NCBI GenBank assembly: GCA_038322815.1
Contig: JBBQGG010000002.1
Location: 41,899-105,898 of the forward strand
Reading direction: 5' to 3'
DNA length: 64,000 nucleotides
From: Candidatus Kapaibacterium sp.
GTDB taxonomy: Bacteria > Bacteroidota > Ignavibacteria > Palsa-1295
Shown here: positions 1 to 64,000 of the stretch, in pieces
How the letters are laid out: every line of letters begins with the position of its first letter
How positions within the stretch are numbered: position 1 is the stretch's first letter
Made by a program: the position numbers and the translations under genes
Notes under the pieces: model-generated
Database searches by the model: none
The model's input: the letters and a program-made list of their open reading frames with translations, nothing else
Told to the model about the DNA's origin: nothing

Positions 1-1541
1 AATGATTGCAATTCGGCTTTTGCGAAAAGTTTGAGAGCAGCATTGTTACTGCCATTTTCTGAGATCAGCGAATGCAAGGCAATTGCATCGTTTGCGAAAT
101 CACTGTTGGCATCTGTTATGATAGAATCAAGCTTCGCGATCGATGAATCGAAGTTGCCGATAAAATAATCTATCTTTGCCTGTTCAAGCATAACATGTTT
201 TGCGGTTTCGAGATCATCAGGCCTTCTCCGTTTGGCAATGATGGCAGATATATTATTCAATCGTAAACCTGCGGTAACAAGGTCACCTTGTGCTAAGGCA
301 ATTTCTTCAAGTGCAAAATATGCATCGCGGGTTTTTTCAGTATATGATTGAGACCTGGTTAAAATATTTTCGTAAACATACTGTGCAGTCGGATAATTAT
401 GAAGCACCTTAAATGATAGTTCTCCGGCATGCAGCAATGCATCGAAGGCAAGATCGGTCTGCAATTGTGCCGAAGCATAATTCTGATAATCCGAAACCAG
501 TCGCTCAAGTGAATCATGCGGAGTATCGGGCAATGATCTGAAATATGCTTCTTTCGTTTTTAATGCGCCAAGCTCTGCCATCGAAACAAAATATTTTCTT
601 TGTGGATCATTTCCGGCTCCGTCGCGGAAACGTTTGATCGCCTCAGAATATGCCATTACGGCAACATCAAGCGCACCTTCATTGCGGATGCGTTCGGCAA
701 ATTGGTATAGCTCATACCCTCCTGCGCTTGCCGAGGAATTTTTCACTCCGAGATTATCGAGCTTCAAAAATATTTGCAGTGCACCCTTATAATTTTTCAG
801 TTCACCATAGCACCAGCCTAATAAGCGAAGCTCTGCCGGTGTTGCTTTATCAATATCTATATGCGACGTTACAACTCTGATGATCTGACGTCGCACAGAT
901 GAATCGGCAGTGAAGCGCGAAATACCTTGCTCGATGTAGGAAAGCTCCTGCTCATTCGTATGAAGCATTGCAAGATATTCTTTCGTCCCTTCATCATATT
1001 TACTAAGTTTGAAATATAGTGCAGCGATCTCTCGGGTGAATTGATCGCTTTCTTCGGAATTCTTACGCCGCCTGATAAGCATTGCCAGGGTTTCTTCCTG
1101 ATATCCGGCATCCATCATTGTCTGTGCAGTGAGGATCGAACTCGAAAAAGAACCCATGCCCTTGATCAATTTTTCAGCATGAGCAAAGGCATCAAGCGCC
1201 TCGGATTTTTTATTCAATCGTGAGCGGACTCTGGCAACATTCAAATACAGATCGAAGGTCTCAGGCTCCCTCGATAGACGCTGATTCATTAGCGTATCAG
1301 CCTCGGCATAACGCTTCAGCGCATAAAGGCTTCGGAATAATCCATCCGATATTTCTACCATATCGGGTCGGGCATTATGTAATTCCTTATAAATCCTTAC
1401 AGCATTCGTGAGATCCCGTGTCTCTTCATATACTCGTGCGATTTGGTATTGGTTGGCAAAGGTACGCTCATCCATCGGCTGTGCCCGAAGCATGCCGCAG
1501 AAGATGAAAACCGAAAGTAATGATAATAGAAATTGCTTCAC
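1..1541 (-). CDS. TPR-repeat protein with signal peptide (C-terminal part runs off window start)
   Basis: Manual minus-strand translation from a GTG at 1539-1541 gives VKQFLLSLLSVFIFCGMLRAQP... The signal peptide is followed by repeated TPR-like helical pairs. The frame stays open to position 1. Confidence 0.55.
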   Translation of the reverse strand, partial: MKQFLLSLLSVFIFCGMLRAQPMDERTFANQYQIARVYEETRDLTNAVRIYKELHNARPDMVEISDGLFRSLYALKRYAEADTLMNQRLSREPETFDLYLNVARVRSRLNKKSEALDAFAHAEKLIKGMGSFSSSILTAQTMMDAGYQEETLAMLIRRRKNSEESDQFTREIAALYFKLSKYDEGTKEYLAMLHTNEQELSYIEQGISRFTADSSVRRQIIRVVTSHIDIDKATPAELRLLGWCYGELKNYKGALQIFLKLDNLGVKNSSASAGGYELYQFAERIRNEGALDVAVMAYSEAIKRFRDGAGNDPQRKYFVSMAELGALKTKEAYFRSLPDTPHDSLERLVSDYQNYASAQLQTDLAFDALLHAGELSFKVLHNYPTAQYVYENILTRSQSYTEKTRDAYFALEEIALAQGDLVTAGLRLNNISAIIAKRRRPDDLETAKHVMLEQAKIDYFIGNFDSSIAKLDSIITDANSDFANDAIALHSLISENGSNNAALKLFAKAELQS

Positions 1542-1707
1542 AGATTTTAATACGGTATTTCTCAGGATTTGTAACCGTTTATGCAAGTGAAATGTCACCA
1601 GCCTCTAACATAACGAGTGGGAAAGACCTAAAGCCACTAATGCTTCCGAATGTTCGTATCTTTGTAAAACAGAATTACCAATATAACTTATTCAAGGCAA
1701 GCGAAGA

Positions 1708-2154
1708 ATGTCTATAAGATTCCGAAGATCCTTCAAGGTATTTCCCGGCATCAAAATTAACATCGGAAAACGAGGCATAACCACTTCCGTAGGAATAAGG
1801 GGGGCACATATTACATTCGGAAAGAATGGCACGTATATTGGCACAGGAATTCCTGGTACAGGCATTTCACAACGGACCAGACTTACCGGACCTATTTACG
1901 AAGGACCTCATGAAATTTCCAATTCCATTCAAACTCCTGGAGTCACGAATGAAGTCAAACATTACAAACTCGGAATTACTTTCTGGTTGATCTTTGGAAC
2001 TCTCCTTCTTGCACTCTTCCAAAATCCGACGCTTTTAGAATTCTATTGGCTCTTTATTGCAGCCTTCGTTATTCTCCGGTTTATGGTAAGGTCAGTACGG
2101 AAGAAATCAATTATTCCAGACCCTGATATTAAAGATAAATTAGAGACGAAATGA
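1708..2154 (+). CDS. DUF4236 domain-containing membrane protein
   Basis: The N-terminal segment KINIGKRGITTSVGIRGAHITFGKNG fits the DUF4236 signature. There is a C-terminal TM helix. The stop overlaps the next start as ATGA. Confidence 0.6.
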   Translation: MSIRFRRSFKVFPGIKINIGKRGITTSVGIRGAHITFGKNGTYIGTGIPGTGISQRTRLTGPIYEGPHEISNSIQTPGVTNEVKHYKLGITFWLIFGTLLLALFQNPTLLEFYWLFIAAFVILRFMVRSVRKKSIIPDPDIKDKLETK

Positions 2155-3023
2155 AAAAAAATAGCATTAGAAGACAAGTTTTTTTAATAATTCACGATAA
2201 GCATCCTAATAAAAAAGTTGAACTTACTTTTAGGGTTTTTATTACTGTATTGATTTTTCTGAGCATAATTTCTATTATGCTTGCAACTGTTGAAAACTTC
2301 CGTGATGAATATTACGATTATCTTCATGGGTTTGAATTATTTACTGTCGGTGTTTTTACAATAGAATATATTCTCGGGTTGTGGTGTGCTGTAGAGGAGG
2401 AAAAATATAGACATCCTTTTTTTGGAAGGCTGCGTTATATGGGTTCTTGGTTTGCCCTTATAGATCTTCTTGCTATCCTACCATTTTATTTTCGTACCTT
2501 TACTTCGGTCGATCTTCGATTTATCAGAGTCGTAAGACTTCTCAGAATCTTTAGACTTTTGCAACTTCCCACGTACGCAAAGTCACTTTCGATGATTCTA
2601 AGAGTTTTGAAAAAGCGAAAAACAGATTTAGTGACAGCTTTTTTCCTTATTGCCGTGGTCTTGATAATAACTTCGTCTATCATGTTTTATGTAGAGCACG
2701 ATGCACAACCAAAAGTATTTTCAAGTATTCCAGCAACCTTATGGTGGGGAGTGGTAACCCTTACCACCACAGGATACGGAGATATCTTCCCTATTACAAC
2801 TCTCGGTAAAATTTTAGGCTCGATTATTAGTATTACTTGCATTGGTTTTCTAACATTACCAGCAGCAATCTTTACTGTTGGTTTCTTTGATGAAATACAA
2901 TCCGCAAATACAAAATCACACCACGACGTTATTTCTCAGTTGGAAAGAATAGCAACATTAAAAGAGAAAAATATACTTAGCCAAGAGGAATTTGAAAAAC
3001 AGAAAGCAAAAATTCTAAGTTAA
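2151..3023 (+). CDS. voltage-gated potassium channel (6TM, TTTGYGD filter) with SHOCT-like C-terminal tail
   Basis: It has an S4 arginine ladder (RFIRVVRLLRIFRLLQL) and a pore sequence VTLTTTGYGDIFP. It is translationally coupled to the DUF4236 gene. Confidence 0.8.
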   Translation: MKKNSIRRQVFLIIHDKHPNKKVELTFRVFITVLIFLSIISIMLATVENFRDEYYDYLHGFELFTVGVFTIEYILGLWCAVEEEKYRHPFFGRLRYMGSWFALIDLLAILPFYFRTFTSVDLRFIRVVRLLRIFRLLQLPTYAKSLSMILRVLKKRKTDLVTAFFLIAVVLIITSSIMFYVEHDAQPKVFSSIPATLWWGVVTLTTTGYGDIFPITTLGKILGSIISITCIGFLTLPAAIFTVGFFDEIQSANTKSHHDVISQLERIATLKEKNILSQEEFEKQKAKILS

Positions 3024-3078
3024 GTTGGGTGAATTAAATAGGAGTCCATTGAGCAACTCAGAACAACGATGCATTAGT

Positions 3079-3630
3079 TCAAAATGCAAAAACATCTTCA
3101 ACCTTCATGGAGAAGCCTGGAAACATGGGAGATTCTAATTTTCCTGTTTTGCGGACCATGGATTCAGTTCGGTAGAATTCGCCGTCTTTGATCATGATCT
3201 CGATTGTTTCCGCTTCGGGATCAACGATCCAGTATTCCGAGACGCCATGCTCGCAATACATTTCTTTCTTGCGAGTAAAATCATAATAGGCATTGGATGG
3301 AGAAAGTATTTCGATTACCAGATCGGGCACGATATTGAATTTCTTTTTTCCGATAAGATGTGCGCGCTCTTTGCACACGAAAAGTATGCCAGGTTGATAG
3401 ACATCGTGATCGGTGAGCTGAATATCAAGCGGCGCAAAGAAAATTCTTCCTGATTTTTTCGATTCTATAAATTCGTCGAGTTCACGAAAAAGATTACGTA
3501 AAATCCCTTGATGAAACGGTGGGGGCTGGGGCTCATAATTAATTCTCCGCCGATAAGCTAATAGGGTGCGCCTTCGGGCAACCGTTCGTAGTCTTCAATC
3601 GTCGCCGGTTTTGGTTCAGTTAATAGCATA
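3079..3630 (-). pseudogene. Uma2-family (DUF820) endonuclease, disrupted by an in-frame TAG and a frameshift
   Basis: Manual translation gives MLLTEPKPATIEDYERLPEGAPY, then TAG at plus 3558-3560, then LIGGELIMSPSPHRF. After a 1-nt frame change it continues HQGILRNLFRELDEFIESKKSGRIFFAPLDIQ..., which joins the listed ORF 3079..3378. Confidence 0.45.
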
Positions 3631-3694
3631 GAGTTTCGATAGAATTTGTAACAGGAGGCATTCTTTTTCGTTCCAAATGATCAGTATACGGTAG

Positions 3695-5050
3695 TTATAT
3701 ATACTTCTCCGGCTCCAATCCCTTCAACCTTTCCCGAATTTCTTTTTCTTTTCCGTATTCTGTCGGATCGTAATAGATTTTATCTTTTAATTCTTCGGGC
3801 AGGCAATTCATTTCGGCATGGGCGTTTTCTTCGGAGTGCGCATATTTGTAGCCTTTGCCGTAGCCAAGTTCTTTCATGAGCTTTGTCGGCGCATTGCGGA
3901 TATGCAGAGGGACGGGAAGATCGGGATGAGCTTTAATATCTTCCATTGCCTTGCCGATGGCAGTTGTTGCCGCATTGGATTTCGGCGCAGCGGCAAGATA
4001 GGCAGCCGTCTGCGAAAAGATGAGTTGCGATTCCGGCCAGCCGACTGAACGGATCGCCGTCCAGCAGCTTGTCGAAAGTACAAGCGCCATCGGATCGGCA
4101 TTGCCGATATCTTCGGAAGCAAGAATCACCATCCGCCGCGCGATAAATTCAGGATCTTCGCCGGCATCTATCATTCGTGCAAGCCAGTAGATCGCAGCAT
4201 TGGGATCGGAGTTGCGCATGGATTTGATAAAGGCGCTGATAATATCGTAATGCATTTCGCCGCCTTTATCATATCGCGATGCTTTACGTCCGAAAGCACT
4301 TTCAACTATTTCCTGCGATAGATGAATTTCTTTTCCGGATGCAGCAGTAAGTGATACTCCAAGTTCAAGTGCCGAAAGCATCTTGCGGACATCTCCGCCG
4401 GATAATGCAAAGAGCGCTGTTTTCGCTTCCGGTTCAAAGGTGATCTGTAAGTTTTTTAATTCTTCATCCTGCTTCAATGTCCGTTGCAAAACTTCTTCAA
4501 GATCGCTTTCGCCAAGTGATTCAAGAACATAAACCCGTGTTCGTGATAGAAGCGGAGAAATAACTTCGAATGAAGGATTTTCGGTCGTTGCTCCGATCAG
4601 TGTGATAGTGCCGTCTTCCACTGCACCAAGAAGTGCGTCCTGTTGCGATTTTGAGAAGCGGTGAATTTCGTCTATGAAAAGTATGCTGCGCTTTTTATTG
4701 CGTGCATTCGATCGGCGAGCTTCGTCTATCGTTTCGCGCAATTCTTTTACTCCGCTTGAAACTGCGGATAACGAATAGAACGCTGTGCCTGCATTTTGCG
4801 CTAATGCTCTGGCAATCGTCGTCTTCCCTGTTCCGGGTGGTCCCCAAAGGATCATAGAATAAATATTTCCCGAGCGTGACATCTGCTCAAGGGGCTTGCC
4901 TTCGCCAATGAGATGCTTCTGCCCGACGATATCGTGAAGTGTTTTCGGACGCATCCTCTCAGCAAGCGGTGCGAACCGATCAGCAGGATGAAATCCTTCT
5001 CCGAAGGTTTCCTGCCCAGAGGATGAATGCTGTTCGTTCTGTTTTCGCAT
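3695..5050 (-). CDS. rarA: replication-associated recombination protein A (AAA+ ATPase)
   Basis: It has a Walker A motif (GPPGTGKTT) and RarA/MgsA-specific C-terminal helical domains. Confidence 0.9.
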   Translation of the reverse strand: MRKQNEQHSSSGQETFGEGFHPADRFAPLAERMRPKTLHDIVGQKHLIGEGKPLEQMSRSGNIYSMILWGPPGTGKTTIARALAQNAGTAFYSLSAVSSGVKELRETIDEARRSNARNKKRSILFIDEIHRFSKSQQDALLGAVEDGTITLIGATTENPSFEVISPLLSRTRVYVLESLGESDLEEVLQRTLKQDEELKNLQITFEPEAKTALFALSGGDVRKMLSALELGVSLTAASGKEIHLSQEIVESAFGRKASRYDKGGEMHYDIISAFIKSMRNSDPNAAIYWLARMIDAGEDPEFIARRMVILASEDIGNADPMALVLSTSCWTAIRSVGWPESQLIFSQTAAYLAAAPKSNAATTAIGKAMEDIKAHPDLPVPLHIRNAPTKLMKELGYGKGYKYAHSEENAHAEMNCLPEELKDKIYYDPTEYGKEKEIRERLKGLEPEKYI

Positions 5051-5229
5051 AGTAGTATCATAGATAAACGTTTAAGTTAAAGGTATTGGTTTTGCAAATA
5101 ATTTCACTTCGATTTGGTAAATGTTACTACATGGTAATTTGAACATGGAGTTAAGTGCATAGCTTTTAAAAAGTATCGGAACTTAATAAAAAAATGTTTT
5201 TGTTTTTTGTGTAAATTTAATAAGATTAA

Positions 5230-6438
5230 ATGCATATAATCAGGATGTTTGCGGTATTTTTTCTGCTTTTATTAAGCAGAGGATATGCATTCTCGAATGG
5301 AAAAAATCCTGAGCGGCAATACAAAAAATTTTTACAAAAAATAACAAAAATAAAATCCGGTAAAATTTCGTATGAATTGGATAAAAAACCATTTTACAAA
5401 TCCAATTCCCGCAAAGATTTATACCAACTTGAATACACTCGATCAGAAACCGATTCTAATAAATATGCTCTTTGGATACATATCCCGGAATTGGGTGTTG
5501 ATGAGATATATTCAAATGATACCGCTCACACCGTCTGGCACAAGAAGAAGGTCATCACATGGAAGAGAATGACTCCCGGCGAATACAGGGATGAAGTAAG
5601 CAACGATCTCTCAAACTTTACATTTGGTATCCCTGGTTCAATAATCAAGAAAACACTTTCTACGGACACACTTTTTTCCGACACAATTATTAATCGCAAT
5701 GCTTTTGTTAAGATACTGAAAACAAATAAACTGAAGGGTCACAATGCAGACTCCACTGAAACATCTTTTATTTTTTCATTGGAAGATAATAATAAAATGA
5801 CCTTTGAAAATAAAATTTGGCGTGATGGAGAAGTACAGATTTTTCAGGAAAAAAATCGACAGGCTGTGTATTCTGATTTTTTCGATATCTTTCTTGCAAA
5901 GAGAATACATGATTACCTCCATCATCTACTTCGCGACTCTAATTATACACTTGTTGCTGAGGATGATTTCTCTCCTTTTCAAGATTCAGGGAAACAAAAA
6001 TTCATTCAAGTAGGAGATACTTTTCTTTCTGCCGGTTACCAGACAATTGCCGGGGAAGATATAGATATTTCGGAATTTCATTCGAAATTAACACTCTTGG
6101 ATTTTAGTTATATGGCTTGTGAGCCCTGCAGGCAGTCTATTCCTTTTATTGTGAATCTTTTCAAAAAATATCAGGATAGTGGTTTGAGAATATGGGGTAT
6201 TGATCCATTTGATAAAAAGGAAAAAGATATTTTTTTACGATACGCATCAAGATACCATATAGATTTTCCTATGCTCTTTACTGATAAAACTAAAATGAAA
6301 GAAATAGGTATCAATGGTTATCCGACGTATGTGCTTCTTGATAAAAATATGAAAGTTCTCTCTGTATTCAATGGCTTTGGACCATTATCTGTTGATTCAT
6401 TTCTTGAACCTCAGATAAAGGATTTTCTCCGCAGATAG
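5230..6438 (+). CDS. secreted protein with C-terminal TlpA-like thioredoxin-fold domain (CEPC motif)
   Basis: It has a signal peptide. The C-terminal ~130 aa carry a CxxC motif (MACEPCRQ) and redoxin-like secondary-structure motifs. Confidence 0.55.
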   Translation: MHIIRMFAVFFLLLLSRGYAFSNGKNPERQYKKFLQKITKIKSGKISYELDKKPFYKSNSRKDLYQLEYTRSETDSNKYALWIHIPELGVDEIYSNDTAHTVWHKKKVITWKRMTPGEYRDEVSNDLSNFTFGIPGSIIKKTLSTDTLFSDTIINRNAFVKILKTNKLKGHNADSTETSFIFSLEDNNKMTFENKIWRDGEVQIFQEKNRQAVYSDFFDIFLAKRIHDYLHHLLRDSNYTLVAEDDFSPFQDSGKQKFIQVGDTFLSAGYQTIAGEDIDISEFHSKLTLLDFSYMACEPCRQSIPFIVNLFKKYQDSGLRIWGIDPFDKKEKDIFLRYASRYHIDFPMLFTDKTKMKEIGINGYPTYVLLDKNMKVLSVFNGFGPLSVDSFLEPQIKDFLRR

Positions 6439-6539
6439 CGCAGCAAAATTTCCTGCCCAGATGATGAATGGTCTTTACGTGTTGCCGGCATAATGGTGCT
6501 TATATTTTGTAAGACTAAGTTATGAAAAAATCAAATGCA

Positions 6540-6715
6540 GTCATTTCGAACGGAGTCTGCCGCGACGAAGGAGCGGGAGACGTAGAGAGAAATCTATATA
6601 ATAAGAATAAGTCATTATTTCTTCTCCCTATTGGGAATTTAAAGGATCTATTCTTATTAATAGATTTCTCTCTCCTTTTCGCTCTTGGGGAGCGAAACTC
6701 CGTTCGGAATGACAA
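6540..6715. repeat. ~175-bp imperfect palindromic (MITE-like / cruciform) element
   Basis: A left arm gtcatttcgaacggagt...agagagaaatctatataataagaataag pairs with a right arm cttattcttattaatagatttctctct...actccgttcggaatgac. Each arm has an internal hairpin. A half copy lies at 16355-16412. Confidence 0.5.
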
Positions 6716-6823
6716 AGCAGGCCGTACTCCTCACTTTCCTGAAACTTAAATAGTCTATAATTGAATTTACTATTAGCTTGCCCACATCGGATTTAGTACA
6801 TTATAACAGAACATAGTAATATT

Positions 6824-9793
6824 ATGTCACGTTTTTACATCTTCGCTGCGCTTTCATGCATTGGACTTTCTTTTCTTTATGCGCCATCCGTTTTTGCGCA
6901 GCAAACCGAGTCTTCGGAAAATGAGCTTTTGAAATCAGCCGTTACCGTGCCAAATGAAATTGGTGTATATAAAGGGATCAATTCCATTCCCGAAGCTATC
7001 CGCAAGACAAAGCCTTTTGCCAGACTGCTTTCGGATATGCAGCACACTTCCGGACTTAATGGTATCTATGAGCGGCAAACACGTATCGAAGCTTTCGGGC
7101 AGTCGCAATCCGATCTGTTCCGCGATGCGATGATCGCGGATAAAGTATCAGGCAGCAAGCTTCCCGTTTTTTCGGCAGCATGGGTAAATGTCGGACCGGT
7201 AAATACGGGAGGATGCACGAAGGCATTAGCCTTTCATCCAACAGATGGAAATACGATCTATGCCGGAGCTGCTGCAGGTGGTGTATGGAAAACAACGAAT
7301 GCCGGATCGTCATGGACTCCGCTGACCGATCTTGTTATACCCGATCTTGCCGTAGCTTCTATAGCTGTCGATCCATCTTCTCCAAATACGATCTATGTCG
7401 GCTCGGGTGATCCCTCCGTTGCCTCTGACGGATTGCCGGGTACAGGGCTGTATAAATCTACTGATGCAGGATCGACATGGAACCGCATGGCTTCAGCAAC
7501 ATTGACCGGAGGCGTAAATAAAGTTCTTGTTCATCCGACCAATTCTAATATCGTTTTTGCATGCAGCTACGATAATGGTCGAGGTGTGTACCGCTCAACA
7601 AATGGCGGAGTAACATTCACAAAAGTATTTACTGCTGCGGCAGTTATCTGGGATATTATCTCCGCGCAAAAGATCGGCAATCAGTTGCTGATGTATTTTG
7701 TCGAAGGAAATCAGCCTGGCGGTACTTCAACAGAATGCGGAGTATATAAATCACTTGATGACGGAGCAACATGGATAAAGATATCTGTAGGCGGTTTACC
7801 GGCAGGGAATACTATTGGTAAATCTGCTCTTGCAATTCCTTCCGGTGATAAAACAAAGGTCTATTGTCTGATGGCAAAACCCGATGGAAATTTACAGGGA
7901 TTATATCTATCCACAAACTCCGGAGTACTATTCAATCAGGTTGCAACAGTTCCTTCGTCGATCTTTAATCCCAACGGCAACGGTCCGCAGGGTTGGTACG
8001 ATCTTTATCTTGCCATCGCGCCTACGACAACACCAAACGATACGCTTTATATCGGAGGGGTCGAAGCGTATTATTCTTTCAATAGCGGCAACTCATGGAC
8101 TGCCTACAGTGATTATAGCGGCACCCATAACGTCCATGTTGATAATCAATCAATTGCTATCGACCCTACCAATTCGCGCAGAGTCTATACTGGAACAGAT
8201 GGCGGAGTCTATCGCTCTATTGATGCGGGGCAAACATGGACATACCGTTCTGCCGGAATGGAAACCATGCGCTTTTACCATATAGGTCTTGATAAGAATG
8301 ATTTCTTAAAAACCTATGCCGGAGCTCAGGATCAAGGAACCTGGAAAGTGACTTCAGGTCAATCACCGTCGCAGATCTTTGGTGGCGATGGGTTCCAGCC
8401 TATTGTCGATCCGAGTAATTCAAATACGATCTATGCTGAGGGTCCGGTCGGCGATCTATTTAAATCAACAAACGGAGGCGGAAATTTTACTTCGATCGAC
8501 GATCCTGCTTTTGTACAGGGAAATGCGAATTTCGAGCCTTCGGATTGGGAAACGCCATTTGCTATGGCACCGAAAAACAGTTCGACACTCTTTACCGGAA
8601 GGCAGCGTCTTTGGCAAAGTGTCAATGGCGGTAGTTCATGGAATGCGATCTCTCCAACACTGGTGCTCAATAATTATACCTATTTAATCGAATCCATCGG
8701 TTTATCGCCTGCCAATAACCAACACTTTTGGACGGGATATCAAGGCGGAAAGATCAGACTTACTACCGATGGCGGTTCGAATTGGGCTGATAAATCTACA
8801 GGATTACCGGGAAGTACTGTCCGTTCGATCGTCTGCCATCCAACCGATGCAGCGTGGGCACTTGCAGCATTTGAATCGTATGGAAATGCAGTGCGTGTTA
8901 TGCGCACCACAAATTCCGGAACTTCGTGGACAAATGTTTCGGGGACTACAGCAAAACTTCCGGGTGTGCCGGTGAATTGTGTGGCGCTTGACTCTACCAG
9001 TCCTTCAACGGTATGGTATGCGGCAACTGATAACGGAATTTATTATACGCGCGATGCAGGAGTTACCTGGTCAATAGCGGGTTCAGGTTTAGGACTTGCT
9101 CCGTGCTGGGATGTCCAGGTACATGCGAATAAGACAACGATCCGAGTCGGAACGCATGGCAGAAGCATTTGGGAAGGCAACGTCAATATTCTTCCCGTCG
9201 AACTTACGGGACTAAGCGCTACGAAAACAATTACCGGCACAAAGCTCGATTGGAAAACAGATAGCGAGCGAAGTAACTCGGGCTTCAAAGTAGAACGCAG
9301 TTATAATTATGCGACATTCGAAGAGCTAAGTTTTATTCCGGGAGCAGGAAATTCAAATACGGAAATTTCGTACAACTATTTCGATCCGAAACATGATGAC
9401 GGATATTATATCTATCGCCTTGAACAAGTTGATCTTGATGGCTCAACCCATTTATCGAATATCGTGGAAGTCCGCTATGGTGCAGCATCTGCACTGCGCT
9501 TAGACCAGAGCTTTCCGAACCCTTTCTTTGCCGGCAGTGCAGCAACAGGAAGTGCCCGAATCCGATACGAACTACCGAATCCCGATGAAGTAACACTGAA
9601 ATTTGTTTCGGTATCCGGCGCCGTCGTTCGTACGCTCATTGACCACCAAACTCAGCAAGCAGGTGAACAAAATATCTTCTGGGATGGTACCGATGATAAG
9701 GGACTTCCTGTGGCAAGCGGAGTATACTATTACAGACTCGATACGAAATCAGGAAGCAGCCTCTGGAATAAAATGATTTTGGTTACGAAGTAA
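6824..9793 (+). CDS. BNR/Asp-box repeat protein (sialidase/GH74-like beta-propellers) with T9SS C-terminal sorting domain
   Basis: It has a signal peptide and many SxDxGxTW Asp-box repeats. The C-terminal ~80 aa match the Por/T9SS sorting-domain pattern. Confidence 0.75.
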   Translation: MSRFYIFAALSCIGLSFLYAPSVFAQQTESSENELLKSAVTVPNEIGVYKGINSIPEAIRKTKPFARLLSDMQHTSGLNGIYERQTRIEAFGQSQSDLFRDAMIADKVSGSKLPVFSAAWVNVGPVNTGGCTKALAFHPTDGNTIYAGAAAGGVWKTTNAGSSWTPLTDLVIPDLAVASIAVDPSSPNTIYVGSGDPSVASDGLPGTGLYKSTDAGSTWNRMASATLTGGVNKVLVHPTNSNIVFACSYDNGRGVYRSTNGGVTFTKVFTAAAVIWDIISAQKIGNQLLMYFVEGNQPGGTSTECGVYKSLDDGATWIKISVGGLPAGNTIGKSALAIPSGDKTKVYCLMAKPDGNLQGLYLSTNSGVLFNQVATVPSSIFNPNGNGPQGWYDLYLAIAPTTTPNDTLYIGGVEAYYSFNSGNSWTAYSDYSGTHNVHVDNQSIAIDPTNSRRVYTGTDGGVYRSIDAGQTWTYRSAGMETMRFYHIGLDKNDFLKTYAGAQDQGTWKVTSGQSPSQIFGGDGFQPIVDPSNSNTIYAEGPVGDLFKSTNGGGNFTSIDDPAFVQGNANFEPSDWETPFAMAPKNSSTLFTGRQRLWQSVNGGSSWNAISPTLVLNNYTYLIESIGLSPANNQHFWTGYQGGKIRLTTDGGSNWADKSTGLPGSTVRSIVCHPTDAAWALAAFESYGNAVRVMRTTNSGTSWTNVSGTTAKLPGVPVNCVALDSTSPSTVWYAATDNGIYYTRDAGVTWSIAGSGLGLAPCWDVQVHANKTTIRVGTHGRSIWEGNVNILPVELTGLSATKTITGTKLDWKTDSERSNSGFKVERSYNYATFEELSFIPGAGNSNTEISYNYFDPKHDDGYYIYRLEQVDLDGSTHLSNIVEVRYGAASALRLDQSFPNPFFAGSAATGSARIRYELPNPDEVTLKFVSVSGAVVRTLIDHQTQQAGEQNIFWDGTDDKGLPVASGVYYYRLDTKSGSSLWNKMILVTK

Positions 9794-9881
9794 TGTGGGT
9801 TAAATATTTCAGAGTATAAATCTGCCTCTGTAACCCTATAAATATCAACATTATAATTGTGCACACCACCCCTTTCCCTTT

Positions 9882-9922
9882 AAAACCAAAGAGTCGGCTT
9901 TTGCCGACTCTTTGGTTTTAGA
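9882..9922. terminator. Rho-independent terminator (perfect 17-bp stem, T-run)
   Basis: The sequence aaaaccaaagagtcggc-tttt-gccgactctttggtttt forms the stem-loop. A-runs and T-runs on both sides make it potentially bidirectional. Confidence 0.7.
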
Positions 9923-10037
9923 ATTTGGGTTGAATTTCATCCTGCAAATATACGAAATTTTTCATCATGTGTCAAGGTGCTCAAACCGTGTTTTTATCAA
10001 CATTTTATCCACATAGGTGTTTGTTGATGAATAATTT

Positions 10038-10674
10038 TTATTTTACATGCTCTATCTTTCTTGTCACAACTTCATTCCCACTTTGCATAGAATCACCGGC
10101 TGCATTATCCATTCGTGAGAAATATTTTTCCTGAACCAAATTTGTGTTCTTGTCGAACTTGGCAAAAGGTGAGATATCGTTTGAATCTAATGTATTATTA
10201 TGCCAGGAATATTGCACTGTATCAATGTATCGCCACCGATATCCTCCGTCATTTGGCTAAATCAATTTTTTCAGGAGAAGGGTAATAAATTCTTTGTTTT
10301 AGTTTTTCACCGATATCCTGCAAACCTATACTCCCGGATGTAAAATCAAGAGGATAGGCATCATAACCTTTGCGTCTCCCACCGAACGGGGCTTGGTTAG
10401 CGGCAATGGCGCTGTATGTAAATACAACATTAATTCCTAGTGAATCCATTAAACGTTGTACTCTTGTCGGGCTTTCCTTCGGAGGGGCACCATTTGTGGT
10501 AGGCCAGCCTTGATCGGGGAAAAAGCTGTCATAAGCTTCAAATCGAATTGAATCCAAATTTTCCCAACCTTTCGATACTACCATCTGAGAGGATGAGAGC
10601 CGAGGAAAGACAAAAAATAAAGAAAACGATACGAGAAGCACAAGGTGCTTTAATAAAATAATAATGCTTTTCAT
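10038..10674 (-). CDS. secreted hypothetical protein; reading frame changes near 10250-10262
   Basis: Listed ORF 10249..10674 has a signal peptide. Its stop is followed in another frame by an open 83-codon stretch (PNDGGYRWRYIDTVQYSWHNNTLDSNDISPF...) that ends at the TAA at 10038-10040. Confidence 0.4.
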
Positions 10675-10692
10675 AGGTATATTCCGTTAAAA

Positions 10693-12000
10693 TCAATGGG
10701 TGATTAAACAGTTAATAACCGATCTATACTGTTCCGTTTGTATTGATAGGATATATGTACCAGAAGGAATCGAATGAACATCAATGGGCATAGTGTGTTG
10801 TCCTTCTGTTTGAATTTTATTCGTAAATGGTGAAAGGAGAACATGGCCTGCAATATCATAAAGTGCAATGCTTACGTGTTGAGCTAGGGGAAGAGAATAA
10901 TTAATCGATACTGTTGAATTGCTCGGATTTGGGATAGTTGAAATGTGTAAGGAATCAGTCGCAGGAGGGTTTACCCAAGAATACCCTCCATTATATGTAT
11001 GAAGAATAGTGCCTCCCGTTCCAACTGCCCATCCATTAATGCTATCGGCAAATGTTATATCATAAAGATCGTTAGGAACTCCGGTGTATTGCCGTGCCCA
11101 CGTTGCACCACTATTTGTAGATCTGAAAATTTTCCCTACTCCACCGGCTACACTAATATTATTCTTGTTCGAAGCTGTAATTGAAGTCATTGGAGTTTCT
11201 TCTGAATCACCCAACAAAGACGCGGTGAAACTATATCCGAGGTTTATGCTTTTGAATATGGCTTTTGTACTACCAAAATAGTTTCCGACTACCATAATGG
11301 TATTCGTATCGAGAAATACAATATCGTCAAATGCCGTCTTATCGAAATACTGTCTGCAAGGATAACGCCAGGAATCTCCACCGTCAGTTGTCAAAAAGAT
11401 ACTTGCTGCGAATTCTCGCGGAACAGGATCAAATAATCCAGAACCGACGGCAATGATGGTGAGAGAGTCATACGAAGCGAAAGCTCGGATTCTATCAGAC
11501 CCCATAAAAGTTGTATCTGCAATCCATGTTTTACCGCCGTCGTATGTTTTGGAGACGTGTTGAGGGCCATACAAGAATCCTCGATTTGGTGTGGTAAAAT
11601 GGACTATGTCAACATCGCGCCCTGCTGCATAATCATTCCAAGTTTCTCCACCGTCCGTAGTAGCTGAGATCCATGCACGGCCTTTAGTACTATGTGCCCA
11701 GCCATGCAACCGATCAAGGAATTGAAATACAAACCTTCCGTTTTGATACGTCCTCCAAGTATTCCCTCCGTCAGTCGTATAATTTGAACCTGCCCAGCCA
11801 GTATCTTTATTTAGAAACTGGATGCTAACGATATCATTCGTTACTCCGCTATTTTGCCTTATCCATCCCTGAACTCCTTCTTGAGATTGCCCGGGTTGAT
11901 TCTCGATTTGATTCTGGGCAAGACTTGCGCCTGCAAAAAATGCTGCGAAAAAGAATGTGATGATGATTTTCATAGAATACTCCTCAATAGGTTTATACAA
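10693..12000 (-). CDS. BNR/Ycf48-like repeat protein with T9SS C-terminal sorting domain
   Basis: It has a signal peptide, repeated TxDGGxTW motifs and a C-terminal sorting domain. Confidence 0.7.
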   Translation of the reverse strand: MYKPIEEYSMKIIITFFFAAFFAGASLAQNQIENQPGQSQEGVQGWIRQNSGVTNDIVSIQFLNKDTGWAGSNYTTDGGNTWRTYQNGRFVFQFLDRLHGWAHSTKGRAWISATTDGGETWNDYAAGRDVDIVHFTTPNRGFLYGPQHVSKTYDGGKTWIADTTFMGSDRIRAFASYDSLTIIAVGSGLFDPVPREFAASIFLTTDGGDSWRYPCRQYFDKTAFDDIVFLDTNTIMVVGNYFGSTKAIFKSINLGYSFTASLLGDSEETPMTSITASNKNNISVAGGVGKIFRSTNSGATWARQYTGVPNDLYDITFADSINGWAVGTGGTILHTYNGGYSWVNPPATDSLHISTIPNPSNSTVSINYSLPLAQHVSIALYDIAGHVLLSPFTNKIQTEGQHTMPIDVHSIPSGTYILSIQTEQYRSVINCLITH

Positions 12001-12338
12001 ATATACTATCTTTATGCCTCTAATTAAAGACGCGTATAAAGATGTTCATTAATAACCCTATTTAAAAGACACTTGAAGTCCCTAAAAGTTACGTTTTTAT
12101 TTCGCTAAATTTACGGTATTTGTGAAATTGATTGTTCGGTTTTGAAATACTGATTACACTGTGTAGAGCGCTGGAATCAGGCTCTTTATATTATTATGAA
12201 CTATTCTCCCTAAATAACCGTATTTTTAATCCCGTTCATTACTACGGCTGCCACTTGGGGTGTTGATGTTGTGTATTTTATTGCGGCAAGAAACGCAATG
12301 TGAGATAGTCTCACAAATTTGTCTATGAGGAGAAAACT

Positions 12339-14216
12339 ATGAAAATCTTTACGAAACACACAGTATATATATTCTTACTACTGAGCTCTTTAGCATTATC
12401 TAACTCTGCGCGCGCAGATGATGATTATGATATAGGCAACCCGACTCTAAAAGAGATATGGGTTGATCCCGTACACGGTCTTGATCTGCCCAATAGGGGT
12501 TCTACCCGCGCTTTAGCTCTTAAATCTGTTACGAAAGCATGGGCGCAAATTCCTCAGACCTTGCATAATACCGGATATATAATATGGCTGACACCGGGGA
12601 CATATTCTCCTGATGACGTTCCGACAATATTTCAATCGGTCTATGGTACGGCGGATAACCCTGTTATCTTTCAAGCGGCAGATGATACAGGCGCCGTCAT
12701 CCTGCCTTCGATAGATGTTACAACCTGCCAGTATTTTTACATGATCGGTATTCACATTACACATTCCGGTGCAAGCCAGGGATCCTATGCAATAAATTTC
12801 AGGGCATGTGACCATATACTTCTTCGTCATTGTACATTCACCGGTTCTGATTCTACTTCAAGTGATACTGCTTTTCTCGGAGCCGGTTTTTACCAATGCC
12901 AGCATACGTATCTCGAGCATCTAGAGTTTGACAAAACATCGGGCAGTGCAATTGATCTCTATGCATCGCAATACGGACATATTAAGAATTCTTCGATCCA
13001 TAATTACGGAGAAAGCGGAATACTCCTGCGGGGCGGCACAGCATATTTTTCAATTCAGGAAAATACCATATTTTCCGGAAATGGCGGCGGTATAACCTGT
13101 TACTCGCCGGATACGGGCAGAGGTATAGATAATTTGGTGATGCCGTGGGCTCATTATGAAGTGTATGATATTAAATGTTTTAATAATATTATTCATCATA
13201 CTCATGCAGCAGGGTTTTCCTGCAGTGGAGGATATAATATTCTCTTTGCACATAATACTCTCTATCAGACAGGATTAAATAATTCTCTCGTGATCCTCGG
13301 ACTTGCCAGGCGCGCTCGGTCTATTGATATTGATATTGCACGTGAGCGTATTGATTCCGGTGCATGGGGCACATGGTATCTCGACCGTGCCGATAGCGAT
13401 GCCGCCCCGATCCCTAATAAAAATATTTTTGTTTATAATAATGTCTTTCTTAATACGTCTGATTCTGCAACGACTTCATCACATTTCACTATTGCCGGAC
13501 CGGCAACTACAATCGCGTTTAACGCTTCATGCCCAAAGCCGGCATTTGCAGATGATAACGTGAAGATCAGAGGCAATATTATTTGGAACGGCAAATCAAA
13601 AGATCTTGGTATCAACCCAAGTTCAGGATGCGGTCCATCGAATCCGTCCTGCAATCAAACCCAACTCTATAGTGATAACCTGATCAATTCTGCCGAACCG
13701 GAATTTTTGAATGCCGCAGCCGGAAATTTTCATCCAACTCGCGGAAGCATTATCTATACCCTTGCAAAAGCATTTCCCATTCCGGATTTTTCATGGACAG
13801 GACTTCCTCCAAAACCGCATGAGCCGACAGGAAACACATCGAACAGCATTCCATTCGATAGAGATAGTAACCACCGCAATCCGAGTTTACCTATAGCAGG
13901 TGTGTTCGATATTTCAACATCTACGGTTGACGGCAAGGTAAATCTTCAGGATAATATTTCTCTTTTGCAGAATTTCCCTAATCCGGCACATACGATGACA
14001 ACGATCGAATTCCGCTTACGACACCATGCTCAGGTTACGCTGGAAGTTTACGATATTCTTGGAGTAAAAATTGCAACGCTTATCTCAGAGGCGCTCGAGC
14101 AGGGCGATCATTTGGTAAATTGGAACACTTCGACACTGGTAACAGGCAAATACTTTTACCGTATAGTAACAGAGAATACCACGCAGACGAAACAAATGAC
14201 AATCGTAAAGTTTTAA
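12339..14216 (+). CDS. right-handed parallel beta-helix (pectin-lyase fold) protein with T9SS C-terminal sorting domain
   Basis: It has a signal peptide, beta-helix repeat motifs (NNIIHHTHAAGFSCSGGYNILFAHNTLY) and a C-terminal sorting domain. Confidence 0.7.
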   Translation: MKIFTKHTVYIFLLLSSLALSNSARADDDYDIGNPTLKEIWVDPVHGLDLPNRGSTRALALKSVTKAWAQIPQTLHNTGYIIWLTPGTYSPDDVPTIFQSVYGTADNPVIFQAADDTGAVILPSIDVTTCQYFYMIGIHITHSGASQGSYAINFRACDHILLRHCTFTGSDSTSSDTAFLGAGFYQCQHTYLEHLEFDKTSGSAIDLYASQYGHIKNSSIHNYGESGILLRGGTAYFSIQENTIFSGNGGGITCYSPDTGRGIDNLVMPWAHYEVYDIKCFNNIIHHTHAAGFSCSGGYNILFAHNTLYQTGLNNSLVILGLARRARSIDIDIARERIDSGAWGTWYLDRADSDAAPIPNKNIFVYNNVFLNTSDSATTSSHFTIAGPATTIAFNASCPKPAFADDNVKIRGNIIWNGKSKDLGINPSSGCGPSNPSCNQTQLYSDNLINSAEPEFLNAAAGNFHPTRGSIIYTLAKAFPIPDFSWTGLPPKPHEPTGNTSNSIPFDRDSNHRNPSLPIAGVFDISTSTVDGKVNLQDNISLLQNFPNPAHTMTTIEFRLRHHAQVTLEVYDILGVKIATLISEALEQGDHLVNWNTSTLVTGKYFYRIVTENTTQTKQMTIVKF

Positions 14217-14236
14217 ATTCTCTTTCATATACATTC

Positions 14237-15055
14237 ATGCTTCGGTATTTTATCCGGGTTTTTATTGTATCTTTTCTTATCCACAACGTGGCAATGCCTT
14301 TATTCTCCCAAACATATAAAGGCAAACCTGTTTCGCATGTTTCTCTTATCGCCGGCAACATTCTTTCAGGCAAAGGTTTTACCCTTGGGATCAAAATGGA
14401 TCTCGAGCCGCAATGGCATGCCTATTGGAAAAACCCCGGCGATGCCGGTTTGCCAATGACAGCGAAAATAACAGATGGACATGGATATACTTCCGGCGAG
14501 CTGCGATATCCAACGCCGCATAAATATAAAACCGGTGATGAAGTTCTTTTCGGTTACGATTCTGAAGTTGTTTTTTTGCTTCCAATAAAAGTATCTCCGG
14601 GAGCAGGATCGCAGCCACAGTTCAAAGTAAAGCTCACTTGGCTTGCCTGCAAAGAAGTTTGTTTGCCCGGCGAAGCTACACTTGAGTTCAGATCCGATAC
14701 GATCAGCCCTCCTCAGCGGAAAGAAAATCAAAGATTGCTTGATCGCTGGACGGCAAGGCTTCCTCAGCCGGGAGAAGGATTTAATTTAGATAAGGTCGGA
14801 ACAACGGTTACCGAAGTAAATGGAAAGCTTTCGGTCTTTATGAAATTTTTAGAAATGGCTCCGGGCACGATCACTGATTTCTTTCCCGATGTGATCGAAG
14901 GATTTGTCGCCGACCATGCAAATATTGTCATAGGGGAAACCGGTATTACACTTTCACTAACCCCTGAAAGTAAGGCTTCGAAGCTCTCCGAAATAAAAGG
15001 ATTAATTCTTATCGGAACAAGCGGGTACGAAGTGAATATTCCGGTCAGGAATTAA
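14237..15055 (+). CDS. DsbD N-terminal (alpha) domain-like thiol:disulfide interchange protein
   Basis: It has a signal peptide starting MLRYFIRVFIVSFL. The segments WHAYWKNPGDAGLP and LTWLACKEVCLPG resemble the DsbD-alpha domain. The 14120 start of the track ORF overlaps the preceding gene and is rejected. Confidence 0.45.
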   Translation: MLRYFIRVFIVSFLIHNVAMPLFSQTYKGKPVSHVSLIAGNILSGKGFTLGIKMDLEPQWHAYWKNPGDAGLPMTAKITDGHGYTSGELRYPTPHKYKTGDEVLFGYDSEVVFLLPIKVSPGAGSQPQFKVKLTWLACKEVCLPGEATLEFRSDTISPPQRKENQRLLDRWTARLPQPGEGFNLDKVGTTVTEVNGKLSVFMKFLEMAPGTITDFFPDVIEGFVADHANIVIGETGITLSLTPESKASKLSEIKGLILIGTSGYEVNIPVRN

Positions 15056-15117
15056 GAATCTTCAGAAACAAGGCGGCCGATCATCCGTTTAATCTTTTTT
15101 ACAAATGATCTGCAATT

Positions 15118-15729
15118 ATGAAAATGATCGCTTTTTTTCTGAATATATTTTTGACTATGCTTTTTTTCGCACCTGCAATTGTTAGTGCCGATCCTCCCCT
15201 CACGGGCAAAGCTGCTCCGAGCTTCACCTTGAATGACGTAGATGGTAAACCTGTCAAGCTTTCTGATTTCAAAGGCAAGATCGTTGTTCTCGAGTGGATC
15301 AATGAAGGCTGTCCCTTCGTCAAAGGACATTACGAAAATGGGAACATGCCATCATTGCAACAGAAATATACTGCCCAAGATGTTGTATGGCTGACGATCA
15401 ATTCCACCCGTCCGGATAACTCCGAAGCATACAATGCTGGGCAGAGTAAAGAGATACTTGCGAAGTGGCATTCACATGCGACTGCAAATTTAATGGATGG
15501 GGACCGCACGGTCGGTCATCTTTATGATGCTAAGACAACTCCGCACATGTTCGTCATCGATAAAGACGGAATCCTCCGTTATCAAGGTGCAATAGATGAT
15601 GATCGCTCAGCAGGCGGCGGAAAAAAAGCAACGGTGAACTACGTAGCGCAAGCACTTGATGCACTTCTTGCTGGAAAAGAAGTTGTAACCAGTACGACAA
15701 AGTCGTATGGCTGTTCGGTGAAGTATTAG
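15118..15729 (+). CDS. secreted thioredoxin-fold (redoxin-like) protein
   Basis: It has a signal peptide. The segment VLEWINEGCPFVKGHY is redoxin-like and the overall fold looks thioredoxin-like. Confidence 0.55.
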   Translation: MKMIAFFLNIFLTMLFFAPAIVSADPPLTGKAAPSFTLNDVDGKPVKLSDFKGKIVVLEWINEGCPFVKGHYENGNMPSLQQKYTAQDVVWLTINSTRPDNSEAYNAGQSKEILAKWHSHATANLMDGDRTVGHLYDAKTTPHMFVIDKDGILRYQGAIDDDRSAGGGKKATVNYVAQALDALLAGKEVVTSTTKSYGCSVKY

Positions 15730-15824
15730 AGAGAATGTAGAAACGAGAATAATGAACATTCCCGTTTCTCTGCTACAACCATTCTCCCGTTAAAATCCGA
15801 TGTTAAGCTTTATGGCCGCGATCC

Positions 15825-16034
15825 TTAGTTCGGATCGAAGGCAAACCGTTCAAGGATGATGCCGCCGGGTTTATGATTTAAGCAAAAGAGAACTCTGTTC
15901 CTGCCGTCAGATGAGGGAATGGTAACTCCTCCGAGATATCCGGAATACCCGCAATACTTACAGCATCCCATTTTTTTGATCTCGGCGTTAAATCTTTCTT
16001 TTACTAGTTTGTCTCCAATCGCTGTCTTTTCCAT
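15825..16034 (-). CDS. small Cys-rich hypothetical ORF (doubtful)
   Basis: Only ORF-track support. It lies inside the scar region between the redoxin gene and its relic fragment. Confidence 0.2.
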   Translation of the reverse strand: MEKTAIGDKLVKERFNAEIKKMGCCKYCGYSGYLGGVTIPSSDGRNRVLFCLNHKPGGIILERFAFDPN

Positions 16035-16220
16035 TGTCGTATGTCGTTATAGTCTGTTAAGAAGTAATGATGAATTATTCCGGTCTTTGAATCGGTGATC
16101 ACCATGACTCGGAAGTAGTAATATAACGAACGTTGCTCGGGCGATGTGACGTACTATCCCTTAAAAATAAAAAAAAACGAAGAGCCTGCTTTCTCTCTCC
16201 TTTTTTTTTCGGATCGGGCA

Positions 16221-16340
16221 GGCATACTCCGCTACCAGGGCGCAATAGATGACGACCGCTCAGCAGGCGGCGGCAAGAAATCCCACATCAACTAAGTCAT
16301 GAAAGCCCTCGACGCCCTCTTGGGCGACAAAGCGGGGCAT
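16221..16340 (+). pseudogene. relic fragment of the last ~40 codons of a redoxin paralog/xenolog
   Basis: It translates to YQGAIDDDRSAGGGKKSHIN(TAA)VMKALDALLGDKAGH. The 15118..15729 gene ends ...YQGAIDDDRSAGGGKKATVNYVAQALDALLAGKEV. Third positions in the fragment are GC-rich, unlike the host. Confidence 0.5.
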
Positions 16341-16354
16341 TAAGGTATTTTTTT

Positions 16355-16412
16355 TATTTGTAGATTTTTCTCTACCTCTGTCGCTATCGCGCCAGAGTCC
16401 GTTCTAAATGAC
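16355..16412. repeat. half copy (right arm) of the palindromic element at 6540-6715
   Basis: The sequence tagatttttctctacctctgtcgctatcgcgccagagtccgttctaaatgacaagg aligns to 6655-6712. Confidence 0.4.
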
Positions 16413-16427
16413 AAGGTTGAGATGCTG

Positions 16428-17234
16428 TCAGCTCTTAATAACTATCGCTTGTCCGCTCGGCATGGCAAGCGGCTGTTCGGGCTTGTTAGCGAAAAATTCA
16501 TCCACTGCTTGTCTTGCACCCGGGCAGGTCGGAAAACCGTAATCATCGAAAATGATAAAGCCGCCGGGCATGAGGCGCGGATAGATGAAATCTAATGAGT
16601 CGAGAATGGATTGATAAATATCGACGTCAATATGTGCGAAGGAAATTTTTGAAAATTCCAAGCCTTTGAACGTATCGGGAATAAATCCTTTATGGGTGAC
16701 GACCAGATCTGGATACCCGACTCTGCTAGTGACAACTTCTTCGCTCGTATCTTTGAAGTCTCCGCTCTTATGCCAATCTTTTTGTGCATTCACATCAGGC
16801 ATTCCCTCAAAGGTATCAAAGAGATGAAGTTTGGTGCCGCTGTGCTTTCCGTATTCAGCAATGACCTTTGCAAGCAGGATCGCCGTGCCGCCTTTATAGA
16901 CTCCACATTCCCAGAACTCGCCGCCGAGAGCAAGCGCTTGTTTACCAAATGTATAGAGCACGTAACACCTATCTGCGGTGACAAGGGTATATTTTTCTGC
17001 GGCTTCGACGAAAGGTTTGAACTCGCCATAACCCAGCCAAGGACTGAAATATGGTTTATAAAACTGCGCATCGGGAATTCCCCGCACCGTTTTTACCTTC
17101 TGTACCTTTAATGAAGTGAAAAGATTGATGAATCTTTCTATCTTTTTGAGCATAGTATATAATGATGAGGTAGAAAAACCCGATTTAGCTAACTCACGTG
17201 CCAGAAATTTTTCGAAGAATGGAATTACAACCAC
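16428..17234 (-). CDS. TylF/MycF-family (macrocin O-methyltransferase-like) SAM-dependent methyltransferase
   Basis: It has the motifs GEFWECGVYKGGT, HLFDTFEGMP and FIIFDDYG. The true start may be the downstream Met at 17153. Confidence 0.75.
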   Translation of the reverse strand: MVVIPFFEKFLARELAKSGFSTSSLYTMLKKIERFINLFTSLKVQKVKTVRGIPDAQFYKPYFSPWLGYGEFKPFVEAAEKYTLVTADRCYVLYTFGKQALALGGEFWECGVYKGGTAILLAKVIAEYGKHSGTKLHLFDTFEGMPDVNAQKDWHKSGDFKDTSEEVVTSRVGYPDLVVTHKGFIPDTFKGLEFSKISFAHIDVDIYQSILDSLDFIYPRLMPGGFIIFDDYGFPTCPGARQAVDEFFANKPEQPLAMPSGQAIVIKS

Positions 17235-18016
17235 TGCTTTTGCACCCTATCGGTATTATCCGCACTCCGTTTGCCGACAGGGTGGATGCTCCGCGTCAGC
17301 CGGATCATAAAGGCGAAGGCTCTTCGGGAAAGATCATTCTCGAACCCGGGCATAATTTTGAGCAAGCTTTGGAAGATCTTGAGGGATTTGAAAAGATTTG
17401 GCTGCTCTATCAATTTGATCGCAATACAAATTGGAAACCGAAAGTGCTTCCGCCGCGAGGTGATAGGATAAAGCGCGGAGTGTTTGCAACGCGTTCGCCT
17501 CACCGGCCTAATCCCATAGGACTTTCGCTTGTCACAGTACTTGAAGTTAACGGAAGAAATATATATGTGGATGGAGTTGATATCCTCGATAAAACTCCTC
17601 TGTTCGATATTAAACCATACCTTGCTTATGCAGAAGCTTTTCCCGATGCAAGATCAGGATGGCTTGAAGAAACTATTCATAATGAATCTTTAAAAGAGCG
17701 ACGCATTTTTATCATAGATGGCCTTGCCCGTGAACAATTGCAGTGGCTCAATAAAAATTTCCGGATCGATCTTCTCCCTATTGCTGAAAGAGTATTAGAA
17801 CATGATCCTTTTCCTCATCCATCAAGGCGAATCTTCAAAGAAAAAAACGGCGAATTTATGATCGCCATTAAAAGCTGGAGACTTCGCTATCGGATCGAAG
17901 AGAATACCATTGTCATCGTTAAAGTCGAAAGCGGATATACAGCAGAAGCTTTGCGATCAAAGAATGGAATAATTCATCAGGAAGATGCTCATGAAGCATT
18001 TCACAGATCATGGTAA
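17219..18016 (+). CDS. trmO: tRNA (N6-threonylcarbamoyladenosine(37)-N6)-methyltransferase TrmO (YaeB/TsaA family)
   Basis: It has the motifs PIGIIRTPF, PNPIGLS and VDGVDILDKTPLFDIKPY. The ATG at 17219 is preferred over the GTG at 17198. Confidence 0.7.
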   Translation: MELQPLLLHPIGIIRTPFADRVDAPRQPDHKGEGSSGKIILEPGHNFEQALEDLEGFEKIWLLYQFDRNTNWKPKVLPPRGDRIKRGVFATRSPHRPNPIGLSLVTVLEVNGRNIYVDGVDILDKTPLFDIKPYLAYAEAFPDARSGWLEETIHNESLKERRIFIIDGLAREQLQWLNKNFRIDLLPIAERVLEHDPFPHPSRRIFKEKNGEFMIAIKSWRLRYRIEENTIVIVKVESGYTAEALRSKNGIIHQEDAHEAFHRSW

Positions 18017-18104
18017 GGAAAGTATTTCTCAGGCATTGCCCTGAACCTGTCCTTGTTGAAGAATTGTTACATTTCCCTCAATTAAAAGTGTAAAAGAAAT
18101 ATCT

Positions 18105-18812
18105 ATGGGCAGAGCATTCGAATTCCGTAAAGTACGTAAGATGAAGCGCTGGGACAAAATGTCTAAAGCGTTTACTAAACTGGGCAAGGAAATCGCCGTT
18201 GCCGTTAAACTTGGCGGACCGGATCCGGAATCTAACCCACGTCTGCGTGCAGCTATTCAGAATGCTAAAGGCGTTAATATGCCGAAAGACCGCGTCGAAG
18301 GTGCGATCCACCGTGCTTCGAGCAAAGACGCAGCCGATATTCAGGAAATTGTCTACCAAGGATACGGCCCTCATGGCATCGCTCTTGTGATCGAATGTGC
18401 CGCCGATAACCCTACCCGAACTGTTGCAAATATCCGCACCTATTTCAATCGCGCCGGTGGAACAATGGGTACTTCCGGATCGCTTGATTTTATGTTCGAA
18501 CGCAAAGGGGTCTTCAAAATTCCGGCAGCCGGAATAAATATGGAAGAGCTTGAACTCGATCTCATTGATTCCGGAGCTGAAGATATAACAAAAGAAGATG
18601 ACGAAATCATCGTTTATACTTCGTTTCAGGATTTTGTTGGAATGCAAAAAGCTCTCGAAGAAAAAAATATCGCTGTAACCGAAGCAAAGATCGAACGCAT
18701 ACCAACGACAACGAAAGAACTCACGGAAGAACAAGCCAACGATGTATTTGAAATGATAGAAAAGGTTGAAGAAGATGATGACGTGCAAGCAGTTTATCAC
18801 ACGGTAGCCTAG
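18105..18812 (+). CDS. YebC/PmpR-family DNA-binding transcriptional regulator
   Basis: The full-length sequence matches the family pattern, with the segments AIQNAKGVNMPKD and YEGYGPHG. Confidence 0.9.
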   Translation: MGRAFEFRKVRKMKRWDKMSKAFTKLGKEIAVAVKLGGPDPESNPRLRAAIQNAKGVNMPKDRVEGAIHRASSKDAADIQEIVYQGYGPHGIALVIECAADNPTRTVANIRTYFNRAGGTMGTSGSLDFMFERKGVFKIPAAGINMEELELDLIDSGAEDITKEDDEIIVYTSFQDFVGMQKALEEKNIAVTEAKIERIPTTTKELTEEQANDVFEMIEKVEEDDDVQAVYHTVA

Positions 18813-18895
18813 ACGCGGTTCCGATTTCTCCGGAACACTTCTCGCATTTCCGGCGTATAGCAGGAGTTCCATTTACATGGGATACCATATATATT

Positions 18896-19390
18896 ATGCC
18901 ATCACAGAAAGCCACAAAAGAATCGAAGGAGATCATCAATGATATCCGGCGCCTCGTGCAATCGATCCGCATGGCATCGAGCGAATCGGAGCAAAGTGTC
19001 GGGCTGACTGCTGCCCAGCTTTTTGTCATGCATAAACTTGGCGAAGAGGGCGGCTTGTCGATCAATGATCTTGCCGATCGTACCCTGACGCATCAAAGCT
19101 CGGTCTCCGTTATTGTGCAGAAGCTGGAGGAGAAGGGCCTGGTCAGCAGGCTACGCGCGGCTGAAGATGGAAGAAGGTTCGAACTGACGCTGAGTAAGAA
19201 GGGAGCGGCATTGCTAAAAAAAGCCCCTCATTCAATTCAGGAAAGACTTATCAAAGCTCTCAAGAAAATGGAACCGGATATGCGGCATCAATTCTCGGTC
19301 ACCTTCACTTCATTCCTCAGTTTGGCAAATATCAAAGGCGATGCGCCGATGATGTTTGATGAAACCGTCACACAGAAAAGGAAAAAATAA
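18896..19390 (+). CDS. MarR-family transcriptional regulator
   Basis: It has a winged-helix region (LTAAQLFVMHKLGEEGGLSINDLADRTLTHQSSVSVIVQKLEEKGLV). Confidence 0.8.
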   Translation: MPSQKATKESKEIINDIRRLVQSIRMASSESEQSVGLTAAQLFVMHKLGEEGGLSINDLADRTLTHQSSVSVIVQKLEEKGLVSRLRAAEDGRRFELTLSKKGAALLKKAPHSIQERLIKALKKMEPDMRHQFSVTFTSFLSLANIKGDAPMMFDETVTQKRKK

Positions 19391-19465
19391 TTGCAAGATT
19401 ACAATCATGAAGTAGAGCGGTCATCGACGACTGAGGGTTTGCCTGTTGCACCCGGATTAGGCGAG

Positions 19466-21277
19466 ATGCTCGATGCGACCAATTTTCCGCGGGAGCCGGC
19501 ACGAATTGATAAACGTGTCGTGATAGTTTCGCTCAGCGCAATGGCTCTTGCGGTTGCCGCAGTATTTGTCGCACAGGCATTGGTGCGCCTGATTGCGCTT
19601 GTGACCAATCTCTCTTTCTTCGGAATATTCTCGTTTGCGCTCACTTCTCCGGCGGGAAATACACTTGGGTTGTTCGTTCTTATCGTTCCGGTCATCGGCG
19701 GTCTTATTGTCGGACTGATGGCGCGTTACGGATCAAAGGGAATCCGCGGGCACGGAATACCCGAAGCAATGGAACAGGTACTTTCGAATGAAAGCAAGAT
19801 TCCGCCATTGATGACGTTCCTCAAGCCGATCTCGGCAGCAATCGCTATTGGCACGGGCGGACCGTTCGGAGCCGAAGGCCCGATTATTGCCACAGGCGGT
19901 GCGCTTGGCTCATTCATCGGCCAGATATTTCCTGTCACACCGACAGAGAGAAAAATTCTGCTGACTGCGGGAGCGGCGGCCGGAATGTCGGCAGTATTCG
20001 GTACCCCGGTTGCAGCTGTGTTGCTTTCAATAGAACTCCTTCTATTCGAATTCAAAGCGCGCTCCATTATTCCTGTAGCTTTAGCCGCTACAACAGCAGC
20101 CGGTGTGCGTATGGTATTCGAAGGGTCAGCTCCTGTCTTTGCGATGACAAATCTTTCGCAGCCTTCGGGCACCGCGCTTTCGATCTATATTTCTATTGGT
20201 GCGATAGTCGGAGTTTTTTCAATATTTGTAACAAAAGCTATTTATGCGATCGAAGATCTTTTCGAAAAAATTCCGATCCATTGGATGTGGTGGCCGGCGA
20301 TCGGTGCAGTTGCCGTCGGAGTCTGCGGTTTTTTCGTACCGCGCACGCTCGGAGTCGGATACAGTAATATCAGTGATCTGCTTTCGCATAATCTGACAGT
20401 TCAGTTTGCGTTGATCTTATGTACTGTAAAATTTATTTCGTGGTCTATCTCTTTAGGAAGTGGGACTTCGGGAGGAACGATGGCTCCACTTTTTACCATC
20501 GGCGCAGGGCTTGGCACTGTTTTTGGCGCAGCTGCAATGTGGATTCTTCCTGCTGCAGGGATTGACCTGCGTATCGCAGCGCTCGTTGGTATGGCAGCCC
20601 TTTTTGCAGGCGCAACGCGAGCATTACTTACTTCTGTCGTGATGGCATTCGAGACGACGCTGCAACCATTAGGTTTGCTTCCACTTCTGGGCGGCTGCAC
20701 GGCTGCGTATTTAGTATCGAGTCTCTTCATGAAGAATACGATCATGACGGAGAAGATTGTTCGTCGTGGCGTGCATGTGCCATCGGAATACTCTGCAGAC
20801 TATCTCGAACAAATTCTTGTACGAAATGTGGTCTCAAAAGAACTCACGACATTGCGAGGCAATCAAACGGTAAAAGAAGTGCAGGAATGGGTTGCATCCA
20901 AAGCCGAAGGCTCGACACATCAGGGGTTTCCGATCATTGATGAAAATGGACGTCTGCTTGGCGTCGTTACAAGACGAAACTTCCTGAATACCGATCTTCC
21001 TCCTCAAACTCATGTACACGAACTTATTAAACGTTCTCCGACAGCAGTGTATGATGATTCGACATTGCGTGAAGCCGCCGATCACATGGTCAATCACGAT
21101 GTCGGCAGACTGCCGGTGCTTTCGCGTATGGAACCTGGAAAGCTTATTGGTATTATTACACGCAGCGACGTTCTGGCCGGGAATAAAAAAAGGTTGGCAG
21201 AATTACAACGAGAAAGACAGACCCTTACTCTGAAAGAAATTTTAACCCAGCCAAAAAGGGAAAGAACAGCAGTATAA
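19466..21277 (+). CDS. ClC-family chloride channel / H+-Cl- exchanger with C-terminal CBS pair
   Basis: It has the GHGIPE and GAEGP selectivity motifs and two C-terminal CBS domains. The ATG at 19466 is preferred over the TTG at 19391. Confidence 0.85.
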   Translation: MLDATNFPREPARIDKRVVIVSLSAMALAVAAVFVAQALVRLIALVTNLSFFGIFSFALTSPAGNTLGLFVLIVPVIGGLIVGLMARYGSKGIRGHGIPEAMEQVLSNESKIPPLMTFLKPISAAIAIGTGGPFGAEGPIIATGGALGSFIGQIFPVTPTERKILLTAGAAAGMSAVFGTPVAAVLLSIELLLFEFKARSIIPVALAATTAAGVRMVFEGSAPVFAMTNLSQPSGTALSIYISIGAIVGVFSIFVTKAIYAIEDLFEKIPIHWMWWPAIGAVAVGVCGFFVPRTLGVGYSNISDLLSHNLTVQFALILCTVKFISWSISLGSGTSGGTMAPLFTIGAGLGTVFGAAAMWILPAAGIDLRIAALVGMAALFAGATRALLTSVVMAFETTLQPLGLLPLLGGCTAAYLVSSLFMKNTIMTEKIVRRGVHVPSEYSADYLEQILVRNVVSKELTTLRGNQTVKEVQEWVASKAEGSTHQGFPIIDENGRLLGVVTRRNFLNTDLPPQTHVHELIKRSPTAVYDDSTLREAADHMVNHDVGRLPVLSRMEPGKLIGIITRSDVLAGNKKRLAELQRERQTLTLKEILTQPKRERTAV

Positions 21278-21381
21278 TAAAATATGGAGGAAATACTTTT
21301 TTTAATTGCCTGTACAACAACCTATGAGGTAATTCCCCTCAAATTTATTGCAATTCAAACTTAATTTATTAATGATTAATT

Positions 21382-22791
21382 ATGTCGAAGGCAATCTCTT
21401 CAGGTAACATGTCCGATACACAGGTTCATCCTGGTAGCGATAATGTTCTCGGTATTCGAAGAAGAGATCAATTTATTCATTCTGCCATCATCGGAGTATT
21501 AGTCGGCGGAGTTGCAGTACTTTTCCAGCTTTCACTGGATTTTGTTGAAACAGCCAGAATATCATTACTTGGAAGTCTTAAATCGTATCCAACTTTTGGT
21601 TGGCTTGTCTTACCTATCATCCTTGGAGCTGTTGCAGGGTTAGGAGGTTTTCTAACTCAGAAATTTGCGCCTGAAGCTTCAGGAAGTGGCATCCCACACG
21701 TTAAAGCAGTACTGCTCAATATTCGTGAGCTGAATTGGAAAAAATTATTGCCCGTAAAGTTCTTTGCCGGATTGATGTCAATCGGAGCCGGTCTTTCCTT
21801 AGGTCGTGAAGGTCCGACAGTGCAAATGGGAGCCGCTATCGGTAAGGGAGCTTCAGAGTATTTGCATACGGGAAAGCATGCAACAAAACGGTTGATCTCT
21901 GCCGCTGCAGGTGCGGGACTTTCAGCAGCCTTCAATGCCCCGCTTGCAGGTTTCATATTTGTTATTGAGGAATTGCAGAAGGAGCTATCGCCCTTAACAT
22001 TCGGAAGCGCCTTTATTTCCTGTGTAACGGCAGTCGCAATTAATAGAATATTTACAGGGCAGCTTCCATCTTTTCATATTCGCGGTTACCCGATACCTCC
22101 GTTAACTGCCCTGCCGTTGTTCGCACTCATGGGGCTTGTCTCCGGATATGCAGGTATTGCTTTCAATAAGATACTGATTGCGGCAGTCAGGAGATCTCGT
22201 AAGCTAACGATTCCGACATGGATAAAGACTGCAAGCATGGGCGTTCTTGCAGGAGTCATCGCTTGGTGGCTTCCGGAAGCTATCGGCGGCGGACATCGTA
22301 CAGCCGAAAGCATCTTGCAGGGAAAATTTGCTTCTTCAGATGTAATCGCCTTTCTTCTTATCCTGTTCGTAGTGAAGTTTGGCTTCACTATACTTTCATA
22401 TTCTACCGGCGCTCCGGGCGGGATCTTTGCACCGCTCCTTGTACTCGGAGCGATCATTGGCTTAATATTCGGTCAGCTTAGCGGGCTCTTTTTTCCGGAG
22501 TTAGGGACTACGCCGGCTGCATTTGCTGTTGTTGGAATGGCTGCAATGTTCACCTCGATTGTCCGTGCACCGCTTACAGGTATCGTACTAATTTTAGAAA
22601 TGACGGGAAATCAGGAGCAGCTTTTTGTTCTTATCCTTGCATGTCTGATCTCATATTTAGTTGCAGAGCATTCCGGAAATAAGCCAATTTATGAATCACT
22701 GATGGAAGAGGATCTTAACAGCTCTGAAAAACTGTTGGCATTCGAAGAGATGGAAAGAGAATCTGCAGCGATGGATGATTCTGATGCTTAA
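21382..22791 (+). CDS. ClC-family chloride channel / H+-Cl- exchanger (no CBS domains)
   Basis: It has the motifs GSGIPHVKA, GREGPTVQMG and GIFAPLLVLGA. Confidence 0.85.
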   Translation: MSKAISSGNMSDTQVHPGSDNVLGIRRRDQFIHSAIIGVLVGGVAVLFQLSLDFVETARISLLGSLKSYPTFGWLVLPIILGAVAGLGGFLTQKFAPEASGSGIPHVKAVLLNIRELNWKKLLPVKFFAGLMSIGAGLSLGREGPTVQMGAAIGKGASEYLHTGKHATKRLISAAAGAGLSAAFNAPLAGFIFVIEELQKELSPLTFGSAFISCVTAVAINRIFTGQLPSFHIRGYPIPPLTALPLFALMGLVSGYAGIAFNKILIAAVRRSRKLTIPTWIKTASMGVLAGVIAWWLPEAIGGGHRTAESILQGKFASSDVIAFLLILFVVKFGFTILSYSTGAPGGIFAPLLVLGAIIGLIFGQLSGLFFPELGTTPAAFAVVGMAAMFTSIVRAPLTGIVLILEMTGNQEQLFVLILACLISYLVAEHSGNKPIYESLMEEDLNSSEKLLAFEEMERESAAMDDSDA

Positions 22792-22859
22792 TAATCAACA
22801 GATGTCATAACCTGCTCGTCTTCTGTAATATTTGTAGTACTTCAGTTTACATTATTTAT

Positions 22860-23237
22860 ATGATCACATTCCTCGGACTTCGTACGTGTATTTATCACGT
22901 TTCCGATCTGCAGCAAGCGAAAGAGTGGTACTCCGCTGTCCTGATCTCGCAGCCATATTTCGATGAGCCGTTTTATGTTGGCTTTGATGTAGGCGGTTTT
23001 GAACTCGGGCTTGATCCTAATATGGAGGGCATCACTCCCGGCACAAACATTGATACCTATTGGGGAGTCGATGATGTGAAGGATGAATATACAAGGCTCT
23101 TAGATTTCGGCGCTACCGAGCATCATGCTCCGCAAGATGTCGGCGGTGGGATTATCGTTGCAACCGTACTCGATCCGTTCGGCAATGTGTTTGGGATTAT
23201 TGAGAACCCGAATTTCGATAAAAAAGGAAGGGTATAA
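22860..23237 (+). CDS. VOC-family (glyoxalase / bleomycin-resistance fold) protein
   Basis: It is 125 aa long and shows the paired beta-alpha-beta-beta-beta module pattern. Confidence 0.7.
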   Translation: MITFLGLRTCIYHVSDLQQAKEWYSAVLISQPYFDEPFYVGFDVGGFELGLDPNMEGITPGTNIDTYWGVDDVKDEYTRLLDFGATEHHAPQDVGGGIIVATVLDPFGNVFGIIENPNFDKKGRV

Positions 23238-23685
23238 TATGATCTTCACTATCGCCATTAAAAATGATCTTCCCGATTGGCTTGAGATGGCGCTTGCTCT
23301 TTGGCCATACGAAAGTAAGACAGATATGGAGTCGCTCTTTCATTCTTTATTTGCTTCGAAAAATGATGAGATCCTGATTGCAAGAACTGATGAAGGCATC
23401 GCCGTTGGTTTTGCGAATATTTCGATCAGAAAAGATTATGTTGAAGGTTCGAATTCATCTCCCGTAGGGTACATCGAAGGAATTTATGTCAAACCTGAAT
23501 TTCGCAAACATGGAATAGCGCGGGAAATGCTCAGATTAGGAGAAGAGTGGTCGCGCTTACGAGGATGTACTGAGTATGCATCTGATACAGAATTGCATAA
23601 TGTCGATAGTCAGAATTTCCACCTCCGCGCAGGATTTGAGAAGGCAGAGGTAATCGTACATTTTATTAAGAAAATTTCTCTCTAA
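23238..23685 (+). CDS. GNAT N-acetyltransferase, AAC(6')-type I-like
   Basis: An RBS (aggaagg) precedes the ATG at 23238. The segments LWPY and GYIEGIYVKPEFRKHGIAREML and the C-terminal FHLRAGFEK resemble AAC(6')-I enzymes. Confidence 0.6.
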
Positions 23686-23755
23686 CTTTAGTTCGCAGTG
23701 ATTGATCGAACATTTTCGTCTGATAAAGAGTAATAATTAAGGAGAAAAACATCCT

Positions 23756-23944
23756 ATGCAAATATTAACTTTCAAAGAAGAAGCAAAGCTACTCGTTGAC
23801 TCACTACCTGAGAATTCCTCATGGAACGATCTCATGTATGAAATATACGTCCGCCAGGAAATAGAAAAAGGTCTTGACGATATAGAAGCCGGGCGTTATA
23901 AAACTCATGAGGAAGTAGAAAAAATCTTTGGCGTTACTGAATGA
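23756..23944 (+). CDS. type II antitoxin (putative addiction-module component)
   Basis: It is a 62-aa protein with the segment DLMYEIYVRQEIEKGLDDIEAGRYKTHEEV. Its stop overlaps the toxin start as ATGA. Confidence 0.55.
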   Translation: MQILTFKEEAKLLVDSLPENSSWNDLMYEIYVRQEIEKGLDDIEAGRYKTHEEVEKIFGVTE

Positions 23945-24220
23945 GAATTATTTGGTCTGACCGCGCTATTGATAGGCTCGCCGCTATCCGATCATATATC
24001 GCAGAGGACGCTCCGCTTACAGCGAATAGAGTCGATCGAAAGTATCATCCGATCGACCCGCAGACTACAAGACTTTCCTCATTCCGGTAGAGTAGTGCCT
24101 GAATATAATATTAAAGAAATTCGCGAAGTGATCTGAGCGCCTTATCGTATTCTTTATCATATTAAAGACGAGCAGATAGAGGTCATCACTGTCTTGCATT
24201 CAAAGCAATTACTCCGGTAA
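23941..24220 (+). pseudogene. ParE/RelE-family toxin, decayed (frameshift plus in-frame TGA)
   Basis: Frame 1 reads MRIIWSDRAIDRLAAIRSYIAEDAPLTANRV. Frame 2 continues IESIIRSTRRLQDFPHSGRVVPEYNIKEIREVI, then TGA, then APYRILYHIKDEQIEVITVLHSKQLLR. Confidence 0.5.
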
Positions 24221-24264
24221 TTCTCGGAACCACCCCATAGGTGCCTATATGTTCAAGTAGTTAT

Positions 24265-24329
24265 CAGTCGTTAGTCTTGTGTCGTTAGCAAAATTATGCT
24301 AAAGACACAAGACTAACAACTAACGACTG
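24265..24329. promoter_or_regulatory. 65-bp imperfect palindrome with GTTAG/CTAAC pentamer repeats immediately upstream of the umuC-like ORF
   Basis: The left arm cagtcgttagtcttgtgtcgttagc pairs with the right arm gacacaagactaacaactaacgactg. Confidence 0.4.
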
Positions 24330-24398
24330 CTCTTCATTATCGGACTCATTGACTGCAACAATTTTTACGTTTCCTGCGAGCGGACGCTCGATCCTTCG

Positions 24399-25727
24399 TT
24401 GAATGGGAAACCTGTTGTCGTGCTTTCGAATAACGATGGCGTTGTGATCTCGCGCTCGAACGAAGTGAAGGCGATGGGCGTCTCGATGGCAGGGGCTGCG
24501 TATCAGTACCGCGATCTGTTTAAGAAGTACGGCGTCCGTGTTTTTAGTGCGAATTTTAATTATTATATGCAGGTCTCCGAGCAAGTCATGCGCATCGTGC
24601 GCGAGTACTCGCCGGAAGTGGAAGTCTATTCCGTTGACGAAGCATTCATTAATCTGCGCGGATTGGAATGGAAAAAACCGACGGAGTATCTTCGCGGATT
24701 ACGCGAGCAAATTTTGCAGGAAGTAAAAATTCCAGTCTCTATCGGCATTGCCGAATCGAAAACTCTGACAAAGGTATGCTCCGAATTTGCAAAGAAAGAT
24801 CCGTTACATGAAGGCATACTAAATCTCTATGGTCTGCCTGAAGAGCGAAATGAGTATTTGCGTGAACTCAAAGTCGGCGATCTTTGGGGAGTGGGCAGGC
24901 AGTTCGAAAAATTATTGCATGAGAAGAAAATCTTTCATGCCTTAGAACTTGTCAATATGCCGGATCAATGGATCTTAAATCATTTGCATATCGGCGGATT
25001 AAAAATGGTCTGGGAATTGCGAGGAATTTCCTGCATTGAATTTGCGCCGAATCTTGCAGCTCCGAAGCAGATCATGCGTTCACGGTCGTTCGGAAAATAT
25101 GTTACTTCGCTTGCTGAATTAAAAGAAGCGGCTGCACTTTTTATGAGCATGGCAGCCGAATCGCTTCGCGCTCATAAACTCGTTGCCAAAGTTGCCGGAG
25201 TATTTGTACATACCAATCGCTTCAATGACGATCCGAAATATTCTAACTCAGTTGCCGATGCACTCATCGAACCAACGTCTTACACTCCTGCGCTCATTGC
25301 CCATGTGCATAGGTTGCTTGATCATATTTATCGCGAAGGTTTCCGATATCAAAAGCTCGGCATTATCTTAAGCGATCTTGCCGAAGGAGATGAGAAGCAG
25401 CTTACGCTTTCGTACGATGCGCGTTCCGAAAAAAAACAAGAGTCTTTGATGCATACGCTCGATACTTTAAATGCCAAATACCGCGAGAATCATCTTGTTA
25501 TGCTTGCTGCCGAAGGCACGGAGCATGGCTGGCAATCAAAGCAGGAGCATCTTTCGCAGGCAAAACCTGAATATGTCGATCCAAAAGAACGCACGCGTTT
25601 CCTCACCACAGTCTCAGCTCCCGCAACAACATCAAAACGCAAAGACCGCTATACGCTTGAACCGGCAATGCAATCACGAGCGCTGGGTAAACAAGTTGCT
25701 GATAGAATTATGATGGCGGGAAATTAA
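24399..25727 (+). CDS. umuC: Y-family translesion DNA polymerase, UmuC-like
   Basis: It has SNNDGVVISRSNEVKAMG and the catalytic SVDEAF. The conserved N-terminus (LIDCNNFYVSCERTLDPSLNGKPVVV) is in frame upstream to about 24324, with no ATG, GTG or TTG there. The track start at 24399 is a TTG. Confidence 0.8.
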   Translation: MNGKPVVVLSNNDGVVISRSNEVKAMGVSMAGAAYQYRDLFKKYGVRVFSANFNYYMQVSEQVMRIVREYSPEVEVYSVDEAFINLRGLEWKKPTEYLRGLREQILQEVKIPVSIGIAESKTLTKVCSEFAKKDPLHEGILNLYGLPEERNEYLRELKVGDLWGVGRQFEKLLHEKKIFHALELVNMPDQWILNHLHIGGLKMVWELRGISCIEFAPNLAAPKQIMRSRSFGKYVTSLAELKEAAALFMSMAAESLRAHKLVAKVAGVFVHTNRFNDDPKYSNSVADALIEPTSYTPALIAHVHRLLDHIYREGFRYQKLGIILSDLAEGDEKQLTLSYDARSEKKQESLMHTLDTLNAKYRENHLVMLAAEGTEHGWQSKQEHLSQAKPEYVDPKERTRFLTTVSAPATTSKRKDRYTLEPAMQSRALGKQVADRIMMAGN

Positions 25728-25755
25728 AAATTAAAAATTTGGGGACTCTCTCCAG

Positions 25756-25780
25756 TGGGGCGGACTCTTAATCCGCCCCA
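25756..25780. terminator. GC-rich hairpin between convergent genes (weak terminator candidate)
   Basis: The sequence tggggcgga-ctcttaa-tccgcccca forms a 9-bp stem. No clear T-run follows. Confidence 0.3.
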
Positions 25781-25828
25781 TTGGACTCAACAAATTCGCA
25801 TCCTTAATTTTACTTTTTTAATTTTTAA

Positions 25829-27178
25829 CTATTTTTCATATCTTCTCTTCCCAATTAAAGTATAATCATCCTGCTCCAATGCCCGCACGATCACTTCCCT
25901 ATTTTTATACATCGAGATTGTCGAATAATTTTTTAGGGCAATTGCAGAATACATTATCACTGCAGAGATGAATGTAATTCCTGCAACTCGTTGTAACCAT
26001 GTCCTCTTCAAAGGTTTACATAAGGCATAGAGAGAGTAAAGCACCATTAAGGGAAAAAACAGAACGGCTGCATGTGATGGCGGTTCGACTTTGGAAAATA
26101 ATGACAGAAAGAAGAAAAGAAGAAACCCGCACAGAGCAAGAAAGGCGACATTGCGAAACATGATGTCCCCTTGTTTCCTGCTGAAGAAACTATAGAGCAA
26201 GAAGATCGCCTGTGCAAGACCGACAACTCCGACAATGATCGTGAATGGCGCAGCCCAGGGATAATCTTTTAAGAATGCTATCCTCTCATCTATATTACCG
26301 CCGATAAATCTCGTCACATCGAAACTTGCATACGCAAGATAGGTGGAAAGTAATTTAAAAATATCCCCGGTGTGCTCCAAATGAAGTTCTACCATGCCGG
26401 AAACGCTCTTCCCTTTTTCGGATGAAAGACCGTAGTTTAGTAGTGTAGGAATGAGAAGACTTCCTGTAGTTAAACAGCCGACGAAAAATGAACCGGTATT
26501 CTTTACGATCAATCGAATGTCTTTCGTGCGAAGCAAGTAGTAAAATGCCACTGCCGTGAACGGACCGAGCAATACCCAGGACATGTGCAATTGGAATATC
26601 CAGAATATTCCGAATCCCAAAAAGAAAAAGCATAGCCACTGCGGCAAAATATTTTTTCGCAACGGCGGATAGATCTCAAAGATGCCGATAAAAAACAAGA
26701 TCGCTCCGGGAATCACATGGGATGGATTAACGATGCGAGTAAAATAACAGATAGACCACGGAATCATAAAAACATAGACCCAAATAAATATTCGCGAATA
26801 ATCCGGCATACGCTTCGATGCATACCATGCAAGGAATCCCATACTCAGCGTGAGTAAAATATTCAGAACGATAAACGGAGCTTCCGGAATTTTCCAAATG
26901 AACCACCCTGTCGAAACAAGGTAGCCTTGCAATGCGCCGGGAATCTGCGAGCCGTTATACACCAGATCAGCGCCGAAATAGGGAAATGTATGAGTCGTAA
27001 ATGATTTCAGCCCGATCAGATAAATTTGCAGCACATCTTCATCCGGAAACCAGAACTCTGTCGTGAGGCTATAATGGAATCGGAAGATGACTATTCCGAT
27101 GATAAGCAGCCAAAAACCATATTTGCCGAAGAAGCTATTTGCATTCATAGAATGCAAAGTTACGGCACATCTCAACAT
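25829..27178 (-). CDS. polytopic membrane protein (possible GT-C-like glycosyltransferase)
   Basis: It has about 12 predicted TM helices. No diagnostic motif was recognised. Confidence 0.45.
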   Translation of the reverse strand: MLRCAVTLHSMNANSFFGKYGFWLLIIGIVIFRFHYSLTTEFWFPDEDVLQIYLIGLKSFTTHTFPYFGADLVYNGSQIPGALQGYLVSTGWFIWKIPEAPFIVLNILLTLSMGFLAWYASKRMPDYSRIFIWVYVFMIPWSICYFTRIVNPSHVIPGAILFFIGIFEIYPPLRKNILPQWLCFFFLGFGIFWIFQLHMSWVLLGPFTAVAFYYLLRTKDIRLIVKNTGSFFVGCLTTGSLLIPTLLNYGLSSEKGKSVSGMVELHLEHTGDIFKLLSTYLAYASFDVTRFIGGNIDERIAFLKDYPWAAPFTIIVGVVGLAQAIFLLYSFFSRKQGDIMFRNVAFLALCGFLLFFFLSLFSKVEPPSHAAVLFFPLMVLYSLYALCKPLKRTWLQRVAGITFISAVIMYSAIALKNYSTISMYKNREVIVRALEQDDYTLIGKRRYEK

Positions 27179-27254
27179 GTCAATGGGAGAACCGGAGTGC
27201 TGTAAATTGGGTTTTACTCTAGAGTGGGATTTCCCACTTCTTCATATTTCCAAA

Positions 27255-27563
27255 ATGCCATCAAAGACAATAAAAAAAACGCAACCCCATAGGACGGAGA
27301 GACTTCTTTCCGATCCACAGGTGTACCGTGCGAAAGTCGATTCCAAACACAGAATCGTCTTACGATCGGCTAAGTATGAATATTATAATATTTATGAACG
27401 CGAAGATGGCTCCGCCATTCTTATACCACAAATCGTTAAGGAAGTGCCATTATCCCGCGCCACACTTAAAATGATAGACGCTGCCGTAAAGAATATGAAA
27501 CAGGGCATCGCGTCTAAACGCATTGATCTTGACGCCATACTTTCTCAAAAAAGAGTCAAATGA
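27255..27563 (+). CDS. AbrB/MazE/SpoVT-family antitoxin-like DNA-binding protein
   Basis: It has a looped-hinge-helix motif (YRAKVDSKHRIVLRS). The upstream 27087 start overlaps the divergent gene and is rejected. Confidence 0.5.
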   Translation: MPSKTIKKTQPHRTERLLSDPQVYRAKVDSKHRIVLRSAKYEYYNIYEREDGSAILIPQIVKEVPLSRATLKMIDAAVKNMKQGIASKRIDLDAILSQKRVK

Positions 27564-28066
27564 CCTTCCATATTCGTATGGGTGTACCAGAAATGGAAGC
27601 AGTTTGGAATGGCTTGTCTTCTCGATATCAGTCCGGCAGTCTTGGTCCCGCAGAAAGAAAATTCTTTAAAAAATTTGTAAAGATGTTAGATCTTCTCAGG
27701 ACTAATCCTCAGCACAATAGTCTGTGGTCGCATGAGATCGAAATACTTTCCAAGCTCTATGGCGTGAAGATATTTCAATCATATCTGGAAAACAATACAC
27801 CGGCTGCCGGAAGAGTATTTTGGGCATACGGACCGGAAAAACAGAAATCACCGTGCTCGGGTTGGAACCTCATCCGCAGAAAGGAAACTATAGCAGAGTT
27901 AAACTTTCCGATGTCCCAAATTAGCAATAACTTTCTAAAACATCACCTTCTTCGCAATAACACCCTTCGCCGATTGCAACACCAAAAAAGCAATTCGCGC
28001 ATTTATTCCGTTTGCATCGAAGGTATATGTTCCCCGCGCAGAGATATTGATGTTTGCTCGCTTTAG
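27560..28066 (+). CDS. putative toxin partner (RelE/ParE-superfamily-like N-terminal ~100 aa with unexplained C-terminal extension)
   Basis: Its start overlaps the antitoxin stop as ATGA. The segment LRTNPQHNSLWSHEIEILSKLYGVKIF...AGRVFWAYGPE loosely resembles RelE/YoeB. The last 130 nt overlap the convergent gene 27935..28985. Confidence 0.3.
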   Translation: MTFHIRMGVPEMEAVWNGLSSRYQSGSLGPAERKFFKKFVKMLDLLRTNPQHNSLWSHEIEILSKLYGVKIFQSYLENNTPAAGRVFWAYGPEKQKSPCSGWNLIRRKETIAELNFPMSQISNNFLKHHLLRNNTLRRLQHQKSNSRIYSVCIEGICSPRRDIDVCSL

Positions 28067-28985
28067 CAATCTTCCATCGACGGTATAGAGAGAGGCGGTG
28101 GTTTCGCCGAGTGGGGATGAGGCTTGAAACGCAATCAAATGATCTATTAACCAAATTTTAACAAAATTGTTTGATTGTGATTGATCAGCAACTGTATTTT
28201 TTGGGTTCGGTGGGAACAGAATTTGTCTAGGGAAAAGGGTATCTCTACAAGTTATGAATGCTGAATAGCATTCACAATAAAGATAATTTCTATGAAATCC
28301 GCTTAATATGCCGCTACTGTCAAAAGTAATTGGGAGTAGATAAACTGCTGTATCATATGCTCCGTAACTATTAGCAAGATCTATGTGCATTTGCAGAGAC
28401 TTAAAATGAATTGTAGAATTGTTTAAATCAACATATCCTGACAATTGGATCGTAGCATAGGTATAAGTATTAGTATCTTCCCATGAAAAAATTGTCGAAA
28501 GACCTATCATTTTTCCGTAAGAGGATTTTGATATTTCAAATGGTATAAGAAATGCTGCTAATGGGACCCTTGGTGATATATCAAATCTCCAACTTAATTT
28601 CCATTTCTGATATCCTATCCTCACTGAATCACCCACACCTTGACCACCTAAATCCTCCTGTGCAAATTTTGAATGTAGAAAATCTAAGGAAAAAACACTT
28701 AGAGTCCTCTTATTACTCATTCCCTTCACCGTTTGCACCGCAACATGCCCACCGGCGCCTTTCCCAGTGTCGGGCAAATTACAAATTATCAGTGTATCGC
28801 TCCAGGAAACAATGCCAACCGTTGTATCTTCGATGGAAACGCTGCCGCTATCAATTCCAAATGAGCCATGAATTTGCAATTGACTTTTAACTTCGTCAGC
28901 CATGAGATAACTGATCGAAGGGCTGCTGCGCATGGACGCGGCTTGCGAAGAGGAAAATAACGAGTAACGAAAGGATGTATTTCAT
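27935..28985 (-). CDS. secreted protein with T9SS-like C-terminal domain; signal peptide in a different frame from the body
   Basis: The ATG at 28985 encodes MKYILSLLVIFLFASRVHAQQP, then a stop. The body ORF (track 27935..28933) is in the +1 frame, so a 1-nt indel lies near 28900-28930. Confidence 0.45.
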
Positions 28986-29044
28986 GATACTAAAATACAA
29001 CAATTACAATAAAAAGGTGAGCGAGTATTGATAATTGCCATATT

Positions 29045-29136
29045 GTCTGACCTGGATTGGGGAGATTAAGGGATTAAGATGATTAAGATCTCTCATCTTC
29101 ATAATCTGTAAAATCTCCCCAAATCCAGGTTCAGAC
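29045..29136 (-). terminator. long inverted repeat (~21-bp stems) with internal gattaagat direct repeats, downstream of ftsK
   Basis: The left arm gtctgacctggattggggagatt pairs with the right arm aatctccccaaatccaggttcagac. The loop contains gattaagatgattaagatc. Confidence 0.4.
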
Positions 29137-29138
29137 GA

Positions 29139-32100
29139 TTAATCCAAATTCCTCAGCACCAGCTCTAATTCCTCTTCGGATTCGATGCGGACTTCGCGGG
29201 CTTTGGCGCCATCAGATGGACCGATGATTCCGACGCGTTCGAGTTCATCAACGATTCTTGCTGCGCGGGAGTAACCGATCTTTAATCGGCGCTGAAGCAT
29301 GGAAGTACTGCCTTGTTTATTGCGGAAGAAACACCATGCAGCTTCTTCGAAAAGCTCGTCGTATTCGCCGTCATCATTTCCGCTTGATGTACCGCCGCCT
29401 TTTTGGCGCAATGCCGGAAGCGTCCAGGGACGTGAATAACTATAGCCCGAACCTTGCTGCGAGGCGATCGCTTCGACCATCGCTTCAACTTCATCGGTGG
29501 AAATATACGGAGCCTGCAATCGAATCGGCTTCGGAGTACCTGATGGAAGATAAAGCATATCGCCATTGCCAAGCAATTGCTCCGCACCCATCGAATCCAA
29601 GATCGTACGCGAATCAACTTTCGTCGCAACCTGATAGGCAATGCGCGCCGGGAAATTTGCTTTGATAACGCCGGTGATGACATCAACCGATGGCCGCTGT
29701 GTTGCAAGGATAAGATGAATACCAACAGCACGCGCCATCTGCGCAAGGCGGCAGATCGGTTCTTCGATCTCGCGTCCCGCTGTGATCATCAGATCGGCAA
29801 GTTCATCAATGATGACTACGATATATGGCAGATGGTAATGCTGTTCTTCCTGAGTTGATTTTAATTTGCCTTGGGAAACTTTCAGATTATAATCGGCAAG
29901 CGAACGAACGGCAGCTTTAGCAAGGCGGTCATACCGCTTTTCCATTTCGATCTCAAGCGCCTTGAGTGCAAGCACAGCATATTGCGGAGTCGTAACAATT
30001 TCTTCTCCTGCTTCAGGCGAGATGATTAGAAAATGATTGCGAAGCGCTTTATATAATGACAGCTCAATTTTTTTCGGATCAACGATCACAAATTTTACAT
30101 CACGCGGACTTTTTGCATAAAGCAGCGAAGCAATGATGCCATTAACGCCGACGGATTTTCCGGAACCTGTTGCACCTGCAATAAGCAAATGCGGCATCTT
30201 CGAAAGATCATCAATATAGACATCGCCGGAAATTGTTTTGCCCAAAGCGCATGGAAGATTCATCTTCGAATTCGTGAAGGCATGGCTTTCAAGCACGGAG
30301 CGCATCGTTACCATCTTCGGATGATCGTTCGGAATTTCAATGCCGATCGTTCCTCGTCCCGGCATCGGTGCAATGATGCGGATACCGCGAGCTTTCATTG
30401 CAAGAGCAATGTCGTCTGTAAGATTTCCGACTGCCGAAACCTTCACGCCTTCAGCAGGAGTGAATTCATAAAGCGTAACAACAGGACCAGGCGTGACAAC
30501 AATATTTTCAATATCAACGCCGAATGTTGCAAGCTTATCGCGAAGTAATGTGCCTTTCTTCGACAGCTCTTCATCATCAGCATCGATCTCATCTGAAGGA
30601 TCGACAGGTGTCAGTAGTTCAACTGATGGATGGCGATATTTGCTGAGATGTTCGTTGTACGGATTTTCCGGAATAACAGTTTTTTCTGCAACGCTGAATA
30701 ATGATGCCGGAGCTTTTTCAATGATCGGTACTTTCGGCTCAATGATGATCGCAGCGAATTCACTTGGCGTATCAAGTGAATGAGGAAGAGCTTCATTGCT
30801 TAAAACTTTTTCATCGCCGATCTCGATGACGGGAATTTTTTCTTCGGCGATTATGGGTATCGGCATTGCTTCAAGGATCGGGGCATGAGACGTATGGATC
30901 TTATATGACTCATCGGTCACATCATCGGGAAGAATGCGAACTGATCTTGGCTGTTGTGGTGCAAATGCACCGCCTGATAATCTTGAAAGCCCGTTAGTTT
31001 TTTCTCCGAGAACATCATTCGGATTTTTTGTTAACCGTGGGATCGGTTGTGCTGCCGGCACACCACTTTTCGGTGCGGGACGTACTTTTAAGAACGGTGC
31101 GTTGGGGGAAATTTTTTCAGATGATTTTGTTTCTCCTTTTTCATTGATTGGCATCGTTGTCGTGCCATTGGAACGGATAATTATATCGCGGGCAGGGTCT
31201 AATTCTTCGGTTTTTTTATCTTTTGCAATTTCCTTTTCAGAAGCTTCATCCGATTTTGGTTTCGTATCGATATGAGTTATAGGTATTACAGGATTTATAC
31301 GACCTATGTTTTTCTCTGGCTGCTTGACTACAACTTTTTCTTCTTTAGCAATGATCGGTGCTGGAATATCTTCCGGTATCTCTTCATCAACTTCTGCACT
31401 TTGCTCTTTGCGTAAAAGTTTTTCTTGCTTTTTTGCTTCTCGTTTATCCCAAAATTCTATGAGCTTCATCCTGGTCTTGCCCGATAAGCCTGCGTATCCG
31501 CCTTGCACACGTCGGAAGGTCAGTTCGATATCAAGATCAATTGCAAAGACAAGCATCACGATAAATGATGTAGTATAAATTAATAATGCACCGATAGAAC
31601 CGATGAGACGGGTAAAAGTAAGTCCTAAAAATTGTCCGATAGCTCCGGACCATTCGCGGTCAAGATGCGGCAAGGCATTGATAAGCTGCGTTGTGCCGAT
31701 GGTTGCCGAAAAAAGTACGGCGGAGATCAGCATGAATGTCGTTGCAAGCGTCAGTCTGCGGCGCTGCTTTGTAGAAAATTTGAAAAGTGCAAGGGACCAC
31801 CATCCGAGAAAGAGCGGAAAAATAATAGCGGCGTAACCGATGGTCTTATTGATAAAGAAATTCGCAAGCATTGCGCCGATCAGCCCAAGCCAGTTATGCG
31901 CTGTATCGGCATTGGCATTGATCATCGGATCGCTGCGCGTAAAGATCGCCGGAAGATCGCCAAGCCGAGTTTCGGATTGAGCAGTATCTTGCGGACTATA
32001 GCTGATGATAGCGAGTACAAGAAGTATTGCACTCATAATTAAGAGGACACCAAGTACTTGACGCTGTTTAACCGTAGAATCAGTTTTTTTTGCAGGTGTT

Positions 32101-32468
32101 CTTAATTTGAGAGGTATCTGCTCTCCGGCCGACGGCACTTCTGATGATGCTCGCGAACTGCGTCTTCTCGGAGCAGGAGCTTTAATTTCTTCTTCTTCAA
32201 TTTCTTCAGATAGACGCTTCGGCATCGGACGCGCTCCGCGGGGACGGCGTTGACGGACCGGCGGTTCGACTACTTCTTCAAGTTCCTGAGGATAAAGAAA
32301 ATCTGCATCTTCCGGAATTGCCGCATCGTCCGGCTCCATCGGAATAACGCGTGAATAACCCGCACTGCGCGTACTGCCCGAACGGGTGACGCGAACTGAC
32401 GGACGATTTGTATATTCGAATTCGTTTAACATAGATAAATCCTCACTTTCACTAATGCGCAGAGACAA
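29139..32468 (-). CDS. ftsK: DNA translocase FtsK (N-terminal TM domain, long linker, motor domain, C-terminal gamma winged helix)
   Basis: It has a Walker A motif (GATGSGKSVGVN), a motor-domain pattern and a C-terminal gamma domain (RRLKIGYSRAARIVDELERVGIIG). Confidence 0.9.
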   Translation of the reverse strand: MSLRISESEDLSMLNEFEYTNRPSVRVTRSGSTRSAGYSRVIPMEPDDAAIPEDADFLYPQELEEVVEPPVRQRRPRGARPMPKRLSEEIEEEEIKAPAPRRRSSRASSEVPSAGEQIPLKLRTPAKKTDSTVKQRQVLGVLLIMSAILLVLAIISYSPQDTAQSETRLGDLPAIFTRSDPMINANADTAHNWLGLIGAMLANFFINKTIGYAAIIFPLFLGWWSLALFKFSTKQRRRLTLATTFMLISAVLFSATIGTTQLINALPHLDREWSGAIGQFLGLTFTRLIGSIGALLIYTTSFIVMLVFAIDLDIELTFRRVQGGYAGLSGKTRMKLIEFWDKREAKKQEKLLRKEQSAEVDEEIPEDIPAPIIAKEEKVVVKQPEKNIGRINPVIPITHIDTKPKSDEASEKEIAKDKKTEELDPARDIIIRSNGTTTMPINEKGETKSSEKISPNAPFLKVRPAPKSGVPAAQPIPRLTKNPNDVLGEKTNGLSRLSGGAFAPQQPRSVRILPDDVTDESYKIHTSHAPILEAMPIPIIAEEKIPVIEIGDEKVLSNEALPHSLDTPSEFAAIIIEPKVPIIEKAPASLFSVAEKTVIPENPYNEHLSKYRHPSVELLTPVDPSDEIDADDEELSKKGTLLRDKLATFGVDIENIVVTPGPVVTLYEFTPAEGVKVSAVGNLTDDIALAMKARGIRIIAPMPGRGTIGIEIPNDHPKMVTMRSVLESHAFTNSKMNLPCALGKTISGDVYIDDLSKMPHLLIAGATGSGKSVGVNGIIASLLYAKSPRDVKFVIVDPKKIELSLYKALRNHFLIISPEAGEEIVTTPQYAVLALKALEIEMEKRYDRLAKAAVRSLADYNLKVSQGKLKSTQEEQHYHLPYIVVIIDELADLMITAGREIEEPICRLAQMARAVGIHLILATQRPSVDVITGVIKANFPARIAYQVATKVDSRTILDSMGAEQLLGNGDMLYLPSGTPKPIRLQAPYISTDEVEAMVEAIASQQGSGYSYSRPWTLPALRQKGGGTSSGNDDGEYDELFEEAAWCFFRNKQGSTSMLQRRLKIGYSRAARIVDELERVGIIGPSDGAKAREVRIESEEELELVLRNLD

Positions 32469-32631
32469 TTACCACGGCATTTGCTGCGAAAGTGGGAGAT
32501 CGCTCGGATAGGAATTTATGACGATAACATGGGCGAAATGTTATAATTCGCCACAAATCCCCATTTATAAACACGACGTTGCTGGAATAACTCCCTGAAA
32601 GGGAGGAAAAATGAAATTTTTTTATAAGAAA

Positions 32632-33372
32632 TTAGAAAGTCAGTTTTTTCTTGATCACTGTCTGTTCGAGGACAGGGACGATGGGTACACTATCGACTTC
32701 ACTAGCTGTTTTTATGTCTTCAGAGAACCCGATCGTAGCAAGATATTTTCCATGTTCACTTTGAGTAAGTGTACCGTAAATATCATGTCCGTATTCCCGA
32801 TATACTGAAAGGACAGTGCGGGCACTATCGGTGAGTTCGAGATTCGGAATTTTTTCTGCAAGCTTGGTGAGCATGAGCCCCGCGCAAACTGCATCTTCAA
32901 GTGAGAAATCATCTTCGCGACCGCTGCAAATAATAACAAGTCCGGTCTGTTCAAGATCGGGAAGTTCACTTAACGCCCGGACAACTGCAGAGAGATTGAC
33001 AAAACTTCCGACAAAACAATGACGAGCATATTTTGCTTTTGTCAAAGCAACTGCACCATTTGTCGTTGTAAGGATAAGCGCTTTACCGGCAACCGCTTCT
33101 TTCGTGTATTCGGCAGGAGAGTTGCCGAGTTTAAACCCTTCGATGCGCTTGCCGCCGCGTTCTCCGCAAAGAATGGTTAAGGTAGAGAAAAGATTGCCGA
33201 CGATCTTCATAGCCTGATCGACAGAGCCAACCGGAATTACTTCCCGTGCTCCGGCATTCATCGCATACGTAATTGTCGTCGATGCTCGAAGGACATCGAT
33301 CACGACGATCGTCTTATCGCGAAGATCGATCTCATCTAAAGTGTTCGGACTGAAATAAACGCGTACTTTCAA
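32632..33372 (-). CDS. comB: 2-phosphosulfolactate phosphatase family protein
   Basis: The full-length sequence matches the ComB family, with the segments VVIDVLRASTTI and ILTTTNGAVAL. Confidence 0.8.
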   Translation of the reverse strand: MKVRVYFSPNTLDEIDLRDKTIVVIDVLRASTTITYAMNAGAREVIPVGSVDQAMKIVGNLFSTLTILCGERGGKRIEGFKLGNSPAEYTKEAVAGKALILTTTNGAVALTKAKYARHCFVGSFVNLSAVVRALSELPDLEQTGLVIICSGREDDFSLEDAVCAGLMLTKLAEKIPNLELTDSARTVLSVYREYGHDIYGTLTQSEHGKYLATIGFSEDIKTASEVDSVPIVPVLEQTVIKKKLTF

Positions 33373-33535
33373 TGGGTTAAAATCGTATTCTATATTTACG
33401 AGCGCGTAAGAACCAGAATCTGAAAAGAAAAGTCACAAGTAAACTTTGAAAGAAAGGGAACATTTATATCCTCTTTTATGCTCACCTGCTCTTAGGATTA
33501 AAAGCTAAGAACTGAAAAACCCAGAACCACTTACA

Positions 33536-34510
33536 ATGCAATATACCTTTCTCGGAAGAACTGGCTTGCAAGTCAGCCGCCTATGTCTTGGAACAATGAA
33601 CTTCGGACCTGTTACGAATGAAGCCACAAGCTTTCGCATCATGGATCATGCGCTTGAGCTTGGCATTAATTTTTTCGATACGGCAGATTTTTACGGAAGG
33701 CATATCGGCAAAGGTGCAACGGAGCAGCTTATCGGAAAATGGTTTGCGCAAGGCGGGGGAAGAAGAGAAAAAGTTGTGCTTGCAACAAAGATGTATGGCA
33801 TGATGGATGAATGGCCGAATAATTCGAAAGTATCCGCTTATTATATTCGTAAAGCATGTGAATCAAGTTTGAAACGTTTGCAGACTGACTACATTGATCT
33901 CTACCAAATGCATCATATCTTCAGGCGAACTCCGTGGGAAGAAACATGGCAAGGTATGGAGCAGCTTGTGCACGAAGGAAAGATCATTTATAACGGCTCA
34001 TCAAATTTTGCTGCATGGAATATTGTGCAGGCAAATGAACGGGCAAAAGAGCGGCATTTTTTAGGCCTGGTTTCCGAGCAAAGTATTTATCATCTCAATG
34101 CCCGAATGATAGAGCTTGAAGTTATTCCTGCCTGCGAAAATTATGGTGTCGGTATTCTGCCATGGAGTCCGCTTGGCGGCGGATTACTTGCCGGAGGAGC
34201 ATACAATAAACCCGGTTCTGAAAGTCGCAGGTCCCAACTTACGCCGGCAAGACTTGAGAAAGAAAAAGAAAAAGTTGCTGCGTATGAATCCCTCTGCAAT
34301 GAGATCAGCGAAAAACCCGCAGATGTTGCACTTGCATGGCTTCTGCAAAATAAAGCGGTGACCGCTCCGATCATCGGACCCCGGACAGATGAGCAATTAA
34401 CAGATTCGCTCAGAGCATTGGAAATAAAACTCTCTAAAGAGACCAATGACAAACTCGATGAGATCTTTCCGGGACCGGGAGGGCAAGCGCCGGAAGCGTA
34501 TGCGTGGTAG
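33536..34510 (+). CDS. aldo/keto reductase family oxidoreductase
   Basis: It has GINFFDTADFYG and a catalytic tetrad pattern along its length. Confidence 0.85.
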   Translation: MQYTFLGRTGLQVSRLCLGTMNFGPVTNEATSFRIMDHALELGINFFDTADFYGRHIGKGATEQLIGKWFAQGGGRREKVVLATKMYGMMDEWPNNSKVSAYYIRKACESSLKRLQTDYIDLYQMHHIFRRTPWEETWQGMEQLVHEGKIIYNGSSNFAAWNIVQANERAKERHFLGLVSEQSIYHLNARMIELEVIPACENYGVGILPWSPLGGGLLAGGAYNKPGSESRRSQLTPARLEKEKEKVAAYESLCNEISEKPADVALAWLLQNKAVTAPIIGPRTDEQLTDSLRALEIKLSKETNDKLDEIFPGPGGQAPEAYAW

Positions 34511-34596
34511 GGAAAATATGAAATATGAAACAGGAAATATGAGAACTAATGAAGTTATCTTTTTCCTATTTCATATTTCCTAATTCATATTTTAAT

Positions 34597-35025
34597 TTAT
34601 ACCATCGTTCCTTCAGCCGTGATCTCTGCTTTTATTGCGCGAGAGATCGGGCAATTTTCTTTAGCATTCTCAATAGCTTCCTGAAATTTTGCAGCATCGC
34701 CATTCGGAATCTTCGCCACTACGGTAACATGAATCTTCGTAACAGTCCAGTCGCCCGGTGCTTTATCTGTGGTGATAGCAGATTTGGTGTTAATCTCCTC
34801 AGCCGTCATTCCCATTCCGTCGAGAACGAATGCAAGCTTCATCGAAAAACAAGCAGCGTGTGAAGCGGCAAGCATTTCTTCAGGATTTGTGCCCGATCCT
34901 TCGCCGAAACGGTTATTCCAATTATAGGCTACATTGATTGCTTTCGATTCGCCGGCAACTGAGCCGTTTCCTTCTTTTCCGGTTCCATTCCATTTTGCAG
35001 ATGCACTGCGCGTAAACATTGGCAT
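34597..35025 (-). CDS. OsmC/Ohr-family peroxiredoxin-like protein
   Basis: It is 142 aa long with a conserved Cys pair (AACFSMK ... ENCPISRA). Confidence 0.8.
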   Translation of the reverse strand: MPMFTRSASAKWNGTGKEGNGSVAGESKAINVAYNWNNRFGEGSGTNPEEMLAASHAACFSMKLAFVLDGMGMTAEEINTKSAITTDKAPGDWTVTKIHVTVVAKIPNGDAAKFQEAIENAKENCPISRAIKAEITAEGTMV

Positions 35026-35124
35026 AGTAGTAAGTGTAATTAATGTAAAAAAAATTATTATTCGGGTGCGTATAACAACACCGAGGAACGATAGGGTTCT
35101 GTTACGACGAAGCGTAAGGCTGCC

Positions 35125-36192
35125 TTACGAAGGCTGAGTTATCCTAATTTCCGACGACTTTGTAAATAAAATGTGGTCGTGGTAATAATGGGTCAGCAGG
35201 AAACAGAGAATAATCATGTAGTATATTTGATCGTACGATAAATGATGATACTCCTGTGTGAGACGGAGAACAAGAATGATCACCAATGCCGATGAAGCAG
35301 CGAGGAAATTAGCACCATAATATTTCCACCATTTTCCGGGTTCAGCTAATTTTCGTATAGCAGGTTTCGTGATCTCGCCACGTTCGTAACGGAGGCGGTT
35401 GATATACCACGTTAAACCGAGATATTGGAATGAATGCCAGGAGTTCAATCCCTGAAACGCCACATCTAATTCGTGAAAGAACGGGGTGAAAAAAGCTGCC
35501 AATACGGTAACGGTTACAAGAATTGTTTTCGGAATATTGCCAATGCCAAGTTGAAATTCACGAATTGTTTTTGCAACATAAAGAATAAATGATACCCCAA
35601 ACAGTATGCTTGCTGCCCACCATACAATGTCAACTTTCAAAAATTCCGGAAAGAACAATGGCTGTTCACCAACAGTGAATGTATTATGCACGAAACGGTA
35701 CATTGCCATCGGATAGAGCGCTGAAAGGACGACGGCATAATCAATAACTCGCGAATACCTGGTCAGGAAGGAGCGCTGACGTTCATTATAACAATCAACT
35801 ATGAAAATGATCTGATGGAGTACGTGAATACTTGCCCAAAAGAAAAAAATCGTGAGTAAATAGGTAAATTGAAAGATCGCGGCATAGATCACCAGAGAAG
35901 GTATTATAAATGCCATGGGAATTATCGTCCAATAGCGCTTGCGGAATGTCGGCTCAAATAATGTTCGCGTATAGGTAGCATACATATGCGGTCCGCCTAT
36001 AGCGCCCGCAATAAGATAATTTACAGCGACACGTGCTTTATTAGGATCGAATCCGATGGCTTGACCAAAATAGTAGGTAGCATAAGGCAGGATCACAAGA
36101 ATAACCGAAAGTGATATCCACGTCAAATCCCACTTTGGCGATTTAAGCCAAAGCGAACGTCTTCCTGTAGATTCAATTGCTAAAGTTGCCAT
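35125..36192 (-). CDS. polytopic membrane protein with His-rich motifs (unknown function)
   Basis: It has about 8 TM helices and the His motifs WASIHVLHQ and NSWHSFQY. Confidence 0.45.
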   Translation of the reverse strand: MATLAIESTGRRSLWLKSPKWDLTWISLSVILVILPYATYYFGQAIGFDPNKARVAVNYLIAGAIGGPHMYATYTRTLFEPTFRKRYWTIIPMAFIIPSLVIYAAIFQFTYLLTIFFFWASIHVLHQIIFIVDCYNERQRSFLTRYSRVIDYAVVLSALYPMAMYRFVHNTFTVGEQPLFFPEFLKVDIVWWAASILFGVSFILYVAKTIREFQLGIGNIPKTILVTVTVLAAFFTPFFHELDVAFQGLNSWHSFQYLGLTWYINRLRYERGEITKPAIRKLAEPGKWWKYYGANFLAASSALVIILVLRLTQEYHHLSYDQIYYMIILCFLLTHYYHDHILFTKSSEIRITQPS

Positions 36193-36444
36193 ACGTTACC
36201 AAGAATACCGATATTGCTCATACAAAATTACGACAAAAAAACAATAATTGTACCCATTTAGTTGAAATTTTATCTAAGTGATTGATTCTTATGCGATATA
36301 CCATGCTATCAAGCATACACGCATAAATAAGAATGGGATGTTTTTCCTCTAAATTTGGTTTTCTACACCCGTTTAAAAAAACGCTGCTGGCTGATAGCCT
36401 GATTCCTGAATAGGATGCAGCCTTAATGATGAAAGAAAATTATT

Positions 36445-37734
36445 ATGTCAAACCAAAACGAAGAGATCGAAAAAAAAGAAACTGATACAATTTCTGAAAC
36501 TCCGGTATCCGAAACTCCTGCAATTCCACCCCCGACTCCAGAGGCGGAAGCCCCGCCTGAAAAACCTGCCGGACCGCTTGATGCATTTGAGAAGCTTCGC
36601 CGCTCACGCCAGATCATAGATGCAAAGGTCATTAAATGGTCAAACAATGGTTTAGAGGTAGAGCTAGATGGCGGCATAAAAGCCACGATGCCGAATAATC
36701 ACATTGATCTAGACCCCGATCGCAATATTGCAAAATATTTTGGAAAGAGCGTGCCTGTCCGTATCATCAATTTAAAGATGGAACATGGACATCCGCTCAT
36801 CAGCGTTTCGCATCGCTCCGTTCTTGAAGACGATCTGAAAAAAGCTTCGAAAGAAAAGCTGGAAACATTGAATGTTGGTGATGTCATTGATGCAAAAGTA
36901 AAAGCATTTAATATCAAGGACGTCATCGTTGATCTTGGTCCCGGCGTTGAAGCGATCATTCACGGAAGAGATCTTTCCTGGGAGCATTTTACGCATCCTT
37001 ATGAAGTCGTCAAGCGCGGTCAGGTTCTGCAGGCAAAAGTATTGCAGGTGGATAAAAAACACCGCTCTATCCAACTCGGAGTTCGCCAGCTTACTCCTGA
37101 TCCATATCTTGAAAGCTTCAGCAAATTTCATGAAGGTGATAAACTTAATGTAGCTGTCGTCAGCATTAATGATTTTGGCGCTGAAGTTTCACTTGGTGAA
37201 AACATCACTGCATTCCTTCCGATCTCTGAGATTTCATGGGAGCGAATTCCGACCGTTGCTTCAGCAGTAACTATTGGCGATGAATTTGAGGTACAGATCT
37301 TGATCGTCGATCCAAAGAAGCGTCGTATCTCGGTTTCGAAAAAACGCCTTGAGGAGAATCCGGTTCGCCAGCGCGAAGAAAAATATCGTCCGGGCACTGA
37401 TCATAACGGCACCATCAAAGAAATCACTAAAGGTGGAGTTGTTGTTGCATTCGAAGATGACATCGAAGGCTTTGTGCCACGCCGTGAACTCAGTCACGAC
37501 CGTATCGAGCGCTTAGAAGACGTCTTCAAAAAAGATAAGCCAATCGAAGGTTTACGTGTTATTGAATACGACCGCCGCGACGGAAAGATCACTTTATCAT
37601 TCATCGCAGCCGAAAAAGAAGCGCAGCGCAATACGTTGAAAAATTATCGTGCTACGCCCAGGGGTTCTAGTTTTTCCTTAGGAGAACTTGGATCATTAAA
37701 AGAAAAGCTGGAACAGGCAGAAGGAAAAAAATAA
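36445..37734 (+). CDS. S1 RNA-binding domain protein (ribosomal protein S1-like, shortened)
   Basis: It has an acidic, Pro-rich N-terminus followed by several S1-like repeats. Confidence 0.7.
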   Translation: MSNQNEEIEKKETDTISETPVSETPAIPPPTPEAEAPPEKPAGPLDAFEKLRRSRQIIDAKVIKWSNNGLEVELDGGIKATMPNNHIDLDPDRNIAKYFGKSVPVRIINLKMEHGHPLISVSHRSVLEDDLKKASKEKLETLNVGDVIDAKVKAFNIKDVIVDLGPGVEAIIHGRDLSWEHFTHPYEVVKRGQVLQAKVLQVDKKHRSIQLGVRQLTPDPYLESFSKFHEGDKLNVAVVSINDFGAEVSLGENITAFLPISEISWERIPTVASAVTIGDEFEVQILIVDPKKRRISVSKKRLEENPVRQREEKYRPGTDHNGTIKEITKGGVVVAFEDDIEGFVPRRELSHDRIERLEDVFKKDKPIEGLRVIEYDRRDGKITLSFIAAEKEAQRNTLKNYRATPRGSSFSLGELGSLKEKLEQAEGKK

Positions 37735-37756
37735 AGTAGAAATTTTACTTTAGACG

Positions 37757-37790
37757 TAAAGGCACCTATTAATAAATAGGTGCCTTTTTA
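37757..37790 (+). terminator. Rho-independent terminator of the S1-like gene
   Basis: The sequence aaaggcacctatt-aataa-ataggtgccttt forms the stem-loop and is followed by tttatt. Confidence 0.7.
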
Positions 37791-37820
37791 TTTACACTAC
37801 AAGATTACTTTGTTATTGAG

Positions 37821-38449
37821 TTACTTCAATACAATGAAAGAAGCATTTAGTATGCTCTTTCCAATTACAATGCGACAATAGTACTTTCCTGCTGCTAACG
37901 AATCGGTTGGGATTTGAGCTGAAAATGCACCGCTTGAAAGAGCTTCTTCATAATATGCAACTTCTACACAGTCTGATGAGAAAACTTTTATCTCAACCGA
38001 CGATGCATTTTGAATCTTAAAATTAATATTTGCATGATCTCTTGCAGGGTTCGGAAAAATATGAAGTGAGTTTTGAACAGCCTCGTCAGTGGATATTCTT
38101 TGTACAGAAAGTTTTAATGAATTGACTCTGCCATCAATAACCGGCTTTATCGTATCGCGTGCTGCAATATATCTTGAAATGACTTGAAACTCCGATGTAT
38201 CTTTATAAATATGGACACCGCTGAGAGGAATTCCAATTGCACCTAAGAACATGGCTGCGAATTCATTGGCTGCTACCCAAATTCAGCAATACCTATATAT
38301 GGTATCCCTGACCAGATTGTCAGAGAGGTCTTTCCCTCATTCGGAAACAGTGCATCCTGTTTTGGAGCAGGTACAAGTTGGGCTGATGAGATTTGAACTG
38401 TAGTGAGTATTACATAAAATGCAATGAGAATGCGAGTGATGTTTTTCAT
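37821..38449 (-). CDS. small secreted protein with T9SS C-terminal domain; frameshift near 38270
   Basis: The signal-peptide ORF (track 38273..38491, MKNITRILIAFYVILTTVQISSAQ...) ends at a TAG. The CTD ORF (37821..38252) is open right after a TGA in the adjacent frame. Confidence 0.45.
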
Positions 38450-38474
38450 ATTGTTTTGCATCAGAAAATGTGAT

Positions 38475-38554
38475 TGAATTTCGTGATACAAAAATGGCGA
38501 ATATGAATACCCGAATTGTCACCAATCTTTCAGAGGATTGTCAAAAGATTGTCA
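38475..38554. promoter_or_regulatory. conserved ~85-bp upstream module, copy 1, with direct repeat GATTGTCA-aaa-GATTGTCA (11-bp phase)
   Basis: It is about 85% identical to 39721-39803. It lies 5' of the minus-strand gene that starts at 38449. Confidence 0.45.
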
Positions 38555-38597
38555 TATAGACGAGATCGAACTTTAAGGCTAAAAATACCGTCGTATT

Positions 38598-39641
38598 TTA
38601 CGCTTGAGAGATTGCCCTGGTTCTGGTTTTTAGAAGCGCAATTATTTCTTCTTTATTTCGAGGAGGATTTTGTAGTTCAACAAAATGACGGACTAAAATG
38701 TCATATCGTTTGAACATAAGAAGGAGCCAAACCATAATGAAATCAATGCCTGAAAATATGATCGCGCCCCGATTCTTATACATCTCATTATTCTGCTGGA
38801 ATTCAATAGGCATATCTGTCCAGTGAAGCGAGGATTTGTGATGATGTCCAATATGATAGCCATCATTAAAGCTCCGGCGGTTATAACGACTGTTGATGAG
38901 GGTAATGCTACTCGCGAATGGATCTTCAGGACGAGAGGGGTCAATAAAAGCATGTTGTCCCCAATTTCCAGCAATCATTACAAAACGACAAAAAATGAAT
39001 GGAACAATAAAGACGACCAGTGTTGCCTGCCAGTTTATTAAACATAAAGCGGCAACAGAGAGAAAAAAACTAATCTCACCGGCAACTATGCGAATGAGCA
39101 GTTTCCGACGCCGCTTCTTCGCCATGTAAATGGTGAGATTGAAAAAAGTACCGAAGAAGAAACGAAGAAAATATCTAAACCAGCCAGTGAATGAGTCTCT
39201 CTGATAGTTCATAGTCGAACTAAGATCGGCTTCAAGATTTTCTTCGACATGATGCATCCCGACATGATGGACAAAGTATGTCTCGGGCGATTCTCCAAAA
39301 AGCGGGCCAAGTATCCAAACAATATATTGATTAAAAATCCGGTACTTTTTGCGAAAGAGCGGACGATGACTCGTATTATGGAGGATCAGAATGAATCGGT
39401 CCATATAAAAAAAGATATTAAAGGGCACATAGAGCGCCAGTATGATCCAATGAGGAGAGCCGAGATAGATGTAAAATACGAGAGGCACAATAACTAGAGT
39501 CGCTTCTATCAGGAAGCGCATAAAAGGCAGATCGCGGGGATCATTAATAAGTCGAAGGAGGAACCTGTCAAAAAAATTATTCGAGGCTTTCGGCTTGTAT
39601 GTCGGATCTGTGATGGTCAGTATATTTGTACTTTCTCTCAC
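38598..39641 (-). CDS. membrane fatty-acid desaturase family protein
   Basis: It has three His boxes (HNTSH, HHVGMHH and HIGHHH), with TM helices between them. Confidence 0.8.
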   Translation of the reverse strand: MRESTNILTITDPTYKPKASNNFFDRFLLRLINDPRDLPFMRFLIEATLVIVPLVFYIYLGSPHWIILALYVPFNIFFYMDRFILILHNTSHRPLFRKKYRIFNQYIVWILGPLFGESPETYFVHHVGMHHVEENLEADLSSTMNYQRDSFTGWFRYFLRFFFGTFFNLTIYMAKKRRRKLLIRIVAGEISFFLSVAALCLINWQATLVVFIVPFIFCRFVMIAGNWGQHAFIDPSRPEDPFASSITLINSRYNRRSFNDGYHIGHHHKSSLHWTDMPIEFQQNNEMYKNRGAIIFSGIDFIMVWLLLMFKRYDILVRHFVELQNPPRNKEEIIALLKTRTRAISQA

Positions 39642-39720
39642 ATTAACTCAGTTATATATAGAACACTTACTGAGACATTATTATTCGTTGATTTTTTCAT
39701 TACTCTTCAAAAAAATGCAA

Positions 39721-39803
39721 TGAATTTCGTAATACAAAAATAGCGAATTCGAGAACCCGAATTGCCACAGAATCTTCAGATAGTTGTCAAAAGATTGTCA
39801 TTA
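39721..39803. promoter_or_regulatory. conserved ~85-bp upstream module, copy 2 (AGTTGTCA-aaa-GATTGTCA), between desaturase start and response-regulator end
   Basis: It aligns to 38475-38554. Confidence 0.45.
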
Positions 39804-39857
39804 GGACCTGTATCCCGAGAAAGCTTTGTAAGGAAGGATTGCTATAAGAGGTTTTAA

Positions 39858-40539
39858 CTACTTTAAAAACTTGTACCCAGATGTATGTACAGTAATCAAA
39901 TGCTTCGGTTCGGAGGGGTCGTCTTCGATCTTCTTGCGAATGGAAAGAATATAATTATCCACGGTTCGAGTCGTGGGAAAAACATCATAGCCCCAGACTT
40001 CATCGAGCAATTTATCGCGACCTAAGACTTCACCTTCATGCTCGATGAAAAATTTTATGATCTGAAATTCTTTTGCCGATAGTTTGAGGGGGTTTTTCTT
40101 CTTCAGTGCTTCTTGTTTTTTGAAATCGAAATGCAGATCGCCAAAGGATGATTCTTCGATTCCTTTTTTTAGATCTTGCGTGCGACGCAGAAGGGCTTTG
40201 ATCCGGGCTTTGAGTTCGCGAATGCTGAATGGCTTTGTCATGTAATCGTCAGCGCCGATCTCAAGACCAAGCACTTTATCGATCTCCTCCGATTTACTTG
40301 TAAGCATTATCACAAGAGTATTAATACCTTCTTTACGAAGTTCGCTGCAAATTTCCATGCCGTCTTTGCCGGGCAGCATGATATCGAGCAAGATGAGATC
40401 AACGCTGGGATTTTTCGCCTGCTTCAATCCGTCAATACCATCGGATGCAAGAAGCACATCATAATTATCTTCACTAAGCCCTGCTTCGAGAGCTATGCGA
40501 ATGGCAGGATCGTCTTCGACAATAAGAATTTTTTTTATT
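39858..40539 (-). CDS. OmpR/PhoB-family response regulator
   Basis: The REC domain (KKILIVEDDPAIRIALEAGLSEDNYDVLLASDGIDGL...LDIMLPGKDG) is followed by a winged-helix DNA-binding domain. The conserved N-terminus is in frame, but the only candidate start is an ATA that overlaps the kinase stop (ATAA). Confidence 0.75.
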
Positions 40540-42106
40540 GTAATATGAAGGGAAAATGTAATACAAAAATACTGCCTTTTCCAAGTTCGCTCGTAACTTC
40601 TACTTTTCCCTTATGTGCATCCATCGTATGCTTGACAAGTGAAAGTCCCAGTCCTGCTCCACCTGCGGATTTCATGACAAAGTCGTCGATCCGGTAGAAA
40701 GCTTCAAAAATATGTTCTATCTCATTATGTGCGATTCCATATCCTTCATCTTGGACGCTTATAGTGGCATGTTCATCATTATACGAAGTAGAGATGATGA
40801 TTTTTTTTCTCTCCGAAGGTGAATATTTCATCGTGTTCGTGATCAGATTTGTAATTGTATCTGCAATAGCGTCGGCATCGCCACTGATTAAAAAAGCCGA
40901 GTGTTCGAGTTGAGTATGGATTGTAAATCCCTTAGAATGAATCTGGTACTCTAACGAATATATCACACTTTTGACAATGCAATTAAGATCGAGGGGCTTC
41001 ATGTTATAATCCTTTGTCCCTTTTTCGATCTTCGCAAAATCGAGAACGTTGGTGATAAGTCTGGAAAGTCTATCCGCTTCACCCTCAATAATGTCGAGAT
41101 ATTCAATCGTTTTTTTGCGTGGGAGATTTTCATGCTCCTTGATCAGTTCAACAAAGAGACGGATGGAGGTTAAAGGAGTTTTCAGATCATGCGAAACACT
41201 TGAAACGAAATAGGATTTCAATTTATTGAGTTCAGAAAGCCTTTCGGATTCTGCCTGCTCGAGCAATAGTGCATACTCGACTTTAAGCCGCTCGAACGAA
41301 AGACCCGTTTGCGTGCTTACTGAAGTGAGCAGTGAAATATCTTCAATACTAAACCGTGTACCGGAAAGTTTTTCTCCGAGAACGAGAAAGCCGAAAATAT
41401 TTCTATCGGAGGAAAGCATCGGCAGAACCAATGCCATTCCCCAACGCTTGAAGACATCATTATCCGCAGATTCGAATTCTATACCCGGTTCGATTTTATT
41501 ATCAAGAGCTACGGGAAGTTCAAGCCCGGATTTGAGATCGTTTTTAGATAGTTGGACATGGCGACGTTCAAGAATATCGAAATGATGATGAGCAATGAGT
41601 CTGAGTTTATCGGTCGGAGATTCGACAACAAAAAATCCGATCTTTGTTACGGGCAGCAGAGAATGGATCCGCTGAGTCACTAAATTGGTAAGCGCAATCT
41701 TAGTATTGACAAATTTTATTTCTTCTAAAAAATTGCGCTGCGCTTCGTGGAAATTATACGAAACACGAAAGAACTTCTTGTCCACAGATTTTTGCACCCA
41801 TCTTCTTAACGGTTCAAAAAGCAAGGCAATGAACATTGCTCCGATGATATTTGGCAGGGCAGATGGAATGTCCAGAGTGAGGGTGAATTGAGTAAATAAC
41901 CAGACAATCCCAAGATATAAGCCAAGGAGTAATCCGATGACCAGCGAATAGACTGAACTTCGTCTGATTAAAAGATCAATATCGAATACTCTGTATCGAA
42001 CGATAGCAATGGCAAAACATAACGGAGCGATGATTGAGAGTACGATTAAGTATTCTTCCGGCAATAACAATCTCTGAATAAGTATTCTGGGAAGGATGGA
42101 AAACAA
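40535..42106 (-). CDS. sensor histidine kinase (HisKA + HATPase_c) core; frame continues upstream to about 42268
   Basis: It has a phosphoacceptor His (SHDLKTPL) and N, G1 and G2 boxes. The upstream in-frame stretch ...FVGFGNIIHSYKIVKEEFERRKLRWIFFGIIFGATPYI lacks a start codon. Confidence 0.8.
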   Translation of the reverse strand: MFSILPRILIQRLLLPEEYLIVLSIIAPLCFAIAIVRYRVFDIDLLIRRSSVYSLVIGLLLGLYLGIVWLFTQFTLTLDIPSALPNIIGAMFIALLFEPLRRWVQKSVDKKFFRVSYNFHEAQRNFLEEIKFVNTKIALTNLVTQRIHSLLPVTKIGFFVVESPTDKLRLIAHHHFDILERRHVQLSKNDLKSGLELPVALDNKIEPGIEFESADNDVFKRWGMALVLPMLSSDRNIFGFLVLGEKLSGTRFSIEDISLLTSVSTQTGLSFERLKVEYALLLEQAESERLSELNKLKSYFVSSVSHDLKTPLTSIRLFVELIKEHENLPRKKTIEYLDIIEGEADRLSRLITNVLDFAKIEKGTKDYNMKPLDLNCIVKSVIYSLEYQIHSKGFTIHTQLEHSAFLISGDADAIADTITNLITNTMKYSPSERKKIIISTSYNDEHATISVQDEGYGIAHNEIEHIFEAFYRIDDFVMKSAGGAGLGLSLVKHTMDAHKGKVEVTSELGKGSIFVLHFPFILQ

Positions 42107-42213
42107 TATATACGGAGTTGCGCCGAATATTATCCCAAAGAAGATCCAGCGCAGTTTTCGGCGCTCGAATTCTTCTTTTACAATCTTGTAAGAATGAATG
42201 ATATTTCCGAAGC

Positions 42214-42696
42214 CTACAAAAAAAAGCAGAAAATGAGAATGGCAGTAAATGATTTGTGGTAGAATTCATAATATCCCAGATCAACTACAGGATACGAAGC
42301 ACGGAAGAAATTAATACATGTCAACACCGATAGCACAGCGCCAATAAAATAGACCGGCAACAATACTTTTTTTACGACCGAAGATTTTGGATAAGGGAAG
42401 ATAAGCGTGAAATGCAGAAATAGGATCGGAACGATGGTATATGATATATAGAAAACTATTTCGAGCAGATATGCAATTTCAAGCGGGCGGATAGTATTTC
42501 TTCCTGGAGTAAGCAGAATAAGGGTGGCAATCGCAATACATAAGGAATGAAAGATCAGGGCGGCTTTCTCCTTTTTTTGAAAGAGGATAACGGCAATACC
42601 TATCAAGAAAAAAATACCCGATGTAAAACATTCAATGAAAATTTTCGATGGGATAATCACGAAGCAAGGTTGAAGTGACGAATTGCTCTTTTCCAT
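42214..42696 (-). CDS. multi-TM membrane fragment, probably the sensor-domain part of the same histidine kinase (frameshifted)
   Basis: It has about 4 TM helices. Its stop lies in an A8/T8 homopolymer (42217-42226), and the kinase frame reopens there. Confidence 0.4.
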   Translation of the reverse strand: MEKSNSSLQPCFVIIPSKIFIECFTSGIFFLIGIAVILFQKKEKAALIFHSLCIAIATLILLTPGRNTIRPLEIAYLLEIVFYISYTIVPILFLHFTLIFPYPKSSVVKKVLLPVYFIGAVLSVLTCINFFRASYPVVDLGYYEFYHKSFTAILIFCFFL

Positions 42697-42982
42697 TGCT
42701 CAGCATTTTCACAGAAACATTTTCGCCAATCGCATATTGATTGCAAAGGAATTCTATTTGTTCAGAGGAGGTAATGTGCTGTCCATTTATTGAAAGTATC
42801 GTATCGCCCGGATGAAAAAGTGAGTGGTTTGAGGAAATATTTTTTATGACTACAGCATCACCATTATCTTCTGCGTTCTCCGGAAATCCGGCTTTTTCGG
42901 AAAGGCGATATACTCCTAATCCGCAAATGATGAGGAGAAGGAGATCAATGACAAGGATGTAGGCTGTTCTACGCAAGTTCAA
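42632..42982 (-). CDS. N-terminal TM anchor + PDZ-like domain fragment, probably the N-terminus of the same kinase
   Basis: The PDZ-like segment GDTILSINGQHITSSEQIEFL...GENVSVKMLSNGKE is followed by an overlap with the next fragment in another frame. Confidence 0.4.
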   Translation of the reverse strand: MNLRRTAYILVIDLLLLIICGLGVYRLSEKAGFPENAEDNGDAVVIKNISSNHSLFHPGDTILSINGQHITSSEQIEFLCNQYAIGENVSVKMLSNGKEQFVTSTLLRDYPIENFH

Positions 42983-43037
42983 GTATTAAAATACCTTGCA
43001 CAAGGAAATACGTTTCGGGTTAAATTAGTTGCCTTGC

Positions 43038-44861
43038 TTACCGTATTCCAAAATACCGTGCTTCAGGATGGTGGCAGATGATTGCCGTTGTCGATTGCTC
43101 GGGTTCGAGATGGTATTCCTCTGTCAGGGTAATATCTATCCTCTCGGGATGTAGGAGATCAAAAAGCTTTGTCTGATCCTCAAGATCGGGGCAGGCAGGG
43201 TAACCAAAAGAATAACGGGAGCCGCGATAACCTTGGCTGAAGAGGCGGTGAATATCCTCTGCATCAGCGGAGCCAATACCAAGTTCTGTGCGGATAATCT
43301 TATGGAGATACTCGGCAAGCGCCTCGGCAGTTTCGACGGAAAAGCCGTGAAGGTAAAGATAATCGACGTATTTATTATCGGCAAAAAGTTTAGCGGTGTA
43401 CTCACTTGCTTTTCTGCCGACAGTGACTGCGCTCATTCCAACAACATCAGGTTTACCGAGGGCAAATGCCTCCTCTTTTGTCAGAAAAAAACTTGAGATG
43501 CATAAATGTTTCCCTCCCGGTTGGCGGGGAAATGTGAAGCGTTTGTATTCGCTGAGTGAATCGAGTGCAATTTTTGAATTCCATTTACTCTGCAATTCTG
43601 CAGGGGCAAGATCATTTGGCTTTAAGATAATAAGATCATCACCTTCTGACCAACATGGGAAATATCCGTATACCGCTTGCGGTTTTAAGATGTGCTGCTG
43701 TTTGCAGAGCAGCATTAATTCATGCAATTTCGGACGCGCAACGTCTTCGATCTGCTTCGTATGCTCTTCAACAGTTTTCTTTCCACGCTTTAATTGCCAT
43801 TGTCCGCGAAAGAGAGCAACTTCATTGAGGTATTTCCAAACCGAATCAAGAATAAATTGCTCCTGAACATCCACTCCCCAAAATGGCGGAGTAGGAACAT
43901 CATTCAGGCGAGTAATTTCCTTCTCCTCAAACTTCTGACTTCTAACTTCTGACTTCTGACTTCCTCCCGTCAGCCACGGCACATCACGCTTTGCCAACAC
44001 CATCTTCGATTCTTCGCCGGTAGCATTATCAAGCTCTTCTTCTATCTCATCAGTTTTATCTATTTCGGCAAATTCCGAGACAACATCGTTGATTGTACCG
44101 GATTTCAATTTTTCCATGAAATGCAAACCGTCGAATGCATCTTGCGCGTACCAAAGTGTTCCGCCGTAAAGTGCGCGAAGATCTTTCTCGACGAATTTTC
44201 TCGTTAATGCTGCCCCGCCAAGCACGACGGGTATCTCTAATCCTCTGCCTTGCATCACTTCGAGATTCTCTTTCATGATTGCAGTGGATTTCACAAGCAA
44301 GCCTGACATACCGATAGCATCGGCTTTTTCGCGAACGAAAGCGTCAAGCATTGGCTCTAGCGCCATTTTGATCCCGAGATTGACAACGCGATAACCGTTA
44401 TTGGTAAGAATAATATCTACAAGATTTTTTCCAATATCATGCACATCACCTTTCACTGTTGCAAGAACCATCACGCCTTTGGATTGCTCGCCCTCGACCT
44501 TTTCCATGAAAGGCTCAAGATATTTCACGGCGGTCTTCATTGTCTCAGCAGATTGAAGAACGAAAGGAAGCTGCATTTCGCCGGCGCCGAAAAGCTCGCC
44601 GACAACCTTCATGCCGCCAAGCAAAATATTATTAATAATATCAAGAGCAGGATATGTTTTCAGTCCTTCAGTAAGATCAGTATCCAGACCGATCTTGTCG
44701 CCATCAATGATGCGCTGCTTCAGCCGCTCTTCGACAGCCATGCCAACATACGAGGAAGTTTCCTTCTTCGTCGATTTTGCATCGGCATAATGCGCCATAA
44801 AAAGTACGAGCGGATCGTACGTGCAATGCTGTTCCTGAATATTTTTGTTTTCTTCGCTCAT
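43038..44861 (-). CDS. metH: methionine synthase C-terminal half: B12-binding cap + cobalamin-binding (DxHxxG) + AdoMet reactivation domain
   Basis: It has the cobalamin motif VKGDVHDIGKN, the segment SGLL...GGA, and the reactivation-domain motifs FPRQPGGKHLCISSFF, AEALAEYLHK and GYPACPD. It has no Hcy or folate domains. Confidence 0.8.
   Translation of the reverse strand: MSEENKNIQEQHCTYDPLVLFMAHYADAKSTKKETSSYVGMAVEERLKQRIIDGDKIGLDTDLTEGLKTYPALDIINNILLGGMKVVGELFGAGEMQLPFVLQSAETMKTAVKYLEPFMEKVEGEQSKGVMVLATVKGDVHDIGKNLVDIILTNNGYRVVNLGIKMALEPMLDAFVREKADAIGMSGLLVKSTAIMKENLEVMQGRGLEIPVVLGGAALTRKFVEKDLRALYGGTLWYAQDAFDGLHFMEKLKSGTINDVVSEFAEIDKTDEIEEELDNATGEESKMVLAKRDVPWLTGGSQKSEVRSQKFEEKEITRLNDVPTPPFWGVDVQEQFILDSVWKYLNEVALFRGQWQLKRGKKTVEEHTKQIEDVARPKLHELMLLCKQQHILKPQAVYGYFPCWSEGDDLIILKPNDLAPAELQSKWNSKIALDSLSEYKRFTFPRQPGGKHLCISSFFLTKEEAFALGKPDVVGMSAVTVGRKASEYTAKLFADNKYVDYLYLHGFSVETAEALAEYLHKIIRTELGIGSADAEDIHRLFSQGYRGSRYSFGYPACPDLEDQTKLFDLLHPERIDITLTEEYHLEPEQSTTAIICHHPEARYFGIR
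43931..43964. repeat. heptanucleotide tandem repeat (ACTTCTG x ~4.7) inside metH linker
   Basis: The sequence reads acttctg acttcta acttctg acttctg acttcc. It encodes SQKSEVRSQKFEE across three frames. Confidence 0.6.
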
Positions 44862-44897
44862 AAAAAAATCCCTGACACGTTTTTTTGCGTCAGGGAT
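44862..44897 (-). terminator. Rho-independent terminator of the efflux operon, abutting the metH start codon
   Basis: The minus strand reads atccctgacgc-aaaaaaa-cgtgtcagggat followed by ttttttt and then ATG. Confidence 0.5.
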
Positions 44898-44991
44898 AAG
44901 AGAGAAATCTTGTCACGACGCTTTAGCTCTATCTTTAATGTGGTGAGCAAGCTATCGGTCAAAGCGCCACAATTATGGGGATATAAACGGG

Positions 44992-47900
44992 TTAATCGAT
45001 CAGAGAGTTCTGTACGATGATTCTGTCACTAACCGTTAATTTATTTCTCCTTTTTTCTTTTCCGATTTCCACTAATCGCAGAAAACTTGGCAAAACAATA
45101 AGTAATATCGGTAATGCAAAAATAAATCCGCCGATGACTGCAATGGCAAGTGGCTGATGAAGCTGCGCTCCTGTTCCGATCCCTAAGGCGATCGGCGCTA
45201 ATGCGAAGATCGCACCGAGCGCTGTCATAAGCTTCGGGCGAAGGCGTGTTGATATTGCATAGACAACTGCTTCATCTACTGTATGGGTTTTAAGAGCATC
45301 GCGGAATTGCAAATACGTAAAGATCGCATTTTCTCCGATGATTCCGACCATCATGATTAGTCCAGTATAGCTGCCTACATTTAACGGAGTATGTGTAAGA
45401 AAAAGAGCGAGCATACTGCCGGAAATTCCAAGAGCTGCCATTGCTAAAATAAGAAGTGCGATCCGGAGATCTCGGAAGAGGAATAAAATAGTTGTAAAGA
45501 CAAGCAAACCGGAGAGCAAAAGAATCATCAGCAGCTCTTGAAAAGATTTTTGCTGCTCGGCATAAGCACCGCCATAGGTAATGTGATATCCTTGCGGAAG
45601 TGCGATCGAAGCACCGATGCGTTGTTTAATACCTGTCATCACACTTCCGAGATCGCGTTTATTCAAGCGGGCAGTGATGGCAACCATACTTTGAAGATTT
45701 TCGCGTTCGATCTCTGCATCACCTTCATTGACAGAAATTGTAGCAACTGCTTCGAGCGGAATCAGCGATCCCGAAGATAAAAAAATCTGAGACTGCTGCA
45801 GGTCTTTTGTGGAAGTATATTTTGCACGGGGGTATATGAATCTTATCGGCGTCTGTAATTCATGCTCTATTATCGTACCTGTCTGAACACCCTGTAATAT
45901 GCTCTGAAGCTGCTGCTGAAAATTATCGGGGCTTATCTTGTATTGACCAAGTTTCTGGTAATCAGGCAAAACATTCACCGAAGGTCCGGAAATAGTGATC
46001 CCGTTAAATACATCTGCGGCGCCCTGTACGCCTTCGACGATATGAGAGATCGTATCGGCAAGCACAGCAAGTTTTGTGCGATCTGTACCAAAAAGTTTTA
46101 TTTCAATAGGCTGCACCGAACTCATCAGATCACCTAACATATCGCCGATCACCTGCCCAAAATCAACAATAAGCGCAGGCTGCGAACTTTCAACTCTTTT
46201 TCGTATATCATCGATCACTTCAGTGGTGGTGCGGCTACGGGTTTTCTTAAGTTGGATCAGGTAATCGCCCTTGTTCGGCTCTGTAATAAAAAAGCCCATC
46301 TGCGTGCCGGTACGCCGCGAGTAACTTTGTACTTCCGGTACTTTTACAATTAATTTTTCTACATCGCGAAGCATTCGATCGGTTTCATCGAGTGACGTGC
46401 CCGGTGGCGAATGGTAATCTAAAACTATTGCGCCCTCATCCATTTCAGGCAGGAAGCCTGTTTCAAGCAAAGGAGGAACAAAGACAATAATTGCAATACA
46501 AAGCAGGGTAATCGCAAAACTTAGTATGGGATAATGAATAAAAAATTCGACCCATCTCCAATTCTTTACTTGTTCCTTAGTCGTTTTTTTCTTAATCGCG
46601 TGGGGCTTTGCAATATAGAGATAGACAACAGGAAGGATGATCCAGGTAACAAGGAAGGAACATATTAATGTCAGGATCATTGTTGTCGTAAGCACGGAGA
46701 AATATGCGCCTGCTACACCACTCATGAGAACGAATGGTATGAAGATCACGATCGTGCTCAGAGATGAGCCGATCATAGCCGGGAGGAGATATCCAATTGC
46801 CTGCTGAACGAAGGTCTTCGGATCTTCTTCCGGATGCTCTTCATGTGTGCGATGTATTTGCTCCACGACAACGATAGCATCATCTATTACTAACCCTATA
46901 GATGCAGCTAATGCACCCAGGGTCATGATATTAAATGTGTATCCGACAGCATGGATCGCAAGCAAGGCGAAAGCAACTGTTATAGGGATCGTGATCAATA
47001 TCACAGCACTGGAACGCCAGGAGCGAAGGAAGATGATAGAAACGATGATGGCAAGCAATAAACCCACCATAAGACTATCGCGGACGCTGCTTATTGAATC
47101 ATTAACAAAATCCGCTTGAATATAATACGGTTTTAATTGCATACCTTTCGGCAGCAATCCCGCATTCAATTCAGCTACTTTCAGCTTGACATCATCGGTT
47201 ACAGTAATGAGATTTGCATTTGGCTGTTTTAAAATATCAACAAGCAGTGCACTTCTTCCATTGGAGTTAATTCGAATATATTGCAGAGCCTCATGAACTG
47301 AAATTCTTGCTATATCCTTCAGATAAATGATTCGTTTGGAATCATTACGAACGATAAGATTGCTTAGATCAGTAAGAGAAGTGATGCTTGCTTCAGTCAC
47401 AGAAAGATAAAGACGACGGTAATCTGAAAAATAGCCGTTTGCCGTAACGAAATTATGATGCTGTAATACCTGCATCACCGTATCAACATCAAGAGAAAGC
47501 ATCGCCATTTTTTGTTGATCAGGCTCGATCCAATATTCTTTTTTCTGCCCCCCTGTATTACGAACTACGGCAACTCCGGCAGCCTGTGAAATATAGGGAA
47601 TGATCTGGTTCGTAGCAATGAGATCGAGATCAATCGAACTTCGCACTGAGTCCTCTACTGTATATCCCATTACAGGAAGGATGGAAGGATTCATTTTTTC
47701 TACTGAAATACCTACACCGGGCGGAAGATCGCCTCGTATCTCGTTGATTGCAGATTCGATCCGTTGCTTGCCCATATCAACATCTGTGCTCCAATTAAGG
47801 AATGCAGAAATCTCACAACTTCCTCGGCTTGTAATACTGCGCACCGTAATAAGATCCGGCACTCGTTTCAAAGCCTGTTCGAGAGGCTTTGTTACCGTGA

Positions 47901-48090
47901 CCATCATTTTATTTATGGGCTGTAGACCGTTATCCGCGATGATCTTTATTTTAGGGAAGGTGATCTCAGGGAAAAGCGAGGTTTGCATTTTTGAATATGC
48001 AAAAACACCGGCAATGATGAGGATACATGCCGTAACTGCAAGCGGACTTTTATGATTTACAAAAAAATTATTCACCACCTTTTTTTGCAA
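44992..48090 (-). CDS. RND efflux transporter permease (AcrB/CzcA superfamily)
   Basis: It is 1032 aa long with a 12-TM architecture and two large periplasmic loops. Confidence 0.85.
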   Translation of the reverse strand: MQKKVVNNFFVNHKSPLAVTACILIIAGVFAYSKMQTSLFPEITFPKIKIIADNGLQPINKMMVTVTKPLEQALKRVPDLITVRSITSRGSCEISAFLNWSTDVDMGKQRIESAINEIRGDLPPGVGISVEKMNPSILPVMGYTVEDSVRSSIDLDLIATNQIIPYISQAAGVAVVRNTGGQKKEYWIEPDQQKMAMLSLDVDTVMQVLQHHNFVTANGYFSDYRRLYLSVTEASITSLTDLSNLIVRNDSKRIIYLKDIARISVHEALQYIRINSNGRSALLVDILKQPNANLITVTDDVKLKVAELNAGLLPKGMQLKPYYIQADFVNDSISSVRDSLMVGLLLAIIVSIIFLRSWRSSAVILITIPITVAFALLAIHAVGYTFNIMTLGALAASIGLVIDDAIVVVEQIHRTHEEHPEEDPKTFVQQAIGYLLPAMIGSSLSTIVIFIPFVLMSGVAGAYFSVLTTTMILTLICSFLVTWIILPVVYLYIAKPHAIKKKTTKEQVKNWRWVEFFIHYPILSFAITLLCIAIIVFVPPLLETGFLPEMDEGAIVLDYHSPPGTSLDETDRMLRDVEKLIVKVPEVQSYSRRTGTQMGFFITEPNKGDYLIQLKKTRSRTTTEVIDDIRKRVESSQPALIVDFGQVIGDMLGDLMSSVQPIEIKLFGTDRTKLAVLADTISHIVEGVQGAADVFNGITISGPSVNVLPDYQKLGQYKISPDNFQQQLQSILQGVQTGTIIEHELQTPIRFIYPRAKYTSTKDLQQSQIFLSSGSLIPLEAVATISVNEGDAEIERENLQSMVAITARLNKRDLGSVMTGIKQRIGASIALPQGYHITYGGAYAEQQKSFQELLMILLLSGLLVFTTILFLFRDLRIALLILAMAALGISGSMLALFLTHTPLNVGSYTGLIMMVGIIGENAIFTYLQFRDALKTHTVDEAVVYAISTRLRPKLMTALGAIFALAPIALGIGTGAQLHQPLAIAVIGGFIFALPILLIVLPSFLRLVEIGKEKRRNKLTVSDRIIVQNSLID

Positions 48091-49000
48091 TAGTTACTAA
48101 AGCAGAATCTTCCATTCCGTAATTTCCAGTCAGGATAAACCGATCTTCTGCTGAAAGCGCAGGTGAGGTGATTTCGATATTGGCATCGGTTTCAATTCCT
48201 TTTTCAATTGGTACTTTTACTGCGACGCTGTCATTTTTTAATTGCATTACCCAAAAATTCTGCATGGTTTCATCTGTCAGCACAGCCTCTTTTGGAAGCA
48301 GGACTGCATGGGATTTTTCTCTCGTAGATAAAATAACCTGTGCAATAATGTTTTCAGGTACTGTTATCGCAGATGTTGAAGTTACTAAATAATTTTGAGT
48401 TTGTGAAGCCTGATCCAAAGTGGAGAGTTTTTTAGTTATTCTGCCCTGAAGTCTTGAATTATCGGGCAATAACAGCTCACAGGATTCTCCGACACTTACA
48501 AACTTGATCTGGTCATACGGTACGCTAAGGACAAAAGCGAAACTTCCTATATCAGCAATGATACAAACTTGCTCTCCATCCTGCACATAATCTCCGGTTT
48601 GCCGTAATACTGAAGTGATGATTCCCGAAGCAGGAGCAGGAATAGATACTTTGGCACTGAATATTTTCAGAGAATCCGGAACCGTTGTATTATCAAGCGC
48701 ATGTGATTCCTTGGTCTGCATAATGAATAAAGGCTGGCCTTTTGCAATATGATCACCGACGGCAACGTTTATCTTAAAAATGTATCCTTGCATCGAAGCT
48801 GAAGCAATATTCTTCCTCTGATATGATGATGTTGCCGTAAGTCTCATGGTTTCGGAAATCGGACCAATGACCGGGTGCGTGATGGTCACCGGGACTCTTA
48901 CTTTAACCGTTTCTGTCACTTCCTTCTTACTGCCACAGCTTACAATGATAAGCATCACTGCAATTAAAAGAAAGCTCGTAAAACTATTTATCGTTCTCAT
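48068..49000 (-). CDS. RND efflux periplasmic adaptor (membrane fusion protein)
   Basis: It has a lipoprotein-like N-terminus (IVSCGS) and a biotinyl/lipoyl-like hairpin region. Confidence 0.75.
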   Translation of the reverse strand: MRTINSFTSFLLIAVMLIIVSCGSKKEVTETVKVRVPVTITHPVIGPISETMRLTATSSYQRKNIASASMQGYIFKINVAVGDHIAKGQPLFIMQTKESHALDNTTVPDSLKIFSAKVSIPAPASGIITSVLRQTGDYVQDGEQVCIIADIGSFAFVLSVPYDQIKFVSVGESCELLLPDNSRLQGRITKKLSTLDQASQTQNYLVTSTSAITVPENIIAQVILSTREKSHAVLLPKEAVLTDETMQNFWVMQLKNDSVAVKVPIEKGIETDANIEITSPALSAEDRFILTGNYGMEDSALVTIAKKGGE

Positions 49001-49009
49001 TATGAATTT

Positions 49010-50290
49010 CTATTGATTGAGATAATTCAATTCGATGGTTGTCTGTGACCTCAATATTTCAGCCTGACGCATACTTGATCTTGTAGTATTCAACATATTG
49101 AATGTAAGCAGAAGGTCATTAATTTTTAAGTTACCCTGTTTGAGTTGCAGCTTCTGAAATTGAATAAGTTCATTAATGCTCTCGAGTTGTTTACGGTACT
49201 GCACTATCACAACATCCTGTGCTCGCAATTGCTCTGCCAGCATATTTCGTTGGATATTGGTCTCGATAAAAAAAACTCGCGCTTTTGCAGCAATGGTATT
49301 ATGCGCCAAATTAAATTTTTCGTATTCAAAATATCGCTGTCCCCCGTCATAGATCGGTATTGAAAGATTCAAACCTACACTAAATCCCAAATTATGATAC
49401 GCATTTTTTAGATCAGATGTATTCAAACCGGCATCGGCAAACCATCCAAATTTTGGCCTATACGTCCAATCGAGGAGTGATCGGTCATATTCAATGGACA
49501 AACTATCCAACGTAAATTGCCGAGCGCGAAGGGATTGATATAAAGGAATTGCTGGGCTTGAACCTAAATGGGGGTCGATCAAAGTAACTGTTGTGGAATC
49601 TGAAATGCCGGCAAGCAGATTGAGTTTATAGAGATCAGTCCTAAATTGTGTTCGCGCCTGAAATAAAGTAATTTCCTGCTGATTCCGCACAATGAGAAGA
49701 TTCAGATAATCCGATTGCGAATAAACACCTTTGCCTACGAATTCTTTCAAGAGCAGAACCTGCTCATCAAGTAATTTCAAATTTTCTTCTGCTGCTTGAG
49801 CTGAACTCAGATCCGAGTATGCAGCAACATACTGTGAAGTGATATTTTTTACGAGATCGCGCTCACTAAGGATCAGAGTTGTTGCAATTGATAAGCGCTG
49901 AGTATTAAGTTTTGCTAATTGCAGATCGCGATTTCCACCTTGAAGTAGATCCTGTGATGCTGCAATGAGTGCGCTGTAATTTCCACCGTTCGTTATTGCA
50001 CCATCGTAACCAAAACCACCTAACGTCGGAGCAATCATGGCAAGACTATTGAAATTTACTTTCGGCAGGAACGACGCTGTGATCTTGGAACTATCATAAG
50101 TGAGCGAGGCGATCTGATTTTGATAGTCGATAAGAGAGGCATTGTAGCGTCTGGCCGTAACAAGATAATCATCAACTGTTCTCGGCTGGGAAAAAACCGT
50201 TCCGTAGAAAAATGCGAGAAAAAATAGGGCGACGGCGGCGCTTAAGCAGGGGAAAAAATCAGGTTTCTCTGCTTTTAGCATGAATTCCAA
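49010..50290 (-). CDS. TolC-like outer-membrane efflux protein
   Basis: It has a signal peptide and two repeated coiled-coil/beta-barrel halves. Confidence 0.75.
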   Translation of the reverse strand: MEFMLKAEKPDFFPCLSAAVALFFLAFFYGTVFSQPRTVDDYLVTARRYNASLIDYQNQIASLTYDSSKITASFLPKVNFNSLAMIAPTLGGFGYDGAITNGGNYSALIAASQDLLQGGNRDLQLAKLNTQRLSIATTLILSERDLVKNITSQYVAAYSDLSSAQAAEENLKLLDEQVLLLKEFVGKGVYSQSDYLNLLIVRNQQEITLFQARTQFRTDLYKLNLLAGISDSTTVTLIDPHLGSSPAIPLYQSLRARQFTLDSLSIEYDRSLLDWTYRPKFGWFADAGLNTSDLKNAYHNLGFSVGLNLSIPIYDGGQRYFEYEKFNLAHNTIAAKARVFFIETNIQRNMLAEQLRAQDVVIVQYRKQLESINELIQFQKLQLKQGNLKINDLLLTFNMLNTTRSSMRQAEILRSQTTIELNYLNQ

Positions 50291-50337
50291 AAGATCATGT
50301 TAAACGAGGTTTCATCCTCTGATTGCTATCCTATTTA

Positions 50338-50790
50338 TTATTTAGTATTCGTAATATTTCCATCGGCGGAAAAAACGAGTTCTGTTTTCTTTTTTCCATT
50401 TTGCAAAATCACTTCATAGGTTGTCACAACGCCCTGAATATTTTTTTCAATGCTTTTGACTTTGGCAGTCGAATAATTTTTTGTCAGGGCTTCCATAATC
50501 GGCTGGGGAAGTTGATCAGCAGATATCATTTCCTCTATCTCCGTTACTTTTCCGTCTTTTGTGTAGAGAACGTCGCGACTGGTTTTACCCTCTTTACTCT
50601 CGATCTCGTAATATGATACACCTTCCTTAGTTTCGATATTTGTACCCTTAATCTTTGCTTTTGGATATGTGCTCTTGAATGAATTCAATACAGGCGCCGG
50701 CACCTGTTTTCTTGAGATCTTCATCTCTTGAGACATGGAGTTTGATGAAATGCCAATAATAAGAATAAGAGCAAGAAAATACGTTTTCAT
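50338..50790 (-). CDS. PepSY-like (DUF2874) periplasmic protein
   Basis: It has a signal peptide and two VP..V...F...YP.A.I...E.E...YEV-type repeats. Confidence 0.55.
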   Translation of the reverse strand: MKTYFLALILIIGISSNSMSQEMKISRKQVPAPVLNSFKSTYPKAKIKGTNIETKEGVSYYEIESKEGKTSRDVLYTKDGKVTEIEEMISADQLPQPIMEALTKNYSTAKVKSIEKNIQGVVTTYEVILQNGKKKTELVFSADGNITNTK

Positions 50791-50808
50791 AAGATTATTC
50801 GAAGAAAG

Positions 50809-51552
50809 TTAAAATCTCCAGACAAAATTCGCAACCGGGGCAAGAAGCGGTAAAGAGAAATACATAAACCCAAAATCTGAACTAAATCGTTCGTTATCGA
50901 GGCGCACTGCAAAAAGAAGGGCAATCTTACTAGGCACTGAAAGATCATGATTCCAAATCTCAGCTACCACACGTGTATTTGGTACCCCTTTGATAGGAGT
51001 ATCAAATCCGATGCCTACGCCAAGCGGACTGCCGTAACTGAATCCAAACATACCATAGGGAGCTACAGTAATTGCTGGGAAATCACTTCCGTAGGCTTTT
51101 AAAAAGATAAGTGCAGTATACCTTGTTTCATTCTGCATTTCCAAAGTAGCAGAAGCAAAGGCATGAAGATAAAGAAAATCGCTTGTCAATCGCAATAAAT
51201 TTGCACCCAATGCAAATGAAATCCCGCCTTCATCGGCAAGAGTAGCTTTTGCCTGCAAAAAAGCAAACTGTGATCTGAATGCAACTGTCGGCAGCACGGT
51301 GATTCCACCACTAAATGAAATGCTGCCGAAACCAATACCGGCATTCACAAAAGCCAACTCCCAAAAGCCGACATATCCACCGTTGATTGGCTTAGCAGTA
51401 GGCATAATAAAATGCCTGTAACTATCAAGAGGAGCAGTTACACTATCAGCTTTTTGCTGAGTAAAACCATTACTCGTTATCAGGGACAGTAAAGAAACAA
51501 CTATCCATAATCGACTTCGGATATCGGATATCTGACTTCGGACTTCCATCAT
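50809..51552 (-). CDS. putative outer-membrane beta-barrel protein
   Basis: The ATGA overlap with the upstream gene sets its start at MMEVRS... It has a signal peptide, alternating amphipathic strands and a terminal aromatic (WRF). Confidence 0.4.
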   Translation of the reverse strand: MMEVRSQISDIRSRLWIVVSLLSLITSNGFTQQKADSVTAPLDSYRHFIMPTAKPINGGYVGFWELAFVNAGIGFGSISFSGGITVLPTVAFRSQFAFLQAKATLADEGGISFALGANLLRLTSDFLYLHAFASATLEMQNETRYTALIFLKAYGSDFPAITVAPYGMFGFSYGSPLGVGIGFDTPIKGVPNTRVVAEIWNHDLSVPSKIALLFAVRLDNERFSSDFGFMYFSLPLLAPVANFVWRF

Positions 51553-53813
51553 AGCATACCTGTTCGTTTGCGGATAAACCATTCTGTACTAAAGAACATA
51601 ACAGCAAGAATAAGCAACTGCCACATATTACGACCTTCGTAATCTTTTTTCTCCTCTATTTTTTTTGTATGGAAGTTGGAACTTGCTTCAATATCTTTCA
51701 TGAGCGTTGCAGCTGTTTCAGTTGTGTAGAATTTTCCCCCTGTTCGTTCGGCAAGCGCGCGCAAAATATCGCTTCGCATTCTTGGTTCTGCAAATTCCGG
51801 AGAGTAATCACCGACATTAAATCTTCCGCCGTCGGACCCAAGCATTTTTCCGTCAAGCTTCGCTTCGCCGCTATACGTATAATCTCCGGCAGCAAGACCT
51901 TGTAAAAGCTTTGTAGAGTATCTGCCGTTCGTTAGCGGCTCAAGTGTTAATTGTATTGGCGAAGTAAGATTTGCACCCATGAGCTTCAACGTTACAATAG
52001 CTCCATCGACAGGAATAAAACTCTCGTCATATATCTGACCTGCAAATTCTATTTTTTCTCCGGCATCATAAAGTTTTCTCGTCGGAGCAATGCGAACACG
52101 TTTCTGGTCATCGTGAGTAACAAGCCAACGAGTTGAATTCCCTAAAAAAATATCAAGCGCACTTTCGCTCATCGTCGAATCTTTTTTTCTGGAGAGTGAT
52201 GCAAATGCCCGCTCCCTACCGAACGATGTCAACTTCCATTGCCATAATCCATAGCCGGTAAATGCGATCTGGCGCGACCTTCCAACGGTGCGAGAAATAA
52301 CCAAGGGTTCACCAAGTTTCACACCTTGAATCGTTGCTTCAGCAAGGATTTCACTCTCTGGTTTTGCCGTAAAATGGGTTTCCGTTTTAATAAGCGGTGC
52401 AAGACTTTCCCATTTTGTTTGTGATGTCTGTTCACTTTTTGCGCGAAAGACCGGGTTATCTTTTTTATCAGATGATAGAGCGGTAGTAACTTTCATCTCG
52501 TTGCCGGATGCCCGGGCCCCTTTGAGCGAAAATGGCATTGCATCCTCTAAGGCTCTGAGTTTATCAAGATCGAGAGTACGTGACGGAATGAAAAGCAGCG
52601 GACGCGATTCTCCGGCTATCAATTTGCGAACAAGGGCAAGTGCTTCATTCGATGTCGAAGAAATAGGGAAACCAATAAGGATCACGAGATCGGCATCTTT
52701 GACTTTATCTGTAGACGGACTCCCTTCGTAAAACTCTGCTCCTTGTTTTTGAACGTAGGAAATTAATTCGATCTCTTTTCGTCCTTCATAATACTCGCGA
52801 ATAAAAGACACATCTGAACTAGGGGAACCGGCAAAGAGAACGATCCGAAATTTATTTTTCAGAACATTTACATAGCTGATACGAAGATTATTTTTCTCTG
52901 TTGCATCCATTGAGGGATCACCTGGTGTTACTCTTGTAGTGAGTTTTACAACACCTTCTTTTTTTGGAATAAATGAAAAACTTGTTGTATAATCATTGGT
53001 ACCCTCTTTCAGAGAGATCACTTCTTCACCAACTTTCTCTCCTTCAGCATATAATGAGACGGTAACACGGTCGCCGCTTTTTGATCCGACGCTATGAATA
53101 GTTATATCCACTGGCTGCGCAACGTTTATAGTCGCGACCTCATTTGTAAAAATCTCAGAGAGAACAACATCCCGGATCTCAGTAGAATCACCAAGCCCTA
53201 TGGCATACACGGGAATGCCTAACTTTTCCGCAGAATAGATCGGATTCGATCCTGCTGTATATGCTCCGTCACTATAGAGGATGATTGCTCCGATTTTTTT
53301 TGTCTTCTGTTCATTTTGTAAAAAAGAAAAAATCGACGAAATATCTGTAACGGAGGCATCTGCCTTCAAGGCATCAAATAATGATGGTACTTTACCGCTT
53401 AAAACTTGTGTCTGTTCACCGAAGGAAAATGTATTTAGTTTCTCTGAGTTGGAAAGAATATCCTCCGAAATTACATTTTTAATACTTGCAATCATCGCGG
53501 ATTTTCTGTTCTTCCTCCATGACGAGTCACTGCCTGATTCAGGCAAGCGCATAGATTTTGAATTATCAAGCACCAAGGCAATTCGCGGAGATAGCTCACT
53601 TGTCTTGGTAAGCGTGAGTACCGGTTGAAAGAGAACAAAAAGTAAGAAGGTAAGTCCGAACGCACGAAGTGCTATGAGTATATTTCTTCGACGAGGAGTA
53701 GTTTTGGGAATAGTGCGGCGGTATGTCCACACTGAAAGTGCAAAACCCGCTGTAAGCGCGATAAAAAAAAGCCAAAGACTTCCGGAAGTCAGCGCAAGGG
53801 AGAGTGAGTTCAA
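51549..53813 (-). CDS. BatA-like N-terminal domain / VWA domain protein with C-terminal TM anchor
   Basis: It has N-terminal TM helices and a VWA MIDAS-like motif (LVLDNSKSM). It is 754 aa long. Confidence 0.6.
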   Translation of the reverse strand: MNSLSLALTSGSLWLFFIALTAGFALSVWTYRRTIPKTTPRRRNILIALRAFGLTFLLFVLFQPVLTLTKTSELSPRIALVLDNSKSMRLPESGSDSSWRKNRKSAMIASIKNVISEDILSNSEKLNTFSFGEQTQVLSGKVPSLFDALKADASVTDISSIFSFLQNEQKTKKIGAIILYSDGAYTAGSNPIYSAEKLGIPVYAIGLGDSTEIRDVVLSEIFTNEVATINVAQPVDITIHSVGSKSGDRVTVSLYAEGEKVGEEVISLKEGTNDYTTSFSFIPKKEGVVKLTTRVTPGDPSMDATEKNNLRISYVNVLKNKFRIVLFAGSPSSDVSFIREYYEGRKEIELISYVQKQGAEFYEGSPSTDKVKDADLVILIGFPISSTSNEALALVRKLIAGESRPLLFIPSRTLDLDKLRALEDAMPFSLKGARASGNEMKVTTALSSDKKDNPVFRAKSEQTSQTKWESLAPLIKTETHFTAKPESEILAEATIQGVKLGEPLVISRTVGRSRQIAFTGYGLWQWKLTSFGRERAFASLSRKKDSTMSESALDIFLGNSTRWLVTHDDQKRVRIAPTRKLYDAGEKIEFAGQIYDESFIPVDGAIVTLKLMGANLTSPIQLTLEPLTNGRYSTKLLQGLAAGDYTYSGEAKLDGKMLGSDGGRFNVGDYSPEFAEPRMRSDILRALAERTGGKFYTTETAATLMKDIEASSNFHTKKIEEKKDYEGRNMWQLLILAVMFFSTEWFIRKRTGML

Positions 53814-53838
53814 GTTCGGTCTTTAACTAACGTAAAAA

Positions 53839-54441
53839 TTATTTTTCTATCCATGATCGTAATTCCGAACGCAATATCGCTTCGCTAAGTTGCGGAGCGT
53901 CATACATGCCTTTACTTTTACGTTGGCGCATTGTTTCAAAGAGACAGATCGCCGATGCAACGGAAACATTCACACTCTCGACCATTCCCTTCATTGGAAT
54001 ATAAAGAAGACCGTCTGCACCTTCGGCAGCTTCTTCCGATATTCCTCGGTGCTCATTACCAAGAACGATGGCAGTCGGAACAGTAAGATCATATGAATAT
54101 AATTCTTTTGCGGAAGGCTCTATTTTCGTCGCTAGAATTTGGAAGCCGTCCGCTTTCAACGTCTCATAACAAGATTGTATAGAACGAAAACTTTCAAAGT
54201 TCAGCCACTTCAATGCACCGGATGCACTTGTCTTTGCGACCTCGGGTAATGATTCAATATAATAGACCATCATCACTCGCATCACTCCTACAGCATCGCA
54301 TGAACGTAATATCGCTCCGAGATTATGAGGATCATGAACATTCTCTAAAACGAGCACGAGTCCCGGCTGGCGGTTTGCCAGGGTTTTTTCCATGCGCGCA
54401 GTCCGATTTTCACTTCGGCTCCAATTTGTTTTTTCTTCCAT
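53839..54441 (-). CDS. TrmH/SpoU-family RNA 2'-O-methyltransferase
   Basis: It has LVLENVHDPHNLGAILRSCDAVGV and the SPOUT knot motifs. Confidence 0.8.
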   Translation of the reverse strand: MEEKTNWSRSENRTARMEKTLANRQPGLVLVLENVHDPHNLGAILRSCDAVGVMRVMMVYYIESLPEVAKTSASGALKWLNFESFRSIQSCYETLKADGFQILATKIEPSAKELYSYDLTVPTAIVLGNEHRGISEEAAEGADGLLYIPMKGMVESVNVSVASAICLFETMRQRKSKGMYDAPQLSEAILRSELRSWIEK

Positions 54442-54595
54442 TATACTTATCAGAACGCCTGAAGGATGAACTCCGGTTGCGCTGAACGGCTTTTGATGAA
54501 AGAAAACTCATATAATACGCGCATTTGGGGCAAACGCAGTGACCCCATCCTATGTTAGTACGAGCGCAACATACAACTAAGATCAGCAAAGGAAA

Positions 54596-57500
54596 TTGGA
54601 AGAGATAGTAGAGAAAGCAACATCGCAGAAACCAAAAAAAAGTTTTCTGCAAAGAACGATGAGGGTATTGATCTTCATCGTGATGTTCTTTATACTCCTT
54701 CTTGTATTCGCCGGTGCCTTTACGCAGACTTCCTGGTTCCGAAATATAGTCCGCTCACAGATCGTAAGCCTTGTTGAAAAGAATATTAACGGTAAACTTA
54801 CTCTCGGTAGAATTGAAGGGAATTTCATTTCCGGTTTCACGATCTACGATCTGCATCTGAAGGTGAAGAACTCCGATAGCACTGAAATTATTTCGGCAAA
54901 CGAACTTTATGCTCGCTACTCACTCTGGAAACTTATTAGCGGCAAAGAAATTCCAGTAACGACTCTTATCTTAAGATCGCCGACGATACAACTTGTTAGA
55001 TTGTCAGGCGACTCTCTTTGGAATTACGAACATTTACTCGCATCAAAAAATACCACCACACCTTCATCGCCGTTTAATCTAACAATTGATATTCAAAGTT
55101 TACGGATAGAAAACGGAAAATTTTTTGCTCATAATTATAATGACACTCTTCACTCTATAGTGAACGCTTCCACTAAACAACCTTCGATAAATTGGAGCAA
55201 TATTGCTTTGCAAAATATGGAGCTTGATTTGCGTGCACGTATTGAAGGCGGGAAAAATCAACGTGTGCAAATTAACAATCTTAGTTTTGAAGAGATCGGA
55301 AAACATCCCTTCATTCTTCATCACCTCGAATTTGGAGCATACCTTAATGATCTTCATGCGGAAATAACGGATTTCCATTTGATTTCCGATAGAAGTGATA
55401 TCCGGCTTATGGTGCTTTTCGATCCTTTGCATGTGTTGAACGGAAAACCGCTTGACTCTCTTGAGCATTCTCATACGAAACTTTCAATTTCGGCTCTTGC
55501 AGTAAATGAAAAGGAATTAAAATATTTTCTTCCCGACCTCGCTTTTCTAGAAGGAAGCCCCTCACTTGAGTTGAATGCCGATGGCGAATTTGGTAAGCTT
55601 AAAATTTTAAAAGGTAAATTAGGTTTCCGAAACGATGGCGACTTATCATTTTCCGGCGAGATTCGAAACCTACACCATCCGCAAAATCTGCACCTTGATG
55701 TTGCACTGAAAGCACATACGCTGAGCGATCACACATTGCGTGATTATGTTCCGGGTTTGAATATTCCCGATATGCAGCAATTAGGTATAGTGAATATAGA
55801 GAAACTGACCTTCACTGGTTTTACGAATAACTTCACTTCAATTTTTGATATCCATTCTACCGGAGGCACCATAAGCGGCAAAGGACATCTCGATCTCCGA
55901 TCAACAGACATGATTTACGACGCCGATATTTCCACGAAGAATGTTGACCTTGCAGTTCTTCTCCGTGATCCTACTGTAAAGAGCGATCTTAATTCTTCTT
56001 TTAAGATCAAAGGCAGAGGGACGAACCTAAAAACTATGCAGGCACAATTTACTCTCGATGGAACCGGCACAACGGGCTTTAAAAATTATCAGATTGAAAA
56101 ACTTCATCTTGGCGGAAAGATCGGAGGCGGTAGTCTCGCCTTGGAAAACACGGAGGTTATTTTGCATTCAGGTGCTTCGCTTACGAGTAAGTTTGCGACT
56201 ATCAATTTCTCGGAAAAAATTGCGACCTATGATTTCGATGTCATAACTAAAGACTTCCCTGTTTCAGATTTTGCATCTTTTTTTCCTCATTCCAGCAAAG
56301 TCTCGGTCGAAGCAAATCTGAGCGGTTCGGGATTATCGGCTAATAATTTAGTAGGCAGCATAAGTGCAGAAATTTCCGGACTCGAACAAGACAAGAAACC
56401 GCTTCCAAATATTTTATTGAATGCGACTCTCGAGCGTGATCCGACGGATGCGTTGCGGCGCATCGATATTATTACCAGTTCTATAGCAGATCTTACTTTT
56501 AGGGGAAAATACAATATCGAAAAAATAGGCATGATTTTGGGCGACCGAATTCAAAAAATATCCGGTGCTATAAGAAATCGCGGTAAGCATAGCAATGACA
56601 CTATCTCGGTATTTGGGAATAATTCTTTCTCTTGTTCTGATTCGATCGATCTTTCCTATACGGCGAACATAAAAGATCTTCGTCCTATGGCGCCGTTCAT
56701 TCCGAACGTTGTACTTTTAGGGAGTGGTAAGTTGGATGGTTCTGTGATTGGATGCGAGAATGGATTGATTGCCATTTCAACAGAAGGAAATATCCACAAT
56801 TTTCTTTTAAGACCGCGCAGAGGCAACGACTCATCCGGAGTTCCTCCGATCAGATTAAAAGATACCAAATTCTCATACTTGGCTGAGCATATAACTAATA
56901 ATGAGAATACCATCTTACACTCACTTAGATCAGAGTTCACTATACACACAGACTCGGTTGTAAAGTTCAGCGGCACGGCGATCGAAAAACCTGATGCAAT
57001 TATCAGACTCAGTGATGGTTCGTTGAATTACACACTCAACACTATACTTCCAAATAATTTAGGAGTGTTTTTATCCGGAACAGGTAACATCAGTAATCCC
57101 GATTTAACATTTCAGCCTGATAGTCTTAGTCTTTCATTCGGAAATTTATTTGTATGGCATAATGACAACAAGCCTCATATAACATTCGGTGCAGACGGAT
57201 CCATTGAAATGGATACGCTTTCACTAATTCACACAAAGCCCGGAAATGATCCTCAATTGAGATTCGCCGAGCGTATTAAACTCGGCTTTAAGATCAAAGG
57301 GGACAGCATCCCATACGCCTATATCACAGCGCCGCAACTTGATCTTGAAGACGTACCAAAATTCTTTCCTGACCCTGCTGCGGCAGCCGGGCTGACCAAC
57401 ATGAGTGGGCGTGTGACTAAACTGAATGCGTTTATGCAAGGCAGTCTTTCCCATCCGCAAGTAAGAGCTGAACTTGCTCTTCGAAAATTTACCTATAATA

Positions 57501-59395
57501 AGGTGACGATCGATACCGGCAAAGTTAATCTCTTATATAAAGATCTGACTCTGACAGGTAGTGCTGTCTTTCATGTTGATACGGCAGATTTTTCCAAGGA
57601 GAGCCTTCGCCAGGGACGCGAGAATTTTATTGCAGCCGGAAATAATTCTTTCCGGCTAGATATTGATAGCATTCCATTGCTCTTCTCGTTAAAAAACTAT
57701 CCCGGATATAGCACTGATACTGCCGCAATAGCTAAACGATTAATGAGTATCCGGGCTTCGGGAAAAGATTATCCTCTTGATATGTTCAGCACCTTCGTAC
57801 CAGTAGTTGCCGATCTGCACGGACTTGCTGATATCGAACTTACGGTGAATGGCAGCCGCGAAAATATTTTATACAAAGGGATGGTTGACGTTGGAAAAGG
57901 CTCGCTCCTTGTGCCAAATACGAATCTCTACTATACTATCAACGGCAAATTATTATTCTCAAATGAGGAGATGAAATTTGTCGATATGAAACTCGGAAAT
58001 ATGAAAAGTGATGATCCTAACGGACATGGCGTGTTAAACGGGTCATTTTTTTTCAAAGGTTTTGTTGTGCAAAGTTTCAAACTTACACTTGCAACTGACC
58101 GCCTGACCGTATTAAGTAATGCATCGAAAGAAACTTTGAAAACCATTTATGGACCACTTGCAATTCAAACAGTAGGTAGTCCATTAATTTTTTCCGGTAC
58201 ATTCGATAGACCAATGTTAGCAGGCAACATAAATGTCGTACAAGGAATTTTGACTCTACCCCAATCTGATATCTCAGCAGCAGAGTTGAATGACGGCATC
58301 ACCTATAGAATTAAAAGAGAAACCGGTATTGGCGATACACTTCAGCTCACCGATTCGTTAAAACATATTCTGCAGATAATTGCCGAGGCTGATAATGTCA
58401 ATGAGTACAATGATACAGTATTTGAAATAGCAGCGCGAAATGCAACCACGTCTCAGGTAAATATTCAGCCCGAATTTACACTCGAGCAACTGAGCTTTAT
58501 GGATAAGTTGCTTTATGATCTCCATATTTCTATTCCCGGAAATGATGTATGGTTTAACGTCAATTTGAATAAATTATACGGAGTTGTCAAGGAACAGCTT
58601 CATGCTGAAATAAAGACTGACGGAACATTGTCCTATATAAGAAACGAACCCGGGACTGCTCCCGAAACAGATGGAGTAATAACTCTTACGGATAAATCCA
58701 GCTTTACATTCATAAAAGAGTTTACCCCTGTTACCGGGACGATTACGTTTGTTAAAGAACTTGGGAACCCTGTGATCGATATTACTGCAGAATATACGGG
58801 ACAGCATCGCACGCCCGGAGGTGTCGATGAAGTTGTGAGGATTAAATTGATCGTCGAGGGAACACTTAACGAACCTCGCCTGACAATGGAATTATATCAT
58901 AAAAATAATCAGGGAGACTTCAGTAGGGATTACCGTCAGCAAGATCAGGTTCAGGCAGATGTTCTCTCCTATCTTACGACAGGAAATTTTGCAAGCGATG
59001 CGCCGGGTCAGAGTTCGAATAATGGTTTAACTACTGCTGGATTTTCCGCCGGTTCGGGAATCGTCAGCTCTGCTCTCAGTAATTTGACAAAGTCAGACTA
59101 TATTCGGGGTATTGGTGTAGTATATGGCGGAGCAGCAGGCTCTAAATTGAATTTTACATTTGGCTTTAAAGATGTGGTATTAAATATTGGAGGAGGGTTT
59201 AATACAACAACAAGTCCAGGTCTCACCTCGTCCGATTTCGCAGTTGAGGTTCCTTTTTCAACATTCTTTTCATTTCCAAATGCACATAAATTTCTCTTCA
59301 GAGGAGAAAGTCACCTTGGAACCGATCCTTTTGCTCAAACCCTAGTGCAGCAACCCCTCTTTTTAGGTAGATTTCTTTTCCGCTTCTCGCAATAA
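54596..59395 (+). CDS. TamB-like translocation and assembly module protein (AsmA/DUF490 family)
   Basis: It is a 1599-aa, beta-rich protein with an N-terminal TM anchor (MRVLIFIVMFFILLLVF). The likely true start is the ATG at 54659. Confidence 0.75.
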   Translation: MEEIVEKATSQKPKKSFLQRTMRVLIFIVMFFILLLVFAGAFTQTSWFRNIVRSQIVSLVEKNINGKLTLGRIEGNFISGFTIYDLHLKVKNSDSTEIISANELYARYSLWKLISGKEIPVTTLILRSPTIQLVRLSGDSLWNYEHLLASKNTTTPSSPFNLTIDIQSLRIENGKFFAHNYNDTLHSIVNASTKQPSINWSNIALQNMELDLRARIEGGKNQRVQINNLSFEEIGKHPFILHHLEFGAYLNDLHAEITDFHLISDRSDIRLMVLFDPLHVLNGKPLDSLEHSHTKLSISALAVNEKELKYFLPDLAFLEGSPSLELNADGEFGKLKILKGKLGFRNDGDLSFSGEIRNLHHPQNLHLDVALKAHTLSDHTLRDYVPGLNIPDMQQLGIVNIEKLTFTGFTNNFTSIFDIHSTGGTISGKGHLDLRSTDMIYDADISTKNVDLAVLLRDPTVKSDLNSSFKIKGRGTNLKTMQAQFTLDGTGTTGFKNYQIEKLHLGGKIGGGSLALENTEVILHSGASLTSKFATINFSEKIATYDFDVITKDFPVSDFASFFPHSSKVSVEANLSGSGLSANNLVGSISAEISGLEQDKKPLPNILLNATLERDPTDALRRIDIITSSIADLTFRGKYNIEKIGMILGDRIQKISGAIRNRGKHSNDTISVFGNNSFSCSDSIDLSYTANIKDLRPMAPFIPNVVLLGSGKLDGSVIGCENGLIAISTEGNIHNFLLRPRRGNDSSGVPPIRLKDTKFSYLAEHITNNENTILHSLRSEFTIHTDSVVKFSGTAIEKPDAIIRLSDGSLNYTLNTILPNNLGVFLSGTGNISNPDLTFQPDSLSLSFGNLFVWHNDNKPHITFGADGSIEMDTLSLIHTKPGNDPQLRFAERIKLGFKIKGDSIPYAYITAPQLDLEDVPKFFPDPAAAAGLTNMSGRVTKLNAFMQGSLSHPQVRAELALRKFTYNKVTIDTGKVNLLYKDLTLTGSAVFHVDTADFSKESLRQGRENFIAAGNNSFRLDIDSIPLLFSLKNYPGYSTDTAAIAKRLMSIRASGKDYPLDMFSTFVPVVADLHGLADIELTVNGSRENILYKGMVDVGKGSLLVPNTNLYYTINGKLLFSNEEMKFVDMKLGNMKSDDPNGHGVLNGSFFFKGFVVQSFKLTLATDRLTVLSNASKETLKTIYGPLAIQTVGSPLIFSGTFDRPMLAGNINVVQGILTLPQSDISAAELNDGITYRIKRETGIGDTLQLTDSLKHILQIIAEADNVNEYNDTVFEIAARNATTSQVNIQPEFTLEQLSFMDKLLYDLHISIPGNDVWFNVNLNKLYGVVKEQLHAEIKTDGTLSYIRNEPGTAPETDGVITLTDKSSFTFIKEFTPVTGTITFVKELGNPVIDITAEYTGQHRTPGGVDEVVRIKLIVEGTLNEPRLTMELYHKNNQGDFSRDYRQQDQVQADVLSYLTTGNFASDAPGQSSNNGLTTAGFSAGSGIVSSALSNLTKSDYIRGIGVVYGGAAGSKLNFTFGFKDVVLNIGGGFNTTTSPGLTSSDFAVEVPFSTFFSFPNAHKFLFRGESHLGTDPFAQTLVQQPLFLGRFLFRFSQ

Positions 59396-59659
59396 TAAAG
59401 AGTCTTAGCCGATAAATAATAGAGAGAAAAAACCTGCTACACCAGCCATGATTACGATTATGGCTAAGATATCTTTAGAATTCTGATTCGACCTGATTGT
59501 TGTTGCTTGTATCTGTGTCATTGTGTTATCTTCAATAAAAGGGAGAATTATAAGTATTCTCTCCTTTAAAAACACCCCATCAGACTGGGAGTTACACCTT
59601 CAAAGTGAAAAAAACTGAGTTTTTTGGAACTCAGGGGCTTAGAAATGGCTTTTTACGTC

Positions 59660-59732
59660 GCTTCCTTAGCTCAGTTGGTAGAGCAAATGACTCTTAATCA
59701 TTGGGTCGCGGGTTCGAGTCCCGCAGGGAGCA
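59660..59732 (+). tRNA. tRNA-Lys (anticodon CTT)
   Basis: It folds into a cloverleaf. The acceptor stem is gcttcct/agggagc, the anticodon stem is aatga/tcatt, the loop ctCTTaa gives the anticodon, and the T-arm is gcggg-ttcgagt-cccgc. No CCA is encoded. Confidence 0.85.
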
Positions 59733-60266
59733 CGACTGTCAAAGAACGAACGGGCTGTAATAAAGTCTCGAAAAGAGTGAACTCATTTGCGAAAAAGTCC
59801 TCAAAACAGCCCAAATTCTATGATTTTTACTTGTAGAGTTCATTCCTAGTTTCGTTAATCCGCATAACAAAAATACAAAAATTTTTCTATCAAGGGATAA
59901 TTTCCGGCTATTCCTACCCGTAAAATCTTCGTCAGTTCTTCGTCACCTAAAGTAAGCATCCCTCTACTTTTTAAGAGTTCGTATATTATTACCCGGAATT
60001 GAACTGGAAAGAGACTCAAGGATTTCTATTGTTGATTACAAAGGTAAGGCACCACACAATACCATAGGTGGGAAGGTGTAGAATAGAAAAATAGATCATT
60101 CATAAATCTTAACCCGGACCAAGTCAGAATTCGCATTTCCAATAGGTGCTCATAGCAGAAAGTCTTTTATTGTACTCCAGATTTTCTTATCGTATATTGT
60201 TCAAAAAGTGATAGGCACCAATTTGGCTGCAAATAACCTCTTTTGATAGTATCAACTTTGTAAAGT

Positions 60267-60301
60267 TAACAAGAAATTTTCCGCCAGAAAATTTCTTGTT
60301 A
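60267..60301. promoter_or_regulatory. perfect 15-bp inverted repeat (taacaagaaattttc-cgcca-gaaaatttcttgtta) ~120 bp upstream of the island operon
   Basis: The repeat is read directly from the sequence. No T-run follows, so it looks like an operator rather than a terminator. Confidence 0.4.
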
Positions 60302-60418
60302 CAGGAAAAACTTAAAAAAGTATATAGAAAAAGACAAAATCGACAGGCATAGGTGAAAGCCAGCAGAGCCGAAAAGTACAAAAGATGCAAAAAGAATCAA
60401 AACTAACTCTTAACAAAA

Positions 60419-61429
60419 ATGGACGACATCAAACTTGATTCCGATATAGAAACACAGTGGAAAGAACTTTCTAAATGTCTTCATGAAATCAAAGATACCG
60501 AGGAACGTATCGCTATTCTCATCAAAAGAATCGAGGTTGTCAATTTACAACGAAGTGATTGGATGGCCCAGAATCCCCGTAAGGCAGGTTCGTATGTTCT
60601 CTTTGGGAGCAAATTACTCCATGAAATATCTAACCAAATTGAAATACTAAAAAAGCAAGGAGACATTAAGAAGGCTGAGGAAGCCAAACAGCGATTACAC
60701 GACATTTTGACCCCACAAGAACCTGACATCATTTTTCTAAACGAAAAAGATAGGGTTTTCTTAAAGGAAAGGGGTGGGATAGAAAAGTTGGATGCAATAT
60801 GGAAAAATGTTTCGCAAGGAACAATAACTATTTCAGATACAGCAATAAAAGTGAGTTTACTTCGACAGTTAAATGAACTTTGGTATTATCCGAACATACA
60901 ACTACAAGAAGCAAAAAATACAGCGAAACGAATAGATCTATTAAGGAATCTCATTTCTGAGTCACAAAAGGTTATAGAATGTGAACCTGAGAACCACTTA
61001 CAAAAACTATTTATATTAGGAGCGAAATCAGGGGTAAAATATTATGAAGGCGTTTTAAATTCAGAAAGAAAAAAGATTATTTCTTCTTCACTCACATGCC
61101 CATATCCTCACGACTCAGAACAAATGGCTTCATACAAACGTGTAGCAAAGGTGTTCGAAAAACAATCATTTTGGTCCGGTTCTCTAACGGATTTCGTTTT
61201 TGCAATGAATGAACTTGCGGTGAAAGGTTTCTTAAAAGCAAACGATCTTGATGAAGCATTATCGGAAACATTTGCTCATAAACCAAAAGGAAAAAAAGAA
61301 GTCCAAAAACTTACTGCGAAGATCATCAACAACCGCCGTCGTAATATGAAGGGAGGTCGTTACACTGAATCAGAAGAAATTCATACTACTGTCGTTACAA
61401 TGTTAAAACAGATAAAACCGAAGGAATAA
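60419..61429 (+). CDS. hypothetical protein (helical; C-terminal ~110 aa paralogous to next gene; CPYPHDSEQ motif)
   Basis: ORF-track support, plus an internal paralogy alignment with the 61434 ORF. Confidence 0.5.
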   Translation: MDDIKLDSDIETQWKELSKCLHEIKDTEERIAILIKRIEVVNLQRSDWMAQNPRKAGSYVLFGSKLLHEISNQIEILKKQGDIKKAEEAKQRLHDILTPQEPDIIFLNEKDRVFLKERGGIEKLDAIWKNVSQGTITISDTAIKVSLLRQLNELWYYPNIQLQEAKNTAKRIDLLRNLISESQKVIECEPENHLQKLFILGAKSGVKYYEGVLNSERKKIISSSLTCPYPHDSEQMASYKRVAKVFEKQSFWSGSLTDFVFAMNELAVKGFLKANDLDEALSETFAHKPKGKKEVQKLTAKIINNRRRNMKGGRYTESEEIHTTVVTMLKQIKPKE

Positions 61430-61433
61430 CTTT

Positions 61434-62063
61434 ATGAATCAAACTGACGAACAAAAATATTATGAGGAAGAAATTGAGAAGCATTGTGATTTTCTTGCCG
61501 AACTACACTTTGGGAAGTGGATGGAACGAGACATTCAAGCAGCAAGGAACACCGCTGAGATTATCGCATTACTTGAGAGGGAGTTGAAAAAAGCTGAAGT
61601 AATCTTCTCGGACACGAAAGGCAAAGATAGCTATTACACTGAAAACTATTTACAGTTACTTCAGCAGAAGATTGGAATCTACCAACGAACGTTAGAAATG
61701 GAACGGCCAGGATTACAATCTTCTGCAGACTGCCAATATCCTCATAATTCTGAGCAGGAAAAAGCATACCACCGTGTAACTGAATTATTAAAGAGTCATC
61801 ACTACTGGGCTGGGTCTCTTTCAGACTTTGTTTATATGATTGATACCCTGGCTTTACACGGCTACTTAAGAGCTAATGAACTTGAGGAAGCGCTTGCCGA
61901 ATCCTTTTCACATAAACCACAAGGTAAAAAAAAAATTCAGAGGTTGACGGCTGATAAAATCAAAGATCGTCGTCGAAATATGAAAATTGGTCATAATACA
62001 GTATCCCCTGAAATAGTAAGAACAGTCGATAGAATCGTAAAAAAAATGAAATCAGAAAGGTAA
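61434..62063 (+). CDS. hypothetical protein, paralog of the preceding gene's C-terminal domain (CQYPHNSEQ motif)
   Basis: The C-terminal ~110 aa of the 60419 ORF align to the corresponding stretch of this ORF, roughly SSSLTCPYPHDSEQ...HKPKGKKEVQKLTAKIINNRRRNMK against SSADCQYPHNSEQ...HKPQGKKKIQRLTADKIKDRRRNMK. Confidence 0.5.
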   Translation: MNQTDEQKYYEEEIEKHCDFLAELHFGKWMERDIQAARNTAEIIALLERELKKAEVIFSDTKGKDSYYTENYLQLLQQKIGIYQRTLEMERPGLQSSADCQYPHNSEQEKAYHRVTELLKSHHYWAGSLSDFVYMIDTLALHGYLRANELEEALAESFSHKPQGKKKIQRLTADKIKDRRRNMKIGHNTVSPEIVRTVDRIVKKMKSER

Positions 62064-62159
62064 ATTGAATCTTCTACATTCTTAAAAAAATCGTTAAATT
62101 AATGCAATTTTTCCATAGAAAACTTTGCTTTATATAGGGTGCGATTTTAGGCACCTGTA

Positions 62160-62840
62160 ATGAAGAAAACAATAATACCCACACAGCTTTCGCAGTTACG
62201 AACTGCACCTTACAATCCTCGAGCGATTGAAGATACTGCCTTCGAAGGATTAAAGTATTCTATCGAAGAATACGGCGATCTTAGCGGCATCGTGTTCAAT
62301 GTCCGGACCAAACACTTAGTAGCCGGTCATCAGCGCGTGAAAGCGCTCCGTGAACAATATGGCAACATCTCTATTGCTGCCGGAAAAATGAAAGCCAAGA
62401 CCGGAGAGATATTTCCGGTCCGGTTTGTGGATTGGGATTTACCAAAAGAGAAACTTGCCAACCTTGCTGCCAATAGCCCAACGATTCAGGGAGTCTTCAC
62501 TTCTGATGTTCGTTCACTTCTTGACGAACTGAAACTTGAGCAAACAGAAGAGTTTGAAGCATTACAGTTAGAAGGTATTTATGCTCTCCCCCTTGACCTT
62601 ACAGAAGAATTTGAATACATTGGAGAAGCTGAGGACATTTCTTCAAATAACCGTGCAATGATACCCGACGGAGATCGTAGTGAAGGCTATTTGGCAGGTG
62701 AAACAAAGAAGTTTGAGTTCTACATTGAGAAAGCAGACTATGAAAGATTCATTGGGAAATTGAAGCAACTCAAGAACGACTTACAGGTTGAAACCAACTC
62801 CGATGTTTTTCTGAGACTTGTAATGAACTATGGAAACTAA
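62160..62840 (+). CDS. ParB-like nuclease (ParB/Srx fold) domain protein
   Basis: The segment LRTAPYNPR ... LVAGHQRVKAL parallels the ParB N-terminal motifs (GERRxRA box). Confidence 0.6.
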   Translation: MKKTIIPTQLSQLRTAPYNPRAIEDTAFEGLKYSIEEYGDLSGIVFNVRTKHLVAGHQRVKALREQYGNISIAAGKMKAKTGEIFPVRFVDWDLPKEKLANLAANSPTIQGVFTSDVRSLLDELKLEQTEEFEALQLEGIYALPLDLTEEFEYIGEAEDISSNNRAMIPDGDRSEGYLAGETKKFEFYIEKADYERFIGKLKQLKNDLQVETNSDVFLRLVMNYGN

Positions 62841-63655
62841 TGCAAGAACGGGAAATCATACGAGCAACTGTTAATGATAAGCTCTTCTTAAAGCGAACTC
62901 CTGACCGTTCAGATTATAAAGAGCTGATAACGAAGGATACCATTTTCTTTGAGAATGGAAAACCTGTTATCCTCTACAAGATTATCCCAAAAGCTCAACT
63001 CTCGAAAATCCGGCATTTAGTCTTTGACTCTAAATTCATTAAGGCTCACCGGACAAACGGAACACCAACTCAATCTGCTGTATTCGGTGCTCTCCCCCGA
63101 GTTACTCACCGACATAACTATTGCCGGTATACAGCAAACACAAAGAATCAAAAAGAATTGAATAATGATATTTTCTATTTTGCAAAGCTCATTGATGGCA
63201 TTTACAAAGACCTGCTACCAGAACAGCATGACCTGAATCTTCAAATTGTAGAGGAAAGCGTTGAAGCTGAATACATCATTAAGGATACTCCTTTTACTAC
63301 CGTTAATCTGAATATAAATCATGCAATCAAGTACCATCGTGATACAGGGAATTTCAAGAACGTATTCTCGAATGTACTGATACTGAAGGATGCCGTTGCG
63401 GGTGGCTTCCTTGTCTGCCCTGAATTTAATATAGCTTTTGGTCAGCAAGATGGAGCCTTAATCCTCTTCGATGGTCAGAACATCATTCATGGCGTTACAC
63501 CGATCAAAATGAAGCATGAAAATGCTTATCGGTGCTCTTGCGTCTTTTACTCACTTGCCGATATGAAGAATTGCTATCCTTACAAGATGGAGTTAGAACG
63601 AGTAAAGAAGTGGAGAGACGAAGTTGAAAGCAGATTCAGACCTGAAACACTATAA
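62840..63655 (+). CDS. 2OG-Fe(II) dioxygenase, TET/JBP-family-like (candidate nucleic-acid base hydroxylase)
   Basis: It has H166-R-D168, H217 and R231. The segment AVAGGFLVCPEF...GALILFDGQNIIHGVTPIKMKHENAYRCSCVFY parallels the TET2 stretch GGVAVAPTHGSILIE...ELHATTPLK...TRISLVFY. The HRD matches the TET-type AHAHRD. Confidence 0.55.
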   Translation: MQEREIIRATVNDKLFLKRTPDRSDYKELITKDTIFFENGKPVILYKIIPKAQLSKIRHLVFDSKFIKAHRTNGTPTQSAVFGALPRVTHRHNYCRYTANTKNQKELNNDIFYFAKLIDGIYKDLLPEQHDLNLQIVEESVEAEYIIKDTPFTTVNLNINHAIKYHRDTGNFKNVFSNVLILKDAVAGGFLVCPEFNIAFGQQDGALILFDGQNIIHGVTPIKMKHENAYRCSCVFYSLADMKNCYPYKMELERVKKWRDEVESRFRPETL

Positions 63656-64000
63656 TGGAAAAAAAATACTACATACCGAAGAGTAAGAATTTCAGTCCTA
63701 AGTTTCTGACACGTGTCGGTTCATCCGATATCAAGAGCGTCGATGAAACATGGATAAAGAAAAGCTACAACCGACCCAGTGCCGGTTTCATTGTAAAGCC
63801 AGGTGAGAAGTGGTTAGACCTTGGTGCCAATATCGGAGCCTTCACAATCTATGCTGCACTTCATGGAGCACAGGTCCGGGCTTATGAAGCTCAGGCGGAT
63901 AATATACAAATGATAAACGCGAACATCAAAGCGAATAAACTTGAGGATCAAATCGAAGTCTTAAAGTATGCGATTGTCCCCGATAGTTCACATGGCAAGA
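63655..64000 (+). CDS. FkbM-family SAM-dependent methyltransferase (3' end beyond window)
   Basis: Its ATG overlaps the previous stop (TAATG). The segment WLDLGANIGAFTIYAALHGAQVRAYE is typical of the FkbM family. Confidence 0.6.
   Translation, partial: MEKKYYIPKSKNFSPKFLTRVGSSDIKSVDETWIKKSYNRPSAGFIVKPGEKWLDLGANIGAFTIYAALHGAQVRAYEAQADNIQMINANIKANKLEDQIEVLKYAIVPDSSHGK

Follow-up and report, generated by a model that had tools for sequence, protein, structure and literature searches.

The segment from 15730 to 16427 of the analyzed 64-kb window (the window being the whole stretch of DNA under analysis, to which all coordinates refer unless a locus is named) is a 0.7-kb insertion between tightly packed conserved genes, and it is made up of a small gene, a dead redoxin piece of 120 nt, and one half of a hairpin repeat. 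Neither a mobile element nor a new system, this scar is the commonplace residue of earlier DNA exchange. The first-pass observation proved to be largely correct. The explanation that we favor, with modest confidence, is that the redoxin piece is the dead remnant of a xenologous redoxin allele, which was left by illegitimate or one-sided-homology recombination as a lineage-specific filling of a variable hotspot. The features of the segment, of its surroundings, and of the related loci are compiled in Table 1.

Table 1. Features of the insertion, its neighbors, and comparable loci. Coordinates are those of the window unless a locus is named.
Feature	Location	Strand	Description or basis
Complete hairpin-repeat copy, reference	6540–6713		Fold, blastn
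Intact resident redoxin gene	15118–15729	+	203 aa, secreted thiol-disulfide oxidoreductase/peroxiredoxin type; Pfam, synteny
Reference copy of the direct repeat, redoxin codons 151–190	15568–15687	+	Within the resident redoxin gene
Imperfect 13-bp stem-loop	15738–15776		Spacer of the convergent redoxin and ORF69 genes
ORF69	15825–16034	-	69 aa; phmmer homologues
Non-coding stretch upstream of ORF69	16035–16220		A9 and T9 runs; presumed junction with the redoxin fragment
Predicted redoxin pseudogene fragment	16221–16343	+	Equivalent to codons 151–190; internal TAA 16293–16295, end TAA 16341–16343
Truncated hairpin-repeat copy, one arm	16348–16412		Match to the complete copy 6540–6713
TylF-type SAM methyltransferase gene, right-hand neighbor	16428–17234	-	Pfam TylF, E 1e-25
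Further members of the ORF69 family	L163 5001–5210; L164 5001–5261		
103-aa gene at the redoxin/TylF junction	L169 876–1124; L170 731–1042	-	
153-aa gene at the redoxin/TylF junction	L002 1044–1505	-	With signal peptide
210-aa gene at the redoxin/TylF junction	L082 6604–7236	-	

The segment is framed by two conserved genes. The product of the intact redoxin gene on the left matched the Pfam families AhpC-TSA (E 2e-16) and Redoxin (E 1.5e-12), had weak ResA/TlpA-like matches in NCBIfam, and has syntenic orthologues with 73–89% identity in about 17 relatives. The TylF-type protein on the right showed 82–96% amino acid identity to its counterparts in the relatives, and no anomaly of the third-position GC content (GC3) was visible along its gene. 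Further to the right, the TrmO-type protein encoded at 17198–18016 has a C-terminal extension that is weakly similar to ParE toxins, with a Pfam E value of 9.5e-4 that misses the cut-off. In the spacer between the redoxin gene and ORF69, folding of the region 15727–15830 resulted in -28.3 kcal/mol for the minus strand (z -3.0, with 0 of 200 shuffled sequences as good) and in a z value of -1.2 for the plus strand, and the stem-loop in this spacer is possibly a terminator shared by the two genes.

The sequence from 16221 to 16340 is colinear with codons 151–190 of the resident redoxin gene, as the first-pass annotation had recognized at the protein level, and the repeat finder reported the two as a 98-nt ungapped direct repeat with 73% identity. 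That annotation had allowed for the possibility that the resemblance is not significant at the nucleotide level, but a blastn comparison of the first 60 nt of the fragment with the whole 64-kb window yielded 83% identity and an E value of 2.7e-13. With tblastn against the same window, 31 of 44 amino acids were identical to the resident redoxin (E 2e-14), and the fragment also matched the redoxin orthologues in all close relatives. The two copies share exact runs of 17 nt (CGCTCAGCAGGCGGCGG, the longest) and 11 nt, and homology continues on both sides of the longer one. The distance between the intact gene and the fragment, previously given as about 490 bp, was measured to be 491 bp.

The reading frame of the fragment is disrupted and incomplete. 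The in-frame stop codon mentioned earlier was found at codon 175, where TAA replaces Tyr175, and the frame terminates at a second TAA directly after codon 190. A frameshift had been described as well; the codon-by-codon alignment stays in frame throughout and does not need one. The fragment had also been regarded as a displaced 3′ end of the gene, but it is truncated on both sides. It is devoid of the first 150 codons, the Cys codon of the CPF active site among them, and of the last 13 codons, which include the YGCSVKY tail that is conserved in all relatives examined. These two absences make it an internal gene fragment rather than a displaced 3′ end, and the combination of colinear homology with a disrupted, incomplete frame characterizes 16221–16343 as a predicted pseudogene fragment of the AhpC/TSA-Redoxin type.

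The substitutions between the two copies give information about the history of the fragment. In codons 151–170, 10 nucleotide differences occur together with 0 amino acid differences, the pattern left by purifying selection; all 10 are located at third positions, and in 9 of them an A/T of the resident gene corresponds to a G/C of the fragment. In codons 171–190, third positions account for 16 of 30 differences, and the synonymous ones among codons 176–184 again run from A/T in the resident gene to G/C in the fragment. The resulting GC3 is 0.725 for the fragment versus 0.25–0.27 for the resident segment, in a host with a composition of 42% GC. When 1517 forty-codon windows of long ORFs in the 64-kb window were used as background (mean 0.40, sd 0.09), the fragment turned out to be a 3.5-sd outlier, with only 0.07% of the windows reaching its value, in agreement with the GC-rich third positions of the first-pass annotation. 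In the relatives, GC3 of the equivalent segment ranges from 0.27 to 0.65, in all cases below that of the fragment. The value of 0.65 was found at two loci (L167 and L168) though these have only 45–48% GC, showing that high local GC3 is possible within the clade and that composition alone is not proof of a foreign origin. The third-position identity between fragment and resident gene is 0.50, and orthologues of different species have values of 0.3–0.7.

Because the differences in the first 20 codons are exclusively synonymous and directed to G/C, and because GC3 is an outlier, the parent of the fragment was, for most of the time since the two copies diverged, a functional gene with another codon usage. 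A non-functional local duplicate would be expected to accumulate changes at all codon positions with a bias towards A/T, which is not the observed pattern. The earlier hint at a horizontal origin thus gains support in the form that one of the two copies was acquired horizontally or had a separate functional history, as indicated by the synonymous G/C-directed differences and by GC3; for a foreign origin of the fragment itself, the evidence is the composition and the substitution pattern of no more than 40 codons.

The fragment peptide is a true member of the redoxin orthologue clade of the window. It carries SAGGGKK, the motif of the window's sub-group, and its residues S171, H172, I173, and M177 are present in other members of the clade. 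Using a chimeric query of redoxin plus fragment, its best peptide match among the best 120 of 7,910 homologues was P0014, with 30 of 37 residues identical. The allele sought as donor is a redoxin gene that encodes ...GGGKKSHINYVMKALDALLGDK... with G/C-ending codons, and the search for it also covered 160 loci from redoxin-protein scans of genome and metagenome contig collections. The fragment was not identical to any of 124 homologues or about 170 loci, so that the donor allele was not found among them. A search of viral contigs did not reveal a match to the fragment peptide pattern, nor was there a match in the plasmid database.

Next to the fragment itself, its genomic context was compared with about 17 loci of Kapaibacterium/Ignavibacteriota-like MAG contigs, which were retrieved by two collection scans and contig look-ups. 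The gene order common to these relatives is a beta-helix protein, a DsbD_N protein, and redoxin, followed in opposite orientation by the TylF-type methyltransferase, TrmO, and YebC. An empty site, which the first-pass annotation had proposed to look for, is present in six relatives, with redoxin and TylF genes that overlap or are at most 100 bp apart. The stop codons overlap by 4 nt in two of them (L165 and L166), the spacing is about 16–30 bp in two others (L003 and L004), and it is about 90–100 bp in the remaining two (L167 and L172). The same annotation had considered that relatives may carry an intact second redoxin gene at this site. No second redoxin, redoxin fragment, ORF69, or hairpin element was found at any of the about 17 loci.

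Other relatives carry genes at this junction. The two closest relatives (L169 and L170, with 87–89% identity for redoxin and 94–96% for TylF) have a 103-aa gene, and L002 and L082 have genes for a 153-aa and a 210-aa protein, respectively (Table 1). The junction genes of L169/L170, L002, and L082 are unrelated small minus-strand genes, and they are placed after the redoxin stop codon without any duplication of redoxin sequence. Those of L002 and L082 were also compared with the scar as potential kin and proved to be unrelated to it. Because the two conserved genes of the relatives nearly touch or enclose other genes, and none of the relatives has parts of the scar, the 698 bp of the window represent an insertion at a site whose content varies between members of the clade. 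By the same comparison, the redoxin/TylF junction behaves as a general hotspot of insertion and recombination in Kapaibacterium-like genomes. At three loci (L001, L168, and L171), the region downstream of redoxin is rearranged to LuxR-type and TPR genes. These three loci have a GC-rich palindromic repeat directly after the redoxin stop codon (L001 7030–7075, L168 ~4572–4620, L171 ~978–1085), with the sequence CCCTCTCCCGGTACTCCGGGAGAGGG followed by GGGGTGAGGG.

The right-hand end of the segment is formed by the half hairpin repeat. The first-pass annotation had assigned it as a truncated copy of the palindromic repeat at 6540–6715, and this was corroborated: the truncated copy corresponds to one arm of the complete element, with 76% identity over 71 nt (blastn, E 3e-8). 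A search with the two arm motifs resulted in 3 hits each, compared with 0.03–0.07 expected, and the window holds one full and one half copy. The complete element is a 174-nt near-perfect hairpin with the termini GTCATTTCGAACGG.../...CCGTTCGGAATGAC, which has a predicted folding energy of -88 kcal/mol (z -10.0) and lies ~100 nt downstream of another thioredoxin-fold gene (5230–6438); the fold of the half copy is not significant (z -0.6). The element was absent from 164 relative loci in an exact-motif search, and blastn did not detect it there either. Rfam returned only sub-threshold generic-hairpin matches for the element and no match for the region 14000–18000. A hairpin flanked by A9 and T9 runs had been described upstream of the fragment; the runs exist (16169–16177 and 16201–16209), but the structure between them is weak, and folds around the runs were no better than those of shuffled sequences (z -0.4 to -1.1). 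A second degenerate copy of the arm was considered at 16190–16204 and was judged unsupported, as it consists of a borderline 15-nt CT-rich exact match.

REP/BIME- or MITE-like elements are intergenic hairpin repeats. The 6540–6713 element resembles them in being a non-coding 174-nt hairpin that occurs more than once, with a partial copy in the scar, and differs from them by the lack of a match to a curated RNA family and of an associated transposase in the window. Other repeats of the window are a 76-nt perfect-centre palindrome at 24256–24331, which has 38-nt arms with 82% complementarity and is located just upstream of an impB/umuC-type polymerase gene (24399–25727), and a 95-nt direct repeat with 78% identity (38461–38555 and 39707–39801, 1.2 kb apart) that flanks an ORF at 38598–39641.

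The 69-aa ORF of the segment had been called doubtful, a view that did not hold. A phmmer search of 1.84 billion cluster representatives retrieved the two full-length homologues P0002 (69 aa, 51% identity, E 1.5e-16) and P0003 (86 aa, 58% identity, E 2e-16). A third match, to a repetitive 4447-aa protein, was disregarded as it aligns only in a short low-complexity stretch. The alignment of ORF69 with P0002 and P0003 has 25 invariant columns, which include C24, C27, C50, and H53 in the motif CxxC ... CLNH, and the protein is probably zinc-binding. DNA-level conservation at the homologues is confined to the coding part. With full-length conservation of this kind, ORF69 is a genuine conserved small protein gene. 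The family is very small, with 3 cluster representatives of 69–86 aa in the 1.84 billion; Pfam, NCBIfam, and PHROG did not yield a match for ORF69, it was not found in viral contigs, and its AF2 model is of low confidence (pLDDT 62). The homologues reside in unrelated neighborhoods, one of them at a different spot of a genome that is related to that of the window (MgsA 84% identical). A short hairpin repeat with the termini GTCATTCTGAG.../...CAGAATGA is present just downstream of the homologue in L163 (~5340–5400). These termini resemble those of the window element, which may be a coincidence in repeat-rich genomes. Homology of the non-coding stretch upstream of ORF69 (16035–16220) to any relative locus was not found.

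The genes to the left of the segment exhibit a change of affiliation. For the beta-helix protein and the DsbD_N protein, the window is sister to L001, with identities of 86% versus 62–69% for the others and 82% versus 71–74%, respectively. For redoxin, the window is closest to L169/L170 (88%) and has 80.8% identity to L001, which in turn groups with L081 and L002. The nucleotide identity between the window and L001 falls from 0.83–0.92 to about 0.6–0.8 near 14900, at the 3′ end of the DsbD_N gene, indicating a putative inter-lineage recombination breakpoint in one of the two lineages. On the other side of the segment, GC3 and identity profiles did not reveal a mosaic tract in TylF.

The favored explanation, a dead remnant of a xenologous allele, would involve the following steps. 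The segment would be a lineage-specific filling of the normally tight junction of the convergent redoxin and TylF genes. The parent of the fragment would have been a functional gene with G/C-ending codons in a related lineage, and the fragment would have entered through recombination with foreign DNA in which either both junctions were illegitimate or, in the manner of homology-facilitated illegitimate recombination (HFIR), one was homologous and the other was not. It would have been trimmed later by deletion, probably in one event that extended from codon 190 to the middle of the adjacent hairpin repeat and that would have removed the gene tail and one repeat arm together; a later loss of the tail, the other arm, and the loop is suggested by the abrupt switch from the fragment to the inner hairpin arm. 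ORF69 would be a genuine small accessory gene in its own right at this hotspot. We infer the mechanism of recombination, the order of events, the direction of exchange, the relation of ORF69 to the arrival of the fragment, and the fragment's lack of a present function. The exchange could also have run in the opposite direction: the fragment could be the former resident allele, which was displaced by the incoming present redoxin together with ORF69, and the loss of similarity to L001 at about 14900 would fit this.

Two described groups of recombination products are similar to the scar. Insertions produced by HFIR typically measure about 1 kb and lie next to backbone genes (PMC3240628), and the scar shares with such products the foreign patch next to conserved sequence, the small variable segment between backbone genes, and the lack of a recombinase; unlike them, its putative event is reconstructed from one genome. 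HFIR has also been put forward to account for remnants of gene ends that lie displaced downstream of an allele that was replaced (PMC5361080). The orphan fragments of Rhs, CDI, and T6SS effectors, which are ascribed to the exchange of one allele for another in a recombination event that was illegitimate on one side (PMC5361080), are likewise truncated, non-expressed pieces of an alternative allele downstream of an intact gene. However, they belong to polymorphic toxins with immunity genes, are often reusable, and build up arrays (PMC5361080), whereas the gene concerned here is a housekeeping-type redoxin with a single 40-codon fragment that has no true end and no immunity-like partner.

An unlikely but still serious alternative to the remnant of a recombined allele is the insertion of a complete foreign islet that carried a whole second, xenologous redoxin, the redundancy of which then led to deletions down to 120 nt. 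It accounts for the substitution and GC3 patterns equally well, and it is consistent with the truncation of the fragment on both sides and with the adjacent half hairpin, which suggests at least one later deletion. However, a second copy or an intermediate does not exist in any of the about 17 relatives, including the closest ones (L169 and L170), and more events have to be assumed than for the direct capture of a fragment. The partial deletion of a paralog, which had been one of the two proposals of the first-pass annotation, survives only in this form of a deleted foreign second copy; its other forms do not.

The other proposal had been site-specific integration into the 3′ end of the gene. 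Genomic islands and prophages integrate into the 3′ end of genes for tRNAs or proteins and thereby duplicate the att site, and in the present case a small, now decayed mobile element would have integrated into the 3′ part of redoxin and replaced the gene end. The geometry of a direct repeat with a 17-nt exact run, the empty site in relatives, and the variable cargo at this spot in other lineages would all be expected, and the bracketing of inserted DNA by a partial gene repeat is shared with such islands. Nevertheless, this reading is very unlikely. Integrase, transposase, excisionase, or other recombinase genes were found neither inside the 0.7-kb segment nor among its neighbors up to about 10 kb away, which are housekeeping genes. 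The two copies are 27% diverged and are homologous on both sides of the exact run instead of having just an att core in common. The displaced copy, which is predicted to be the native one after such an integration, is devoid of the last 13 codons and stands out in its composition. In addition, the insert is only 0.65 kb, the cargo of the relatives lies after the stop codon without redoxin duplication, and no link to viruses or plasmids emerged. Site-specific integration is therefore not supported, and the lack of a recombinase, of viral or plasmid matches, and of an att-type repeat agrees with capture of foreign DNA by illegitimate or one-sided-homology recombination.

Even less probable is that the redoxin-TylF junction was duplicated locally in tandem and that the extra copy then decayed neutrally. 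The order and orientation of a complete gene, a minus-strand ORF, a fragment, and a complete TylF gene would fit, and the peptide of the fragment equals that of the resident gene over 20 residues. As a sign of such a duplication, a decayed TylF 3′ fragment was indeed considered as its origin, but tblastn did not detect any similarity. Furthermore, all 10 differences in codons 151–170 are synonymous and 9 of them are directed to G/C in a genome with 42% GC; this is the opposite of neutral decay and largely refutes the duplication, and the divergence of the two copies equals the level between species.

The likelihood that the fragment has been kept for a function is smaller again. It might act as an RNA that is antisense to, or mimics, the 3′ region of the redoxin mRNA (by read-through from TylF), or an ORF at 16146–16295 might be expressed. 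The peptide of the first 20 codons is perfectly conserved up to about the stop codon of this ORF, and the exact runs of 17 and 11 nt shared with the resident gene could allow RNA pairing. However, neither an Rfam match nor a significant structure was found, the fragment is absent from every relative, and the history of the parent gene fully accounts for its conservation. We attribute a similarly slight chance to the view that ORF69, the hairpin arm, and the captured fragment are remains of a new, tiny, integrase-less cassette that moves between intergenic hotspots and picks up pieces of neighboring genes, a view prompted by the ORF69 homologues at different spots in related genomes, or that the fragment is an antisense or decoy RNA for redoxin mRNA.

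The arrangement of redoxin, ORF69, fragment, and half arm is not an assembly artefact, because two independent Logan assemblies from different runs (contigs L161 and L162) are 100% identical to the window from 11825 and 12946, respectively, to 16401. Both contigs stop at 16401 within the repeat arm, a hint at additional arm copies of nearly the same sequence or at a variant in the population, and only the source assembly connects 16402 to TylF. A chimera of two co-occurring strains, to which the metagenome-type source assembly and the break of the Logan contigs at 16401 might point, is the least probable of all readings given that these assemblies agree completely from redoxin through ORF69 and the fragment into most of the half arm, and given a TylF synteny as in the relatives.

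Taken together, the case calls for caution in annotation: the fragment should be flagged as a pseudogene, and a gene call for the 69-aa ORF is warranted. Wider consequences would arise only if the fragment or ORF69 were functional or mobile, and more work might be worthwhile only on the ORF69 family and on the hairpin repeat. For the biology of these uncultivated Bacteroidota/Kapaibacteria, the scar illustrates neatly and on a small scale how scars made of gene fragments remain at hotspots after recombination between lineages.

Follow-up and report, generated by a model that had tools for sequence, protein, structure and literature searches.

In the textbook case, UmuC requires UmuD' and LexA control. 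In two further respects relevant to the present locus, the ATT start codon of infC in Escherichia coli is conserved and autoregulatory, and loss of the toxin with retention of the antitoxin is a common end state of decaying type II modules. Control of the SOS response has been described in Bacteroidetes, where the SOS boxes are palindromes of the form CTAA-N5-TTAG or GGA-N5-TCC that are bound by S24-domain repressors (PMC8565304), and in corynebacteria and mycobacteria, sigma-E/sigma-H promoters follow the consensus GGAAC-N18-19-GTT (PMC10012870). The locus analysed here, at positions 22,860 to 25,727 of a 64,000-nt (64 kb) stretch of a Candidatus Kapaibacterium sp. genome (the whole stretch being referred to as the window), contains a UmuC-type translesion polymerase belonging to a clade without linked UmuD or LexA, in which a conserved element stands in the LexA box's stead. 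All of the features named in a first-pass annotation of this DNA are present where it had placed them, and the genes of the block are, one by one, ordinary. As a whole, the region is probably best explained as a native block containing a dead toxin and an orphan polymerase, the latter preceded by an ECF-like promoter element and turned down through an ATT start and a leader hairpin.

The polymerase ORF (463 codons, 24336-25727, plus strand) has the domain architecture of UmuC, with Pfam matches to IMS (PF00817, 1e-37), IMS_C (PF11799, 2e-20) and DUF4113 (PF13438, 1e-8). Its best NCBIfam model is UmuC (NF002955) at 312.7 bits, below the curated cut-off of 431, and DinB models reached at most 163 bits. 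The earlier observation that no ATG, GTG or TTG precedes its conserved N-terminus holds: following an in-frame TAA at 24321-24323, ATT stands at 24336 in place of the ancestral ATG, the catalytic Asp6 is encoded at 24351, and the first canonical in-frame start is a TTG at 24399 (codon 22), downstream of that residue. All 16 relatives for which the start was available begin with ATG (N-terminus MIGLIDCNNFY), and the window ATT aligns exactly there, differing by a single G>T change at 24338; the ATT state, found in one of 17 genomes, is derived. In the public annotation (P0001) the protein begins at the internal Met47. The ORF is otherwise intact and appears catalytically complete, with no sign of relaxed selection, lineage-specific changes amounting to 6 non-synonymous and 41 synonymous in the window versus 7 and 52 in the closest relative, L001. 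Translation from the ATT, or from a CTG at 24327, could occur at a low level.

The leader of the polymerase contains the palindrome reported as a 65-bp feature in the first-pass annotation. Inverted-repeat search and RNA folding place this imperfect palindrome, a predicted 5'-UTR hairpin, at 24256-24331 (plus strand; core 24265-24329), with extended arms at 24256-24293 and 24294-24331 that are 82% complementary, making a 65-76 bp structure that is the largest inverted repeat in the window. As RNA, it has a predicted folding energy of -40 to -43 kcal/mol (z -6.7 to -8.9) and ends 5 nt before the start codon position. The right arm consists of ACTAACN heptads that are common to the leaders of relatives L002 and L161, and the left arm is an inverted copy of the right arm, one heptad short, the palindrome as a whole resembling a heptad-repeat leader that has been copied in inverse orientation. 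The palindrome is absent from the leaders of relatives, GTCGTTAG was found only inside it, and blastn-short of an 81-nt palindrome segment gave no other match in the window or about 160 loci; it was consequently rejected as a repeated element or regulon box, and the further GTTAG-palindrome copies that had been proposed as worth seeking did not emerge. Rfam returned no family at gathering score, with only sub-threshold miRNA-like hairpins at permissive E-values, and a scan upstream of the polymerase for sigma-70 promoters and intrinsic terminators yielded nothing, the palindrome having no T-run. A six-codon mini-ORF (ATG CTA AAG ACA CAA GAC TAA, 24296-24316, plus strand) begins in the hairpin loop with its ATG at the apex, is out of frame with the polymerase and ends 19 nt before the ATT; L002 lacks it and has CTG there.

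In this genome, two derived changes lie between an intact promoter element and the coding sequence: the replacement of ATG by ATT and an apparent inverted duplication of the heptad-repeat leader, which gave rise to the predicted strong hairpin. For a lineage whose genes dispense with Shine-Dalgarno sequences and depend on an unstructured leader, the ATT and the hairpin together should cut translation sharply, and the mutagenic polymerase may have been freshly silenced or strongly turned down while its ORF is still intact. A different possibility, which we consider unlikely, is that the ATT, the hairpin and the loop mini-ORF form a working, infC-like translational gate on a functional gene, with the polymerase made only once something melts the hairpin (a ribosome translating the mini-ORF, stress or low IF3, for example). 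The full conservation of the ORF and promoter element, the position of the mini-ORF relative to the loop apex and the ATT, and the plausibility of tight control over a mutagenic polymerase are in keeping with such a gate, but none of the 16 relatives has the ATT, the hairpin or the mini-ORF, and this single-genome state carries no sign of selection for a gate. It is also rather unlikely that the ATT arose through an error in the consensus or assembly, in which case the gene would be normally ATG-initiated and the hairpin alone real. The change is of a single base in an intact ORF with a non-synonymous to synonymous ratio like that of its sister lineage, the promoter element is intact, and the allele is known from one metagenome-assembled genome, with no independent assembly found (its 90% cluster contains the L001 protein only). 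However, the adjacent palindrome is imperfect and hence not an assembly chimera, suggesting that the region was assembled faithfully, and substitution errors are rare in short-read consensus.

Directly upstream of the palindrome is a tripartite promoter-like element, GGAAC-N7-TAGGTGC-N6-GTT (24226-24253, plus strand), recognized in an ungapped alignment of clade loci and containing the quasi-palindrome ATAGGTGCCTAT at 24237-24248. The element is found in 14 of 16 polymerase promoters (13 with zero mismatches and one with a single mismatch), its exact matches are limited to the clade, and it is kept at polymerase identities of 49-96% while the flanks do not align. Only GGAAC, T.GGTGC and GTT are invariant across the 14 aligned sequences, and the GGAAC-to-GTT spacing is 20 nt in every one. 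Given its GGAAC -35 and GTT -10 cores, its directionality and its upstream position, the element may be an ECF-sigma-type promoter with a long spacer containing a TAGGTGC(C) box, although the spacing falls outside the N18-19 of the sigma-E/sigma-H type and ECF promoters do not typically hold an invariant box in the spacer. Sigma-54, MerR-type and Bacteroidetes -33/-7 readings of the element were dropped by eye because the invariant letters or the spacing misfit. Of the LexA-type boxes (CTGT-N8-ACAG, GAAC-N4-GTTC, GTTC-N7-GTTC, CTAA-N5-TTAG, GGA-N5-TCC and others), none proved conserved when 250 nt of upstream sequence from each of 14 clade loci was scanned by regex, the two sporadic matches both being in L001. 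On viral contigs, the tripartite motif gave 27 matches in unrelated sequence, mostly apparent coding regions, consistent with chance.

The box within the element recurs outside the polymerase promoters. At up to one mismatch, 21 copies of the 12-mer are present in clade loci where 0.86 would be expected, while 1.33 Mb of other loci contain 4, and the 8-mer TAGGTGCC/GGCACCTA occurs 24 times in clade loci versus 5.2 expected, with 20 of the 24 copies intergenic. The arrangement TATAYT-N15-17-GCACCWA was observed 7 times in clade loci and not elsewhere; this inverted box, at a fixed distance after TATAYT, precedes VOC-GyrI-like-GNAT and TcmP/DUF5131 operons and, in one genome, the polymerase itself. 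These placements suggest that a single clade-specific regulator, controlling a regulon of the stress or DNA-damage type, probably acts at the TAGGTGC box, and the recurrence of the TAGGTGCC box probably represents a predicted lineage-specific stress regulon. The orientation of the TAGGTGC box is fixed within any one promoter class, whereas a symmetric operator would not be expected to show this. As a 10-mer, the box also makes up a terminator hairpin at 37758-37787, and some copies may therefore be structural rather than regulatory; literature on the 10-mer comprised eukaryotic primer and construct sequences only. It is improbable that the TAGGTGCC/GGCACCTA copies are in general REP-like short intergenic palindromic repeats and not regulator or sigma sites, despite most paired copies being inverted and able to form hairpins and one pair being that terminator stem. 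Spacing and orientation are fixed relative to GGAAC and GTT in 14 orthologous promoters with unalignable flanks, and relative to TATAYT in 7 sites, while in L194 the box is conserved without the palindromic half and in L195 the box pair is direct.

To characterize the partner status of the polymerase, S24/UmuD/LexA-like genes were sought by phmmer and a derived profile, which found none in the 15 clade loci or the window, whereas 124 of the 153 loci of non-clade, more distant homologues had S24 ORFs. UmuD and S24 families were likewise absent from the Pfam gene lists of 13 clade neighbourhoods, giving 0 of 20 clade neighbourhoods overall within a search reach of 4-10 kb flanks of clade loci and the one 64 kb window, so umuD could sit elsewhere in these genomes. 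No RecA gene is present in the window. The polymerase thus has no adjacent umuD (S24 peptidase) partner, as the first-pass annotation had claimed, but its description of that partner as decayed is not sustained: the contrast between the clade and the distant loci indicates that the UmuD loss is old and clade-wide, and that the orphan state is a trait of the clade and not decay.

The remaining genes of the block were found largely as first described. The VOC gene (glyoxalase/bleomycin-resistance fold, 125 aa, 22860-23237, plus strand) matches Pfam Glyoxalase and Glyoxalase_6 (E about 5e-6) and has an orthologue in the same position, after a CLC-channel gene, in L001, L161, L165 and L196. The GNAT acetyltransferase (148 aa, 23239-23685, plus strand) scores 167.1 bits against NF043067, the NCBIfam equivalog model for AAC(6') group E (curated cut-off 140), and its PDB matches at E<=1e-5 are to AAC(6')-Ig, -Iy and -Ih only (4EVY, 1S3Z, 4E8O), in agreement with the AAC(6')-like identity first proposed; it falls far under the cut-off of every allele-specific AAC(6') model. 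It is accordingly AAC(6')-I-like by family, with acetylation of the aminoglycoside 6'-amine a putative activity. A homologue is present in the L001 neighbourhood (3707-4162; orthology read from sequence), and others, judged by size and Pfam family, in the L161 neighbourhood and on contig P0004. The strong ribosome-binding site attributed to the GNAT gene as unusual in this genome was a fair observation: Shine-Dalgarno-like tetramers stand before 4 of 37 long ORFs, about background. However, the AGGAAGGG in question sits within the end of the VOC coding sequence, and the AAGGAG of the antitoxin is the clearer Shine-Dalgarno in the block.

The toxin-antitoxin operon has an intact antitoxin alone, as originally noted. 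The antitoxin ORF (62 aa, 23756-23944, plus strand) has a weak RelB/ParD match below cut-off (E 2.4e-4), and its stop overlaps the toxin ATG as ATGA, giving the expected small upstream gene with only a weak family assignment. Three-frame translation of the ParE/RelE-family toxin pseudogene (23941-24220, plus strand) revealed two lesions, a frameshift of 1 nt at about 24025-24035 and a TGA in frame at 24134-24136; only with both repaired does it match a toxin family, namely ParE_toxin (PF05016, positions 1-88 of 89, E 3e-16) and TIGR02385. The toxin is now dead while the antitoxin ORF survives. In the same slot, L002 has an intact ParE-type pair, the toxin of which is 34% identical to that of the window, whereas the two antitoxins are unrelated in sequence. 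A ParDE-type addiction module has landed in the slot upstream of the polymerase. An inverted repeat, GTTCG-N11-CGAAC, lies upstream of the antitoxin and is distinct from the polymerase palindrome.

Comparison with relatives indicates that this module sits in a variable interval of an otherwise stable neighbourhood. In blastn against L001, the polymerase of which is 96% identical, matches cover 21418-23217 and 24336-27165, and only the interval between them differs. The order of CLC, VOC and GNAT genes, then the polymerase, then a 440-aa membrane-protein gene is seen in L001, L161, L165 and L196, and synteny including the flanking CLC-channel and membrane-protein genes extends over relatives with polymerases 69-96% identical; a metagenome scan added one more close relative only. 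Different insertions and different toxin-antitoxin modules occupy the same slots in relatives, marking a hot spot of gene turnover. Inheritance of the VOC, the AAC(6')-I-like GNAT and the polymerase is vertical, and the region as a whole is probably a native, variable chromosomal neighbourhood of a Kapabacteria-like genome, mostly ordinary, with slots of gene turnover. The first-pass annotation had instead taken the block for what is left of an integrated element of mobile or resistance type, its toxin and UmuD partner decayed. This is very unlikely, and largely refuted by the synteny comparison which that annotation had itself called for. Accessory DNA does typically carry such genes (VOC, AAC(6')-like GNAT, toxin-antitoxin, Y-family polymerase), the toxin is truly decayed, and the interval from VOC/GNAT to polymerase varies among close relatives, but these genes and both flanks remain syntenic down to 69% polymerase identity, the GC content of the block is flat and equal to that of the genome, no integrase, att site or flanking tRNA was found (the sole tRNA in the window is at 59660), and the 20 clade neighbourhoods hold no trace of an S24 gene. 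Least probable of all is that the palindrome serves as a protein operator and not an RNA hairpin, whether as the LexA-like SOS box first suggested or as heptads bound by the neighbouring RHH antitoxin: some RHH repressor operators are repeated heptads in converging arrays, and the palindrome does lie between promoter element and gene, but it is single-copy in the window, unique to this genome among its relatives and without the CTAA-N5-TTAG or GGA-N5-TCC arrangement, and the antitoxin's own upstream region has a different inverted repeat.

The regulatory picture extends beyond this genome to a whole UmuC-type clade, in an uncultured lineage related to Bacteroidota, with an invariant directional element and no linked UmuD or LexA. 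As a tentative proposal, the polymerase element and the variant TATAYT-N13-(A)NNGGCACCTAT may define a Kapabacteria regulon, so far undescribed, for stress or DNA damage that is independent of LexA and UmuD. LexA/UmuD control would have given way to an ECF-type sigma factor, to a regulator binding TAGGTGCC, or to both, and the polymerase would be co-regulated with VOC, GyrI-like, GNAT and TcmP/DUF5131 genes. Should this hold, control of mutagenic polymerases would have been rewired independently once more, as has been reported for Bacteroidetes, Acinetobacter and streptococci, and the motif would allow a Kapabacteria stress regulon to be read straight from metagenome-assembled genomes. The combination of the ATT with the newly arisen leader hairpin, so far in a single genome, would be a natural example of predicted mutagenic-polymerase shutdown at the translational level.

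Among known systems, infC (IF3) of E. coli similarly has ATT at the initiator position of an otherwise intact gene, but the polymerase ATT is a derived state of one genome in 17. As in ParDE/RelBE type II modules, there are two small overlapping genes and a repaired toxin that is a full-length ParE_toxin, the difference being an antitoxin that matches RelB/ParD only weakly. The GNAT resembles the chromosomal, species-specific AAC(6')-I enzymes (AAC(6')-Ig and -Ih of Acinetobacter, cryptic -Iy of Salmonella) in being chromosomal and conserved in its lineage, in passing the group E model and in having these enzymes as its only PDB relatives, while differing in its environmental origin and in scoring below all allele-specific cut-offs. 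In common with the E. coli umuDC operon (DNA polymerase V) under LexA, the polymerase has IMS, IMS_C and DUF4113 with a RecA-N-terminal-like motif, UmuC as its top-scoring NCBIfam model and a clamp-motif-like QLTLSY where UmuC has QLNLF, and most homologous loci retrieved were true umuD-umuC pairs; in contrast, its clade has no linked umuD/LexA gene and no described LexA box upstream, the window polymerase scores 313 bits against the cut-off of 431, and the larger subclade has a C-terminal tail of about 40 aa. The element shares the identical GGAAC -35 and GTT -10 letters of ECF (group 4) sigma-E/sigma-H/sigma-R promoters (PMC10012870), and is likewise directional and a short distance upstream of its gene, but its spacing is one over 18-19, its spacer holds the invariant TAGGTGC, its Kapabacteria host is unrelated to Actinobacteria, and no ECF sigma factor gene occurs in the window or clade loci. 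The LexA-like SOS regulon of Bacteroidetes (PMC8565304) differs in that the Kapabacteria element is directional and the window and clade loci searched contain no S24 gene, yet it belongs to the same broad lineage, canonical LexA is missing there too, and its translesion polymerases have lineage-specific motifs, sometimes several per promoter.

Judged by its best matches, the window derives from a Kapabacteria-like metagenome-assembled genome, and the nearest of the loci compared with it was L001 (Candidatus Kapaibacterium sp. JBBQWV010000004), with 96% identity between the polymerases. An ORF listing combined with direct reading of the sequence gave, all on the forward strand, a CLC channel gene (21382-22791, 469 aa), a VOC gene (22860-23237, 125 aa; Pfam Glyoxalase/Glyoxalase_6), a GNAT gene (23239-23685, 148 aa), an antitoxin ORF (23756-23944, 62 aa), a broken toxin ORF (23941-24220) recognisable as ParE_toxin once repaired, a directly read palindrome between the toxin and polymerase ORFs, and the long ORF of a Y-family polymerase ending at 25727 (Pfam IMS, IMS_C and DUF4113), with a listed 449-aa membrane-protein gene convergent with it on the opposite strand. 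The VOC, GNAT, broken toxin, start-less polymerase and palindrome are present as the first-pass annotation described them, and its reading of the GNAT as AAC(6')-like was borne out, in that the protein passed the NCBIfam AAC(6') group E equivalog model (167 bits, cut-off 140) and its PDB relatives at E<=1e-5 were AAC(6')-Ig, -Iy and -Ih only. Directly 5' of the VOC gene, the CLC-type chloride-channel genes form a tandem (19391-22791; first protein 628 aa, second 469 aa) that is also kept upstream of VOC in L165, and homologues of the 628-aa protein in L162 and L165 contain CBS domains. Beyond the membrane-protein gene lie two overlapping small ORFs without Pfam match (27087-28066; 158 and 168 aa), in a stretch that could not be aligned to L001 DNA (window 27165-29129 versus L001 8845-11551).

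The interval 22860-25727 had been proposed to be the remnant of an integrated element whose toxin and SOS-polymerase partner had decayed. Alignment to L001 by blastn covered 21418-23217 (CLC and VOC) and 24336-27165 (polymerase and membrane protein), so that CLC, VOC, polymerase and membrane protein are shared with the close relative and the two blocks differ solely in the interval between the aligned segments. In L001 the order is VOC, a 290-aa gene, a GNAT probably orthologous to that of the window, a T9SS gene (586 aa) in reverse orientation, and then the polymerase. The theme of CLC, VOC, GNATs, polymerase and a 440-aa membrane protein recurs in L161, L165, L196 and the gene list of a further relative, P0004, and the block does not differ in GC content from the remainder of the window. 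Synteny, even GC and the swapping of modules among relatives therefore argue for a native neighbourhood with slots that gather toxin-antitoxin modules and T9SS cargo genes, rather than the scar of a single element; the block is ordinary, native and turnover-prone. Elsewhere in the window, GC content drops to 0.36-0.40 after a tRNA-Lys gene (59660-59733); this low-GC stretch, running up to 64000, contains two paralogous genes at 60419-61429 and 61434-62063 that are 43% identical in their C-terminal halves, and then 226-aa and 271-aa ORFs. The region 59660-64000 resembles an island that inserted at the tRNA.

The toxin carries two lesions, a frameshift near 24025-24035 and a TGA at 24134-24136: frame one reads MRIIWSDRAIDRLAAIRSYIAEDAPLTANR and the next frame carries on IESIESIIRS...REVI*APYRILYHIKDEQIEVITVLHSKQLLR. 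With both repaired, 88 of 89 positions of ParE_toxin were matched (E 3e-16), while the antitoxin matched the RelB/ParD family weakly. A foreign origin of the module is suggested because AAGGAG precedes the antitoxin while SD-like motifs before the long ORFs of this genome (4 of 37) are at background level. In L002 the corresponding slot, just before the polymerase promoter, is filled by an intact ParE-type pair whose toxin shares 34% identity with the repaired one of the window; the antitoxins of the two pairs are unrelated. Immediately downstream of the polymerase, L163 carries HicAB (6428-6873). A YoeB-like and a ParE-type pair lie close to the polymerase in L002 (3739-4280 and 5334-5866), and a ParE-like toxin gene lies near it in L001 (11027-11281). 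With such modules clustered near the gene in several relatives, the surroundings of the polymerase look like a landing zone for toxin-antitoxin systems.

Absence of a UmuD/LexA partner was examined by searching six-frame ORFs of the loci with E. coli LexA and UmuD as queries, followed by a profile derived from the hits. Among the 153 loci carrying more distant homologues (36-45% identity), 124 had an S24 ORF in their flanks; the same sequence and profile search found none in the 15 clade loci, the 64 kb window included. In agreement, gene lists with Pfam assignments for 13 neighbourhoods of the clade contained no UmuD/S24. Since S24 is missing from every clade locus, this is a property of the clade and not the local decay that had been supposed; linkage to UmuD is lacking throughout the clade (at least 49% polymerase identity), and a UmuD gene may be present in other parts of these genomes.

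The window polymerase does carry changes of its own, at the start of translation. An in-frame TAA at 24321 lies upstream of the conserved N-terminus, MI(G/A)(L/V)(I/V)DCNNFY, common to all close homologues, and there is no in-frame ATG, GTG or TTG between it and the TTG at 24399 (codon 22), beyond the catalytic Asp6; the public record (P0001, 417 aa) begins at Met47. All relatives read at the DNA level have ATG where the window has ATT (24336); one G>T substitution separates the two codons. Measured with four outgroups, lineage-specific changes numbered 6 non-synonymous and 41 synonymous in the window against 7 and 52 in L001, giving no sign of relaxed constraint relative to the L001 lineage. 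Because the ORF remains so constrained, the change is recent, tolerated or an error; a second assembly of the ATT allele was sought and none exists, the allele belonging to one metagenome-assembled genome.

Preceding this codon is the palindrome, the largest inverted repeat in the window. Its suggested role as an SOS or LexA-like box found no support, there being no other copy in the window or the compared loci; it matched no Rfam family and has no T-run. The right arm reads in heptads (GCTAAAG ACACAAG ACTAACA ACTAACG ACTGCTC) and by eye matches the leaders of L002 (TGCTAAAGACTACGAACTAACATCTGCCCC-ATG) and L161, which identifies it as the ancestral leader. The left arm corresponds to the right one in reverse complement, with one heptad missing, and the identity of about 93% over the shared part (manual count) points to a recent inverted duplication as its probable origin. 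The window leader is predicted to fold at -39.7 kcal/mol (z -8.9), with a stem ending 5 nt before ATT, and the relatives' leaders show no significant folding (z -2.3 to +0.5). A 6-codon ORF has its ATG in the hairpin loop (24296) and its stop 19 nt before ATT. Initiation can be SD-independent, and ATT and CTG starts are weakly active; a closed leader with a near-cognate start, in a lineage without SD use, would strongly lower translation. The gene thus appears to bear two derived lesions at its translation start, with the remainder intact.

Upstream of the clade polymerases, amid otherwise unalignable DNA, there is one conserved block, GGAAC-N7-TAGGTGC-N6-GTT, located in the window at 24226-24253 on the forward strand, starting 5 nt past the toxin stop. 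It occurs with zero mismatches at 13 polymerase loci (49-96% protein identity) and with one in L164; only degenerate versions of this and of a second architecture precede the L196 polymerase. Only GGAAC, T.GGTGC and GTT are invariant in the ungapped alignment. The start codon follows GTT after anything from 12 to 157 nt, which is the behaviour of a promoter with variable leaders. A second exact copy in L161 precedes a 130-aa ORF beside the polymerase (4377-4769); this 126-130-aa protein without Pfam match (…PMFGCYALYTGDRIILILRE…), a possible polymerase accessory factor, is encoded in the few kilobases preceding the polymerase in three genomes, with homologues at L081 1018-1392 and L002 3272-3652.

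In many genomes the TAGGTGCC box is part of a quasi-palindrome, ATAGGTGCCTAT. At <=1 mismatch, the clade loci (184 kb) contain 21 copies of this 12-mer where 0.86 would be expected, and the other loci (1.33 Mb) only 4. The 8-mer TAGGTGCC/GGCACCTA occurs 24 times in clade loci against 5.2 expected, with 20 of the 24 outside long ORFs, a fraction making up 13% of the sequence. The second fixed architecture, TATAYT-N13-(A)NNGGCACCTA(T), was seen 7 times in clade loci and not elsewhere. It precedes a two-domain VOC-GyrI-like-GNAT operon in L004, L162, L163 and also L196, a TcmP/DUF5131 pair in L001 and the polymerase itself in L193, and lies close to a contig end in L164. The TATATT...GGCACCTAT sites before the operon are at about 10236-10300 in L004, 9258-9327 in L162, 8745-8835 in L163 and 6250-6300 in L196; this VOC/GNAT operon is near the polymerase in four genomes, and in two of them (L162 and L163) it also encodes the GyrI-like protein. 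In E. coli, GyrI/SbmC is induced in the SOS response. The L001 pair (8973-10887) lies downstream of the polymerase, where the region is variable, and comprises a TcmP-like gene (375 aa, GMT-like wHTH domain), whose ATG is abutted by a ATAGGCACCT box, and a DUF5131/phage Gp37-Gp68 gene. In the window the architecture takes the form TATATT-N12-ATAGGCACCAAT at 60193-60221, before the first gene of the tRNA-Lys-adjacent low-GC stretch, with another box at 60142-60153; because both sites precede it, that gene may belong to the same putative regulon. The box sequence also recurs in a bidirectional terminator hairpin, AAAGGCACCTAT-TAATAA-ATAGGTGCCTTT plus T-run (37758-37787), between an S1-like gene and a convergent T9SS-tail gene, which may be fortuitous or may point to the box occurring as a structural repeat too.

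The polymerase belongs to a UmuC clade without linked UmuD, in which a candidate promoter/operator signal, not previously described, is conserved. The proposed reading is an ECF-type promoter whose spacer bears the site of a clade-specific regulator. The same regulator would also control a small stress regulon through promoters of the housekeeping type; the window and clade loci searched contained no ECF sigma, S24 or RecA gene. Interest is modest and rests on this putative clade-wide regulatory rewiring. Bacteroidetes LexA-type motifs are CTAA-N5-TTAG and GGA-N5-TCC (PMC8565304), and no described LexA box, these two included, is conserved upstream of the clade polymerases. Promoters of the sigma-E/sigma-H ECF type have GGAAC at -35 and GTT at -10, documented as GGAAC-N18-19-GTT (PMC10012870); the clade element has the same GGAAC and GTT cores, but differs in its spacing of 20 nt and in the invariant box within that spacer.

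Follow-up and report, generated by a model that had tools for sequence, protein, structure and literature searches.

Phased TGACA boxes around a membrane desaturase gene of Candidatus Kapaibacterium as putative operators of a neighboring OmpR/PhoB-family regulator

The stretch of Candidatus Kapaibacterium DNA analyzed here (64,000 nucleotides, called the window) contains a membrane desaturase gene flanked by two similar sequences with phased direct repeats and, next to it, a gene pair for a sensor histidine kinase and an OmpR/PhoB-family response regulator, which raises the question of whether the repeats are the operators of this regulator. To our knowledge, no transcription factor-operator pair has been characterized in Ignavibacteria or Kapabacteria, and the locus offers a concrete and testable regulator-motif assignment, with TGACA(A/T) every 11 bp and the last box 19 bp before a -7 element. 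Judged from comparative sequence evidence, the TGACAA boxes are most likely docking sites of the neighboring two-component response regulator. The mechanism class, in which an OmpR-family regulator acts on direct repeats in helical phase, is a textbook one, an ordinary bacterial switch with an unstudied regulator.

Two promoter modules flanking the desaturase gene

The repeats belong to two promoter regions of approximately 110 bp (modules c1 and c2; Table 1), which have the same orientation and are each located upstream of a gene. According to the preliminary description, this was an ~85-bp module present twice with ~85% identity. Both copies were found where it had placed them, while their identity was lower and their similarity ran further: a global alignment of 38475-38554 with 39721-39803 matched in 68 of 84 columns (81%), and the best local alignment was longer (38442-38555 against 39693-39801; 90 of 115 columns, 78%), with a score of 55 compared to a maximum of 16 in 500 shuffles. 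The 17-mer TTGTCAAAAGATTGTCA occurred exactly twice in the window, at 38538-38554 and 39784-39800. The motif search that had been proposed, run on the 64-kb window, confined TGACA-N6-TGACA to the two modules: there were two exact sites, one per module, against 0.10 expected, none of 100 shuffles reached two, and allowing two mismatches added only background matches.

Read on the minus strand, which carries all local genes, the modules have the layout TGACAA-N5-TGACAA-N5-(degenerate box)-N5-TG(A/G)CAA-N19-(C/T)ATTTTTG. The boxes (B1-B4) are located at 0, 11, 22, and 33 bp in each module; the box at 22 bp is degenerate (TGAAAG or TGAAGA), and the fourth (TGACAA or TGGCAA) ends exactly 19 bp upstream of (C/T)ATTTTTG. 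The tandem direct repeat at one helical turn described before is therefore correct in its 11-bp phase but comprises four positions per module instead of two, and its boxes, given as TTGTCA, read TGACAA on the gene strand.

The promoter consensus in Flavobacterium/Bacteroidetes is TTG-N17-23-TAnnTTTG (bioRxiv 10.1101/172254). The -7 element of c2 matches TAnnTTTG and that of c1 does so at 7 of 8 positions; the element is kept in relatives and is positioned 17-63 nt upstream of the start codon of the driven gene. Since crude gene calls in the window showed no enrichment of TAnnTTTG in their upstream regions (5 sense vs. 5 antisense), the -7 assignment rests on conservation. A -33 TTG at 17-23 bp was absent in both c1 and c2, with the nearest TTG or GTG at least 26 bp away, and B4 sits there; in variant modules with TTGACAA as B4 the TTG spacing is 23 bp, which is borderline. 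Most modules have no TTG -33 element at canonical spacing, which suggests weak promoters that need help.

The gene predicted to be driven by c2 is the desaturase gene, which reached no equivalog cutoff in NCBIfam naming. The small T9SS gene that had been described beside c1 does have a T9SS domain but turned out to be two separate remnants. The 58-codon ORF consists of a signal peptide plus ~35 residues and matches a family of ~231-aa exported proteins (profile E 5.6e-19), whose members follow the desaturase in loci L141, L143, and L134 and precede it in L006; the 143-codon ORF is 56% identical to residues 482-623 of the 623-aa 5'-nucleotidase of locus L003.

Table 1. Features of the locus (positions within the window)
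Feature	Position	Strand	Details
143-codon ORF with T9SS C-terminal sorting domain	37821-38252	-	Remnant of 5'-nucleotidase C-terminus
58-codon ORF, putatively driven by c1	38273-38449	-	N-terminal remnant of ~231-aa exported-protein family
Module copy 1 (c1)	38442-38555	-	Between desaturase stop and 58-codon ORF
c1 predicted transcription start	near 38484	-	ATG of driven ORF at 38449
c1 -7 element CATTTTTG	38496-38489	-	
c1 box B4 TGACAA	38521-38516	-	Followed by 19-bp spacer
c1 box B3 TGAAAG	38532-38527	-	Degenerate
c1 box B2 TGACAA	38543-38538	-	
c1 box B1 TGACAA	38554-38549	-	
Membrane fatty-acid-desaturase-family gene	38598-39641	-	Intact, 347 aa, GTG start, PF00487
20-codon upstream ORF (MKKSTNNNVSVSVLYITELM, then stop)	39638-39700	-	TGA stop overlaps desaturase GTG start
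Module copy 2 (c2)	39693-39803	-	Between regulator stop and desaturase
c2 predicted transcription start	near 39730	-	
c2 -7 element TATTTTTG	39742-39735	-	
c2 box B4 TGGCAA	39767-39762	-	Followed by 19-bp spacer
c2 box B3 TGAAGA	39778-39773	-	Degenerate
c2 box B2 TGACAA	39789-39784	-	
c2 box B1 TGACAA	39800-39795	-	
OmpR/PhoB-family response regulator	39858-40538	-	Receiver + winged-helix Trans_reg_C (PF00486)
Sensor histidine kinase	40535-42982	-	TM, PDZ, multi-TM, GAF-like, HisKA (PF00512), HATPase

Conservation of the boxes and their co-occurrence with the regulator gene

A protein search with the desaturase fetched loci from an Ignavibacteria/Kapabacteria-like clade at 65-91% identity (L003/L004, L005, L141, L142, L143, and L134). 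In every one of them, TGACA boxes and the B4-N19-(-7 element) arrangement were present upstream of the desaturase or of the first gene of its operon, and most had a second module 3' of the desaturase; by this comparison, the two-module arrangement around the desaturase is a presumably ancestral trait of the clade. In an anchored alignment B4 was nearly invariant, while the spacers diverged (relatives' proteins only 65-73% identical), and the direct repeats at 0, 11, (22), and 33 bp were found in c1, c2 and 15 anchored instances in relatives. The distance from B4 to the -7/-10 element was exactly 19 bp in all instances, including those with the -7 element outside any search pattern (c1 and c2 of the window, L003a/b, L005, L013, L090, L106, L134a, L141a/b, L142, L143a/b, L144, and L148), and it was kept in the L146 lineage although the downstream element there resembles TAnnnT. 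The 13 loci from a metagenome scan, whose pattern prescribed the -7 element, were excluded as evidence for its conservation.

The c2 module is a 'b-type' copy with a start region, TA(T/C)NACGAAATTCA, common to c2, c1, and L005. This would account for the high similarity of c1 and c2 and points to a promoter duplication or conversion in the lineage of the window and L005. A single family of module-driven small exported proteins was considered as the cause of the promoter duplication and rejected, the 231-aa family, the 179-aa family, and the L005 221-aa protein being without detectable homology.

The reciprocal test started from loci fetched by the regulator protein alone: all four with a downstream flank (L144, L145, L146, and L148) had phased intergenic boxes pointing at genes. 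In L144 and L148 a full module directly followed the regulator stop, while L146 contained eight pattern matches at six sites (0.01 expected) and L145 three matches (0.03 expected), so that box clustering around the regulator genes in the latter two loci was 100 to 800 times chance. These results make it hardly credible that no dedicated regulator is involved and that the modules are a duplicated promoter whose repeats are either -35-like TTGACA hexamers of no regulatory meaning, a structured leader RNA or a mobile repeat. Such an origin would suit the paralogous nature of c1 and c2 within one genome and the identity of TTGACA with the sigma-70 -35 consensus, which was flagged by a scan, but not the clusters around regulator genes, nor the retention of boxes, phase and 19-bp spacing in relatives with diverged spacers. 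A mobile repeat of the MITE/REP type was rejected (only two copies in 64 kb, in the same orientation, without terminal inverted repeats or target duplications), as was a cis-regulatory RNA of the riboswitch or leader type (no Rfam match in the region; fold z-scores of +0.66, -1.42, -1.80, and -1.85; folds differing between the copies).

A DNA-only genome scan with three boxes gave listed matches dominated by long 11-bp tandem arrays (Bacteroidales) and chance matches; only the filtered module-like ones among the matches listed were used, from which no regulon census is possible. Among these listed matches were Ignavibacteria/Kapabacteria loci with an adjacent orthologous regulator (L090, 68%; L116, 58%), loci of Opitutaceae, Planctomycetes, and Acidobacteria with a full-length OmpR-type regulator and a kinase nearby in constant arrangement, and box arrays of Verrucomicrobia and Planctomycetes with a gene for an OmpR-type regulator next to them; among the pattern-fetched loci listed, an OmpR-type regulator adjoined the boxes in three phyla. 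In locus L138 from the metagenome scan, the order was kinase, regulator (50%) and then module. The box-adjacent regulators of the three phyla had in common a recognition-helix signature, (P/G)TTRT[VLI]D[NTQ], which was absent from PhoB, OmpR, WalR, and two incidental regulators. Modules far from any regulator gene (L106, L134, and L013) fit a dispersed regulon but also a different regulator.

Across relatives, the module-associated genes encode the desaturase, exported and outer-membrane proteins, 5'-nucleotidase, PAP2, a DAG-kinase-like lipid kinase, and GMC oxidoreductases, and the regulon looks envelope- and lipid-related. The small local regulon anticipated by the preliminary description would include the desaturase, but in relatives it is broader. 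Its central claim, that the modules are putative operators of the neighboring regulator, gained strong comparative support: boxes and spacing are conserved in the clade, the loci fetched by the regulator are rich in boxes beyond chance, and in the window the boxes are restricted to the modules.

Probable mode of action and comparison with known regulators

Our preferred reading, which we consider probable, is that the modules are activator-dependent promoters of the Bacteroidota type with the boxes as half-sites of the neighboring OmpR/PhoB-family regulator. With their 11-bp period, the four hexamers (consensus TGACA(A/T)) would all be exposed on the same side of the helix. The kinase, with its TM-PDZ-multi-TM-GAF-HisKA-HATPase architecture, would phosphorylate the partner regulator, which would then bind as head-to-tail dimers to B1-B2 and B3-B4. 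B4 would thereby be occupied over the -35/-33 region, where the canonical TTG element at proper spacing is missing, and from this box the regulator would bring in RNA polymerase in the manner of PhoB at its Pho boxes. In this way c2 would drive the desaturase, in the window via the coupled 20-codon upstream ORF, and c1 a small exported protein. Since the regulon across relatives consists of envelope and lipid genes, the signal probably originates in the envelope or membrane. The result would be a first sketch of a regulon in which a PDZ-bearing sensor kinase is linked to genes for a lipid desaturase, a lipid phosphatase and a lipid kinase as well as to small outer-membrane proteins.

WalR/YycF and PhoB bind TGT.A-type hexamers repeated every 11 bp, and these were also the best NCBIfam families for the regulator of the window, while neither the regulator nor the kinase reached an equivalog cutoff. 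The likeness to PhoB at the Pho boxes of Escherichia coli pstS and phoA includes an OmpR-family winged-helix regulator, TGTCA-containing hexamer or heptamer cores every 11 bp and a set of two to four repeats adjoining or overlapping the -35 region, at promoters without a good -35, with class II-type activation, which we infer for the regulator of the window. The Pho box consensus is CTGTCAT-A(AT)A(TA)-CTGT(CA)A(CT) (PMC3465305). In contrast to Pho boxes, the TGTCA core here is on the opposite strand with respect to the direction of transcription, and 19 bp separate the proximal box from the -7 element, compared to ~10 bp between box and -10 in Pho; the reversal of the boxes relative to E. coli also counts against the preferred model. 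Searching the literature for response regulators associated with direct repeats of TTGTCA or TGACAA gave nothing relevant beyond PhoB.

The resemblance of core and period to the Pho box brings in a different owner of the boxes, a global regulator such as the true PhoB of the genome, with the neighboring regulator gene merely a frequent member of its regulon. Phosphate scavenging would suit the secreted 5'-nucleotidase, the lipid-remodeling genes and the GMC oxidoreductases with a TAT-signal subunit, and some sources name the regulator orthologues 'alkaline phosphatase synthesis response regulator PhoP'. We nevertheless regard it as improbable: the adjacent regulator is not a PhoB equivalog (TIGR02154, 201.9 vs. 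a cutoff of 296.2; NF053854 for Bacteroidota PhoB, 165 vs. 270; NF007546, 144 vs. 471), the kinase with its PDZ, multi-TM and GAF-like parts is unlike PhoR, which has a PAS architecture, and reached no PhoR cutoff, and pst or phoU genes were present in none of the fetched loci. The box orientation and the adjacency to this regulator subfamily in three phyla, with the shared recognition-helix signature, also speak against a global PhoB.

WalR/YycF sites of Firmicutes are TGT(A/T)A(A/T/C)-N5 direct repeats. The WalR/YycF model was the best-scoring one for the regulator (207.5 bits), and the hexamer-N5-hexamer geometry and envelope genes are common to both, but this score falls well short of the 340 required for an equivalog, base 4 of the hexamer is C here and A/T there, and the kinase architecture and the phylum are different. 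With OmpR at ompF/ompC, the locus would share tandem head-to-tail dimer sites in helical phase, upstream of and abutting the -35, and the control of outer-membrane proteins, whereas the recognition sequence is another one and the score for an OmpR equivalog was not reached (188 vs. 331).

In terms of gene arrangement, the closest parallel drawn before was DesK-DesR-des of Bacillus subtilis, in which the genes for a multi-TM kinase and a regulator likewise adjoin a membrane desaturase gene, here under putative control. DesR is of the NarL/LuxR type, and DesK, a HisKA_3 kinase, has five TM segments and lacks a periplasmic domain, in contrast to the Trans_reg_C regulator and the HisKA, PDZ-containing kinase of the window; the caution that this likeness is by analogy only was justified. 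RpaB recognizes HLR1 sites, TTACA-type repeats whose spacing differs from that of the TGACA boxes, and the regulator of the window scored 193 vs. the RpaB cutoff of 330. What the locus shares with the Hik33-Rre26 (RpaB) system of Synechocystis is the combination of an OmpR-family regulator and a membrane kinase. That system has been implicated in cold-inducible expression, for which membrane rigidification is supposed to be the signal, and the control of desB has been ascribed to DNA supercoiling and not tied to Hik33 (PMC3264485).

A wider proposal, possible but tentative, is that the phased TGACA(A/T) boxes are the shared recognition code of an undescribed OmpR subfamily with a (P/G)TTRT-x-D-[NTQ] helix in Ignavibacteria/Kapabacteria, Verrucomicrobia, and Planctomycetes. 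The subfamily would have a PDZ-plus-multi-TM kinase in the Ignavibacteria-like clade and a clustered envelope/lipid stress regulon, with the PDZ domain reading misfolded outer-membrane proteins or the lipid state. If true, this regulon would include the desaturase, PAP2, DAG-kinase-like lipid kinase, small outer-membrane proteins, an Omp85-like protein, and 5'-nucleotidase, and would be functionally analogous to Cpx or sigma-E.

State of the circuit in the window

The adjacent pair had been described as a multi-TM sensor kinase with an OmpR-type regulator. The architectures are indeed such, but the kinase is split into three ORFs and the regulator has ATA in place of ATG. Compared to its intact counterparts of 813-817 aa in L003, L141, and L148, the kinase is collinear but contains two compensating frameshifts, near 42640-42660 and at the T8 run 42218-42225, resulting in ORFs at 42632-42982, 42214-42696, and 40535-42106. 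The regulator is 92% identical to the intact 226-aa protein of L003 and 96% identical to the intact orthologue of L147; its start position (40538-40536) is ATA, where L003, L090, and L147 have ATG, and the overlap of regulator start and kinase stop is ATAA in the window and ATGA in relatives. Because the kinase is frameshifted twice, the regulator is without a canonical start codon and two driven genes are remnants, the switch in this genome is probably weakened, crippled or dead, though its modules are intact.

This damage bears on the sign of regulation. An intact desaturase beside a damaged regulator system counts against the preferred activator model, since a repressor, or a regulator the cell can do without, would explain it more easily, and the position of a box over the -35 region suits repression just as well. 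On binding to B3-B4, a repressor would cover the -35 region, which B4 overlaps, and block RNA polymerase, and the signal or the loss of the system would de-repress the desaturase and the exported proteins; with the kinase and the regulator start damaged, the intact desaturase ORF would be as expected from constitutive expression. We consider repression rather unlikely, since a roadblock has no need for the exact 19-bp spacing between B4 and the -7 element seen in every instance, the L146 lineage included, and since the lack of a TTG -33 at canonical spacing in most modules suggests promoters that need help. Activation remains the preferred reading. The window represents a natural case with the sensor and regulator decaying and the operators and one target intact, which could help to decide between activation and repression.

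Two module-driven genes of the window are remnants, while the desaturase ORF is fully intact. The 20-codon ORF upstream of the desaturase matches L005 in two segments: its 5' part aligns with the beginning of the 221-aa gene, and its 3' part with the spacer preceding the L005 desaturase. It therefore has the appearance of a scar left by a deletion of ~640 bp.

Structure and conservation of the paired modules

The two module copies, c1 and c2, are surrounded exclusively by minus-strand genes. A marginal Rfam match to the SAM-II riboswitch (SAM_alpha, RF00521; 36.4 bits against a gathering score of 36) was found at 44903-44980 (-), directly 5' of the MetH-like gene, which has B12-binding and activation domains only.

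Features of the desaturase locus in gene-strand order
Feature	Coordinates	Strand	Remark
MetH-like B12-binding gene	43038-44861	-	first in order
Sensor histidine kinase, ORF 1	42632-42982	-	PDZ domain
Sensor histidine kinase, ORF 2	42214-42696	-
Sensor histidine kinase, ORF 3	40535-42106	-	HisKA + HATPase
OmpR-type response regulator	39858-40538	-
Module c2	39693-39803	-	between regulator and desaturase gene
Upstream ORF, 20 codons	39638-39700	-	TGA stop overlaps desaturase start
Fatty-acid-desaturase-family gene	38598-39641	-	GTG start
Module c1	38442-38555	-	between desaturase gene and 58-codon ORF
58-codon ORF	38273-38449	-
143-codon ORF	37821-38252	-	T9SS sorting tail

The twin copies noticed in the preliminary description are real, although the intervals it named, thought to be about 85% identical, share 81% identity when aligned. 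Local alignment was best for 38442-38555 versus 39693-39801 (78% identity over 115 columns), with a score of 55, whereas shuffles did not exceed 16; TTGTCAAAAGATTGTCA occurs only twice, at 38538-38554 and 39784-39800. The tandem repeat at one helical turn was likewise recovered as an 11-bp phase, but with four positions per module (boxes B1-B4), the third degenerate: on the gene strand the modules read TGACAA-N5-TGACAA-N5-TGA(A/A)(A/G)(G/A)-N5-TG(A/G)CAA-N19-(C/T)ATTTTTG-TA. The element lying exactly 19 bp past B4 in both modules matches the Bacteroidetes/Flavobacterium -7 consensus TAnnTTTG. In agreement with the two copies described, TGACA-N6-TGACA was present in the 64 kb at the two modules only (0.10 expected), and relaxed searches of the window returned nothing but background beyond them.

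Relatives were collected via the desaturase protein, with the DNA pattern playing no part. Loci L003/L004 (L-numbers denote DNA of other genomes or assemblies) share the gene order of the window, encode an intact kinase of 815 aa and a regulator of 226 aa, and carry a degenerate module 5' and a perfect one 3' of the desaturase; L141 is fully syntenic, including the S1, 355-aa and OsmC genes, with one module before and one after the desaturase. The order in L143 is regulator (80%), module, desaturase, module, 231-aa family gene and 179-aa family gene, and in L005 (desaturase 91% identical) regulator, module, 221-aa exported protein and desaturase; L142 and L134 have the B3-B4 pair 5' of the desaturase with the 19-bp spacing of the window. 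L006 is the sole desaturase-fetched locus without a module; its genome is GC-rich and probably belongs to a different lineage. B4 in the anchored alignment was TGACAA in 12 of 15 and TGGCAA in 3 of 15 cases, and its spacing was constant in all anchored instances while the spacers diverged. As read from these alignments, the constancy of boxes and spacing across relatives marks the paired desaturase-flanking modules as an old and selected arrangement, not a recent accident. The 231-aa exported-protein gene adjoins the desaturase in L141, L143, L134 and even in the module-free L006 (6246-8021), suggesting that the two proteins are functionally paired independently of the regulator.

Connection of the boxes with the OmpR-type regulator

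The modules had been proposed as operators of the adjacent OmpR-type regulator, and this gained support, at the level of predicted sites, from three independent lines of sequence evidence: from pattern to regulator, from regulator to pattern, and from a shared helix signature. A three-box DNA scan of 185,579 species genomes gave mostly noise in the form of long 11-bp tandem arrays, from which the module-like matches were kept. Among the matches listed, an orthologous regulator adjoined the boxes in Kapabacteria/Ignavibacteriales (68% in L090, whose PDZ kinase is 40% identical, and 58% in L116); in Opitutaceae (at least 7 genomes) four phased boxes were followed by a VWA secreted protein, kinase and regulator; and two Planctomycetes loci had a kinase and regulator with boxes 40-130 bp past the regulator stop. 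The Opitutaceae operon is probably autoregulated, by a regulator belonging to the same subfamily. Its promoter (L009, L014, L017, L024, L042, L080, L088, L115) has conserved boxes TGACAA, TGACAA, TGACC. and TGACAA, and the regulator is of the OmpR type. The long arrays (L010, L015, L018, L020, L027, L029, L030, L033, L095, L101, L110 and others) consist of 5 to >15 units of 11-bp TGACAA-containing repeats, occur in many Bacteroidales/Bacteroidota MAGs and few other taxa, and are not promoter modules.

In the reverse test, five loci were fetched by regulator homology alone, and boxes were present in all four that include regulator-downstream DNA. A full module lies directly past the regulator stop in L144 (84%) and L148 (92%); L145 (65%) contains three sites where chance predicts 0.03, and L146 (64%) 8 pattern matches where it predicts 0.01. 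The matches in L146 make up six sites within 16.7 kb, all of them intergenic and facing genes: a DUF3108-desaturase-PAP2-DAG-kinase operon, the genes for an OMP beta-barrel and for the PDZ kinase itself, one Omp85-like gene and two small genes. L147 (96%), the fifth locus, was set aside as uninformative on boxes because it ends 13 bp past the regulator stop, with none in the covered DNA. Finally, the regulators beside box arrays in three phyla have in common the recognition-helix signature (P/G)TTRT[VLI]D[NTQ], which was not found in PhoB, OmpR, WalR or two incidental neighbour regulators. The window regulator reached no NCBIfam equivalog cutoff and falls outside the PhoB, WalR, OmpR, RpaB and RprY families, the best models being WalR/YycF and PhoB; its closest solved structure is RegX3. 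Just past the regulator stop of L141 (4720-4860), a promoter-like TTGACAA-N16-TATTTTTG precedes, by about 60 nt, a strong terminator hairpin; the stretch may be a small RNA gene.

Lesions of the circuit and likeness of the two copies

The regulator and multi-TM kinase ascribed to the adjacent operon are both present, but the kinase is split into three ORFs and the regulator start is ATA. Compared with the intact kinases of L003, L141, L148 and L147 (the latter 83% identical in DNA), the window gene has two compensating frameshifts, the frame changing near 42640-42660 and returning at a T8 run (42218-42225), with stop codons in between. The regulator start (40536-40538, -) is ATG in L003, L090 and L147, where its overlap with the kinase stop reads ATGA versus ATAA in the window; the remaining regulator sequence is 92-96% identical to intact relatives. 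The small T9SS gene reported downstream of c1 retains its T9SS tail but resolves into gene remnants: the ORF behind c1 corresponds to the first 58 codons of the 231-aa exported-protein family (profile E 5.6e-19) and the T9SS ORF to the last 143 codons of a 5'-nucleotidase, lying back to back at 37821-38449 (-), which implies a deletion relative to L003 and L141. The lesions are not single-assembly errors, because the window is matched at 100% and 99.98% (4,910/4,911 bases) by two independent public assemblies (L001, L002). The kinase frameshifts, ATA start and truncated target genes indicate that the circuit is probably impaired in this genome; the desaturase gene and both modules are intact. 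The frameshifted kinase sequence is identical in two other assemblies, and the T8 homopolymer is a slippery and potentially phase-variable site.

The modules fall into two classes: b-type modules, located 3' of the desaturase, have the start-region signature TA(T/C)NACGAAATTCA and an ATTCGCC stretch before the -7 element, both of which are missing from the a-type modules located 5' of it (L003, L141, L143, L134). The window c2 and the L005 module are b-type despite their position 5' of the desaturase, which suggests that a b-type promoter with the start of an exported-protein gene was duplicated or converted into the pre-desaturase position in the window/L005 lineage. The window lacks the 221-aa gene of L005; the c2 leader aligns with the 5' end of that gene and then jumps to the pre-desaturase spacer, so that the 20-codon ORF looks like the scar left when ~640 bp of such a gene were deleted. 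The TGA/GTG overlap of this ORF suggests translational coupling with the desaturase. The -7 element of b-type modules (window 38470-38505 and 39716-39751; L144, about 8790-8815; L130) lies between the arms of an imperfect palindrome, ATTCGC-N11/12-GCGAAAT, which is changed symmetrically in L130 (AATTTG...CAAAATT); a second, dimeric regulator could use this palindrome as its operator.

Proposed mode of action and regulon

Regulator dimers would occupy B1-B2 and B3-B4 on a single DNA face. B4 overlaps the -35/-33 region, in which a TTG at the canonical distance is missing from most modules. That the 19-bp spacing is strictly conserved speaks for direct contact of the regulator with RNA polymerase, and so for PhoB-like activation; repression through occlusion is a serious alternative. 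Activation would follow the working principle of PhoB at Pho boxes and OmpR at porin promoters. WalR and PhoB both read hexamers of the TGT.A type that recur every 11 bp. PMC3465305 gives the consensus of the Pho box. The likeness to DesK/DesR, offered as an analogy only, is rightly so limited, because the protein families differ from those of the window kinase and regulator. No literature description of a phased TGACAA motif with a response regulator was found; what gives the system its value is that it yields a clean, testable prediction of regulator, operator and regulon in an unstudied clade, rather than a new principle.

All module-driven genes encode exported/envelope proteins or lipid enzymes: the 231-aa family, the 179-aa family (weak OMP beta-barrel match), lipoproteins, TPR/PD40 proteins, TAT-signal subunits adjoining GMC oxidoreductases, the 5'-nucleotidase with T9SS tail, and desaturase, PAP2 and DAG-kinase-like genes. 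These predicted targets, and in the kinase the periplasmic PDZ domain and the multi-TM block, point to an envelope or membrane cue, with temperature not singled out. In a survey of microbial PDZ proteins (PMC6411480), histidine kinases with a PDZ domain form a minor class. In L146 (1-16681) the regulator and PDZ kinase are clustered with the DUF3108-desaturase-PAP2-DAG-kinase-like operon, the OMP beta-barrel gene and an Omp85/phosphodiesterase gene, with phased boxes before each; desaturase, PAP2 and lipid kinase recur beside the system in L141, L116, L145 and L148, a pattern hinting at a specific pathway of lipid modification.

Follow-up and report, generated by a model that had tools for sequence, protein, structure and literature searches.

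ParB-dependent T-dioxygenases are a subclass of phage 5mYOX enzymes that convert thymine to 5-hydroxymethyluracil (5hmU) in double-stranded DNA (O'Toole et al., PNAS 2026, PMC13229309; bioRxiv 10.1101/2025.08.14.668559). Many of the ParB/5mYOX pairs tested in E. coli yield little or no 5hmU. Characterised 5mYOX reside in phage genomes and are linked to kinases, amino-acid:DNA transferases, GATases or glycosyltransferases. In clade C1, represented by 5mYOX176/ParB176, a ParB-like gene lies immediately upstream of a PF12851 dioxygenase (PMC13229309). This ParB has a nucleotide-binding domain at its N-terminus followed by a C-terminal domain, and lacks a helix-turn-helix (HTH). The dioxygenase extends C-terminally past its last conserved Cys. 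Terminase genes often co-occur and a C5-methyltransferase (C5-MT) is not in the neighbourhood. Phage C5-MT/TET/glycosyltransferase clusters make 5hmC and glycosylated 5hmC, act at GpC sites and depend on a C5 cytosine methyltransferase encoded next to them (Burke et al., PNAS 2021, PMC8256090). In phages M6, ViI and PhiW-14 (5-HMUDK kinase plus aGPT-Pplase/AADT), 5hmU enters during replication from 5hmdUTP, and is phosphorylated before substitution (PMC8989533). The kinetoplastid base J pathway (JBP1/JBP2 plus a glucosyltransferase) forms 5hmU in DNA after replication and then decorates the hydroxyl with glucose.

We analysed a 64-kb stretch of DNA, referred to here as the window. Five co-directional ORFs lie 3' of a tRNA-Lys gene (Table 1). 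These encode two paralogs (A and B), a ParB-like protein, a TET/JBP dioxygenase and a methyltransferase (MT). This layout agrees with the preliminary description, which had five such genes running off the window. The remainder of the window contains ordinary chromosomal genes. The cassette shares the features of clade C1 listed above. From these shared features, rather than from direct sequence comparison, its ParB and TET genes are assigned as probable members of the ParB-dependent 5mYOX subclass. The earlier view that the combination was not a described system is outdated; the ParB and TET pair was described in 2025-26 (PMC13229309), and the FkbM methyltransferase step is an uncharacterised addition. 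In contrast to characterised 5mYOX, the cassette occupies a bacterial chromosome beside a tRNA, and its clade has a single FkbM methyltransferase or no tailoring enzyme.

Table 1. Features at the distal end of the window.
Feature	Coordinates	Strand	Evidence or position
tRNA-Lys(CTT)	59660-59733	+	ARAGORN; Rfam tRNA 73.4 bits
Conserved non-coding segment	59734-59945	.	Directly 3' of tRNA-Lys
Perfect 15-nt inverted repeat, 5-nt spacer	60267-60301	.	Repeat search
ORF A, 336 aa, first of rare paralogous family	60419-61429	+	
ORF B, 209 aa, paralog of A	61434-62063	+	
ParB-like protein, 226 aa	62160-62840	+	PHROGs, PDB profile match
TET/JBP-family Fe(II)/2OG dioxygenase (5mYOX), 271 aa	62840-63655	+	PF12851
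FkbM-family SAM methyltransferase, N-terminal 115 aa	63655-64000	+	TIGR01444, PF05050

The other systems compare as follows. Like the clusters of Burke et al. (PMC8256090), the cassette would use a phage TET to open post-replicative hypermodification, and ParB and terminase genes are found nearby. Unlike them, it has no C5-MT and its likely substrate is thymine. As in M6, ViI and PhiW-14, 5hmU in DNA would be elaborated after replication. However, it would form on the polymer by dioxygenase action and then undergo plain O-methylation. The cassette would share both steps of the base J pathway but transfer a methyl group from SAM. It also differs in having no J-binding or SWI2/SNF2 domain, in its ParB-like helper and in being a prokaryotic or viral system. 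Phage ParB-domain DNA methyltransferase fusions (phrog_498) likewise tie a ParB/Srx domain to DNA modification near packaging genes, and their ParB domain matches the N-terminus of the window ParB-like protein (E=1.3e-16). In the cassette, the ParB-like protein is instead a separate polypeptide with a dioxygenase partner, and the MT is FkbM-type rather than an N6/N4 amino-methyltransferase.

The dioxygenase ORF matched Pfam Tet_JBP with E=2.1e-21 and 76.3 bits, above the gathering cut-off of 34.9 bits. The AF2 model of the protein has a pLDDT of 90.8. Using Foldseek, the best PDB folds for this model were CcTet, TET2, CMD1 and NgTET1 (E 1e-12 to 1e-9). Residues H166, D168, H217 and R231 are invariant across 30 homologs and align with the HRD...H...R motif of TET2. 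The TET/JBP identity and the H166/D168/H217 triad, both predicted from the letters of the sequence, are borne out by these results. Profile and model confirm a real TET/JBP dioxygenase, for which catalytic activity is predicted. Its C-terminal extension, 26 aa past the last conserved Cys (C245), is modelled as a helix.

Matches for the ParB-like protein were PHROGs 9353, 620 and 498 (E 1e-16 to 3e-19). Its family profile matched the ParB/Spo0J N-terminal domain in the PDB (E=8e-10), at profile positions 5-107 only. The window protein alone gave E=0.1 against Pfam ParB_N, which is below significance. With the PHROGs and family-profile matches, the initial ParB-like call is correct. We recognised no HTH and nothing matched past the nucleotide-binding domain (NBD); family members share a conserved C-terminal block. 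The protein is best read as a ParB/Srx-type N-terminal NBD joined to a family-specific C-terminal domain. A ParB-like ORF directly precedes TET in 83 of 84 loci; in the window, the two genes overlap at the ParB-like stop codon and the TET start codon. One phage locus, L096, has ParB and TET fused into a single ORF. Hence, the ParB-like protein is predicted to be an activator of the dioxygenase.

The MT gene starts at an ATG that shares one base with the TET stop codon, and its translation is coupled to that of TET. Its first 115 codons fall inside the window. The complete 256-aa MT, plus about 1.6 kb of extra sequence, comes from L001, a metagenome contig nearly identical to the window (2 mismatches in about 2 kb). 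The in-window fragment scored 38.3 bits against TIGR01444 (cut-off 37.7) and the full-length protein 31.1 bits against PF05050 (cut-off 22.7). The FkbM-type assignment made earlier was therefore right. Mean column identity of the MT across 9 orthologs is 77%, the highest among the three proteins. A FkbM (Methyltransf_21) gene, labelled 'O-methyltransferase', is listed on 6-7% of 5mYOX contigs (Table S7 of bioRxiv 10.1101/2025.08.14.668559). Our analysis adds that this FkbM subfamily is almost always TET-linked. In viral loci of the subfamily, TET was within 4 kb in 82 of 87 and within 300 nt in 76. A ParB-like ORF was present in 75 of the 87, and two gene orders occurred. Among distant MT homologs (33-46% identity), 4 of 4 sampled adjoin a Tet_JBP gene. 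Because the MT-TET linkage is near-exclusive and tolerant of rearrangement, TET probably makes the MT substrate.

Oxidation followed by group transfer, as first suggested, is the best-supported function given the domains and the TET-MT linkage. Specifically, the module (62160 to about 64425) probably carries out ParB-activated oxidation of thymine to 5hmU, then FkbM O-methylation to 5-methoxymethyluracil. Briefly, the ParB-like protein (NBD and C-terminal domain, no HTH) would activate the adjacent dioxygenase on double-stranded DNA. With Fe(II) and 2-oxoglutarate, the dioxygenase would hydroxylate the thymine 5-methyl group after replication. 5hmU would form at preferred sequence contexts. 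The MT would most likely O-methylate the 5hmU hydroxyl, and the O-methyl group would shield the base from glycosylases and further oxidation. The ParB dependence and the conversion of thymine to 5hmU are carried over from literature on relatives, and would apply here by analogy. O-methylation, its product and a role in the bacterium are inferred here; in the bacterium, the modified DNA may be chromosomal, that of the island or that of an infecting phage. No 5-methoxymethyluracil in natural DNA is reported in the literature searched, and the MT step may yield a new DNA base.

The MT could have a substrate other than 5hmU, though this is unlikely. Candidates are a 5-carboxyuracil ester, another base position, or a protein or small molecule for the dioxygenase. 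The MT acceptor is not readable from sequence; similarity to PDB entries is confined to the SAM-binding region, and there is a weak RfbT match. FkbM-family members elsewhere (FkbM, RfbT, NoeI) methylate sugars and polyketides. Characterised phage enzymes oxidise iteratively (PMC13229309), and 5fU and 5caU are therefore possible MT substrates. Conversely, the TET linkage favours a TET-made substrate, the cassette has no glycosyltransferase for a sugar acceptor and the O-methyltransferase chemistry of the family suits a hydroxyl. We thus retain 5hmU as the probable acceptor.

It is very unlikely that the dioxygenase acts on 5-methylcytosine, with a distant C5-MT supplying 5mC and the FkbM protein tailoring 5hmC. 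Clade A and B phage TETs do oxidise 5mC (PMC8256090), as do characterised T-dioxygenases in vitro (PMC13229309). A C5 DNA methylase was also found among the neighbouring large ORFs of related phages, in 1 of 53. However, C5-MT is absent from the cassette, from three island versions and from nearly all phage relatives. In addition, ParB-associated 5mYOX without a neighbouring C5-MT are shown or predicted to be T-dioxygenases (PMC13229309). Thymine remains the preferred substrate.

The ParB-TET-MT triad also occurs in the cultured Prochlorococcus phage MED4-184 and Pelagibacter phage HTVC112P, which is new here. Equally new is its position in phages, where the genes for the small and large terminase subunits come straight after it. 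In at least 39 of 53 loci, the next large ORF encodes the terminase large subunit. This gene starts about 300 bp downstream of TET without the MT and about 1100 bp with it; L091 and L012 exemplify the typical arrangement. Consequently, we propose that the phage module is expressed with packaging genes and marks phage DNA. Marine phage relatives (42-52% TET identity) have ParB-TET without MT. Hence, the MT would be dispensable for basic function. Judged by its genes and relatives, ParB-TET-MT is a putative three-gene DNA-modification module of phage origin.

In three diverged Kapabacteria genomes, a ParB-TET-MT-TerS-like block is at the same tRNA-Lys, and its neighbouring genes vary. Relatives of the locus were found in only 2 of 185,579 species-representative genomes. 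An accessory position at the tRNA, as originally described, is supported by these observations. In bacterial copies, dN/dS is ~0.03-0.09 for ParB, TET, MT and the 96-aa protein (p96), indicating strong purifying selection. Past the window, L001 contains the 96-aa gene, a zinc-ribbon gene that is split and the beginning of a further gene; the TerS-like assignment of the 96-aa gene is weak (phrog_309 E=8e-5; pairwise E=0.009). Between the tRNA and the block, L003 has additional genes without assigned function. L090, whose TET is 89% identical, carries genes for a PDC-S18/DUF5655 protein and an Mrr-like nuclease downstream of the block. The proposal of a mobile island fared less well. None of the three versions has an integrase gene beside tRNA-Lys or a visible terminase large subunit gene. 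A search of the sequence covered found no att repeat of the tRNA 3' end.

These data also bear on whether an intact temperate prophage, integrated at tRNA-Lys, has its left end at this locus, with its terminase, capsid, tail and integrase genes beyond the window. The order ParB-TET-MT-small HTH matches 30-40 kb phage genomes exactly, the locus adjoins a tRNA and the window ends inside the MT gene. Even so, the 1.6 kb extension has no terminase large subunit at the phage-typical place, and in L090 no structural genes follow the block. Furthermore, the A/B and zinc-ribbon genes that flank the block co-occur in a non-phage context (L092), and the missing integrase counts against it. We consider an intact prophage quite unlikely, and favour an accessory element of phage origin.

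A host defence or anti-defence role was the other reading first offered. In this case, the cassette would mark self DNA for an effector, or shield island or host DNA from restriction. Defence genes often gather in tRNA-linked accessory regions. The L090 block adjoins defence candidates (PDC-S18 and Mrr_cat), the extra L003 genes lie between the tRNA and the block, and bacterial copies are under strong purifying selection. Yet, no PADLOC family matched ParB, TET, MT, A or B significantly; the weak matches covered only the N-terminal region of ParB and the SAM-binding region. The triad has no conserved nuclease or other effector, no effector nuclease is adjacent to the core genes and the adjacent defence-like genes differ among the three versions. 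Overwhelmingly, the triad is a phage module beside terminase genes. A defence role is thus highly improbable, and DNA modification remains the preferred function.

The Kapabacteria block sits between unrelated, rare A/B family genes and the zinc-ribbon gene. A and B had been described as paralogous partners of the modification genes. The paralogy holds (43% identity over 179 aa, C-terminal in A; E=5e-44) but the partnership does not. The A/B paralogs are absent from every phage locus, and occur without ParB, TET or MT in other metagenome contigs. Hence, they are ruled out as partners, and ORF A is outside the conserved modification module. ORF A has no family in Pfam, NCBIfam or PADLOC, and among 1.84 billion proteins its own family is represented only 14 times. 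In ORF B, the N-terminal region is helical and the C-terminus forms a conserved alpha/beta domain of ~100 aa.

The tRNA-Lys(CTT) gene is the left border of the accessory region, and tRNA-Lys also precedes related cassettes in L003 and L090. Consistent with the ORF-free leader noted initially, only short, unsupported ORFs (43-70 aa, both strands) occur between the tRNA and 60418. Across three genomes, the segment immediately after the tRNA keeps 78-81% identity, although synonymous sites of neighbouring genes are saturated. It had no match in Rfam and its fold z-score is only -1.6. The segment may have a regulatory function, or may be an att arm or the end of an element. The inverted repeat is ~120 bp upstream of ORF A; Rfam yielded only spurious, sub-threshold hairpin matches, and the repeat may be an operator or a hairpin.

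The tRNA-Lys(CTT) gene, detected by both ARAGORN and Rfam, precedes five co-directional genes that run to the end of the window. These are two paralogous ORFs, A and B, followed by a ParB-like gene (ParB), a TET/JBP dioxygenase gene (TET) and an FkbM methyltransferase gene (MT). Between the tRNA and position 60418 we found nothing but short, unsupported ORFs. A gap of 96 nt separates ORF B from ParB. The next two junctions overlap, and ParB, TET and MT therefore form a tightly coupled unit, referred to here as the triad. GC content is 0.36–0.40 at 60–63 kb, against roughly 0.40–0.45 over most of the window. The remaining window encodes ordinary chromosomal functions, with FtsK, AcrB, ribosomal protein S1, MgsA and T9SS-sorting-tail proteins among the 25 of 67 Pfam families listed. 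At the far end, and unrelated to the cassette, a 148-aa ORF (1708–2154) contains a DUF4236 domain (E = 7e-20).

Features of the tRNA-Lys locus in window coordinates
Feature	Coordinates	Strand	Remarks
tRNA-Lys(CTT)	59660–59733	+	ARAGORN, Rfam
ORF A	60419–61429		co-directional with B, ParB, TET and MT
ORF B	61434–62063		co-directional with A, ParB, TET and MT
ParB-like gene	62160–62840		226 aa; co-directional; stop codon overlaps TET start
TET/JBP gene	62840–63655		271 aa; co-directional
MT gene	from 63655, off window end		ATG overlaps TET stop codon

The preliminary description had proposed that TET is a dioxygenase with a TET-like catalytic triad, and this is borne out. The protein matches Pfam PF12851 (Tet_JBP) over residues 99–238 with E = 2.1e-21 and 76.3 bits, above the curated cut-off of 34.9. 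Residues H166, D168, H217, R231 and C245 are invariant in an alignment of 30 homologs. In the profile alignment, the iron-triad and 2OG-Arg residues match the HRD, H and R(I)S motifs of human TET2. The AlphaFold2 model is a double-stranded beta-helix (pLDDT 90.8, pTM 0.86). When this model was compared with the PDB using Foldseek, the best 26 matches were all TET-family structures, namely CcTet, TET2, CMD1 and NgTET1 (E 1.5e-12 to 1e-9; TM 0.57–0.67). AlkB and FTO rank well behind, appearing first at E about 2e-7. The invariant C245 is followed by 26 residues, and the model places a helix at 248–266. We recovered 127 TET relatives, almost exclusively in virome and metagenome data. By analogy with characterised relatives, the predicted activity is oxidation of 5-methylpyrimidines in DNA.

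The ParB-like protein matches Pfam ParB_N weakly (E = 0.1) and ParB-type PHROGs with E values of 1e-16 to 3e-19. Against the PDB, a profile of the family identifies the ParB/Spo0J NBD (E = 8e-10) at profile positions 5–107 only. A C-terminal block is also conserved in the family (20 homologs). The protein in the window thus comprises an NBD and a CTD without the DNA-binding HTH. We examined 89 loci, of which 84 had room for a gene upstream of TET; a ParB-like ORF was directly upstream in 83.

A subclass of ParB-dependent T-dioxygenases was recently described as clade C1 of the phage TET/JBP enzymes known as 5mYOX (O'Toole et al., bioRxiv 2025 / PNAS 2026, PMC13229309). One 5mYOX enzyme requires a co-encoded ParB homolog, which keeps the NBD and CTD and has no DNA-binding domain. 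A C-terminal extension past the last conserved Cys is found in ParB-dependent enzymes only. These enzymes have no neighbouring C5-methyltransferase and yield 5-hydroxymethyluracil (5hmU) on dsDNA only with ParB. The conversion of T to 5hmU is post-replicative and has a sequence preference (PMC13229309). The pair in the window resembles clade C1 in how its genes are arranged and in the domains of ParB, and it likewise has a C-terminal extension (26 residues, helical) and no C5-methyltransferase nearby. Judged by these shared features, the ParB and TET pair is probably a member of this recently described system, and we liken it to 5mYOX176 on the same grounds. The claim that the gene combination was undescribed thus fails for this pair. 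Still new are the dedicated FkbM step and its probable product, the fixed position next to terminase genes and the chromosomal copy long maintained in Kapabacteria.

The same comparison bears on substrate. A dioxygenase directed at 5mC is unlikely, because the neighbourhood has no C5-methyltransferase. No C5 cytosine methyltransferase is present in the cassette, nor in L001 (a near-identical metagenome contig that reaches 1.6 kb beyond the window), nor in L003 and L090 (diverged Kapabacteria-type relatives). DNA_methylase is also missing from the 25 of 67 Pfam families listed for the rest of the window.

The ParB-like, FkbM and paralog calls of the preliminary description were correct, as judged by PHROG and PDB profile matches, FkbM models and the alignment of A with B, respectively. 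MT scores 31.1 bits against PF05050 (cut-off 22.7) and 38.3 bits against TIGR01444 (cut-off 37.7). The motifs DLGANIG (the DxGxNxG SAM loop) and KMNIEGAE (K-x-D/N-x-E-G-x-E) are invariant. At 77%, mean column identity in MT is the highest of the triad proteins. In the clade nearest the window, where TET identity is 57% or more, MT follows TET. Distant members of the MT subfamily (33–46% identity) adjoin a Tet_JBP gene in all four contigs sampled. We then considered 87 MT-subfamily loci, mostly from an IMG/VR scan using a broader MT alignment. TET lies within 4 kb in 82 of these and within 300 nt in 76, while 75 contain a ParB-like ORF. Distant clades mostly have MT before TET, whereas MT comes second in the clade of the window. 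Gene neighbourhood thus makes these FkbM enzymes near-obligate partners of TET/JBP across distant phages, whichever of the two orders the genes take. Because the linkage has been kept through divergence and rearrangement, we take it as strong evidence that MT, as its neighbourhood predicts, would act on the dioxygenase product.

The published work includes this gene without assigning it a role. Table S7 of the preprint lists Methyltransf_21 'O-methyltransferase (FkbM)' on 6–7% of 5mYOX contigs, ParB on 25–29% and terminases on 18–21% (O'Toole et al., bioRxiv 2025). Neither the preprint nor the PNAS version gives the FkbM methyltransferase a function. For the ParB-dependent T-dioxygenases, the kinase, transferase and glycosyl routes of downstream chemistry have been worked out, while the FkbM branch was only counted (PMC13229309). 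Our literature search found no paper pairing FkbM with JBP, and none joining methoxymethyl, hydroxymethyluracil and phage. One of the four contigs sampled for distant MT members, the 48.8-kb phage contig L096, carries a natural ParB-TET fusion. This 461-aa ORF (3274–4659) matches both profiles; an FkbM methyltransferase gene and a second, stand-alone ParB-like gene lie next to it.

In the mechanism that we propose, TET would oxidise T to 5hmU after replication and in a ParB-dependent manner, as reported for its relatives. The FkbM enzyme would then O-methylate the new hydroxyl, yielding 5-methoxymethyluracil. We propose O-methylation because the family consists of O-methyltransferases, and because the cassette lacks any kinase, glycosyltransferase or amino-acid transferase by which 5hmU might be put to another use. 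In addition, the capped hydroxyl would block iterative oxidation to 5fU and 5caU, which, according to the PNAS authors, are excised by E. coli MUG (PMC13229309). That MT instead methylates an acceptor other than the 5hmU hydroxyl seems to us unlikely. Our full reading is that the triad would make 5-methoxymethyluracil, a DNA base so far undescribed in nature, in widespread marine and freshwater phages, cultured Prochlorococcus and SAR11 phages among them. A Kapabacteria lineage would have captured the module with a TerS-like gene into a chromosomal region beside a tRNA, where selection would keep it to mark cellular or island DNA. Taken jointly, these proposals are tentative, and we regard them as possible rather than probable. 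If true, 5-methoxymethyl-dU would be a new natural DNA base with a minimal two-enzyme route.

In phages, the gene order is ParB-TET-[MT]-TerS-TerL-portal. Single-sequence phmmer was too insensitive for terminases, which it detected in 12 of 61 loci. Hence, we used a Pfam scan of downstream ORFs instead. Of 53 distinct loci, at least 39 have the terminase large subunit as their first large downstream ORF. This gene starts about 300–340 bp past TET where MT is missing and about 1100 bp past TET where MT is present. It lies within about 0.4 kb of MT in the phage relatives. The constant spacing suggests co-expression with packaging genes, or possibly a role in packaging. The fixed site just ahead of the terminase genes is relevant to whether such modification serves packaging or restriction evasion. 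Across 30–40 kb phage genomes (L005–L007, L012, L091 and about 40 further IMG/VR loci), ParB-TET(-MT) is nearly always the last unit before TerS-TerL-portal.

The triad also occurs in two cultured phages. Prochlorococcus phage MED4-184 (NC_020847.1, 15790–17914) has the order ParB-MT-TET-small ORF-TerL-portal. In Pelagibacter phage HTVC112P (gp17–gp19) the order is ParB-TET-MT...TerL. Their hosts are Prochlorococcus MED4 and Pelagibacter HTCC7211, and because the phages are in culture the product is directly accessible to nucleoside mass spectrometry. In public records for these two phages and in PHROG 6059 the triad is mislabelled. The TET/JBP gene appears as 'queuine tRNA-ribosyltransferase' or 'DnaJ/SNF2', and in the two phages the ParB-like gene appears as 'DNA methylase' and the FkbM gene as 'hypothetical'. 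Many mycobacteriophage records also label a TET/JBP homolog 'queuine tRNA-ribosyltransferase'.

The bacterial copies occupy a common site. The tRNA-Lys gene directly precedes the region in the window and in both L003 and L090, and distribution is patchy: only 2 of 185,579 species-representative genomes encode a TET relative. In L003, a Candidatus Kapaibacterium MAG, the order is TamB, tRNA-Lys(CTT), three unrelated genes, an A-like gene, ParB, TET and MT. The three extra genes (5146–7900) lie between the post-tRNA segment and the A-like gene. They encode proteins of 350 aa, 273 aa and, on the opposite strand, 283 aa (weakly trypsin-like). None could be assigned to a family. The post-tRNA site is thus a point of variable insertion. 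Between the window and L003, TamB is 36% identical, compared with 83% for TET, 75% for ParB and about 76–84% for MT. Values of dN/dS for the bacterial copies are about 0.03–0.09, with saturated dS. The low dN/dS and high module identity therefore indicate that the genes are functional and have been long kept. The bacterial copy is a rare chromosomal TET/JBP module, and purifying selection has maintained it in three diverged genomes.

Contig L090 starts within the 3' end of tRNA-Lys, followed by two A/B paralogs, ParB, TET and MT. Beyond MT it continues with genes for a 126-aa protein and a 191-aa zinc-ribbon protein, and then with a PDC-S18/DUF5655 gene and one for an Mrr-like nuclease. In L001, MT is followed by a 96-aa gene, a zinc-ribbon gene in two pieces and the start of a further gene. 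The L090 ortholog of the 96-aa gene has a weak match to a small-terminase PHROG (E = 8e-5).

The preliminary description had also suggested a defence or anti-defence module. The surroundings of the cassette in L090 do look like a defence island, given the genes at 5960–8321: a PDC-S18 (DUF5655) defence candidate (PADLOC E = 2e-108), a 181-aa phrog_9607 gene and a gene with an Mrr_cat/NA-iREase1 nuclease domain. For the cassette itself, a defence system finds no support. No effector is conserved, and the core proteins have no family-level match in PADLOC-DB 2.0. The weak matches are restricted to the ParB N-terminal and SAM-binding regions.

The paralogous proteins A and B share 43% identity (E = 5e-44) and come from a family with only 14 representatives in a full HMMER scan of 1.84 billion proteins. 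No phage locus contains a family member. Conversely, four metagenome loci (L092–L095) encode A/B genes without ParB, TET or MT. We therefore rejected A and B as system components; described initially as novel partners, they sit beside the module without belonging to it. Contig L092 has three A/B genes in tandem, with the zinc-ribbon gene directly after them and the gene for a secreted host protein next. The zinc-ribbon gene thus accompanies the A/B family even without the TET module. An intact prophage at tRNA-Lys would also place phage genes here, and is disfavoured. L001, L090 and L092 speak against it, and no terminase large subunit, portal or capsid gene is present in the 1.6 kb past the window (L001) or the 3.6 kb past MT (L090). 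The L003 sequence likewise shows no terminase large subunit or structural genes. Neither an integrase nor a second copy of the tRNA 3' end turned up in the window or any locus examined; the far border of the region lies beyond the sequence covered. On the simplest reading, the A/B and zinc-ribbon genes belong to a pre-existing accessory locus and flank a phage block (ParB-TET-MT-TerS-like).

The zinc-ribbon protein (191 aa) has an N-terminal MGGWGSGR and a Cys-rich C-terminal CRKCYDLSY (L001 3314–3913; L090 5235–5810; L092 2215–2754). It belongs to no Pfam or PHROG family. L090 and L092 carry the gene intact, whereas L001, a strain variant of the window, has it as two ORFs of 84 and 107 aa.

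Directly 3' of tRNA-Lys, a non-coding segment (59734–59945; L003 4770–4981; L090 31–175) is 78–81% identical in the three genomes, even though synonymous sites of the neighbouring genes are saturated. Conserved blocks in the segment are AACTCATTTGCGAAAAAG, AACAAAAATACAAA and CTTCGTCAGTTCTTCG. The segment may mark the end of an element, form an att arm or have a regulatory role. An RNA element in the leader found no support: there was no Rfam match, the fold was not significant (z-score -1.6) and we saw no compensatory changes in the three-way alignment. A minus-strand ORF over the conserved block at 59928–59946 was discarded, since on our reading the aligned L090 sequence has a stop codon within it there. 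Counts from a sigma-70 promoter scan were at or below shuffle expectation, and the consensus is probably inapplicable to this phylum. About 120 bp upstream of ORF A is a perfect 15-nt inverted repeat (60267–60301; TAACAAGAAATTTTC, 5-nt spacer, GAAAATTTCTTGTTA), which could be an operator or hairpin. Close by, a short stretch (60182–60223) shares 86% identity with the sequence that precedes the first A/B gene of L090.
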